35,246 nucleotides of DNA from a bacterium (lineage in GTDB: Bacteria > Elusimicrobiota > Elusimicrobia > UBA1565): NCBI GenBank assembly GCA_004322435.1, contig SCTT01000319.1:1-35246 (forward strand). The letters run 5' to 3'. A model generated the notes under the pieces. It did not search any database. It had not been told where the DNA came from and saw nothing but the letters and a program-made list of their open reading frames with translations. Shown piece after piece: positions 1-35,246 of the stretch. The position numbers and the translations under genes are program-made. How positions within the stretch are numbered: the first letter of the stretch is position 1; each line of letters opens with the position of its first letter.

Positions 1-156
1 GACCAGCTCGCAGGGCAGGCCCTCGAGGCGCCGGGGCTTGCCGCGCGAGGCGTCGTCTAAGACGCGCACCCGGCGCCCCTGCTCGCACAGGCGCCGGACC
101 AAAGAGGAGCCTAAGAAGCCCGCGCCGCCGGTGACGAGGATGAGGCCGTCTTTCAC
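1..156 (-). CDS. NAD-dependent epimerase/dehydratase (extended SDR), N-terminal part; runs off the window edge
   Basis: Not in the ORF track; translated by hand from GTG at 156: VKDGLILVTGGAGFLGSSLVRRLCEQGRRVRVLDDASRG. Has the GxxGxxG Rossmann motif and a GTGA overlap with the upstream stop. Confidence 0.85.
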   Translation of the reverse strand, partial: MKDGLILVTGGAGFLGSSLVRRLCEQGRRVRVLDDASRGKPRRLEGLPCELV

Positions 157-1148
157 CGCACGGCCTCCCAGCGGCCGCTGCGCGCGGAGCGGGCGGCGGC
201 CTCGAGCACGCGCTGAGCGGCCAGGCCTTCGCGCACGCCGGGCACGCAGGCGGGGCCGCCCCGGGCGGCCTTGGCGAACCGGGCGGCCAGCGCCGCCGAG
301 GCCGCCAGGCGCATCGCGTCGGCGCCGCGCGTCGGGCGGCTCAGGACGCGCCGCTTCCCCGACGCCGGCGTGAAGGACAGGACGGCCGCGCAGGGGTCGC
401 CGCCGGGGGCCTCCCACGACAAGGAGCCCCTCTCGCCCCAGACCGCCAGGCGCCAGCCGGTCCCGCCGGGGGCGTCGAGGACGGCGTCGAGCGTCGCGCT
501 GACGCCGCCGGAGAGCTCGAGGCACAACGACGCCCGCGCGTCGGCGCCGGCCGGGCGATACTCCCGGCGGGCCCAGACCCGGCGCGCCGGGCCGACGAGG
601 CGCAGCAGCATGTCGACGGCGTGGACGGCGAAGATGCGCAGGGCCCCGGAGTCCGCCGTGCCCTTCCAGCCGCGCGCCGCGGCCAAGGAAGGCGAGGCCA
701 GGCGCCAGGAGACAGCCGCGCCGCGCAGGCGCCCCAGGCGGCTGGCGGCGGCGCGGGCGGCGCGGTAGGCCGGCAGCTCGCCGAACTCGAAGCCGATGCC
801 GTTGGGGGTGCGGCGCAGGGCCTTGGCCAGCGCGTCCGCCGCCGGGAGGCTCAGGGCCAGGGGTTTTTCCAGAAAGACCGCCTTCCCGCTCTCGGCCGCC
901 AGGGCCGCCGCCGCGGGCTGCAGACGCGGCGGCAGGGCGAGCACGACCGCGTCGAGGCCGGGGTCCGTCACCAGGGCGCGCCAGCCGACGACGCCCCGCG
1001 CGCGGGCCGCGCGGGCGGCACGGGCCGCCGACTCCGGCGTCGAGGCGGAGACCGCGTCCACGCGCACGCCGGGGACGGCCCGGAAGGCGGGGACGAGGAA
1101 GCGCACGCCGTAGCCGGCGCCGGCCACGCCCACGCGCAGGGGCCGCAT
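153..1148 (-). CDS. Gfo/Idh/MocA family oxidoreductase
   Basis: MRPLRVGVAGAGYG Rossmann start, VFLEKPLA motif and a later VHAVD His. The ATG at 1148 overlaps the upstream stop (TGATG). Confidence 0.85.
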   Translation of the reverse strand: MRPLRVGVAGAGYGVRFLVPAFRAVPGVRVDAVSASTPESAARAARAARARGVVGWRALVTDPGLDAVVLALPPRLQPAAAALAAESGKAVFLEKPLALSLPAADALAKALRRTPNGIGFEFGELPAYRAARAAASRLGRLRGAAVSWRLASPSLAAARGWKGTADSGALRIFAVHAVDMLLRLVGPARRVWARREYRPAGADARASLCLELSGGVSATLDAVLDAPGGTGWRLAVWGERGSLSWEAPGGDPCAAVLSFTPASGKRRVLSRPTRGADAMRLAASAALAARFAKAARGGPACVPGVREGLAAQRVLEAAARSARSGRWEAVR

Positions 1149-2341
1149 CAGACCCGGTTGCCGCGCCCGAAGAAGCCCCACACGTCGGCGACGACCTTGC
1201 CGCGCGTGTCGAGGCCCTTGTAGGCGGTGTGGGGCGCGCACAGGATCAGGATGTCGCTCTTCCGCACGACCTCGGCCAGAGGCCTGAGCGCCGGGTCGCG
1301 GACGAACGGGTCGGTCGTCAGGACCGCCTTGGCCCGGAGCGCGAGGAGCTTCTTGAGCTTGTAGCTCAGCGAGGAGCGCGGGTCGTCGTTGTCGGCCTTG
1401 AAGGCCATCCCCAACAGGCCCACCGTCTTCTTGGCGAGGTCGTGGCGCTGGGAGAGCCGCCGCACGATGTAGACCGGCAGGCGCTCGTTGGCGCGCATCG
1501 CCGCGTGGCCGAGGTTGAAGTCATGGTCCGGGGAGGCGGCCAGCTGCATCGTGTCTTTGAAGAGACACGGCCCGGCCGCGAAGCCGGCTCCGGGGAGGTC
1601 CCGGAGGCGGTCGTAGCCTTCCTTCATGCCGCGGTGGATGCGGGAGTAGTCGAGGCCCGCCGAGTTGGCGATCATGTAGAACTGGTTGGCCGCCGCGAAC
1701 TGGATGTAGCGGTAGGCGTTGCAGAAGAGCTTCGCGAACTCGGCCTCGCGCGGGGCGAGCCGCACGATGCGCGGGGCCAGATGCCCGAAGAGCGCGGCGG
1801 CCTCGTCCTCGGCGGCCCGCGTCGTGCCGCTGACGATCTGCGGGAGCTTGCCGAGCTCCTCCACGGCGCGGCCCTGGACGATGCGCTCGGGCGCGAAGGC
1901 GACGCCGGCCTTGACGCCCTTGCCGCGCAGGAAGCGGCCCACCCATTCGGTGACGCCCGGCGTCACCGTCGAGCGCAGCACCAGCGTCTGGCGGCCGCCC
2001 AGGTGCGGCAGGAGGGGCTTCAAGGCCGCCTCGATGTCGCCGGTGCGGGGGTTGAGGAACTCGTCGATGGGGGTGCCGATGGTGAGGACCACGAAGCGCG
2101 CGCCGCGGATGCCGGAGGCCTTGTCCGTGAGCTCCAGGCGCCCCGACTTGAGGACCCGACGCAGCAGCGCCGCCCCGCCCTCTTCCATGAAGGGCATGCG
2201 GCCCTTGGCGATGGCGGCCAAGGCCCGGCGGTTGACGTCCACGACGCGCACGCGCAGGCCGCGGTCCGCAAAGGCCAGGGCCAGCGGCAGGCCGACGTGG
2301 CCCGCCCCGCCGATGACGCACAAGTCCGCGTTTTGACGCAT
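1148..2341 (-). CDS. UDP-glucose/GDP-mannose dehydrogenase family nucleotide-sugar dehydrogenase (WecC-like)
   Basis: IGGAGHVGLPLA, TIGTP, LRSTVTPG, FAPERI, AEFAKLFCNAYR, catalytic Cys in AGPCLFKD, GMAFKADNDDPRSS. Confidence 0.9.
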   Translation of the reverse strand: MRQNADLCVIGGAGHVGLPLALAFADRGLRVRVVDVNRRALAAIAKGRMPFMEEGGAALLRRVLKSGRLELTDKASGIRGARFVVLTIGTPIDEFLNPRTGDIEAALKPLLPHLGGRQTLVLRSTVTPGVTEWVGRFLRGKGVKAGVAFAPERIVQGRAVEELGKLPQIVSGTTRAAEDEAAALFGHLAPRIVRLAPREAEFAKLFCNAYRYIQFAAANQFYMIANSAGLDYSRIHRGMKEGYDRLRDLPGAGFAAGPCLFKDTMQLAASPDHDFNLGHAAMRANERLPVYIVRRLSQRHDLAKKTVGLLGMAFKADNDDPRSSLSYKLKKLLALRAKAVLTTDPFVRDPALRPLAEVVRKSDILILCAPHTAYKGLDTRGKVVADVWGFFGRGNRV

Positions 2342-2349
2342 GCCGAGGG

Positions 2350-2379
2350 ATTGTCACAAACCCCCTCCACCCCCGTCAA
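2350..2379 (-). promoter_or_regulatory. Putative sigma70 promoter for the dehydrogenase unit
   Basis: Minus strand TTGACG (2379-2374), an 18 nt spacer ending in TGn, then GACAAT (2355-2350), which lies 8 nt before the ATG at 2341. Confidence 0.55.
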
Positions 2380-2396
2380 TCTGGCCCGTCTCCCGG

Positions 2397-2408
2397 TTTT
2401 TGTACCAT
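2397..2408 (+). promoter_or_regulatory. Possible -10 element for the wzx operon
   Basis: AT-rich ttttTGTACCAT with TACCAT at 2403-2408, 12 nt before the ATG at 2421. No convincing -35. Confidence 0.35.
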
Positions 2409-2420
2409 CGTGCTTCGCCC

Positions 2421-3956
2421 ATGCCGGAACGTCCGCGCCTCGTGCGCTTCCTCGTGAACACCCTCTGGAGCCTGTGGGGGCTCGTGGTGCTCTCGGCCTT
2501 GAGCTTCTTCCTGCTGCCGCTGATGGTCCGCGGCCTGGGGCTCGAGGGCTACGCCCTCTACGCCCTGATGGGCTCCTTCTCGGGCTATCTGCTCCTGCTG
2601 ACGATGGGCGCCGGCAACGCCACGGTCAAATTCGTGGCCGAGCTGCGCGGCAAGGGGGACGGGAACGCGGTGCGGGCCGCCGTGCTCGCCTCCCTGCGCC
2701 TCCATACCCTCCCCGTCCTCGCCGGGTCCGCCGCCCTCTTCGCGGCGCGCGGCTGGCTGACCGCCTCGTTCTTGAACGTCAGCCCCGCCGCGCAGGCGGA
2801 CGCCGCGTTCTTGGTCGCGGCGGCGTCCGCGAGCGGCGTGTTCGTGGCTCTGCTCCAGCTCGCCGTCTGCGTGAACCAGGGCCTGCAGCGCTTCCCCGCC
2901 GCCAACGCCCTCCTGGTCGCCCAGTCGACGCTGGTCCTCGGCGGCAGCGCCCTCCTCGTGTGGCTCGGGCACGGCCTGCGCTCCCTCGGCGTCCTCTACA
3001 TCGCGGTGCACGTCGCCCTCGCCGTCGGGGCGCTCGCCTGGGCATGGGCGTCTTTGCCGGACGCGGCCCCGGAAGACGGGGCGGCCGATCGGGCGACGGC
3101 GGCGTCCTTCCGCTCCTACGCGCTGCAGATCTTCGTGACCCAGCTGGCGTGGTCGGCGACGTTCCAATGGGACCGGCTGGTCCTCGGCTCGCGCCTGCCG
3201 CTGGCGGAGCTGGCCTATTACACCATCCCCGCGATGCTGCTCCAAAAGCTCTTCGCCCTCCCGAACGCGGCGATGGTCTCGCTGTTCCCGATGATCAGCG
3301 AGATGGAAGGCCAGGGAGAGGCCGACGCCCTCGGGCGCGTCTACCGCCTCGGAGGCCAGCTGGTGCTGTGGCTGACCGTGCCGGGATTCCTGCTTTTGTC
3401 CCTCTTCGCCCCGCAGCTCTTGTCCTTATGGCTCGGCGGGGATTTTTCCGAAAAGGGCGTCTGGCCGCTGCGCCTCATCGCCGCCGGATATTTCTTCAAT
3501 CTGCTCGGTTCGATGCCGACGACGGCGGCGACCGGCCGCGGGCGGCCCGCCTACACGTCCGCGTGGCAGACGGCCCAAGCCGCCCTGTGCCTGGTCGGCT
3601 GGGTCGTGTTCATCCCCCGGATGGGGATCCTCGGCGCCGCCTTGGCCTTCGCCCTGGCCCAGGCGCTGGCCGCCCTGCCTTACGTCTGGCTCGTCAGCCG
3701 AGACCTCTTCGGCATGACCGCGGCCGAATACGCCGGCGAGGTCCTCGCGCGGCCGCTGGCGGCCGCGGCCGGGCTGCTCGCCGTGCTCTGGCCCCTGCGC
3801 GAGCGGGCGACCGGCTGGGGGTCGCTGGCGGCCCTGTGCGCCCTGGGGACCCTCGCCTACTGCGGCGCCGGGCTCGCGGTCGTGGGCTCCGACGAGCGCG
3901 CTCTGATCCGTCGCCTCTGGGGGGCCACGCTGGGCCGCGCGGAGCCCGCATCGTGA
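2421..3956 (+). CDS. wzx: Wzx/MOP-family oligosaccharide flippase
   Basis: About 511 aa and highly polytopic. N-terminal NTLWSLWG...LLPLMVRGLGLEGYALY and the mid-protein DRLVLGSRLPLAELAYY are typical of polysaccharide flippases. Start taken as the ATG at 2421. Confidence 0.85.
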   Translation: MPERPRLVRFLVNTLWSLWGLVVLSALSFFLLPLMVRGLGLEGYALYALMGSFSGYLLLLTMGAGNATVKFVAELRGKGDGNAVRAAVLASLRLHTLPVLAGSAALFAARGWLTASFLNVSPAAQADAAFLVAAASASGVFVALLQLAVCVNQGLQRFPAANALLVAQSTLVLGGSALLVWLGHGLRSLGVLYIAVHVALAVGALAWAWASLPDAAPEDGAADRATAASFRSYALQIFVTQLAWSATFQWDRLVLGSRLPLAELAYYTIPAMLLQKLFALPNAAMVSLFPMISEMEGQGEADALGRVYRLGGQLVLWLTVPGFLLLSLFAPQLLSLWLGGDFSEKGVWPLRLIAAGYFFNLLGSMPTTAATGRGRPAYTSAWQTAQAALCLVGWVVFIPRMGILGAALAFALAQALAALPYVWLVSRDLFGMTAAEYAGEVLARPLAAAAGLLAVLWPLRERATGWGSLAALCALGTLAYCGAGLAVVGSDERALIRRLWGATLGRAEPAS

Positions 3957-5014
3957 GCCGGCCCGCGGCGACCAGCCTCGTCACGGCCTACAACTACGGC
4001 CGCTACATCACGGCCACCCTGGAGAGCGTGCTGGCCCAGACCGTGCCCGCCTCCGACCACGAGGTCATCGTGGTCGACAACGGCTCGACCGACGACACGC
4101 GCGCGCGCGTGGCGGCGTTCGGGGCCCGGGTCCGCTACCACTACCGGGAGAACTCCCAGGGGCAGGCCGGGACGCTCAACGCGGGGCTGGCGCTGGCCCG
4201 GGGCGAGGTCGTCAGCTTCCTCGACGCCGACGACCTCTGGGTCCCCGACAAGGTCGAACGCGTCCTCGAGCGCTTCCGGAGCGAACCGGACCTCGGCGCG
4301 GTCCAGCACGGCTGCCGCTACATCGACGGCGCGGGGGCCGACCTCGGCGTCGAGACTTTGCCCCGCCCCGGCCGGGTCACCTTCGAGGACCTCTTGCGCG
4401 GGCCGGTCTGGGGCTCGCACATGAGCTCGATGAGCCTGCGCCGGGACGTCCTCGAGCGCATCGGCCCCGTCCCCCCCGACTTCGCCTACACCCTCCCCGA
4501 CGCCTACCTGTTCCAGCACGGCCTCTTCTTCGCGCCGGCCGGGAACATCCCGCTGGCGCTGACGCTCTACCGCCGCCACGGCCGCAGCTGGAGCGACCGC
4601 TGGGGCGAAGCGAAGGGCTGCGCCCAGGACCTCGCGCTCGGACACCGCGCGCAGCGCCGCTTCGACGCGCACTTAAAGCGCCGCCTGCGCGCCCAGGGCC
4701 TGGCCCTGCGCTGGTCCCCCGAGGCCCTCGCCGAGCGCCGGCGCGAGCGCTCCGAGCGCCTGGTGCTGCTCTCGGCCTACGCGGGGCGCCGCGCGCGGGC
4801 TTTGCGCCTCTTGGGCGCGCTGCTGCGCGGCGCGCGCGGAGCGGGCGAGGCGGCCCTCAAGGCCGCCGCGCTCTCTCTGGCGGTGCTGGCGCCGGGGCTC
4901 TACGCCCGGCTGTACCTCCTCTATCGCCGGCGGCCGGCGGCCGCGATGGCGCTGGGGCGCCTGCGGGAAGCCGACCCGTTCGCCGGCGGGACCCCGGCGG
5001 GAGCCCCGCGATGA
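3953..5014 (+). CDS. Glycosyltransferase family 2
   Basis: C-terminal part of track ORF 1229..5014, GTG at 3953 with GTGA overlap. Motifs VTAYNYGRYI, VVDNGSTDDT and SFLDADD (DxD). Confidence 0.9.
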   Translation: MSRPAATSLVTAYNYGRYITATLESVLAQTVPASDHEVIVVDNGSTDDTRARVAAFGARVRYHYRENSQGQAGTLNAGLALARGEVVSFLDADDLWVPDKVERVLERFRSEPDLGAVQHGCRYIDGAGADLGVETLPRPGRVTFEDLLRGPVWGSHMSSMSLRRDVLERIGPVPPDFAYTLPDAYLFQHGLFFAPAGNIPLALTLYRRHGRSWSDRWGEAKGCAQDLALGHRAQRRFDAHLKRRLRAQGLALRWSPEALAERRRERSERLVLLSAYAGRRARALRLLGALLRGARGAGEAALKAAALSLAVLAPGLYARLYLLYRRRPAAAMALGRLREADPFAGGTPAGAPR

Positions 5015-6099
5015 CCCGGGTCCTCGCCGTACTCGGCACGCGGCCCGAGGCGGTCAAGCTCGCCCCCGTCGTGCGCGCGCTGCGCCGGCGCGGCATCGGC
5101 GTGCGCCTGGTCTCGACCGGCCAGCACCGCGAGCTCCTCGACGACGCGCTCGCCGACCTGGGGCTCAAGGCCGACGCCGACCTGCGGCTGATGCGGGCGG
5201 GGCAGACGCACGTCCGGCTCGCCGCGCGCGTCCTCGAGGGTCTGGGGCCTCTGTTGGCCCGCTGGCGTCCCGCGCTGACCTTGGTCCAAGGCGACACCAC
5301 GACCGCCGCGGCGGCCGCGCTGGCCTCCTTCCACGCGGGCGTGCCGGTCGGCCACGTCGAGGCCGGCCTACGCTCCTTCGACCGGGCGAACCCCTTCCCC
5401 GAAGAGGGCAACCGGGTGGTCGTCGACCACTTAAGCGCCCTGCGCTTCGCGCCGACCCGCGCGGCGAGGGCGAACCTGCGCCGCGAGGGCCTGGGCGGGC
5501 CGGGCAGCCTCGTCACCGGGAACACGGCGGTGGACGCGGTGCGCTGGGCCGCGGCGCGGGCCCCCCGGAGCCGGCCCGGCTGCGTGCTGGCCACCTTCCA
5601 CCGGCGCGAGAGCTTCGGGCGGCCGCTTGAGCGCATGCTCGGCGCCCTGCGCGCGCTGGCCGCGCGCAGGGCCGACGTCCGCGTCGTCTTCGCGGTGCAC
5701 CCAAACCCCGCGGTGCGCCGCGCGGCCCGCGCGCTCCGGCCCCACCCGCGCCTCGAGCTCCTTGCCCCCCTGCCCTACCTCGACTTCGTCGGGCTTTTGG
5801 CCGGCTGCCGCCTGGTCGTCACCGACTCGGGCGGCCTGCAGGAGGAGGCGTCCGCCCTCGGCCGGCCCGTCCTCGTCGCCCGCGACGTGACCGAGCGCCC
5901 CGAGCTTCTGGCGGCCGGCGGCGGCCGGCTCGTGGGCCGGGAGCCCGCGCGTCTCGTGCGCGAGGCGGAGCGGCTCTTAGACGACGCGGGCGCCTGGCGG
6001 CGGATGTCCCGCGCGCGCTGCCCCTTCGGCGACGGCCGTGCTGGCGAGCGCACCGCCGCGGCGGTGGCCCGTTGGCTGGCCGGCCGGAGGCGCGCGTGA
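5011..6099 (+). CDS. wecB: UDP-N-acetylglucosamine 2-epimerase (non-hydrolysing)
   Basis: GTRPEAVKLAP, TGQH, VQGDT, HVEAGLRS, PFPEE, HRRE, TDSGGLQEEA, TERPE, PFGDG. Confidence 0.95.
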   Translation: MTRVLAVLGTRPEAVKLAPVVRALRRRGIGVRLVSTGQHRELLDDALADLGLKADADLRLMRAGQTHVRLAARVLEGLGPLLARWRPALTLVQGDTTTAAAAALASFHAGVPVGHVEAGLRSFDRANPFPEEGNRVVVDHLSALRFAPTRAARANLRREGLGGPGSLVTGNTAVDAVRWAAARAPRSRPGCVLATFHRRESFGRPLERMLGALRALAARRADVRVVFAVHPNPAVRRAARALRPHPRLELLAPLPYLDFVGLLAGCRLVVTDSGGLQEEASALGRPVLVARDVTERPELLAAGGGRLVGREPARLVREAERLLDDAGAWRRMSRARCPFGDGRAGERTAAAVARWLAGRRRA

Positions 6100-7109
6100 G
6101 CTCCCCCTTCTTCACCGTCGTCATCCCCACCTACAACCGCGCGCGGCTGGCCGCCGCGGCGGTGTTGAGCCTCCTGGGCCAGACCGAGAAGGACTGGGAG
6201 GCCTTCGTCGTAGACGACGGCTCCGCCGACGGCACGCCCGAGGTCCTCGCGCGCCTGCCGGCCGACCCGCGGGTCACCGTGGTCGCCCAGAAGGAGAACG
6301 GCGGCCAGCACCGCTGCCGCAACCTGGCCATCGCCCGCGCGCGCGGGCGCTTCGTGACCTTCCTCGACTCGGACGACATGTACCTGCCCTCCCGCCTGGC
6401 CGCCTTCCGGGCCGCGGCCGAGGCCCGCCCCGGCGTCGGCTTCTGGTTCTCGAACGCCTACGTCTGGCGCCTGGGCCGCGTCGTGGGCACGCTCTTCGAC
6501 CCCGCCCGCGAGATCCCGCAGGGCCGCGTCCCCGGGCACTACGCGGTCGGCGAGCGCTGGCTCCCCTACGTGACGACGAACGTCGCGGTGTCGCGCGAGG
6601 CCTTCGAGCGCTTCGGACCCTTCCGCACGGACCTGCGCATCCTGGAGGACACCGAGCTCTACGCGCGGATGCTCGCCGGCGGCCTCGAGGTCGGCGCCCT
6701 CGCCGCGCCGCTGTCGGTGCGCACCCTCCACGAGGGGCAGATCACGCGCGAGCACGGCCGTGACTACCGGGAGTCTCTCGAGGCCCTGCGCGCCTCGGGG
6801 CTGCCGGCGGAGCTCTTCGAGGAGCGCCGCCGGGCGCTCGCCGAGGAGGTCGCGGGCTACATGCTCAAGTCGCTTAAGCCCGACGAGGCGCGGGCCTTCT
6901 TGGCCGCCGAGCTCGGGGCCGCCGCCGCGCGCAAGACGGGCGTGTGGCGCTGGGCGGCCCTGCCCGCCCCCGTCCTCGCCGCGGCTCGGGCGGCGCGCGG
7001 CGCGTGGCTCCGGGCGCGCTACTCCCCGGCGCTGGCCCCCGCCGACTACGCGGCGGCCGCGGCCGCGGTGAAGCCTTACCTCGACGAAGCCGCGAGGCTC
7101 GCGCCGTGA
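6096..7109 (+). CDS. Glycosyltransferase family 2
   Basis: GTG at 6096 with GTGA overlap. Motifs VVIPTYNRA, VVDDGSADGT, TFLDSDD and ED in ILEDTEL. Confidence 0.9.
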   Translation: MSSPFFTVVIPTYNRARLAAAAVLSLLGQTEKDWEAFVVDDGSADGTPEVLARLPADPRVTVVAQKENGGQHRCRNLAIARARGRFVTFLDSDDMYLPSRLAAFRAAAEARPGVGFWFSNAYVWRLGRVVGTLFDPAREIPQGRVPGHYAVGERWLPYVTTNVAVSREAFERFGPFRTDLRILEDTELYARMLAGGLEVGALAAPLSVRTLHEGQITREHGRDYRESLEALRASGLPAELFEERRRALAEEVAGYMLKSLKPDEARAFLAAELGAAAARKTGVWRWAALPAPVLAAARAARGAWLRARYSPALAPADYAAAAAAVKPYLDEAARLAP

Positions 7110-8248
7110 GGATCGTCATCGAGGAGCCGCTCCACGGCTCGGGGCGCGGCGGCGTCGCGGTCTACAACCGGCGCCTGATCACGCTGCTCTCCGAGATGGA
7201 CCCCGAGACCGAGTACCTGCTCTTCACGTACTACTTCGGCGGCCATCCCGACGTCGCGGCCCGCCTGGCCCCGCCCCCCGGCGCGCGGTGGAAGCGCCTG
7301 CACGCGCGCTGGCCGGAACGCGTCGTCCGCAAGGCCGAGTGGGGCTGGAAGGTGCCGCTCGTCGAGTCCTATCTGGCGGCCCGCGGCGCGGACCTCTATC
7401 ATTGCCACCGCGTGCCGGTCACAAAGCGCGTCCCCCTCGTCACCACGGTCCACGACCTGTTCACCGAGGTCCACCCCGAGTGGAGTTCCGGCTGGATGAA
7501 GGAGCTGTTCGGCGAAGTCGTGCGTCCGGGCTTGGGGCGCGTCGAGCGCATCCTCTCCATCTCGGAGGGCACGAAGAAGGATTTGGTCGAGCGCTGGGGC
7601 GTGGCGCCCGAGCGCATCCAGGTCATCCACGAGGGCGTCGACGGCGGCGTGTTCAAGCCGTTGCCTAAGGAGACCTTGGCCCACGTGCGCGCCCAATACC
7701 GGCTCCCCGAGCGCTTCCTGATGATGGTGGGCCCCTTCGACCCCTGGTGCGACCCGCGCTGGACCCTGGAAGCGCTCGCGCGGCTGCCCTCCCATCTGGG
7801 AACCGTGGGCCTCGTGATGGCCGGCCCGCGCGGCTCGCTCTACGAGGACGTCCAGCGCCGCGCGGCGGAGCTGGGCCTGTCGCGCCGCGTCCAATGGCTG
7901 GGCTACGTCCCGCAGGCCGACCTCGTGGCGGCCTACAACCTCGCCCAGGCTTTGATGTTCGCCTCCGGCTACGAGGGCTTCGGCCTGCCCGTGCTCGAGG
8001 CGATGTCCTGCGGGACGCCGGTCGTCACCTCGCGCTCGGGGGCCCTGCCCGAGGTCGCCGGCGAGGCGGCTCTCTTGTGCGACTACGACTCCCCCGAGCA
8101 GCTCGCCGCGGCGATGGTCCAGGTCTTAGACGACGGCGCGGTGCGCGCGGACCTGCGCGAGAAGGGCCTGCGCCGGGCGGCCGCCCTGCCTTGGGAGAAG
8201 ACCGCCCGCGAGACGCTCGCCGTGTACCGCTCCGTCCTCGGCCGCTGA
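7106..8248 (+). CDS. Glycosyltransferase family 4 (GT-B; MtfB-like)
   Basis: GTG at 7106. Motifs VTTVHDL, SISEGTKKDL, LGYVPQADL and YEGFGLPVLEAMSCGTPVV (EX7E). Confidence 0.9.
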   Translation: MRIVIEEPLHGSGRGGVAVYNRRLITLLSEMDPETEYLLFTYYFGGHPDVAARLAPPPGARWKRLHARWPERVVRKAEWGWKVPLVESYLAARGADLYHCHRVPVTKRVPLVTTVHDLFTEVHPEWSSGWMKELFGEVVRPGLGRVERILSISEGTKKDLVERWGVAPERIQVIHEGVDGGVFKPLPKETLAHVRAQYRLPERFLMMVGPFDPWCDPRWTLEALARLPSHLGTVGLVMAGPRGSLYEDVQRRAAELGLSRRVQWLGYVPQADLVAAYNLAQALMFASGYEGFGLPVLEAMSCGTPVVTSRSGALPEVAGEAALLCDYDSPEQLAAAMVQVLDDGAVRADLREKGLRRAAALPWEKTARETLAVYRSVLGR

Positions 8249-8988
8249 TGGACGCGGCCAACGACGCGTACTACCGCAGCCTCTCCGCGGGCCGCAGCGA
8301 CTATTGGCGCAAGATGGCCGCGCCGCGCCTGCGGGTGCGGCGCCTGCTCGCGGAGCTCGCCCGCGAGGCGGCGCAGTCCGTGGTCGACCTCGGTTGCGGG
8401 GGCGGTGAGCTCCTCTTGGAGGTCGCGGCCGCAAACCCCGCGGCGCGCCTATGCGGCGTGGACGCCTCCGAGGCCCAGCTCGCCGAGAACCGGCGGCGGC
8501 ACCCCGGGGGCGAATGGCTGACCGCGGACCTCGACTTCCCCGAAGCCGTCCCGCCGGCGCTGGCCGGGACCTTCGACGCCGTCGTGGCCAGCGAGGTGCT
8601 CGAGCACGTGGAGCGCCCCCGTGTCTTCCTCGCCAACGCCCTGACGCTCGCCCGTCCCGGCGGACGCCTGCTGTTGTCCACCCAGAGCGGGCCCGTGGGC
8701 GAGACCGAGCGCGCCGTCGGCCACCGGCGCCACTACTCGGCCGAGGAGGCCCGGGAGCTTCTGCGCGGGTCGGGCTGGGAGCCGTTGCGCGTCTGGAACG
8801 AGGGTTTCCCGTTCCACGACCTCTCCAAGCGCCTCGCCAACCTCCGCCCCGGCGCGGCGATGGAACGCTTCGGCGGCGCCGCGTACGGGCCCGTCGAGGA
8901 CGCCGTCTGCCTGGCGCTGCGCCTGGCCTTCCGGCTCAACTCCCGCACCCGCGGCGCACAGCTCTTCGCCGCCGCGCGCAAGCCATGA
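8248..8988 (+). CDS. Class I SAM-dependent methyltransferase
   Basis: ATG at 8248 with TGATG overlap. Motifs VVDLGCGGG, FDAVVASEVLEHV and RPGGRLLL. Confidence 0.85.
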   Translation: MDAANDAYYRSLSAGRSDYWRKMAAPRLRVRRLLAELAREAAQSVVDLGCGGGELLLEVAAANPAARLCGVDASEAQLAENRRRHPGGEWLTADLDFPEAVPPALAGTFDAVVASEVLEHVERPRVFLANALTLARPGGRLLLSTQSGPVGETERAVGHRRHYSAEEARELLRGSGWEPLRVWNEGFPFHDLSKRLANLRPGAAMERFGGAAYGPVEDAVCLALRLAFRLNSRTRGAQLFAAARKP

Positions 8989-9752
8989 GCGGCGGGACCG
9001 AGCGCGCCTTCGGCTTCGCCTGGGCCTTCTATCACGAGGTCATCCCGCTCCATAAGGAGCAGTTCGCGGGCTGGATCACCCCGTTGCCGCTCTCTTTCTT
9101 CAAGGCCAAGCGCTTCCTCGACGCCGGCTGCGGCATCGGCCGCAACAGCCTGTGGGCGCTCGAGGCCGGCGCGGCCTCGGGACTGGCCTTCGACTACGAC
9201 GAGCGCACGGTCGGCGTCGCGCGGCGCAACCTGGCCGCGCACCCCGCGTGCGAGGTGAGGCACCTCTCCGTCTACGACCTCGTCGCCGACGCCGAGTTCG
9301 ACGCCGTCTTCTGCATCGGCGTCCTCCAGCACCTCGAGCGCCCCGCGGACGCGGTGCGGAACCTGGCGCGCGCGCTCAAGCCCGGGGGAACGCTCATCCT
9401 CTGGGCCTACGCCCGGGAGGGCAACGAAGGCTACCTGCGCTGGGCCGACCCGCTGCGGCGCCTGGTGACCTCGCGCATCCACCCCGTGCTGACGCTGGCG
9501 CTCGCCCGCGCTCTGACGACGCTCCTGCGCCTGCGTTTGCTTCTGCCCCACGGCGACCCTTATCTGGCGCTCCTCGCCAAGCGCTCGTTCCGCCACACCG
9601 AGGCGATGGTCTTCGACCAGCTGCTCCCCCACATCGCCCACTACTGGACGAAAGACGAGATGCTCGCCCTGGCCGAAGGCCTCCCCCTGCGCGTCACGCG
9701 CCTCACCCACACCCATGGAATGTCCTGGACCCTCCTGGCCGAGAAGCTCTAA
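8985..9752 (+). CDS. Class I SAM-dependent methyltransferase
   Basis: ATG at 8985 with ATGA overlap. Motifs FLDAGCGIGR, FDAVFCIGVLQH and LKPGGTL. Confidence 0.85.
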   Translation: MSGGTERAFGFAWAFYHEVIPLHKEQFAGWITPLPLSFFKAKRFLDAGCGIGRNSLWALEAGAASGLAFDYDERTVGVARRNLAAHPACEVRHLSVYDLVADAEFDAVFCIGVLQHLERPADAVRNLARALKPGGTLILWAYAREGNEGYLRWADPLRRLVTSRIHPVLTLALARALTTLLRLRLLLPHGDPYLALLAKRSFRHTEAMVFDQLLPHIAHYWTKDEMLALAEGLPLRVTRLTHTHGMSWTLLAEKL

Positions 9753-11526
9753 GGCCGTCCTCCTCGCCGCGGCCCTCTATGCGGGGACCTTGGCCGTCCT
9801 CCATGCCCCACTCCTGCGCGACCCGGGCCGGCCCGTGCTCGGCGGCGGGCAGGTCGCGGGCGTCCTGGTGTGGGAGGCCTGGTGGTTCGGCGGCGCGTGG
9901 CGCGCGGCCGGCCCCTCGCCTTGGACGTCGACGGCGCTCATGCACCCCGAGGCCGTCCCTGTGGGCCCGCACTCGCCGCTGAGCGCCCTCCTCTACTGGC
10001 CATTGGCAAAGGCCGTGGGCCTCTACGCGGGGGTGAACGCGCTGGCGCTCGCCGCCTACCTGGGGGCCGGGGTCGGGATGTTCCTATTGGCGTTCGAGCT
10101 GAGCGCGCACGGGCCCGCCGCGCTGGCCGCGGGCTTCGTGTTCATGTTCAGCCAGGAGTCCTTGACCCAGCATCGCCTGGGGCAATTCGGCCAAGCGTTC
10201 ACCGGGTTCCTCCCCGTGCTGTTTCTCGGACTGCGCCGCCTGGCCGACGGGCGTCCCGCGCGCCTCCCCCTCCTCCTCGGGGCCCTGGGCTCCGCGCTGG
10301 CGACGCCCTACACGGCCTTCGCCGCGCTCGGGGTCGGCGGGCCGCTCTACGCCGCCGCGCTGTGGGCGCGCGGCGAACTGGGCGACCCCCGCCGATTCGC
10401 GCGCGAGGCGGCCCTGGCCTGGGGGTTGGCGGCGGCGGCCTGCGCCGCGGCCTATTGGCCGGTGGTCGCGCCTTTGCCGGACCTCATCGGCGGCAGCGAG
10501 TCCTACTCGCTGAGCCTGCTGTCCTTCGTGGACCTCCCGGCCTGGCACCCGTCGCAGGCCGTGCAGTCGCTGCGGCGCCTCACCTCTGGCTTCCCCGACG
10601 AGGCCGCGCTCACGGCGGGCCGGGTGCTGAGCCGGCCGGGCCTGGCCCGCCGCGCCGCGGCCGAGCACCTGATGGGCTACTTCCCGCTGACGCTCTTGGC
10701 CCTGCTCGCCTGGGGCTGGCGCGCGAAGGCCGCGCGGGGGCAGGGCGCTTGGGGCCTCCTCGGCGCCGGGGCGCTCGTGCTGGCGCTGGGCCCGCACCTG
10801 CAGCCCGCCTTCGCGCCGACGGCCGTGCCTCTGCCCTACGCCCTCCTCCAGGCCCTCCCGCTCGTGGGGAGCCTGCGCGCCCCGGCGCGCCTGGCGACGC
10901 TGGCCTGGCTCGCCGCGGCGGTCTTCGCCGCGTTCGCGGTGCGAGCGCTCTGGGACGCGAACCGGCCCCGGGCCCGCGCGGCGCTCTTCTCGGCCCTGGC
11001 CGTCGGCTTCGCCTGGGAGCTGGCCCTGCCCCAAGCGGGCCGCTGGTGGACGGCGCTTCCGGACGGCGAGGCCTATGCGCTCCTGCGCGCCGACCCGCGC
11101 CCCGGCGCGGTGCTGGAGCTGCCCGCCGCGGTCGGGCCGGCGGGCGACGTCTCGGTGGACGTCCAGCCCTACATGCTCGCCCAGCCGCTCCACGGACGGC
11201 CGCTCGTGCTGGGGCGTCCGCCGCGGCACACCTGGGCCTCCCTTCGCACCGTGCTCAACACCGACGTCCTCTACGAGACGACGCACCCCGCCGTCCTGCA
11301 CGCGCTCTACGAGGACCCGCGCCTCGCCGCTCGGCGCGCGGCGCTGACGCAGGGCGGCCGCGGGGCCCTGCGGCGCGCGGGCGCGGCGTTCGTCGTGGTC
11401 CACGGGACGGACCCGCTCTTCTCGGAGGAGGTCCTGGCCGACTACCGCCGCTTCGTGGGCGACGTCCTCGGACCGCCGCTTTTGGTCGACCGCTTCGGCA
11501 TCGCCGTCTACGCGGTGGGTCCGTGA
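9715..11526 (+). CDS. Polytopic membrane protein, probable GT-C-fold (YfhO-like) glycosyltransferase
   Basis: Many hydrophobic helices, an LRAPARL motif, and a soluble C-terminal domain with AVLELP and YMLAQPLHGRPLV. The start is uncertain because it overlaps the upstream gene by 38 nt. Confidence 0.6.
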   Translation: MECPGPSWPRSSKAVLLAAALYAGTLAVLHAPLLRDPGRPVLGGGQVAGVLVWEAWWFGGAWRAAGPSPWTSTALMHPEAVPVGPHSPLSALLYWPLAKAVGLYAGVNALALAAYLGAGVGMFLLAFELSAHGPAALAAGFVFMFSQESLTQHRLGQFGQAFTGFLPVLFLGLRRLADGRPARLPLLLGALGSALATPYTAFAALGVGGPLYAAALWARGELGDPRRFAREAALAWGLAAAACAAAYWPVVAPLPDLIGGSESYSLSLLSFVDLPAWHPSQAVQSLRRLTSGFPDEAALTAGRVLSRPGLARRAAAEHLMGYFPLTLLALLAWGWRAKAARGQGAWGLLGAGALVLALGPHLQPAFAPTAVPLPYALLQALPLVGSLRAPARLATLAWLAAAVFAAFAVRALWDANRPRARAALFSALAVGFAWELALPQAGRWWTALPDGEAYALLRADPRPGAVLELPAAVGPAGDVSVDVQPYMLAQPLHGRPLVLGRPPRHTWASLRTVLNTDVLYETTHPAVLHALYEDPRLAARRAALTQGGRGALRRAGAAFVVVHGTDPLFSEEVLADYRRFVGDVLGPPLLVDRFGIAVYAVGP

Positions 11527-12719
11527 GGACCTTCTCGAAGGCCGCCGCGGCGCGCCTTTTCCTCGCGCGCCAGGGGCTGGACCGCCCGCGTTTTCAGCCC
11601 CTGACGCGGGAGTCGCTTGAGCGCTGCGCCGCGGCGACGGGCGGGCTGCAGCTCGATTCCATCAACGTGGTCGAGCGCGCGCACCGCCTGACGCTGTGGA
11701 GCCGCTTCGGCGCCTACGACGCGCAGGCCCTCGACGCCTGGGTCTACCGGGACCGCGCGCTCTTCGAATATTGGTCGCACGCCGCCTGCCTCGTCGCGCG
11801 GGAGCACCTGCCGGCGTGGCGGCGCGTGATGGCCGACTACAAGACCCGCCACACCGGCTGGTCGGGCTGGCTCCGGCGCAACGCCAAGGCCGTGGCCGCC
11901 GTGGAGGCCGAGGCCGCGGCGCGCGGCCCGCTTAAGGGCGGCGGCTTCACGCGGCCCAAGAGGCGCGGCGGGGGTTGGTGGAACTGGGACGCGACCCAGC
12001 ACGCGCTGCATTATCTTTGGATGGCCGGGCGCCTCGGCGTCGCCGCCCGCGTCAACTTCGAAAAGGTCTACGACCTGGCTTCACGCGTGCTGCCGGAGGT
12101 CGAGCCGCTGCCCGCCGCGGAGTTCCCCGGCTGGCACCTGCGCACGTCGCTGAAGGCGATGGGCGCGGCGACGGAGAAGGACCTGCGGATGTACATGACT
12201 TTCCCGCGGCAGAAGGCCGGAGAGCGCGGGCAGGCGCTCAAGGCCCTCCTCAAAGACGGGGAAGCCGTCGAGCTGCGGGTCGAGGGCGCGGAGGAGCCCT
12301 GGTACGCGCTCGCCGCGGACGTCCCAGCGCTTGAGAACCCGCCCGAACCGTCGGGGACGACGCTGCTTTCTCCTTTCGATTCCTTGATGTGGCACCGGGA
12401 GCGCGTCGTCCGTCTCTTCGATTTCGACTACAAGATCGAGGTGTACACGCCGGCGCCCAAGCGCCGCTACGGGTACTACGTGCTGCCCATCCTGCACGAC
12501 GGGCGCCTCGTGGGGCGGCTGGACCCCAAAAACCACCGGGACCGGAAGGTCTTGGAAGTGCGCCGGGTGCACCTGGAGGCGGGGGAGGAGAGGAACGCCG
12601 ACTCCATCCTGCAGGGGACCGCGGAAACCCTCAAATCCCTGGCCTCCCACCTCAAAGCCGAGCGGGTCGGCGTCACCGCGCGGGCCGCGCCGGGGCGGGC
12701 GCTCCGGGCGCTCCTCTAG
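11523..12719 (+). CDS. ycaQ: YcaQ/AlkZ-family (HTH_42) DNA cross-link repair glycosylase
   Basis: GTG at 11523. Motifs LQLDSINVVERAH (QxD), LFEYWSHAAC, LLSPFDSLMW and FDYKIEVYTPAPKRRYGYYVLPILHDGRLVGRLD. Confidence 0.88.
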   Translation: MRTFSKAAAARLFLARQGLDRPRFQPLTRESLERCAAATGGLQLDSINVVERAHRLTLWSRFGAYDAQALDAWVYRDRALFEYWSHAACLVAREHLPAWRRVMADYKTRHTGWSGWLRRNAKAVAAVEAEAAARGPLKGGGFTRPKRRGGGWWNWDATQHALHYLWMAGRLGVAARVNFEKVYDLASRVLPEVEPLPAAEFPGWHLRTSLKAMGAATEKDLRMYMTFPRQKAGERGQALKALLKDGEAVELRVEGAEEPWYALAADVPALENPPEPSGTTLLSPFDSLMWHRERVVRLFDFDYKIEVYTPAPKRRYGYYVLPILHDGRLVGRLDPKNHRDRKVLEVRRVHLEAGEERNADSILQGTAETLKSLASHLKAERVGVTARAAPGRALRALL

Positions 12720-13513
12720 CGGGTCCGGGTCGCCAGCATGTTGTGGGCGTCGAGCTTGCTCGTCGTGAAGCCGAACCCGGTCAGGAAGGCCGCGATCTCC
12801 CCTTCGGAGAGCCGCATCTTCTCGAGGATGGAGGGCAGGCACTCGAGGACGACGCAGCTCAGGCGCGGGTCCGCGAGCATCCGCCGCATCCCGCGCAGCG
12901 CCGCGAACTCCGCCCCCTCGATGTCCATCTTGACGAAGTCCGGGCACACCTCGGGGGGGAAGAGGCCGTCGAGGGAGACGCTGACGACCCGGCGCCCGGC
13001 CGCGCTGCCCGGAGGGGGCACCGCGATGGAATGCGCCGAGGGAGCGGCGTCGTTGCGGTAGAGGTCGGCGAAACCCAGGGACTCGGACACCGCGTAAGGG
13101 CAGACCTCGACGTTGCGGCAGCCGTTCTCGCGGATGTTCCGCTGCAGGAGCCAGAGGTTGTCGTGGTCGGGTTCGAACGCGTAGACCCGGCCCGCGGGGC
13201 CCACGAGCCGGGAGGCCAGCACGCTGTAGAACCCGATGTTGGCCCCCAGGTCGAAGACCGTCATGCCGGGCCGCAGGCGCTCCTTGAACGCGCGCGACTC
13301 GGCCGACTCGTACTCCTCCCCCATGCGCAGGCAGTCCGAGATCGCCTCGTCGTGGCCCTGCAGGTAGAACCGCATCGAGTCGACCTCGACGAAGTCCGGC
13401 TGCAGCCAGCCTTCCCAGACCAGGCGATGGAGGCGGTTGAAGACGCCTAAACCGAAGCCGAACCCGCGGGCCCGGCGGAAGAACGCCCGATACGCATCGC
13501 TCAACAAGCTCAC
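12716..13513 (-). CDS. FkbM family methyltransferase
   Basis: GTG at 13513 overlapping the asnB stop. Motifs VFDLGANIGFYS, VYAFEPD and FVKMDIEGAE. Confidence 0.92.
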   Translation of the reverse strand: MSLLSDAYRAFFRRARGFGFGLGVFNRLHRLVWEGWLQPDFVEVDSMRFYLQGHDEAISDCLRMGEEYESAESRAFKERLRPGMTVFDLGANIGFYSVLASRLVGPAGRVYAFEPDHDNLWLLQRNIRENGCRNVEVCPYAVSESLGFADLYRNDAAPSAHSIAVPPPGSAAGRRVVSVSLDGLFPPEVCPDFVKMDIEGAEFAALRGMRRMLADPRLSCVVLECLPSILEKMRLSEGEIAAFLTGFGFTTSKLDAHNMLATRTR

Positions 13514-15435
13514 GCGCCGAACCCCCTGAAATCCGGCCGGCACTTCTGGTGCCAGAGCTCGAGCATGAGGAGCGCCCACAGCCGGTAGCCGTGGTCGCGC
13601 CGGCGGGACTGGTGGTCGTCCCACATCTTGCGCAGGTAGGCTTCCTCGAAGTAGCCGCGGTTCAAGGCCTCGGGCGAGAGGACGGTCTCCTCGAAGTAGC
13701 GCTTGAGCTTGCCGCGGAACCACGGCGCCATCGGGATGCCGAAGCCCATCTTCGGGCGCTTCGTGATGGACTGCGGGAGCTTGTCGGCGAAGGCCCTTTT
13801 CAGGATCCACTTGTGCCCGCGCAGGCCCTTGAGCTTCCACTCGCCCGGCAGCCGGAAGGCCGTCTCCATCACCTCGTGGTCGAGGAAGGGCGAGCGGGCC
13901 TCCAGGGAGTTCGCCATCGAGGCGATGTCCATCTTCACCATCAAATCTTCGGGCAGGTACGTGACGACGTCCGTGTAGAGCATCCGGTTGACGAAATCCT
14001 CGCCCTTCGAGCGCTCGTAGGCGTCGCCCAGGTAGCTGGCCGCGCGGGAGCGCGCGCCGGCCTCCTCCTCCCCGAGGGCCCGGCGCATCGCGGGGCCGTA
14101 GAGCCCCTGCTTGTCCTCGTCGGAGAAGTAGCAGATGACCTTGAGGTGGCGCTGGGCGAAGTCGCCGAAGACGGCCGCGCGCAGGAAGCGCTTGGCGCGC
14201 CACAAGGTCGAGAAGGGCGCGTCCTTCTCGGGCAAGTACTCGGCGCCCGCGACGATGAGCCTCTTCAGCGGGCCCGGGACCACGTCGTAGAGGCGCGCCG
14301 CCTTCATCGCGAAGTAGCGCACATAGCCGGCGAAGGCCTCGTCGCCGCCGTCGCCGTTTAAGGCCACGGTCACGTGCTTGCGCGTCTCGCGCGAGACGTA
14401 GTACGAGGGCAGGGCCGAGGCGTCGGCGTAGGGCTCGCCGTAGTGCCAGGCCAGCTTCGGCAGGACGTCGGCCATGTCGGCCGTGACGACGAACTCGTTG
14501 TGGTCGGTGCCGTACTGACGGGCGACCTGGCGGGCGTAGGGCAGCTCCGAGAAGGCGTCGTGGTCGAAGCCGATGGAGAAGGTCTTGACCGGCCGCTCGG
14601 AGAGCCCGGCCATGCACGCGACGACGATGGAGGAGTCGATCCCGCCCGAGAGGAAGGCTCCCAGCGGCACGTCGCTGATCATCCGCAGCTTGACCGCCTC
14701 GATGACCTTCGCGCGGACCATCTCTTCGGCCTCGCGGACGTCGGCGGTGAGCCGCGGCGCGCCCAGCGGCAGGTCCCAGTAGCGCTCGATGGTGACCCGG
14801 CCGTCCTGGTAGGTCAGCGTGTGCGCGGGCGGCAGCTTCTTGACGCCCTTATAGATGGTGCCCGGCGCGGGGATGTACTGCAGCGACAGATAGAGGTCGA
14901 TGGCCCGGGCTTCGAGCGCCGTGTCGACCCCGTCCCAGACCAGCAGGGACCTGAGCTCGGAGGCGAAGGCCAGGCCGCCGGGGAGGAGCGCGTAGAGCAG
15001 CGGCTTCTTGCCGATGCGGTCGCGCGCGAGGAAGAGGCGCTTGTCGCGCTTGTTCCAGACGGCGAAGGCGAACATGCCGCGCAGGCGGCCGACGGCCGCC
15101 GCGCCTTCCTTCTCGTAGAGGGCGAGGACCACCTCAGTGTCGGAGCGCGTCTTGAACGGATAGCCGGCCGCCTCGAGCGGCGCGCGCAGCTCCTGGAAGT
15201 TATAGACCTCGCCGTTGAAGACGATGACGAGGTTCCCGTCGCGGCTCTCCATCGGCTGATGGCCGCCGGACACGTCTATGATGGAGAGGCGCCGCATCGC
15301 CAGGGCCGCGTGGTCGTCGGTGTAGAAGCCCTCGTCATCGGGCCCGCGGTGGGTGATTAGGTCGTTGGCTTTTTTAAGGCGCGCGCGGTCGGCCTTGCCG
15401 GGCGAGGCGAAGACCGCGCCGACGATGCCGCACAT
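13510..15435 (-). CDS. asnB: Asparagine synthase (glutamine-hydrolysing) family amidotransferase, probably acting on a glycan
   Basis: MCGI Ntn start, HRGPD, RRLSIID, FNGEVYNF, ARDRIGKKPL, FLSGGIDSS, GDGGDE, KMDIASMANSLEARSPFLD. Confidence 0.93.
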   Translation of the reverse strand: MCGIVGAVFASPGKADRARLKKANDLITHRGPDDEGFYTDDHAALAMRRLSIIDVSGGHQPMESRDGNLVIVFNGEVYNFQELRAPLEAAGYPFKTRSDTEVVLALYEKEGAAAVGRLRGMFAFAVWNKRDKRLFLARDRIGKKPLLYALLPGGLAFASELRSLLVWDGVDTALEARAIDLYLSLQYIPAPGTIYKGVKKLPPAHTLTYQDGRVTIERYWDLPLGAPRLTADVREAEEMVRAKVIEAVKLRMISDVPLGAFLSGGIDSSIVVACMAGLSERPVKTFSIGFDHDAFSELPYARQVARQYGTDHNEFVVTADMADVLPKLAWHYGEPYADASALPSYYVSRETRKHVTVALNGDGGDEAFAGYVRYFAMKAARLYDVVPGPLKRLIVAGAEYLPEKDAPFSTLWRAKRFLRAAVFGDFAQRHLKVICYFSDEDKQGLYGPAMRRALGEEEAGARSRAASYLGDAYERSKGEDFVNRMLYTDVVTYLPEDLMVKMDIASMANSLEARSPFLDHEVMETAFRLPGEWKLKGLRGHKWILKRAFADKLPQSITKRPKMGFGIPMAPWFRGKLKRYFEETVLSPEALNRGYFEEAYLRKMWDDHQSRRRDHGYRLWALLMLELWHQKCRPDFRGFGA

Positions 15436-16665
15436 CTAGGCGGCCCTCCGCGGCGCGAGGCGGGCCCAGGCGCCTTGGGCGCCCAGCGCGGCGAGCACCG
15501 CCAGGGCGGGCACGGCGGGGACCACGTAGCGGGAGAGGCCCTGGGTCAGCAGGTGGATGTTCATATAGAGGATGAGGGCCGTCACGGGGCGCGCCGCGGG
15601 GGTCTTCCACGACAGGACCATGCCGGCCAGGGCCGCCAGCAGGAAGGCCGCCTCGGCGCCCTTCGCGAGGACCTTGCCCACGGCGGCGCCCCAGGCCCCC
15701 TCGCGACGGTAATCGGCGAAGGCCCGGTCCAGCCCTAAGCCCTGCTCGGCCCAGCCGCCGTCGAACCAGATGGTCTTAAGACGCCCCACGCAGAACCCGA
15801 CGTAGCGCAGCGGCGCGCGCCGGATGTTGGCGAGCGCGACCTCCTTCGAGGCCGGGCCGATTTGCGGGTCGTGGGCGAAATAATAGCCGCGGATGGGCTC
15901 CGGCAGCGCCTCGTCGGGCGTGATGCCCTGGACGCCCTCGGTCGACTGGTAGAACGCGTGCAGTCCCATGCCGTCTTCAAAAGGTATGACACGCCCGAAC
16001 AGCAGGAAGTTCCGCACGAGCCACGGCGCGACGAAGAGGTAGGCCGCCGCTGTCATCATGAGGCCCCAGCGCCAGGCGCCCGGCCGGCCGGTCCAGGAGG
16101 GGAGGAAGGGGGTCAAGAGCGGCGGCAGGAGCAGCAGGCTGGAGCGGCAGGTCAGCGACAGGCCGGTCACGGCGCCGGCGGCCAGCCAGGGGCGCGCCGA
16201 GTCCCCGCCCTCCTGGACGGCGCGCACGAGGAGGAGCATCAGCGCCGCGAAGAGGAAGGAGAGCACGCTCTCATAGCCCGTCGTGAAGTCGAGGTGCGCG
16301 GAGAAGGGGTTGAGGACGGCCATCAAGGCGGCCGCGGCGGCCCAGCGCTCCGGCGTCAGGCGGCGGGCGGCGAGGTAGGTCAGGACCGCGGCCCCCATAG
16401 ACAGGAGGATGTTCATGACGATGACCGGCGTGGGCCCCGCCGACCCGGTCAGGCGGATGAGGAGCGCGAGCGTCAGAGGCCAGAAGGGGAGGCGGAAGGC
16501 CGTGGGGGTGAGCCCGTCGTAGGCGTAGACGCCGTGCTCGGCCAGGGACCGGGCGATGAGGTGGAAGTCCCCCTCCACGGGCGTCAGCAGCCCGGGGTTG
16601 ATCCAGACCTTGAAGGCGCGGAAGGCCAGCCCGGCGGCCAGGACGGCCCAGACGGCGCGCGGCAT
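15436..16665 (-). CDS. GT-C fold (ArnT/PMT-like) membrane glycosyltransferase
   Basis: ATG at 16665 with TGATG overlap. Acidic residues follow the first TM helix (EGDFHLIARSL), then PTAFRLPFWP, YES, APWLVRN and a C-terminal SRYVVP; polytopic. Confidence 0.72.
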   Translation of the reverse strand: MPRAVWAVLAAGLAFRAFKVWINPGLLTPVEGDFHLIARSLAEHGVYAYDGLTPTAFRLPFWPLTLALLIRLTGSAGPTPVIVMNILLSMGAAVLTYLAARRLTPERWAAAAALMAVLNPFSAHLDFTTGYESVLSFLFAALMLLLVRAVQEGGDSARPWLAAGAVTGLSLTCRSSLLLLPPLLTPFLPSWTGRPGAWRWGLMMTAAAYLFVAPWLVRNFLLFGRVIPFEDGMGLHAFYQSTEGVQGITPDEALPEPIRGYYFAHDPQIGPASKEVALANIRRAPLRYVGFCVGRLKTIWFDGGWAEQGLGLDRAFADYRREGAWGAAVGKVLAKGAEAAFLLAALAGMVLSWKTPAARPVTALILYMNIHLLTQGLSRYVVPAVPALAVLAALGAQGAWARLAPRRAA

Positions 16666-17651
16666 CAAGACGTCCGCGCGGCGGCCTTCGGGAAGTGCTT
16701 GCGGCGCACCTCCTCGCGCACCCAGGCGTAGGTGCGCTTGAGGCCCTCTTCCAAGCTGATCCGCGGCTCCCAGCCGAGGACCGCGCGCAGCTTCGAGTTG
16801 TCCGAGTTGCGTCCGCGCACGCCCTGCGGGCCCGGCACGTGCTTTTTGACGATCTGGACGCCCGCCGCCGCGGCCACGAGGTCCGCCAGCTGGTCGATGG
16901 AGACCATCCGGTCCTGACCCAGGTTCAAAGGCTCCGCGTGGTCCGAGCGCATCAGGCGGGAGATGCCCTCGACGCAGTCGTCGATGTAGCAGAACGAGCG
17001 CGTCTGCTTGCCGTCGCCCCAGATCTCGACTTCGGGGTTGCCCGAGAGCTCGGCGAAGGCCACCTTGCGGCACATCGCGGCGGGGGCCTTCTCGCGCCCG
17101 CCGTCCCAGGTGCCCTGCGGCCCGAAGATGTTGTGGAAGCGCACGATGCGCGCGGTGATGCGCTTTTCCTCGTTGGCGTGCAGGCACAGGCGCTCGGTGA
17201 GGAGCTTCTCCCAGCCGTAGGCGTCCTGCGGCTGGGCGGGGTAGGCGTCGTCCTCCTTCAAGGGCACGACGTCGGCCGAGGTCTGCTTGTACTCGGGGTA
17301 CACGCAGGCCGAGGAGGTGTAGAAGTAGCGCTTGACGCCCGCGCGCAGGGCCCCTTCGAGGGTGTTGATGTTGATGAGGGCGTTCGAGGAGAGGATCGTG
17401 TAGTGGTTCGCCGAGATGTAGCCCATCCCGCCCATGTCGGCGGCCAGCGCATAGACCTCGTCGACCCCTTGGGCCGCGGCGTCGGCGGCGGCGCGCTCGC
17501 GCAGGTCGCAGACGCTGAACTCGTCGGCGTCCGTGGGGGCGTATTCGGGCTTCTTCAGGTCGGCCCCGCGCACCCAATGGCCCTGGGCTTTCAGGTAGGT
17601 GACGAGGTGGTGGCCGATGAAGCCGCCGGCGCCGGTGACGAGGATTCTCAT
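16665..17651 (-). CDS. GDP-mannose 3',5'-epimerase (GME)-like extended SDR
   Basis: TGAGGFIG, AADMGGMGYI, SSACVYPE, PQDAYGWEKL, RFHNIFGPQGTWDGGREKAPAAMCRK, WGDGKQTRSF and GPQGVRGRNSDN match the plant GME signature blocks. Confidence 0.88.
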   Translation of the reverse strand: MRILVTGAGGFIGHHLVTYLKAQGHWVRGADLKKPEYAPTDADEFSVCDLRERAAADAAAQGVDEVYALAADMGGMGYISANHYTILSSNALININTLEGALRAGVKRYFYTSSACVYPEYKQTSADVVPLKEDDAYPAQPQDAYGWEKLLTERLCLHANEEKRITARIVRFHNIFGPQGTWDGGREKAPAAMCRKVAFAELSGNPEVEIWGDGKQTRSFCYIDDCVEGISRLMRSDHAEPLNLGQDRMVSIDQLADLVAAAAGVQIVKKHVPGPQGVRGRNSDNSKLRAVLGWEPRISLEEGLKRTYAWVREEVRRKHFPKAAARTS

Positions 17652-18565
17652 AGCAGGCTCCGATAGCGGGTGAAGGCCTTGGCCGCGCGCTCGGGCAGGA
17701 AGGCGGTCAGCGCCTCCTTGTCCTTCTGCAGCGCCGTCACCAAGGCGAGGTTCTTCTCGTAGCCGAGGAACTCGCCCACCATGTCCTTGGTGAAGTCGTG
17801 CACGTTGCGGTCCTGGCGCACCGAGGGCTTCGCAAAGACGACCTTGAACCCCTGCGCCTGCAGGTGGTACGCGCCCCAGATGTCGTCCATGCGGCCGATG
17901 CCCGGGAACATGAAGTAGTGCCGCAGGGCCTCGCGGGTCAGGAAGGTGTTCTGGGAGTTGAACGGCGCCCAGGCGTTTGAGGCCAGCGGGAAGCCGGCCG
18001 CCTCGAAGCGGCAGGCCGGGCGGTGCTCCATGCGGCAGAGCGCGTCGATGTCGGGGTCCCCGTCCCAGAAGTCGGCCTGCACGTCGCAGCGGCCGAGCGG
18101 CTCGCCCGCCGCGACCTGCGAGTAGTCGCGCTTGTGCAGGAGCTGCAGCGGGTAGCCGCGGTGCCACAGGTGGCGGTAGTTCGTGGCGCCGACGGGGTCG
18201 AAGACCGGGAGGTCCGTCTTGAAGAGGCGGCCGCGGGGGTGCGTGCCGACGAGGAGGTCCGTCCCCCAGCCCTCGTAGGGGACGTTGTCGTCGTCGACCG
18301 TGGCGACGACGTCGGCGCCCTGGCGGTAGGCGTGGAGGAAGCCCATGTTGCGGCGCTGGATGCAGCTCCAGCCGATGGCGTCGGAGAGCTCCTTGTCGAG
18401 CTCCTCCTGCATCGCCGGCGTCATGTAGAGGCCGCGACCCAGCTTGTAGTCGGCCGGGGTCTTCTTGTCTCCGACGACGACGAGCTCCCAGCCCTCCATC
18501 CGGTCGAAGAGCCGGATGGCCTCGGTGGGCGGGTTGATGGTGGTCGAGACGATGAACTTCTTCAT
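17648..18565 (-). CDS. STELLO/DUF288 / RGP (GT75)-like protein; candidate NDP-sugar pyranose-furanose mutase
   Basis: ATG at 18565. Motifs TTINPPT, VVVGDKKTP, RRNMGFL, VDDDN, WHRGYP, GDPDIDA, PFNSQNT and GRMDDIW. No TM helix or signal peptide. Confidence 0.72.
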   Translation of the reverse strand: MKKFIVSTTINPPTEAIRLFDRMEGWELVVVGDKKTPADYKLGRGLYMTPAMQEELDKELSDAIGWSCIQRRNMGFLHAYRQGADVVATVDDDNVPYEGWGTDLLVGTHPRGRLFKTDLPVFDPVGATNYRHLWHRGYPLQLLHKRDYSQVAAGEPLGRCDVQADFWDGDPDIDALCRMEHRPACRFEAAGFPLASNAWAPFNSQNTFLTREALRHYFMFPGIGRMDDIWGAYHLQAQGFKVVFAKPSVRQDRNVHDFTKDMVGEFLGYEKNLALVTALQKDKEALTAFLPERAAKAFTRYRSLL

Positions 18566-19272
18566 CCCGCCTGCCCCGGGTTGGCCCCGAGCACCTCGCG
18601 GGCGAGGTACCCGAGCAGATGCGTCCCGCCCGCCAGCGCCTTGAAGTGCGTCTCGCCGTAGAAGCGCGGGCTCTCGACGGCCGGCACCTCGGTGCGCGAC
18701 TGGCGGAGCTTGTAGGAGCGGGCGGCCATGCACAGATCGACCGAGTGCCCCTCCTCCTCGACCCTCATCGCCTTGAAGGCCTCCACGCGGAAGCCCTTGA
18801 TGCCGTGCAGGATATCGGTGAGGTACGCGCCCTCGCGGCGCCACAGGAGCGCGACCAGGGCGCCCAGGACCTGGACGAACCACTTGCGCGGACGCACCAC
18901 GTCGGCGTCCTCCTCGTTGCGGCCGCCGGCCATGTTGCGGCTGGCGGCCACGAGGTCGGGTCCGGCCAAGAGGGCCTTGCGGATGTCGCTGACGATGGAC
19001 ACCGGCACGGTGCCCTTCGGGAAGAAGACGACCAGCGCGTCGGTCTTGGCTACGCGCGCGGCGTGGACGTACGCGGCGTTCAGGCCGCGCTTGGGCTGCA
19101 CGTGGACGGGGATCCCTAAACCCTTCAGGTAGTCGCCCGTGCCGTCCTTCGAGCCGCCGTCGACGCAAAAGACCTCGTCGAACTCGCCGCGCGGCAAGAG
19201 CGGCACGTCGCGGCGGCAGCCTTCGAGCTCGTTGAAGGTCAGCAGGCACAGGCCGACGGTGGGGGCGCTCAT
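18562..19272 (-). CDS. Glycosyltransferase family 2, short Dpm1/polyprenol-phosphate glycosyltransferase-like
   Basis: 236 aa. Motifs LLTFNE, VDGGSKDGT, DLVAASR, TDILHGIKGFR, EVPAVESPRFYGET. The DxD motif is degenerate. Confidence 0.75.
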   Translation of the reverse strand: MSAPTVGLCLLTFNELEGCRRDVPLLPRGEFDEVFCVDGGSKDGTGDYLKGLGIPVHVQPKRGLNAAYVHAARVAKTDALVVFFPKGTVPVSIVSDIRKALLAGPDLVAASRNMAGGRNEEDADVVRPRKWFVQVLGALVALLWRREGAYLTDILHGIKGFRVEAFKAMRVEEEGHSVDLCMAARSYKLRQSRTEVPAVESPRFYGETHFKALAGGTHLLGYLAREVLGANPGQAG

Positions 19273-19287
19273 CGGGAGACCCTTAGG

Positions 19288-20385
19288 CTAGCAAACACGG
19301 TAGAGGGCTTCCACGCGGGCGGCCACCGACTCCATCCCGAACGCCTTCGCCCGCTCGCGGGCCCCGGCCGCGAGGCGCGCGCGGAGGCCGGGGTCGTCCA
19401 ACAGCCGCCGCAGCGGCGCCGCGGCCCCCGGGTCCGGGTCGCCGTCGAAGAGCAGGCCGCTGCGCCCGTCCTCGACCGCCTCGGCCGTCCCGCCGACCCG
19501 GCTGCCCAAGACCGGCAGTCCGGAGGCCAAGGCCTCGAGCAAGGCGTTCGAGAGGCCCTCCGAGACCGACGGAAGCACGAACACGTCCGCGGCGCGGTAG
19601 AGCGGCGCCGGGTCACAGACCGGCTCGAGGACGCGCGGCCCCAAGGCCTCGAGGGCCACCCGCTCGGGACCGGCGCCCACGCAGACGAACTGGGGCGGCG
19701 GGACCGTCCCCGCGCACGCCCGCCCGAACGCCCTCGCGAAGGCCGGCAGGCGCTTCTCCCACGCCAGGCGGCCCATGTAAAGGAACACGGGGCCGGGGCC
19801 CAATCCCAGAGCGGCGCGCAGGGACTCCTTCTCGCCCGAGGCGGGAGGCCGGAAGCGTTTAAGGTCCACGCCGTTGGGGACGACTTCCGCCGTCCCCAGG
19901 CCGTGCTCCGCGAGCTCGTCGGAGAGCTCGGCGGCGACGGCGATGAAGCGCGGACGCAGGAGCTTGAAGAGCGCGAGCTTGAGCCGTCCCGCGGCGCTCT
20001 TGGCCGACAGCGCGATCTCGCCGATGCCCTTCCCCCCGCCCAGCTTCACGACCGCGGGCTTCCCGAGCAGCCTCCCCGCCAACGCCGCGGCCAGCGCCGG
20101 GGAGGAGGCGAGGTGGGCGTGCACCGCGTCGTAGTCGCCCCGCAGCAGACGTTTGAGGCAGGCCGCGAAGAACACCGACGAGTTGAGGACCCCGCCGCCC
20201 CAGGCCGCCAGGCGCTCGACCGGGACGCCGTCGACGTCCTCGCGCGCGGGGAGACCGGGCAGGGCGCGGGTGAGCACGAAGACGTCGTGGCCGCGCGCGC
20301 GCAGCGCGCGGGAGAGCTCGTAGGCCTGGCGCTCGGCCCCGCCCAAGGACGGCGGGAAGCCCGCGCTGACCATGGCCACCCTCAC
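19288..20385 (-). CDS. Glycosyltransferase family 4 (GT-B)
   Basis: GTG at 20385. Motifs FPPSLGGAE, VVPNGVD, YMGRLAWEK and FVLPSVSEGLSNALLEALASGLPV. Confidence 0.92.
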   Translation of the reverse strand: MRVAMVSAGFPPSLGGAERQAYELSRALRARGHDVFVLTRALPGLPAREDVDGVPVERLAAWGGGVLNSSVFFAACLKRLLRGDYDAVHAHLASSPALAAALAGRLLGKPAVVKLGGGKGIGEIALSAKSAAGRLKLALFKLLRPRFIAVAAELSDELAEHGLGTAEVVPNGVDLKRFRPPASGEKESLRAALGLGPGPVFLYMGRLAWEKRLPAFARAFGRACAGTVPPPQFVCVGAGPERVALEALGPRVLEPVCDPAPLYRAADVFVLPSVSEGLSNALLEALASGLPVLGSRVGGTAEAVEDGRSGLLFDGDPDPGAAAPLRRLLDDPGLRARLAAGARERAKAFGMESVAARVEALYRVC

Positions 20386-21413
20386 GGGCCCGGCCTTTCC
20401 GCCAAAAACCCCACCTTGGGCACGACGCCGTGGGCCAGTTGGCTGACGATGCGCAGTCCCGCGCCTTCGAACCAGCCGCGCACCTCCTCTTTGGTGTGCT
20501 TGGTCTGAAACGGCGGGGCCAGCCAGTCGAAGTTCTCGATGAGGCGCACGCCGAACTGGGGGTCGACCGAGTACGTCAGGTACTTGAGCACGGGCACCGC
20601 GCCGAGCAGCGTCAGCGGCCAGCACAGCGCGTAGAGCAGATGGAAGGGCATCCGCGTCGTGACGACGCGCAGGGAATCGGAGAGGAGCTGGCGCGCCCAC
20701 ACGAGGACCCACACCAACGGCAGCGCGCTCCTGAGCCAGGCGCGCGTCGAGCGCAAGGGGTTCGTCTTGAAGCTGGACCAGGGGCCGGGCGTGCCGTAGA
20801 CCCACACCGAGAGCTTCCCCCCCTTCTTGACGAGAGGGGCGATGCGGTCGAAGGCGCCCTTCGTGTCGGCGGTGTGGTGGATGACGCCGTGGCTGAACAC
20901 CAGGTCGAAGGTCCCGGCCTTAAACGGCGGCCGCAGCAAGTCCCCCTGGACGACGTGCAGGCGCGGGTTCTCGCGCATCGTGCGGATCAGTCGCGTCAGG
21001 GCGTCCGAGAGGTCCACCGAGACGACCTCGGCGCCGAGCTCCAAGGCCGCCAGCGAGAAGCGGCCCATGCCGCAGCCCGCGTCCAGCGTGAGCTTGCCGG
21101 CCAGGGCGGCGGGCGGCAGCTGCACCTCCTCCAAGAAGATGTCCCGGTCGACGCCCGGGCGGGGGCCCGGGTAGCGGTGCCACTCGAAGCCGAAGCGCTC
21201 GGCGGTGCTCGCGACGCGGCCGTCCTTCATCGCGTCGCCCAAGCGCAGGCGCGGGACGCCGTCGGCGATGGGGTACTGCACAGAGCAGCGCCGGCAGCGC
21301 AGGGAGCCGCTGTCGAGCTCGGCGCCCTCGTGAGGATGGTCGTCTAAAGAGGCGAACTCGAGCTCCCCCGAGCAGACGGGGCAGGCCAAGAGCGGGAGGA
21401 GGGCCATCTTCAT
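20382..21413 (-). CDS. Class I SAM methyltransferase with an N-terminal Trm112-like Zn-binding domain
   Basis: ATG at 21413. LLACPVC...LRCRRCSVQYPIADGVPRL, followed by LDAGCGMGR and FSHGVIHHT. Confidence 0.85.
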   Translation of the reverse strand: MKMALLPLLACPVCSGELEFASLDDHPHEGAELDSGSLRCRRCSVQYPIADGVPRLRLGDAMKDGRVASTAERFGFEWHRYPGPRPGVDRDIFLEEVQLPPAALAGKLTLDAGCGMGRFSLAALELGAEVVSVDLSDALTRLIRTMRENPRLHVVQGDLLRPPFKAGTFDLVFSHGVIHHTADTKGAFDRIAPLVKKGGKLSVWVYGTPGPWSSFKTNPLRSTRAWLRSALPLVWVLVWARQLLSDSLRVVTTRMPFHLLYALCWPLTLLGAVPVLKYLTYSVDPQFGVRLIENFDWLAPPFQTKHTKEEVRGWFEGAGLRIVSQLAHGVVPKVGFLAERPGP

Positions 21414-23236
21414 ACGCTGAGACGGTACCAAACGAGCCCAGCGCGCGCCCAGGCCGCCCAGGCGAGCACGGCCGCGAGGCACAAGAGCGTCCAGCCCGGC
21501 GGCTCATAGCGGAAGTCGGCCTGAAACGGGCCGTCGGGGACGTCCACCTGCAAGAACAGGCCTTCGGCCAACCGCGTCGGGGCGGGACGCCCGTCCACCC
21601 AGGCCCGCCAGCCGGGGCACTCCGGTATCGCGAAAGTCAACGGGCCGGGCCCCGCGCCGCGCACGCGCCAGGACTCGGGCCGCGGGCTCTGCACGGAAGC
21701 CGACCCGCCGGGGACGCGGGCCAGAGCCGCGGCGCCGTCCACGCGCGCGTAGGGGGTCCCGCCGGGTCCGGGCAGGACGGCCGACACGCCCAGCGCGCGC
21801 ACGCCGGGGGCCGAAGGCGTCGCAAGATAGAGCCGGCTCGGGTCCGCGGCCGGACGCCCTTCGGCCGCGAAAGCGTACTCGGCCAGGCGCGCGGGGTAGT
21901 AGGCGGCGTAGCCGTTCACGTTCATCAGCCGGTACATCATCGTCTTGTCGGCGTTGGGCAGGCCCGGCGCCGTCAGCACCCGTTCGAGGCGCCCGCCCAA
22001 GGCCTCGGCCACCGCGCGGTTGGGCGCGAGGTACGCCGCGGCGTCCTCGGAGCCGAGGAGAGACGCGCCCGTCCGCCCCGCCTCGGCCAGCGCCGCCAGC
22101 GCGAGCACGCCCGCGCCGAGCCGTGCCGTGCGCGAGGCGCTGCGCGCGAAGCGGGCCCAACCCAGCGCCGCCGCCAGCCACAGGCCCCAAAGGGTCCAGA
22201 CGCCGAAGCGCGCGGGCACGCGCGAGAGCGCGGCCAGCGGCCCGTCCTTCCAGAGCGCCCACCACGGAGCGTGGGAGCCCGCCGCCAGCGCCGCGCCGGC
22301 GGCGGCCAAGGCCCACCCGGCGCGGGCGGCCGGCAGGGAGCCGGCTCCGGCCGCCGCGGCCGCCAGCGGCGCGAGCCCCAGGCTCAGCGCGTACTCCTCG
22401 AACCACTCCGACGGGTCGCCCGCGAACGTGCCGTCCCGCGGGTCGCCGAAGGCGCGGGGCGAGAGCAAAGTCGCCAGCGCCCGCGGCGGCATCGAGTAGG
22501 CGGACGCGAAGGCCTCCGGCAGGCCGCGGCGGTTGGAGCGCGTCAGGAGCTCCGCGGCGGGCACGGCCTGCACGAGCGCGAGCGCCGCCGCGCCGGCGGC
22601 CCCGACGAGGAACGCGCGGCCGCGGCCGCGCGGCTCGGCCAGCGACCAAGACGCCATCGCCAGGGCGTTCATCGCCGCGAACTGCGGGTGGCCGCTAAGC
22701 CCTTGGAGCGCCCAGACGCCGGCGAGGAGCCAGGCCCTCCGCTCGAGGAGGGCGAGCCAGCACCAGGGAACCCACGCGAGGGAGAAGAGCAGGGTCGGCA
22801 CGCCCTGGAGCAGCCGCCCGGCCGTGAACGGGGAGAGCGCGAACGCCGCGCCGAGCGCCGCGGCGGAGGCCGCCCCGGCGCCGAGGCGGCGCGCCAGCAG
22901 CTGCGCGCCGACGAAGGCCAAGAGCAGATGGAAGAAGGCCAGCGCCGTGAACGCCCATACGGCCGGGAACAGGCGCGTCAACGTCGCCGGCGGGTAGAAG
23001 AGCGCCGTCTGCGGGTCGGCCAGGTGCGGTACGCCGGAGAAGACGTAGGGGTTCCAGAACGGCAGGTGGCCGGCGGCCAGGCGCGACGCCGCGAGGTGGT
23101 GCAGCGGCACGTGATAGCCGTAGAGGTCGCCGAAGTTCGCGACGGCCCGGCCCGGATCGAGCAGCGCCGGGCCCAGGAGCGCCGCGAAGGCGGCGGCCGC
23201 GGCCAGCGCCCAGGCGGCGTCGCGGCGCCCGGTCAC
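21410..23236 (-). CDS. YfhO-like GT-C membrane protein
   Basis: GTG at 23236. Motifs FGDLYGYHVP, LPFWNPYVFSGVP...FYP, GHPQ, RVPARF, and C-terminal PGWRAWVDG...FRYEP. Confidence 0.75.
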   Translation of the reverse strand: MTGRRDAAWALAAAAAFAALLGPALLDPGRAVANFGDLYGYHVPLHHLAASRLAAGHLPFWNPYVFSGVPHLADPQTALFYPPATLTRLFPAVWAFTALAFFHLLLAFVGAQLLARRLGAGAASAAALGAAFALSPFTAGRLLQGVPTLLFSLAWVPWCWLALLERRAWLLAGVWALQGLSGHPQFAAMNALAMASWSLAEPRGRGRAFLVGAAGAAALALVQAVPAAELLTRSNRRGLPEAFASAYSMPPRALATLLSPRAFGDPRDGTFAGDPSEWFEEYALSLGLAPLAAAAAGAGSLPAARAGWALAAAGAALAAGSHAPWWALWKDGPLAALSRVPARFGVWTLWGLWLAAALGWARFARSASRTARLGAGVLALAALAEAGRTGASLLGSEDAAAYLAPNRAVAEALGGRLERVLTAPGLPNADKTMMYRLMNVNGYAAYYPARLAEYAFAAEGRPAADPSRLYLATPSAPGVRALGVSAVLPGPGGTPYARVDGAAALARVPGGSASVQSPRPESWRVRGAGPGPLTFAIPECPGWRAWVDGRPAPTRLAEGLFLQVDVPDGPFQADFRYEPPGWTLLCLAAVLAWAAWARAGLVWYRLSV

Positions 23237-25176
23237 GCGGCCTCCGCGAGCAGGCCCCGCGCGGACCAGAGGCCCAGCGCCGCGAGCGTGACCAGGGTGA
23301 GGGAGAGGCCGAGCCGGAAGGAGAGCGGGTCGTAGCGCAGCACCACCCGCCACGGGCCGGCGGGGACCGGACGCTTCACGAAGGCCCCCAGCGCGGGCTC
23401 GAAGGCGGGGCGCGGCGGCCAGGCGCGCCAGCCGGGGCCGAGCGGCTCGGCCAGGTAGAGCCAGCCCGCCTCCTCGGCGGCCCCCGCCGCCTCGAGGCGC
23501 CCCGGGCCCGAGCGAGCGACGCTGAGCGGCCGCGCGGCCGCGGGGTCGGGGGGTTGCGCCGAGTCCGCGGGGAGCGCGGCGCCGGCCGCCGGGGGGAACC
23601 ACCAGGCGCGGGCGACCGGCGCGACGGGGGTCGAGACGTCCCAGAGCGCGGCCCCGCGCGGCGTCAGGCCCGGGGCCGAGACGGGGCCGGGCGTGAGCAG
23701 CGCGCCGGCGTCGGCCCAGGGCATCCAGCGCGCCGCCTCGGCGGCGCCGGAACGGCTTTGGATGAAGTCGAGGAAGGCGTACTGCCGGGCGGGCACGAGC
23801 GGCTCCCCGAAGCCGGTGACGGACTCGACGCGGTAGGGCGCGTTCGAGAGCCCGTAGAGGCGGCGCTTTAAATCCAGCGCGGCCTGGTCCGAGTCGGACC
23901 CGACGGCGCGCTGGGCGTGCAGGGCCTTGGGCGACATCAGCACGCGGTGCGGACCCGCCGCCGCGCGCGCGGCGGCCACGACGGGCCCCGCGTCCGTCCA
24001 AAGCGCCGCCGGGGCGGTCGGATGGGCGCCGGCCGCGTAGACGGCGAGCTCGGCGAGCGCCGCCGCCAGCGCCCACGGCGCCCAGCGCCGGCCGGAGAGC
24101 CCCCGCGCGCACAGGAGCGCGAGCAGCGGGACGAGGAGGTAGGACAGGTTCCCGGGATAGCGGACGTAACGCAGCGGCGGCAGCGCCGCCCAGAGCCCGC
24201 GCGAGACGGGGTTCGTCCCGCCGAGGAGGAGCAGGGCCGTCCCCGCCCCGTACACGAGCGCCCCGGCCGCCGCCGCGGGACCGGCCGCGGTCAAGCCGAG
24301 GAGCGCCGCCGCGCCCGGGACGAGGCCGGCGTAGGCGGTCTTCCACCACCAGACGGCCGGGTCGTAGTCGGCCGGCGGGATGAGCGGCGGAGCGCTCAGC
24401 TGCACGAGGTCCCGCGGCGTAAACGACCAGGTCAGGGCCTCCTCGGACGACAGCCCCGCGCCGCGCTTCGAGCCGCGCGCGAGCTCGAGGGCCGGCACGA
24501 GCAGCACCCCGGCGAGCGCCGCGGCGAGCGCCGCGGCGGCGGCCCAGCGTCCGGCCCGGGCCGCGAGCCCCGCGAAGCCCTCGGCCCGCCGGACGCTCAA
24601 CAAAAACGCCGCCAGCGCCCCGCCCGCCGTCATCGTGGGATAGCCGGCGAGGAAGGAGAGCGCCAGCGACAGGGCCAACGGGAGCGGCGCGTCGGCGAAA
24701 AGCAGGAACGCCGGCAAGAACGCCAGCGCTCCCAGATGGTTGAGGAACGGCAGCCGGCTGACCGCGACGCCGCCCAGCGCCGCCGCGACGGCCCCCGCGG
24801 CGGCGGCCGAACGGGAGAAGCCTCCGCGGCGCAGCGCCAAGAGCCACAGCGCGGCGGTCAGGGCGTAGCTCAGCGCGTGGTAGACGGCCAGCGCGGAGGC
24901 GAAGCCGAACAGGTGGAAAGGCGCCGTCAGAGGATGCCAGGCCGCGCACTGCATCTGGGCGGCCAGCGGCATCCCGAGGTAGTCGTAGGGGTTCCAGAGC
25001 GGAAGCGCCCCCGCCTGCGCGAGCTGCGCGGGCAGCGCGCGCCAGGCGAAGTGGATGTAGAGGAGGTCGCCCCAGTAGAAGGTGCGCCCGGCCAGACGCA
25101 ATCCGCCGAACAGCGCGCCCGCCAGGGCCGCGCCGGCGGCCAGGACCCCGAAGTCGCGGCGCGAGAGCCCGCTCAT
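23233..25176 (-). CDS. YfhO-like GT-C membrane protein
   Basis: ATG at 25176. Motifs WGDLLYIHF, LPLWNPYDYLGMP, GYPT, VRYPGN, and C-terminal PGWRA...LRYDPLSFRLGL. Confidence 0.75.
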   Translation of the reverse strand: MSGLSRRDFGVLAAGAALAGALFGGLRLAGRTFYWGDLLYIHFAWRALPAQLAQAGALPLWNPYDYLGMPLAAQMQCAAWHPLTAPFHLFGFASALAVYHALSYALTAALWLLALRRGGFSRSAAAAGAVAAALGGVAVSRLPFLNHLGALAFLPAFLLFADAPLPLALSLALSFLAGYPTMTAGGALAAFLLSVRRAEGFAGLAARAGRWAAAAALAAALAGVLLVPALELARGSKRGAGLSSEEALTWSFTPRDLVQLSAPPLIPPADYDPAVWWWKTAYAGLVPGAAALLGLTAAGPAAAAGALVYGAGTALLLLGGTNPVSRGLWAALPPLRYVRYPGNLSYLLVPLLALLCARGLSGRRWAPWALAAALAELAVYAAGAHPTAPAALWTDAGPVVAAARAAAGPHRVLMSPKALHAQRAVGSDSDQAALDLKRRLYGLSNAPYRVESVTGFGEPLVPARQYAFLDFIQSRSGAAEAARWMPWADAGALLTPGPVSAPGLTPRGAALWDVSTPVAPVARAWWFPPAAGAALPADSAQPPDPAAARPLSVARSGPGRLEAAGAAEEAGWLYLAEPLGPGWRAWPPRPAFEPALGAFVKRPVPAGPWRVVLRYDPLSFRLGLSLTLVTLAALGLWSARGLLAEAA

Positions 25177-26642
25177 CCGCCGGGCCTGCGGCGCAGCACG
25201 GGGCAGGCCTGGCCCCCGCGCGCGAGGGCGGCGACCGCCCGCGGCTCGTCGCCCAGGCGGCGGTACACCGCGGCCAGCTCGCGCCAGGCGCGCGGACGGT
25301 AAGGGTCGAGGCGCAGCGAGGCTTCGAAGGCCTCCGCCGCTCGGGTCAGGTGCAGGGCCGGGTCCTCGCCGGCGGCGGCGCGCCCGAGCGCCGCGTGCGC
25401 GTAGACGAGCGGAGACTCGGAGTCGCGCGGACGGCGCGCCGCCGCGTCGGCGGCCAGCGCCTGCGCCTCGAGGAGGCGCCCCTCCCCGAGCGCGAAGGCG
25501 GCCTGGGCGCGCGCCCGGTCGGCCGCCCACAGGGCGAAGACGGCGCTCGCCGCCCAGGCGCCGGCCCAGAGCGCCGCGGCGGCCGCGGGCAAGCGCCAGC
25601 GGCCGCGCACTCCGGCGCCCTCGCCGGATTCCGGCACCGAGCAGGCGGCGAGGTAGCAGAAGAGCCATAGGTTCCCCGGCACCGAGAGCGGCCAGTCCCA
25701 CAGCGAGTGCAGGAGCGCGGCCAGGGCGCCGAAGCGCTTGTAGCTGCGCGCGGAGAAGAGCAGCCGCCACAGGCCCGCGAACCACAGCAGGGCGAACGGG
25801 AGGCCGTACTCGGCGGCGGTCTGCAGCGGCCACTGGTGCGCGTAGACCGCCGTCAGGCCGCTCTCATGGTAGCCGGGCAGCGCCGCGGCGTAGGCGCCCG
25901 GCCCCGCGCCCAGCCACGGCCGGTCCGCCGCCATCGCCGCGGCCGCCCGCCACCAGGCGAGGCGGTCGAGGACCTCCGGCGACTGGAACTTGTTGTAGAC
26001 CGCGACGAGGCACACGAGGGCGCCGGCGAGCGCGGCCCAGGTCTTGGCCTCGCCGCGCCAGCGCGCGGTCAACAGCAGCGCCGCGAAGAACGCCATCCAC
26101 GCCCCGACGCTCTTGGTCCACCAGAGGCACAGGCCCAGCCCCGCGACGAGCAGCCAGTCGCGCCGGTCGGCGGCGACGGGGATGAGCATCAGGACCGCGC
26201 CGGCCCAGGTGTTGGCGTTGAGGAGCGCGCTCTCGGGGCGGTGGGCGCCCAGCCCCCAGCGCTGGTAGACGGCGAGCGTCATCAGCACCCAGGCCGCGGC
26301 CCGCACCGCCTGGTCCACCGTCTCGCGCTCGTCTTTGGAGAGCACCGCGGTCGCCGCGACGACGCCCAGGCCCACGAGGAGGACCGGCAGCTCGAAGGGC
26401 GCCTCGCCGGAGAGCGGACCCCGCCAGGCGCTCAAGGCCGCCAGGGCGGCCAGCCCCGCCAGCCAGGCCCGCGCGCGGGCGGAAGGCAGCGGGACGTAGC
26501 CCAGGCACACGCGCAGGGCCAGCCAGGCGGAGCCGCCGACGGCGACCACCGAGGCCACCAACGTCTGCGCCCAGGGGTCCCACGAGCCCCTCAGGAGGGG
26601 GCCCAGGGCCGCCGGGACGGCGACCAAGAGGGTCAGGAGCAA
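25173..26642 (-). CDS. O-antigen ligase (Wzy_C) family protein with C-terminal TPR-like helices; candidate protein O-oligosaccharyltransferase
   Basis: LNANTWAG, TKSVGAW, DRLAWW...DRPWLGAGPGAY, YAHQWPLQTAAEYG, HSLWDWPL and the TPR-like LRLDPYRPRAWRELA. TTG start 10 nt after the pilQ stop. Confidence 0.75.
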   Translation of the reverse strand: MLLTLLVAVPAALGPLLRGSWDPWAQTLVASVVAVGGSAWLALRVCLGYVPLPSARARAWLAGLAALAALSAWRGPLSGEAPFELPVLLVGLGVVAATAVLSKDERETVDQAVRAAAWVLMTLAVYQRWGLGAHRPESALLNANTWAGAVLMLIPVAADRRDWLLVAGLGLCLWWTKSVGAWMAFFAALLLTARWRGEAKTWAALAGALVCLVAVYNKFQSPEVLDRLAWWRAAAAMAADRPWLGAGPGAYAAALPGYHESGLTAVYAHQWPLQTAAEYGLPFALLWFAGLWRLLFSARSYKRFGALAALLHSLWDWPLSVPGNLWLFCYLAACSVPESGEGAGVRGRWRLPAAAAALWAGAWAASAVFALWAADRARAQAAFALGEGRLLEAQALAADAAARRPRDSESPLVYAHAALGRAAAGEDPALHLTRAAEAFEASLRLDPYRPRAWRELAAVYRRLGDEPRAVAALARGGQACPVLRRRPGG

Positions 26643-26652
26643 GCCGCCCCCG

Positions 26653-28791
26653 TCAGGAGGCCATGATCTTCGTCGTGACGAAGATGAGGAGCTCGACTCG
26701 CTTGCGGTCGACGAACTTCTTGCGGAACAGGTACCCGATGATCGGGATGTCCCCCAACAGCGGCACCTTCGCGACGTTCTCGACCGCCGAGTCCGTGATG
26801 AGCCCGCCGATGACCACCGTGCCGCCGTCCTGGATGATGACGATGGTCTGGGCCTCGCGCGAGTCCACCGAGATCGCGCCGGACGTCCCGGCCGAGGCCG
26901 CGGTGGCCGAAGGCTGCTTGACCGCGGGCTTGACGTCGACGGTGATGCGGCCGTCGGCGTTGATGGTGGGCGTGACGTCCAGCGTGATGCCGGTCTCCTG
27001 ATATTCGACCTTCTGGCTCGTCGTGACGGTGCCGCCCGAGGGCGTCGTGTCGGTCGTCACGTACGGGATGCGCGTCGTGATGTTGATGGAGGCCTTCTTG
27101 CCGTTCAAGGTCGTGACCTTGGGGTCGGAGAGGACCTTGGCCTTGCCCTGGGACGCGGCCGCGGTCAGCGTGGCCGAGAGGAAGTAGTTGTTCGTGACGC
27201 GGCCGAAGGTGAACGCGCCGAAGACCTTGTCGGCCGGCAGGAACACTCCGGTGCCGCGGCCGTTGGCGCCGTCCCCGTTGACGGCGTTGACGTTGGTGAC
27301 GAGGGGGTTCAGGGTGGGGCTCGAGGCCTTCCTGGGGTTCGTGACCGTGCCGATGAGCGTGCGGCCGTCCTGGTTGAGCATCCGGTCTTCGTCGGAGCTC
27401 AGGTAGTCCCACTGGATGCCGAGAGCCAGGTCCTTCGTCAGCTGCACCTCGACGAGCTTGGCCTCGATCAGGACCTGCTGGGGCCGGATGTCGAGCTCCG
27501 AGAGCAGGCGCTCGACGGCCGCGATGCCCTCGAGCGTGTCCGTGATGATCAGGGAGTTCGTGTTCTTGTCGACGACCAGCTTCGCGGTGCGGCCCTCGGC
27601 CGTCGCCACCGCGGTGATCGAGCTGCTGATCTCCTCCGCCTTCGCGTACTTGAGGCGTATGACCCGCGTCTGGTTGACCGCGACGCTGCGCTCGGTCTTA
27701 AGCGACGCCGGCGTCAGCACGCGCAGGATGTTCTCGCCGACCTGGTTGGCGACCAGGCCCTTCATGCTCAGCACGGTCAAGAAGGCCTCGTTGAAGGGGA
27801 CCTCGCGCAGCTGCAGCGTGATGGACCCGGTGACGTCGGCGCCGTAGACCATGTTGACGTTGGCCTTCTGGGCCAAGAGCGCCAGCACGTCGTGGACGTC
27901 CATGTTGTCGAACTCGAGGGTGACGGGGTCGTTTGGCAAAGTCGCCAGGATGTCGCGCCGGAGCTTGCCCCGCTCGACGACGGCCGCCGCGGCGGAGGCC
28001 TTCGGGGCGCTGATGCCGGCCATGCGCGAAAGCTCGGCCGAGGGCTCCGAGGTCATGCCCTTGGGCATCTTCGACTCCTCGGCGGCGGCGGCCGGGGCTT
28101 CGTCGGGGAGCGCGGCCGCGGGCTTGGCGGGCGCGGCGGCGGGCGCCGCGGGCTTGGCGGCGACGACCGGTGCGACGACCGGGGCGGCGACGGGGACCGG
28201 CGCCGCTACGGGCGCGGGCGCCGGGGCCGCGGGCTTGGCCGCGACGGCGGGGGCCTTCTTCGCAGCGGGCTTGGGCTCGGCTTTCGCGGTGGGCGTGGAC
28301 GCGGCGACGGCCGGCGGCGTCGGGGGCTCCTTCTTCGCCGCGGCCGGCGCCGGGGCCGGAGCGGCTTCCGCGACGTCCGAATCGGACTGCGGGCCGACCA
28401 ACTCGACGTCGAGCCGCGGGCCCTCCCAGCGGGCCTTGTAGCTGACGAGGCTCTTGAGGTACAGGACGACGCGGGCGATGGGCGCGGGGTCCTTCTGGTA
28501 CTGGCCGGCCCGGACCTTGTCGAGGAACTTGCCCTTGCCCTTCACGACCTGCGACGCCCCCTCGTGCTCGGTGTTCAGGAGCTCGACGACGAGGCGCGGC
28601 GGCTCGGCGGTGGTGAAGGCGTTGAACTGCGCGGGCTTGGAGAGGTGGATCGAGACCTTGTCGGTGCCGGCCTCGACGCCCTCGAGCATCGCCTTCGAGG
28701 TCTCGGCGGCCAGGACCGGCGGCGGCGCCAGCAGCGCGGCCACGCTCAAGAGCGCGACGGCCCGCCGGGCCTCGCGAAGGATAGTCGTCAT
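26653..28791 (-). CDS. pilQ: Type IV pilus secretin PilQ (signal peptide, AMIN domain, Pro/Ala linker, N domains, secretin domain)
   Basis: ATG at 28791 with a GAGGAG SD. Motifs PPRLVVEL (AMIN), IRLKYAKAEE, DKNTNSLII, QVLIEAKLVEV, VLSDPKVTTLNG, LDVTPTI and KVPLLGDIPIIGYLFR...ELLIFVT. Confidence 0.93.
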   Translation of the reverse strand: MTTILREARRAVALLSVAALLAPPPVLAAETSKAMLEGVEAGTDKVSIHLSKPAQFNAFTTAEPPRLVVELLNTEHEGASQVVKGKGKFLDKVRAGQYQKDPAPIARVVLYLKSLVSYKARWEGPRLDVELVGPQSDSDVAEAAPAPAPAAAKKEPPTPPAVAASTPTAKAEPKPAAKKAPAVAAKPAAPAPAPVAAPVPVAAPVVAPVVAAKPAAPAAAPAKPAAALPDEAPAAAAEESKMPKGMTSEPSAELSRMAGISAPKASAAAAVVERGKLRRDILATLPNDPVTLEFDNMDVHDVLALLAQKANVNMVYGADVTGSITLQLREVPFNEAFLTVLSMKGLVANQVGENILRVLTPASLKTERSVAVNQTRVIRLKYAKAEEISSSITAVATAEGRTAKLVVDKNTNSLIITDTLEGIAAVERLLSELDIRPQQVLIEAKLVEVQLTKDLALGIQWDYLSSDEDRMLNQDGRTLIGTVTNPRKASSPTLNPLVTNVNAVNGDGANGRGTGVFLPADKVFGAFTFGRVTNNYFLSATLTAAASQGKAKVLSDPKVTTLNGKKASINITTRIPYVTTDTTPSGGTVTTSQKVEYQETGITLDVTPTINADGRITVDVKPAVKQPSATAASAGTSGAISVDSREAQTIVIIQDGGTVVIGGLITDSAVENVAKVPLLGDIPIIGYLFRKKFVDRKRVELLIFVTTKIMAS
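28075..28375 (-). repeat. Low-complexity Pro/Ala/Lys linker within PilQ with imperfect AKPAAP/VAAP repeats
   Basis: AEAAPAPAPAAAKKEPPTPPAVAASTPTAK...VAAKPAAPAPAPVAAPVPVAAPVVAPVVAAKPAAPAAAPAKPAAA; boundaries approximate. Confidence 0.7.
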
Positions 28792-28795
28792 GGGG

Positions 28796-29398
28796 TCACT
28801 CCTCCGCCTCATCGGCGTCCTCACCGAGCCTCAAAGTCTGGACGTCCTTGTCGGCCGTCGTCAGGGTCACCGTCTTCTGCGCGGGCTGGATCACGCCGGT
28901 CACGCCCGGCACGGGCTTCTTGCGCATGTCGTAGAGCCGGCCGCCGCGCAGGATGAAGCTGAAATGGGTGTTCATGTCGACGAGCATCGCCGACATCCCC
29001 GCCTTGTCGCGCATGATGCCCTTGAGCTCGAGCTGGTGGATGCTGAACTCCTCGGGGTCGAAGTCCTTGGGCGGCGCCGCGACGGGCGCCGCGGCGGCGC
29101 CGGAGCCGCCGAGCTTCATGAAGGGGTCGCGCAGCTTGGCGCCGCCATAGATGTCGTCGACGCCGAGCGCCTTGACGCCGCCGGTCGACTCCTCGACCGC
29201 CGGGGCCTTCTCCTTCTTGGGCTTGCGGGGGGCGTCCTGCTGGGCGGCCGAGAGCCCGGGGGTGCCCGGCTGCCCGCCGCCGCCCGAAGGAGCGGCCGTC
29301 GGCTCGGACGGCGCGCCCGGCCCACCCATCGGCATGGGCGGGCCGCCCTGCGAGAAGGCGGGGAGGGCCAAGAGGAGGGAGAGGGAGAGGGCGGTCAT
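28796..29398 (-). CDS. pilP: PilP-like protein
   Basis: Lies between pilO and pilQ. Has a signal peptide, a disordered N-terminus, an RDPF motif, and EEFSIHQLELKGIM opening a beta-rich domain. Confidence 0.7.
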   Translation of the reverse strand: MTALSLSLLLALPAFSQGGPPMPMGGPGAPSEPTAAPSGGGGQPGTPGLSAAQQDAPRKPKKEKAPAVEESTGGVKALGVDDIYGGAKLRDPFMKLGGSGAAAAPVAAPPKDFDPEEFSIHQLELKGIMRDKAGMSAMLVDMNTHFSFILRGGRLYDMRKKPVPGVTGVIQPAQKTVTLTTADKDVQTLRLGEDADEAEE

Positions 29399-29940
29399 CC
29401 TTTATATTGGTAGGAGATCAGCTGGAAGGTCACGTTCATGCGGCCCTCCGTGTCCGGCGCGCCGTAGGTGATCCCGCGGACGTTGTAGATGCGCTCCTCG
29501 AGGGCGACGGCGGCCAGGAAGCGCCCGAGCTCGTGGAACGTCGCCGAGCCGGTGACCATATAGGTCGTCTCGATGAAATGGGCCTGAGGCTTCGAGCCTC
29601 CCGGGACGAACGTCGCCAGCTTGAGGTTATAGCGGCGCGAGAGGGCGGTCACGGTGTCGATGACGGCCGGAAGGTCCTGGGTCTTCGGCAGGCGCTTCTC
29701 CGCCTCGAGGGCGGCGACGTTGAGCTCCTCGAGCTCCTTCTGGATCTTGTTGAGCCGGACGGCCTGGTTCTTGGCCTTCGCGATCTTGCCCTCGACCTCC
29801 TCGATCTTGGCCCGGGTCTCTGAGATCTTCTCGGACACGGGCAGCCAGAAGTACTTGATGTAGCCGAAGCCGCCGCCGCCGAGGACGAGGACCGCCACCG
29901 CGAGGTACTTCTGCTGGTCCGGGCTGAGCTTCACGGTCAT
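29395..29940 (-). CDS. pilO: Type IV pilus assembly protein PilO
   Basis: ATG at 29940. N-terminal TM helix, coiled coil, RLPKTQDLPAVI, FHELGRFLAAV...ERIYNV; synteny with pilN and pilP. Confidence 0.88.
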   Translation of the reverse strand: MTVKLSPDQQKYLAVAVLVLGGGGFGYIKYFWLPVSEKISETRAKIEEVEGKIAKAKNQAVRLNKIQKELEELNVAALEAEKRLPKTQDLPAVIDTVTALSRRYNLKLATFVPGGSKPQAHFIETTYMVTGSATFHELGRFLAAVALEERIYNVRGITYGAPDTEGRMNVTFQLISYQYKG

Positions 29941-30494
29941 TTCGCCGCCGCCGCGTCCGGCCGGTACTTCATGCTCATCGGGAAGGTCACCATGCCGTCG
30001 GCGCTCAGCATGATCGCGCCGAGCGCCGGGTCCCTGAAGGTCGTCGACTGCAAGAGCTGGCGCAGCCATGCCGTGGCGGCCTCGGGCCCGGTCGCCTGAC
30101 AGGACATGGTCACCGTGAGGTCGGTCGCCGACCCGGCGGCGGTCAAGGAGACCAGCCACACGCCCTCGCCGAGGTTCTTCAACAGCTCCGTCATGAAGCG
30201 CGGGTAGAAGGAGCGGGCGACGAGGAGGTCCTGGATGACGTCGAGCCGCGACTTGACCGCCTTGGCCTTGGCCTCCAGCTCCTCGACCTGCTTGACGATG
30301 GCCTCGAGGCGCTTGAACTCGGCCTCCGCCTCGACGCGGCGCTTCTCGAGGGCCACGCTCTTGTAATAGTGGGAGAAGGAGATCCCCAGGAAGATGACCG
30401 CCAAGAAGCCCGCGGCGACGGAGACCTGCGCGAGCCGCTGCTTCTGCAGCTCGCGGTCCAGGATCTCCTGCGGGACCAGGTTTACTTTGATCAT
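29937..30494 (-). CDS. pilN: Type IV pilus assembly protein PilN
   Basis: MIKVNLVP PilM-binding motif, TM helix, coiled coil, GVWLVSL. Confidence 0.9.
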   Translation of the reverse strand: MIKVNLVPQEILDRELQKQRLAQVSVAAGFLAVIFLGISFSHYYKSVALEKRRVEAEAEFKRLEAIVKQVEELEAKAKAVKSRLDVIQDLLVARSFYPRFMTELLKNLGEGVWLVSLTAAGSATDLTVTMSCQATGPEAATAWLRQLLQSTTFRDPALGAIMLSADGMVTFPMSMKYRPDAAAAK

Positions 30495-31651
30495 GCCCAG
30501 TCCCTGTTGCGGCGCAGCGCCAACCCCGCCGCGACGCCCAGCGCCGGCAGCATGTCCGCCGGGAGGTCGGCGGGCAGCGTCGGCACGAACGCGAGCGGGT
30601 TCATCACGGACACCGGCACCTTGAGCTCGGCCGAGAGCGCCTTCGCCAGGTTCTTCATCCGCGCGGTGCCGCCCGAGAGGACGATGCGGCCGATCGAACG
30701 CTCCGGCCCCTGCGACAGGTAGAAGTCCACCGAGCGGTGCAGCTCGCCGACGAGGTCCTTGAGGACGCCGCTGACGGCCTGGGAGACCCCCAAGGCGTCG
30801 CGGTTGCCCTCGGCCAGCGCCTTCTCCTTCTCCTCGGCGTCGATGAGGATGCCGTTGGCCTTCTTGGCCTCCTCGGCCTTCGCCGCGTCGTATTGGAGGG
30901 CCTTCATGATGGCCTTCGTGAAGGTGTTGCCCGAGATGAACACGTCGCGCACGACGCGCGTCACGCCCGCCTCGATGATGGAGAGGTTCGTCACCGTGTG
31001 GCCGATGTTGAGGTAGAGCGTGGAGCCGGCCTTGCCCTCGCCCTCCCCGACGGCCTCGTAGACGTTCTCGAGGGCGAACGAGTCGACGTCGATGACGGTG
31101 GGCTTCATGCCCACCGACTCGAGCACCTCGACGCGGGCCGCGATCACGTCCTTCTTGACGGCCACCAGCACCGTCTCCATCTTCTTCTGGCCTTCCTCGA
31201 CGAGGTCGCCCAGGATGTGGAAGCCCAGCTGCACGTCGTTGATGTCGAAGGGGATGAAAGGCTCGGCCTCGGTGGTGAGGGTCGCGCGCAGCTCGTCTTT
31301 GGTGAGCTTGGGGAACTTCACGTAGCGGACGATGACCGCGTTCCCGGACACGGCCGTCGAGGCGTGCTTGACCTGCACGCCCTTCTCGATGAGGAGCGCC
31401 CGCAGGCGGTTGACGGTCGCCTGCTTCTTCTCGTCGGGGGAGGCGTCGGCCTTCGCGTCGATGGGCGCGTAGCCCCAGGCCTTGAGCGTCCAGGCCTTGC
31501 CTTCCTTCTTCAAGTGCACGACCTTGAGCGCGAAGCTGCCCACGTCGACGCCGACGACGTCCGTGGGGCCAAAGAGGAAGGAAGCCTTCTCCTGGAGGCC
31601 CTTGAGGTCTATCGCCTGCAGCTTCGCCTTGATGACGTCGAGTCCGGCCAT
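30491..31651 (-). CDS. pilM: Type IV pilus assembly protein PilM (actin-like)
   Basis: VGVDVGSFALKVV, EAEPFIPFDI, VIDVDSFALEN, LNIGHTVTN, IVLSGGTA, GVAAGLALR. Start taken as the ATG at 31651 after GGAGG; an alternative ATG is at 31678. Confidence 0.93.
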   Translation of the reverse strand: MAGLDVIKAKLQAIDLKGLQEKASFLFGPTDVVGVDVGSFALKVVHLKKEGKAWTLKAWGYAPIDAKADASPDEKKQATVNRLRALLIEKGVQVKHASTAVSGNAVIVRYVKFPKLTKDELRATLTTEAEPFIPFDINDVQLGFHILGDLVEEGQKKMETVLVAVKKDVIAARVEVLESVGMKPTVIDVDSFALENVYEAVGEGEGKAGSTLYLNIGHTVTNLSIIEAGVTRVVRDVFISGNTFTKAIMKALQYDAAKAEEAKKANGILIDAEEKEKALAEGNRDALGVSQAVSGVLKDLVGELHRSVDFYLSQGPERSIGRIVLSGGTARMKNLAKALSAELKVPVSVMNPLAFVPTLPADLPADMLPALGVAAGLALRRNRDWA

Positions 31652-31709
31652 CGTCCTCCGCCGCCCGGGGGCGGCCATGCGCGTCCCGCTGCGCGCGGTC
31701 CGTGCGACC

Positions 31710-31752
31710 AAAAAAAATCGCCGATGCCCCCAGAGACAGGGGGCCTTCGGCG
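31710..31752 (-). terminator. Intrinsic-terminator-like hairpin in the pilM 5' leader
   Basis: Minus strand CGCCGA-AG-GCCCCC-TGTCTCT-GGGGGC-A-TCGGCG-A-TTTTTTTT: 6+6 bp stems followed by a U8 tract. Confidence 0.7.
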
Positions 31753-31771
31753 CACAGCGTCCACCACCCAC

Positions 31772-31800
31772 TTTTTAACAGGATAATGCCCCGTTGTCAA
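31772..31800 (-). promoter_or_regulatory. Putative sigma70 promoter of the pilM operon
   Basis: Perfect TTGACA (31800-31795), a 17 nt spacer ending in TGn, then TAAAAA (31777-31772), all in an AT-rich patch. Confidence 0.68.
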
Positions 31801-31880
31801 GCCCTCCCGTGTCAGCCGTCCGGTTCCCCCCGCCGCGGGCCGCTTATAAAGGAAGGGAGGGCCTCGGGCCCGCCGAGCCA

Positions 31881-31893
31881 TATTTTGTAGAAT
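31881..31893 (+). promoter_or_regulatory. Possible -10 element for the HAD operon
   Basis: tattttgTAGAAT (31888-31893), 16 nt before the ATG at 31910. No clear -35. Confidence 0.45.
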
Positions 31894-31909
31894 CCCGGCT
31901 TCCGACCCG

Positions 31910-32608
31910 ATGGCTCCCCCGAAGGCGCTCCTCTTCGACTTCGGCGGCACGCTCGATGACGACGGCCGCCCGTGGCTCGAACGCCTCCGCCCGCTGTGGC
32001 GGGAGGCCGGCGCGCGCCAACCCGACGCCGCCTTGGACCGCGCCTTCTACGACGCCGACGACAACCTCCCCAAGCGCCACGACCTGACGGGCCTGGACCT
32101 CGCCGCGACCGTGGCGCTCCAATGCGCGGACACCGGCCGGGTCCTGCTGCCCGAGGACCCCGACGCGGCGGCCCGGGTCGCCCGGCGCTACACGTCCGAG
32201 AGCCGCGCGGCGCTCGCCCGCAACAAGCCCGTCCTCGCGCGCCTCGCCCGCCGCTTCAAGCTCGGCGTGGTCTCGAACTTCTACGGGAACCTCGAAGGCC
32301 TCCTCGCCGCGGAGGGCCTCGGAGGCCTCTTCGGCGCCGTCGCCGACTCCGGCCGCGTCGGCGTCGAGAAGCCGGACGCGGCCATCTTCCAGTGGGCCCT
32401 CTCGCGCCTGAGCGTGACGCCGGGCGAGGCCTGGATGGTGGGGGATTCCCTCAAGCGCGACATGGCCGGGGCGGAGCGGCTCGGCATGGGCCACGTCTGG
32501 CTGGCCGGCCCCTCTCCCAAGACCCCGCCCTGCTGCGGGGACGCGCGCGTCCTCTCCTCGTTGGCCGGGCTCGAGGCCCTCGTGGCCCCCGCGGAGGCCG
32601 CGCGTTGA
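31910..32608 (+). CDS. HAD-superfamily hydrolase (probable phosphatase)
   Basis: LLFDFGGTLDDDG (motif I), VVSNF (II), EKPD (III), MVGDSLKRD (IV). Confidence 0.9.
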   Translation: MAPPKALLFDFGGTLDDDGRPWLERLRPLWREAGARQPDAALDRAFYDADDNLPKRHDLTGLDLAATVALQCADTGRVLLPEDPDAAARVARRYTSESRAALARNKPVLARLARRFKLGVVSNFYGNLEGLLAAEGLGGLFGAVADSGRVGVEKPDAAIFQWALSRLSVTPGEAWMVGDSLKRDMAGAERLGMGHVWLAGPSPKTPPCCGDARVLSSLAGLEALVAPAEAAR

Positions 32609-33324
32609 GGGCGGCCGGCGTCATTGCGGCGGGCCTTGGGCAGCGCCTGAAGGACTCCCACCCGGGCGTCCCCAAGCCGCTCGTGCCCGTCGCCGGCCGC
32701 CCGCTCGCGCACTGGGTCGTGTCGGGCCTGCTCGCCGCGGGCGTCGAGCGCGTCACGGTGCTGCTCAACAGCCGCGGCGACGCGGCGCGCGAGGCGCTTG
32801 AGCGGGGCTTCCCCGGCCGGGTCGCGTTCCTGCGGGCCGACCCGCCCACCTCCTTTGACAGCTTCCGGCTCGTCGCGGCGCACCTGGCCCGGACCGAGAC
32901 CGCCTTCCTCATGAGCACCGTGGACGCCTTGGTGCCGCCGGCCGAGGTGCGCCGCTTCGCCGCCGCGGCGCTCTCGCCGTTTCCGGACGGCGCCGTCCCC
33001 GAGGCCGCCGTCGCGCTGACGCGCTACATCGACGACGAGAAGCCTCTGTGGACCGCGACCGACCCGACGGGCCGCGTGAGCGCCTTCGGCGACGCGGTCG
33101 TCCGCCGCGACGCCGTCACCTGCGGCCTCTACGCGCTGACGGCCGGCGCCGCCGCGACGCTGCCGCCGACCGCCGCGCGCCTGCGCGACTGGTGGTCCTC
33201 GCTGCCGGCCGCGGGCCGGCCGGTGCGCGGCGTGCTGCTCTCGGACACCGTCGACGTGGACCGCCCGGAAGACCTGCCCGCCGCCGAACGCCTGGCCGCG
33301 GCCCTCCTCAAGGAGGCCGCGTGA
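32605..33324 (+). CDS. NTP transferase (nucleotidyl/cytidylyltransferase) family protein
   Basis: TTG at 32605 with TTGA overlap. Motifs IAAGLGQRL...PKPLVPVAGRPL, MSTVD, DDEKPL and DVDRPEDL. Confidence 0.85.
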   Translation: MRAAGVIAAGLGQRLKDSHPGVPKPLVPVAGRPLAHWVVSGLLAAGVERVTVLLNSRGDAAREALERGFPGRVAFLRADPPTSFDSFRLVAAHLARTETAFLMSTVDALVPPAEVRRFAAAALSPFPDGAVPEAAVALTRYIDDEKPLWTATDPTGRVSAFGDAVVRRDAVTCGLYALTAGAAATLPPTAARLRDWWSSLPAAGRPVRGVLLSDTVDVDRPEDLPAAERLAAALLKEAA

Positions 33325-34166
33325 GCTTCAAGGCGCTGGGCGTCTTCCGCGAGCTGCAGAACTCCCCCGGCCGCGAGTCCGACGACGCCCTCATCCTCAA
33401 GGAGGTGCTCGAGCAGCTCGAGGTCTTGGGGGTGAAGACCACGGCCGTCACGCCCGAGGAGCTCGACGGCCTGCCGCTCTCCGGCTACGACGTCGTCATC
33501 CCGATGTGCGAGGCGCCCGCGCGCATCGCGCGCCTCGACGCCGAGGCGCGCCGCGGCGCGGCCGCGCTGTGGGTGAACCCGCCCTCGGCCGTGCTCGCCT
33601 GCTACCGCACCGCGATGGTGCCGCGCCTGGCCGCCGAGCCCGGCGTCGTGCAGCCGGTCGCCGAGGTCCGCGAGACCGCCGGCGGGCCCGGCCCCGCCCC
33701 GGAATTCCCCGCCCCGCACGGCTGGTGGGCCAAGCGCGGCGACGTGCACAACACCTGCGACCGCGACGTGGTGCGCGTCCCCGCCTGGGGCGACGCGCCC
33801 GCCGTGCTCGCCGACTTCGCCTCCCGCGGCATCCGCCACTGGGTGCTGCAGGCGCACGTGCCGGGCGATTTGGTGAAGTTCTACGGCGTGGGGCCGGGGC
33901 GCTGGTTCACCTGGTTCTACCACGACCCGGTGCGGGCCAGGCGCACGCCCTTCGACTTGGACGCCCTGGCCGAGCAGGCCGCGCGCGGCGCGCGCGCGCT
34001 GGGGCTCGAGGTCTTCGGCGGCGACGCCATCATCCGCGAGGACGGCTCGCCGGCCGTCATCGACCTGAACTCCTGGCCGTCCTTCGCGCGCGTGCGCCGC
34101 GGCGCGGCCGTCCAGATCTCCTGGCATCTGCAAAGACGCTTGAAAGCCCTCACGAGGACCCCATGA
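33321..34166 (+). CDS. ATP-grasp fold protein with ITPK1-like C-terminal motifs
   Basis: GTG at 33321. Motifs WVNPP, WAKRGD, LQAHVPGDLVKFYGV, LEVFGGDAII and VIDLNSWPSF. Confidence 0.7.
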   Translation: MSFKALGVFRELQNSPGRESDDALILKEVLEQLEVLGVKTTAVTPEELDGLPLSGYDVVIPMCEAPARIARLDAEARRGAAALWVNPPSAVLACYRTAMVPRLAAEPGVVQPVAEVRETAGGPGPAPEFPAPHGWWAKRGDVHNTCDRDVVRVPAWGDAPAVLADFASRGIRHWVLQAHVPGDLVKFYGVGPGRWFTWFYHDPVRARRTPFDLDALAEQAARGARALGLEVFGGDAIIREDGSPAVIDLNSWPSFARVRRGAAVQISWHLQRRLKALTRTP

Positions 34167-35246
34167 CCATGACGACCGACACGACCTGGGCCGGCCCGCG
34201 CTCTCTGGAGCTCTTCGCGGAGGAGCAGGGCTACCTGACCCCGGGCCTCCAGCAGATCGCGGTGTTCTCGAAGCTCGCGATGGCCAAGGGCCGCGGCGCG
34301 GTGCTCACCGACGAGGACGGCAAGGACTACCTGGACCTCGTCGCCGGCGTCTGCGTCGCCTCCATCGGACACGGCCACCCCGTCTGGGCCAAGGCGCTGG
34401 CCGACCAGGCCGCGGCGCTCTCGGTGGGCTCCTTCACCACGAAGGCGCGCGTCGAGTTCGGGCGGCGCCTGATGCCGCGCCTCCCGAAGGGCCTCGACCG
34501 CGTCCAGCTCTACTCGAGCGGCGCCGAGGCCGTCGAAGCGGCCTTCCGCCTCGCCAAGAGCCGCACCGGACACTTCGAGTTCGCCGGCTTCTGGGGCGGG
34601 TTCCACGGCAAGACCGGCGGCGTGCTGCCCCTCTTGGGCGATACGTCCTTCAAGCAGGCCCTGGGCCCGCTGATGCCCGGCACCTACAGCTTCCCGTTCC
34701 CGAACCCGTACCGCTGCCCGTTCAAAACGCAAGCCCCGCACGACTGCGCGGCGCACTGCCTGGACTTCCTGCGCGAGGGCCTCAAACGGCAGACGACCGG
34801 CTCCTTGGCCGCCCTCATCTGCGAGCCCATCCAGGGCACGGCGGGCAACGTCATACCGCCGGCGGGCTGGCTCAAAGGGCTCAAGGAGGTCGCCGCCGAG
34901 GCGGGCGCCCTCCTCATCGCCGACGAGATGATCACCGGCTTCGGCCGCACCGGCCGCTGGTTCGGCGTCGAGCACGAGGGCGTGACGCCAGACGTCATCA
35001 CCCTGGGCAAGGGCGTGGCCGGGGGCTTCCCCGTCAGCGGCGTCGTGACCTCCGCGGCCGTCGCCCAGTCGAAGCCCTTCGCCAACCCCTCCGGCTCCTC
35101 CTCGAGCTACGGCGGCAACCCGCTGGCCGCCGCCGCCTGCGCGGCGACCCTGCGCATCCTGGACGACGAGCGCCTCGTCGACAACAGCGCCAAGGTCGGC
35201 GCGCGGATGCTGAGCCGCCTCCAAGCCATGAAGGAGCGCTTCGCCT
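34163..35246 (+). CDS. Class III PLP-dependent aminotransferase; 3' end outside the window
   Basis: Not in the ORF track (no stop). Translated by hand from the ATG at 34163: KGRGAVLTDEDGKDYLDLVAG...GHGHP, SGAEAVE, GFHGKT, EPIQG, ADEMITGFGRTG and PDVITLGKG (PLP Lys). Confidence 0.92.
   Translation, partial: MTMTTDTTWAGPRSLELFAEEQGYLTPGLQQIAVFSKLAMAKGRGAVLTDEDGKDYLDLVAGVCVASIGHGHPVWAKALADQAAALSVGSFTTKARVEFGRRLMPRLPKGLDRVQLYSSGAEAVEAAFRLAKSRTGHFEFAGFWGGFHGKTGGVLPLLGDTSFKQALGPLMPGTYSFPFPNPYRCPFKTQAPHDCAAHCLDFLREGLKRQTTGSLAALICEPIQGTAGNVIPPAGWLKGLKEVAAEAGALLIADEMITGFGRTGRWFGVEHEGVTPDVITLGKGVAGGFPVSGVVTSAAVAQSKPFANPSGSSSSYGGNPLAAAACAATLRILDDERLVDNSAKVGARMLSRLQAMKERFA

Follow-up and report, generated by a model that had tools for sequence, protein, structure and literature searches.

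The genes at positions 15,436 to 19,272 raise the question of whether a bacterium can make a GDP-L-hexose, contract it to a furanose, load it onto a lipid carrier and use it at the cell surface with the products of four adjoining genes. The evidence set out below leans modestly towards the view that the four genes form one pathway making and using a lipid-linked, L-galacto-configured furanose.

The gene module and its surroundings

The earlier note on this DNA had described four overlapping genes, and both the open reading frame positions and the junctions confirm that arrangement. Within the stretch of DNA that was analysed (the window; 35,246 nt), the minus strand encodes, in order, an apparently soluble GT2 glycosyltransferase of the polyprenyl-phosphate-sugar synthase type (18562..19272; 236 aa), an MtdL-like, GT75-related protein that is a putative GDP-L-galactopyranose/furanose mutase (17648..18565; 305 aa), a GDP-mannose 3,5-epimerase or GME (16665..17651; 328 aa) and a GT-C membrane glycosyltransferase of the PMT_2/ArnT/Rgt-like type (15436..16665; 409 aa). 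The co-directional genes overlap by 4, 4 and 1 nt, with ATGA overlaps at the GT2/mutase and mutase/GME junctions and a 1-nt TGATG overlap between GME and GT-C, and the GC3 of the four frames is 0.95-0.98.

The module is flanked by further genes of glycan metabolism on the same strand. Upstream, a GT4 glycosyltransferase gene (19288..20373; Pfam Glyco_trans_1_4 and Glyco_transf_4) ends 15 nt before the GT2 gene begins, and its best NCBIfam match is TIGR03088, under the cut-off. On the other side, the gene for an AsnB-type glutamine amidotransferase (13510..15435; Pfam Asn_synthase, E 1.3e-105) abuts the GT-C stop codon with a gap of 0 and is possibly part of the same operon; the protein scores 616 bits against the XrtA/PEP-CTERM amidotransferase family TIGR03108, below the cut-off of 816.9. 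Wzx, Wzy_C, GT2 and GT4 genes are also present in the window, and GT-C-like membrane enzymes are encoded directly downstream of pilMNOPQ. No flippase gene, whether GtrA or ArnE/F-type, is visible within the four-gene module, and a literature search found no paper on such a four-gene cassette.

The epimerase and the mutase-like protein

Judged by its residues, the product of 16665..17651 is a true GDP-mannose 3,5-epimerase. The SSAC (113-116), Y145xxxK149 and GREK (185-188) motifs named in the earlier note are all present, as are those of the mutase-like protein given below, and residues 2-318 match Arabidopsis GME (2c59) with an E-value of 8e-110. Published criteria for this enzyme comprise a Ser/Tyr/Lys triad, a Cys-Lys acid/base pair, an acidifying Arg, a diphosphate-binding Arg and a wall Asn (PMC8787198), and the corresponding catalytic and box residues are S114/Y145/K149, C116-K188, R281, R218 and N174, in agreement with the earlier assignment. 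No Gmd is encoded above the cut-off in the same genome (best score 138 bits against 415), which leaves GME as the route to an L-hexose that can be seen. The supply of GDP-mannose in this 92%-complete assembly is represented by a partial family match only.

The mutase-like protein (17648..18565) carries the motifs DDD (91-93), RGYP (136-139), PDIDA (171-175) and GRMDDIW (224-230). Because it matches nothing in Pfam or NCBIfam even at E <= 10, including the RGP family PF03214, the label 'RGP/STELLO-like' that it was first given rests on PDB, fold and family-level evidence. A phmmer search of the PDB leads to MtdL (E 4.6e-21), as does the family profile (A1; E 1.3e-28), which matches MtdL alone at E <= 0.01 and no UAM chain, rice UAM being absent. 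The AF2 model (pLDDT 89.7) has the full-length MtdL/UAM fold, with a GT-A Rossmann part, the special core and the C-terminal helices. In VIA-align it is closest to MtdL (7yua; Z 30.1, rmsd 2.8 A, 301 of 305 residues), with rice UAM2 (8cid) second at Z 21.3 and other GT-A chains at 14.7 or below; Foldseek gave a TMq of 0.78, with rice UAM2 at E 2.6e-10. At the family level, PF03214 is matched by 4 of 20 members (best E 2.5e-6) and the STELLO family PF03385, weakly, by 11 of 20 (best E 1.1e-3). The earlier suggestion of a link to STELLO proteins amounts to no more than these weak matches, which are as yet silent on STELLO chemistry.

Mutations that abolish MtdL activity have been reported (PMC9937993), and the positions concerned correspond to R136, D172, Q205, R225, D228 and D91 of the mutase-like protein. 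In HMMER alignments, Arg159, Asp195, Ser228-Gln229, Arg257 and Asp260 of MtdL align with R136, D172, S204-Q205, R225 and D228, and none of the 160 homologues examined departs from these residues or from the DDD motif (D91-D93). Two other positions depart from MtdL. The Mn2+-coordinating His287 is replaced by Gln251 (Gln in 158 of 160 homologues, His in 2), and loss of this His has been linked to the inactivity of AtRGP5; Asp87 is replaced by Ile69 (Ile in 152 of 160), and both D87N and D87S are dead in MtdL (PMC9937993). Taken together, the full-length structural relationship and the invariant catalytic set uphold the claim of a mutase-type middle protein, which by analogy is probably a GDP-L-galactopyranose/furanose mutase of the MtdL type.

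The two substitutions, which occur in nearly all members at residues tied to the metal site or to activity (PMC9937993), are also what gives weight to the strongest alternative: that L-galactose or L-gulose is loaded onto the lipid as a pyranose, the MtdL-like protein being no mutase. It might instead transfer sugar, glycosylate itself on arginine, or act as a regulator that no longer has the metal site. GT75 proteins also self-glycosylate, and the fold is that of a GT-A protein. Against this, the remaining catalytic and sugar-binding residues are invariant although the 160 homologues are only 44-67% identical to the 305-aa protein, which argues for a working MtdL-type active site; active plant RGPs have Ser rather than Asp at the Asp87 position (PMC9937993); and the Gln form is paired with a true GME in 46 of the 46 GME-linked loci. 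A pyranose donor is accordingly judged unlikely, though it deserves more attention than the other alternatives.

Transferases, proposed pathway and distribution

Both ends of the module encode enzymes resembling those that act with lipid carriers. The GT2 (18562..19272) belongs to Pfam PF00535 (E 8.2e-7), and its NCBIfam scores are all below the cut-offs (AglJ, 50.5 bits against 325; dolichyl-phosphate-hexose transferase, 36.2 against 375; PpgS, 16.7 against 370). The GT-A domain of its AF2 model (pLDDT 88.2) is nearest to DPMS, ArnC and GtrB, as expected of the Dpm1-like enzyme previously proposed: Pyrococcus furiosus DPMS (5mlz) is the best Foldseek hit (TMq 0.72, E 2.9e-13), DPMS chains 5mlz, 9ep0 and 5mm1 are followed by ArnC, GpgS chains appear with similar scores from rank 7, and GtrB is also among the top hits. 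The protein lacks a DXD motif; strand 79-83, placed as beta-4 from the model and not by residue alignment to DPMS, is followed by F84-P85-K86 at the place where the metal-binding DXD stands in GT-A enzymes, and VVFFPKGT is kept across a 21-sequence family alignment. A hydropathy scan for hydrophobic, as distinct from amphipathic, segments detected none at Kyte-Doolittle 1.6. The GT-C (15436..16665), earlier called ArnT-like, is indeed of the PMT_2 type (Pfam PMT_2, 39.2 bits; gathering score 26.1), is polytopic with at least five hydrophobic segments above a strict threshold, and is nearest to PMT_2, GT39 and RgtA-D-like Atlas clusters (score 0.99; neighbours 49-82% PMT_2). For the conserved acidic residue expected in the first outer loop of such enzymes, the candidate stretch is E31-G32-D33, which in an alignment of three true homologues is H-G-D in locus L001 and S-P-Y in L005.

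In the proposed pathway, GME would act in the cytoplasm on GDP-D-mannose, giving GDP-L-galactopyranose and, as a by-product, GDP-L-gulose, as its strong homology indicates. By analogy with MtdL, the second enzyme would contract the ring to give GDP-L-galactofuranose, with Arg136 as the nucleophile, Asp228 as the base and a divalent metal held by the DDD motif. The apparently soluble DPMS/ArnC-like GT2, from its fold and gene coupling, would transfer the sugar to polyprenyl phosphate at the inner membrane face and, after flipping, the GT-C would pass it to a surface glycan or protein of the surrounding locus at the outer face. Each computationally testable part of this route, as the earlier note had drawn it from GDP-Man through GDP-L-Galp, then GDP-L-Galf, to a lipid-phosphate sugar and outer transfer, agreed with what had been predicted. 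Speaking against it are the His287 to Gln and Asp87 to Ile changes, the absence of a Pfam RGP match for the 305-aa protein, a GT2 with neither DXD nor a hydrophobic segment at that threshold, a module with no visible flippase gene, the SDR without the Cys/Lys pair at 49 of 80 genome loci, the partial family match behind the GDP-mannose supply, and a GME that also makes GDP-L-gulose.

The association of GME with the mutase gene was examined in 160 related loci (80 genome and 80 metagenome). A GME (>= 40% identity) lies near the mutase gene in 46 (12/80 genome and 34/80 metagenome loci), within 300 bp in 22 of these, and the linkage is far above chance. The linked GMEs retain the Cys in 41 of 41 and the Lys in 43 of 43 sequences covering the position.

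GME is not the commonest partner of the mutase homologues. In 49 of the 80 genome loci the order is GT2-mutase-SDR with an unassigned SDR (SDR1) that lacks the GME Cys/Lys pair, and in a few the slot holds a GDP-fucose-synthase-like SDR. Since the non-GME SDR is so frequent, and since five of five genomes with such a cassette were found to have no true GME, the substrate of the family is not always L-galactose. Sister modules in L001 and L005 contain a Cys/His GMER-like SDR and a 4,6-dehydratase-like gene, where L109 has GME; L-fucose is 6-deoxy-L-galactose, and the substrate class of the sister modules therefore matches. These observations are consistent with a modular cassette producing a lipid-linked furanose, with L-galactose as the source here, and whose SDR slot is occupied in sister copies by a GDP-fucose-synthase-like enzyme or an unassigned SDR.

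The distribution also bears on whether the four genes are instead two unrelated units, with GME and the mutase feeding GDP-L-Gal(f) to a cytoplasmic transferase of a Wzx/Wzy-type locus while GT2 and GT-C add another sugar. The Wzx, Wzy_C, GT2 and GT4 genes of the window suit such an arrangement, and among metagenome loci of greater divergence GME and mutase genes pair up inside ordinary O-antigen or capsule clusters that have GT10/GT11-like transferases but lack a GT2/GT-C pair. Yet in 61 of the 80 genome loci a GT2 gene lies next to that of the mutase, here the two overlap by 4 nt, and the same GT2 type recurs with the mutase and with GT-C homologues of 38-42% identity, which adjoin it, in L001, L005, L108 and L109, which leaves two separate units rather improbable. 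Another nucleotide sugar as the substrate of the mutase, such as a UDP-pentose, with GME a mere neighbour, is very improbable: plant relatives use UDP-L-arabinose and the family is about equally common beside a non-GME SDR, but its profile matches only MtdL and not rice UAM in the PDB, its base-choice positions are Thr8 (mapped from the alignment ranges of the structural comparison) and Cys/Ser68, as in MtdL (Thr13/Ser86) and unlike the Pro/Asp of RGPs (PMC9937993), no UDP-xylose/arabinose gene was seen in the window, and the mutase and GME genes overlap by 4 nt.

A further-reaching reading, in which the cassette makes polyprenyl-phospho-L-galactofuranose that one of the GT-C-like enzymes encoded downstream of pilMNOPQ uses to glycosylate type IV pilin, is a long shot. 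If it is true, this lipid-linked L-furanose donor would have no precedent, and a flavin-independent, His-to-Gln, GT75-like mutase family would supply furanoses to envelopes in many phyla, the kind of furanose depending on whether the SDR slot holds GME, a GDP-fucose-synthase-like enzyme or SDR1.

Comparison with known systems

The GME shares all catalytic residues with the plant and Methylacidiphilum enzymes (PMC8787198, PMC6678494), with no sequence-level difference found; its physiological product would here end up in a furanose donor, in contrast to ascorbate or an LPS L-galactopyranose. MtdL (A201A pathway of Marinactinospora thermotolerans) and Hyg20 (hygromycin A) are bacterial GT75 pyranose-furanose mutases, both of which convert GDP-L-Gal as well as GDP-L-Fuc (PMC9937993). 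MtdL and the protein described here have in common the full-length fold, DDD, the RG(Y/F)P Arg, Asp195, Asp260, Ser-Gln, Arg257, Arg289 and His292, and each is paired with an enzyme making a GDP-L-hexose. They differ in length (305 aa here, 376 aa in MtdL; ~25% identity), at His287 and Asp87, and in setting: here the gene lies in loci for surface glycans, alongside a lipid-carrier GT2 and a GT-C, rather than in an antibiotic gene cluster. Plant UAM/RGP proteins (GT75, PF03214) are the second-best structural match and are related through the PF03214 matches of some family members, but they use UDP-sugars and were not retrieved by the family profile. The plant Golgi STELLO proteins (PF03385) are weakly matched by other family members and not by the 305-aa protein itself.

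Periplasmic glycosylation from lipid carriers is carried out by ArnC/ArnT, by GtrA/GtrB with a Gtr GT-C, by Rhizobium RgtE/RgtA-D and, in mycobacteria, from decaprenyl-phosphate-arabinofuranose by Emb/Aft GT-C enzymes. The DPMS/ArnC/GtrB-like GT2 and PMT_2-type GT-C resemble the components of these systems, although this GT2 shows neither DXD nor a hydrophobic segment and the module has no GtrA or ArnE/F-type flippase gene; as in the mycobacterial case, a furanose carried on a lipid would serve as the donor. In Pseudomonas aeruginosa, the TfpW system reportedly uses lipid-linked D-arabinofuranose and may offer a parallel to the pilin-glycosylation reading of the L-galactofuranose cassette. For lipid-carrier glycosylation systems, both the proposed sugar and the route to it, by GME and a flavin-independent mutase, are new.

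Gene organization and genomic setting of the cassette

Four minus-strand genes between positions 15436 and 19272 of the window encode, in the direction of transcription, a GT2 glycosyltransferase (18562-19272, 236 aa), a protein resembling the A201A-pathway mutase MtdL (17648-18565, 305 aa), a 3,5-epimerase of GDP-mannose (GME; 16665-17651, 328 aa) and a GT-C protein (15436-16665, 409 aa). Their stop and start codons overlap, the junctions being, in order, ATGA, ATGA and TGATG. The earlier note had described this module of overlapping genes, and the observation is confirmed, with every motif that it quoted present. The cassette is a section of a longer co-directional run on the minus strand (12716-31711) in which the glycan genes are tightly packed down to 12716. 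The upstream end of the run is pilMNOPQ (26653-31711); 10 nt further on comes a Wzy_C-type gene, and then genes for a 647-aa membrane protein without a Pfam match and a YfhO/DUF2079-like membrane protein; these three are the further large membrane proteins of the run. Next come a Trm112-fused methyltransferase, a GT4 (19288-20373) ending 15 nt upstream of the GT2 start, the four cassette genes, an AsnB-type amidotransferase (13510-15435) whose start abuts the GT-C stop codon without a gap, and an FkbM methyltransferase. The Trm112-type methyltransferase (20382-21413), flanked by the YfhO-like and GT4 genes, has an N-terminal Trm112-like zinc ribbon and a C-terminal part that looks hydrophobic.

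Glycosylation of pilin by the genes downstream of pilMNOPQ is possible. The best NCBIfam matches of the amidotransferase (TIGR03108, 616 bits against a cut-off of 816.9) and of the GT4 (TIGR03088, 97.7 bits against 409) are both models of PEP-CTERM/XrtA-associated proteins, and these below-cut-off matches hint at an exosortase-type exopolysaccharide as a possible acceptor. On its other side the window encodes Wzx, three more glycosyltransferases (two GT2, one GT4), WecB and a sugar dehydrogenase; no small flippase gene was seen within the four-gene module. Convergent with the glycan operon is a plus-strand gene for an AlkZ-like DNA glycosylase (11523-12719, E 1.3e-66), preceded on the same strand by an ORF of 578 aa (9790-11526) without a Pfam match. 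The window is high-GC DNA (0.67-0.79), for which a promoter and terminator consensus scan of 12300-32200 is uninformative, all terminator-like sites being intragenic.

The host assembly (4.04 Mb, 92% completeness) holds one copy of the mutase gene. At that completeness it yielded no Gmd above the cut-off, and the GDP-mannose pyrophosphorylase model gave partial matches only. Among the 41 relative genomes searched, the window's own included, the mutase gene is found in four; it is missing from both of two congeneric genomes (100% and 95% complete) and occurs in all three of one other genus, a patchy spread that fits a mobile surface-decoration module.

The epimerase and the mutase-like protein

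MtdM is reported to be the GME of the A201A pathway. Over residues 2-318 the epimerase of the window aligns with the GDP-mannose 3,5-epimerase of Arabidopsis at E 8e-110; UDP-glucuronate decarboxylase is the second-best family, at just 1.8e-28. According to PMC8787198, GM35E is set apart from GalE and GDP-fucose synthase by the triad S143/Y174/K178, the acid-base pair C145/K217, and R306, R243 and N203. At the aligned places the window epimerase has S114, Y145, K149, C116, K188, R281, R218 and N174, and it is assigned as a GME.

The 305-aa protein had no match in Pfam and NCBIfam scans even at E <= 10. A PDB sequence search returned MtdL chains only (E 4.6e-21), and a profile of 20 family members returned the same chains at E 1.3e-28, with nothing else at E <= 0.01. 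With its AlphaFold model (pLDDT 89.7), Foldseek placed MtdL best (TMq 0.78, E 1.4e-19) and the rice UDP-L-arabinopyranose mutase UAM2 second (E 2.6e-10). VIA-align gave a Z of 30.1 for MtdL over 301 of 305 residues (rmsd 2.8 A), 21.3 for UAM2, and at most 14.7 for ordinary GT-A enzymes. A reading of the window protein as a plant-like UDP-arabinose mutase was rejected. The suggestion in the earlier note of a bearing on STELLO proteins is set aside, the matches being too weak (best E 1.1e-3, from 11 of 20 members and none for the window protein).

As described in PMC9937993, MtdL is a Mn2+-dependent GDP-L-galactopyranose/furanose mutase that also converts GDP-L-fucose, the acceptance of both GDP-L-Gal and GDP-L-Fuc being shared with its hygromycin A counterpart Hyg20. 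Its proposed nucleophile is Arg159 and its proposed base Asp260, and the enzyme is inactive as D109N, D195N, D260N, R159K, R257K, Q229A and D87N/S (PMC9937993). HMMER alignments map Asp109-111 of MtdL to D91-93 of the window protein, Arg159 to R136, Asp195 to D172, Ser228-Gln229 to S204-Q205, Arg257 to R225, Asp260 to D228, Arg289 to R253 and His292 to H256. All of these except H256 are invariant in 160 of 160 homologues (the best 80 from genomes and the best 80 from metagenomes). Two positions differ from MtdL: its Mn ligand His287 is Gln251 in the window protein (Gln in 158 and His in 2 of the 160 homologues), and its Asp87 is Ile69 (Ile in 152 of 160). The Asp87 position is Ser in active plant enzymes, and the inactive AtRGP5 is without the His (PMC9937993). 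Because these two defining features are lacking, the window protein is not classed as a plain GT75 member; it is placed instead in a sister family, most likely with an MtdL-like mode of action. That the site is otherwise strictly conserved, among homologues whose overall identity to the window protein is 44-67%, speaks for a functional enzyme.

The GT2 and GT-C transferases

The GT2 has only a weak match to PF00535 in Pfam, and its top NCBIfam matches, all far under their cut-offs, are all polyprenyl-phosphate transferases (AglJ, dolichyl-P-hexose transferase and PpgS). A PDB sequence search gave no match. Of 2625 candidates, 434 proteins belong to its family at E <= 0.001, and the nearest one with a name comes from an Elusimicrobia MAG (85% identity). 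The model of the GT2 (pLDDT 88.2) most resembles the dolichyl-phosphate mannose synthase of Pyrococcus (TMq 0.72, E 2.9e-13), followed by ArnC and after that by glucosyl-3-phosphoglycerate synthases and GtrB, so that at the level of predicted fold the "Dpm1-like" label of the earlier note is supported. No hydrophobic segment was found in the protein. Whereas GT-A enzymes carry a DXD after strand 4, the window GT2 subfamily has a conserved VVFFPKGT there (residues 79-88 region); it also keeps an NEED motif at residues 119-122. In GT2a, the common GT2 type of the other mutase loci, S-D-L-E stands at the DXD place. Homologues of the DXD-less GT2, 228 aa in length, are found in Variovorax and Rhodoferax at 57-59% identity.

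The GT-C scores above the gathering score of Pfam PMT_2 (39.2 versus 26.1), has PMT_2, GT39 and RgtA-D-like clusters as its Atlas neighbours, and contains at least five strongly hydrophobic segments; the PDB sequence search gave no match. At four other loci (L001, L005, L108 and L109) GT-C homologues of 38-42% identity adjoin a window-type GT2 and the mutase. In L109 all four genes recur on a single strand, GT-C coming first and then GT2, mutase and GME, with identities to the window of 42, 66, 66 and 68%, respectively.

Neighbourhoods of the mutase-like family and comparison with known systems

Of 7276 candidates, 5304 sequence clusters fall into the mutase family at E <= 0.001, and the entries with a name are nearly all "hypothetical protein". 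The family occurs in Elusimicrobia, Bacteroidota, Cyanobacteria including Prochlorococcus, Actinomycetota, Planctomycetota and others, and identity holds at 59-69% across phyla. Neighbours were counted with representative queries in the best 80 of 254 confirmed relatives on one-genome-per-species contigs. Within 300 bp of the mutase gene, 56 of these 80 loci have GT2a (about 250 aa), three a GT2 of another type (GT2b), two a window-type GT2, and 49 an unknown extended SDR (SDR1). A GME at 40% identity or more is present anywhere in the locus in 12 of 80, six of them within 300 bp, a GDP-fucose-synthase-like (Fcl-like) SDR in four, and none of the three SDR types in 18. Separate clustering of 724 neighbour ORFs agrees (GT2a 41 loci, SDR1 44, GME 9, Fcl-like 5). 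In the best 80 of 224 confirmed metagenome relatives, many on short contigs, GME occurs in 34 loci (within 300 bp in 16), and in 17 of the 33 with at least 1.2 kb on both sides. Among the 47 GME-type matches, the catalytic Cys is kept by all 41 sequences that cover its position, and the Lys by all 43 that cover the Lys position. A 4-Mb genome would by chance place a given 1-kb gene within 6 kb of another with a probability of only a fraction of a percent, and the GME-mutase linkage is therefore real. A GME-linked actinobacterial form is seen at five loci (L008, L035, L042, L057 and L067).

In the 49 genome loci (for example L010:7920-8867, L043 and L064, the last from the cultured Dethiosulfatarculus sandiegensis), SDR1 is encoded immediately downstream of the mutase homologue. 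It has SSSAAYP at the SSACVYP of GME and a YGWAK, and is without the Lys loop and the GME Cys/Lys pair. Its PDB matches are weak, the best being 6zl6 ("Epimerase domain-containing protein", E 2.6e-19), and an Atlas look-up gave generic "NAD-dependent epimerase/dehydratase" clusters only. In five of five genomes that carry the SDR1 triad, a true GME is absent throughout (best 39% identity, 94 bits); the mutase family, taken as a whole, is therefore not bound to L-galactose. In the Fcl-like SDRs stand the Cys and His that PMC8787198 names for GMER. Their scores on the Fcl model, 242-456 bits, stay under its cut-off of 500, and L005 has a Gmd-like gene (172 bits against 415) besides its Fcl-like gene. 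L-fucose is 6-deoxy-L-galactose, and a mutase that, by analogy, would take L-galacto-configured GDP-hexoses from whichever SDR fills the slot fits both the GME and the Fcl cases. A quick-method tree (SH-aLRT only) of the 80 genome-locus homologues and the window requires at least three origins for the GME label. It places the window weakly (supports 79-88) beside L052/L053, where all three SDR types are missing, and in a looser grouping with L001 and L005, Elusimicrobia loci that are Fcl-linked.

The GT2-mutase-SDR loci look like lipid-donor cassettes. More divergent GME-mutase pairs (43-55% identity) are found in ordinary O-antigen or capsule clusters with Wzz, NeuB, aminotransferases and GT10/GT11 fucosyltransferase-like genes, from which the GT2/GT-C pair is absent, and the nucleotide-furanose may therefore also feed cytoplasmic transferases directly. 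These pairs are the basis for an alternative in which the GME and mutase of the window serve a cytoplasmic transferase and the GT2 and GT-C form a separate unit. Low-GC aquatic metagenome loci contain GME-mutase pairs with GT10-/GT11-like genes next to them (L139:4689-5498, L139:9784-10626, L165:2510-3316), and these genes are candidates for the use of GDP-L-Gal, whether pyranose or furanose. The route put forward in the earlier note, by which GDP-mannose would be converted through GDP-L-galactopyranose to GDP-L-galactofuranose for transfer by way of a polyprenyl phosphate, is supported, as a prediction from sequence and models, by the identity of the GME, the MtdL match, the GT2 fold, the type of the GT-C and the GME linkage. 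Of the forms of the cassette, that in the window tells the most, since its true GME names the sugar.

If true, the L-galactofuranose route would give a function label to a large, mostly "hypothetical" family, add a flavin-independent furanose route for bacterial envelopes, and provide an enzyme source for scarce GDP-furanoses. Among furanoses, D-arabinose in mycobacteria and their relatives is, to our knowledge, the one for which lipid-linked donors are known. L-galactofuranose is known, in the accessible literature, solely from antibiotic A201A, and no report of a bacterial GT75-like mutase in a lipid-carrier cassette was found in the literature searched, mainly papers from outside the subscription journals. 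The cassette is not a plain member of the known systems, and departs from their enzymes in its Gln for His287, its Ile for Asp87 and its DXD-less GT2.
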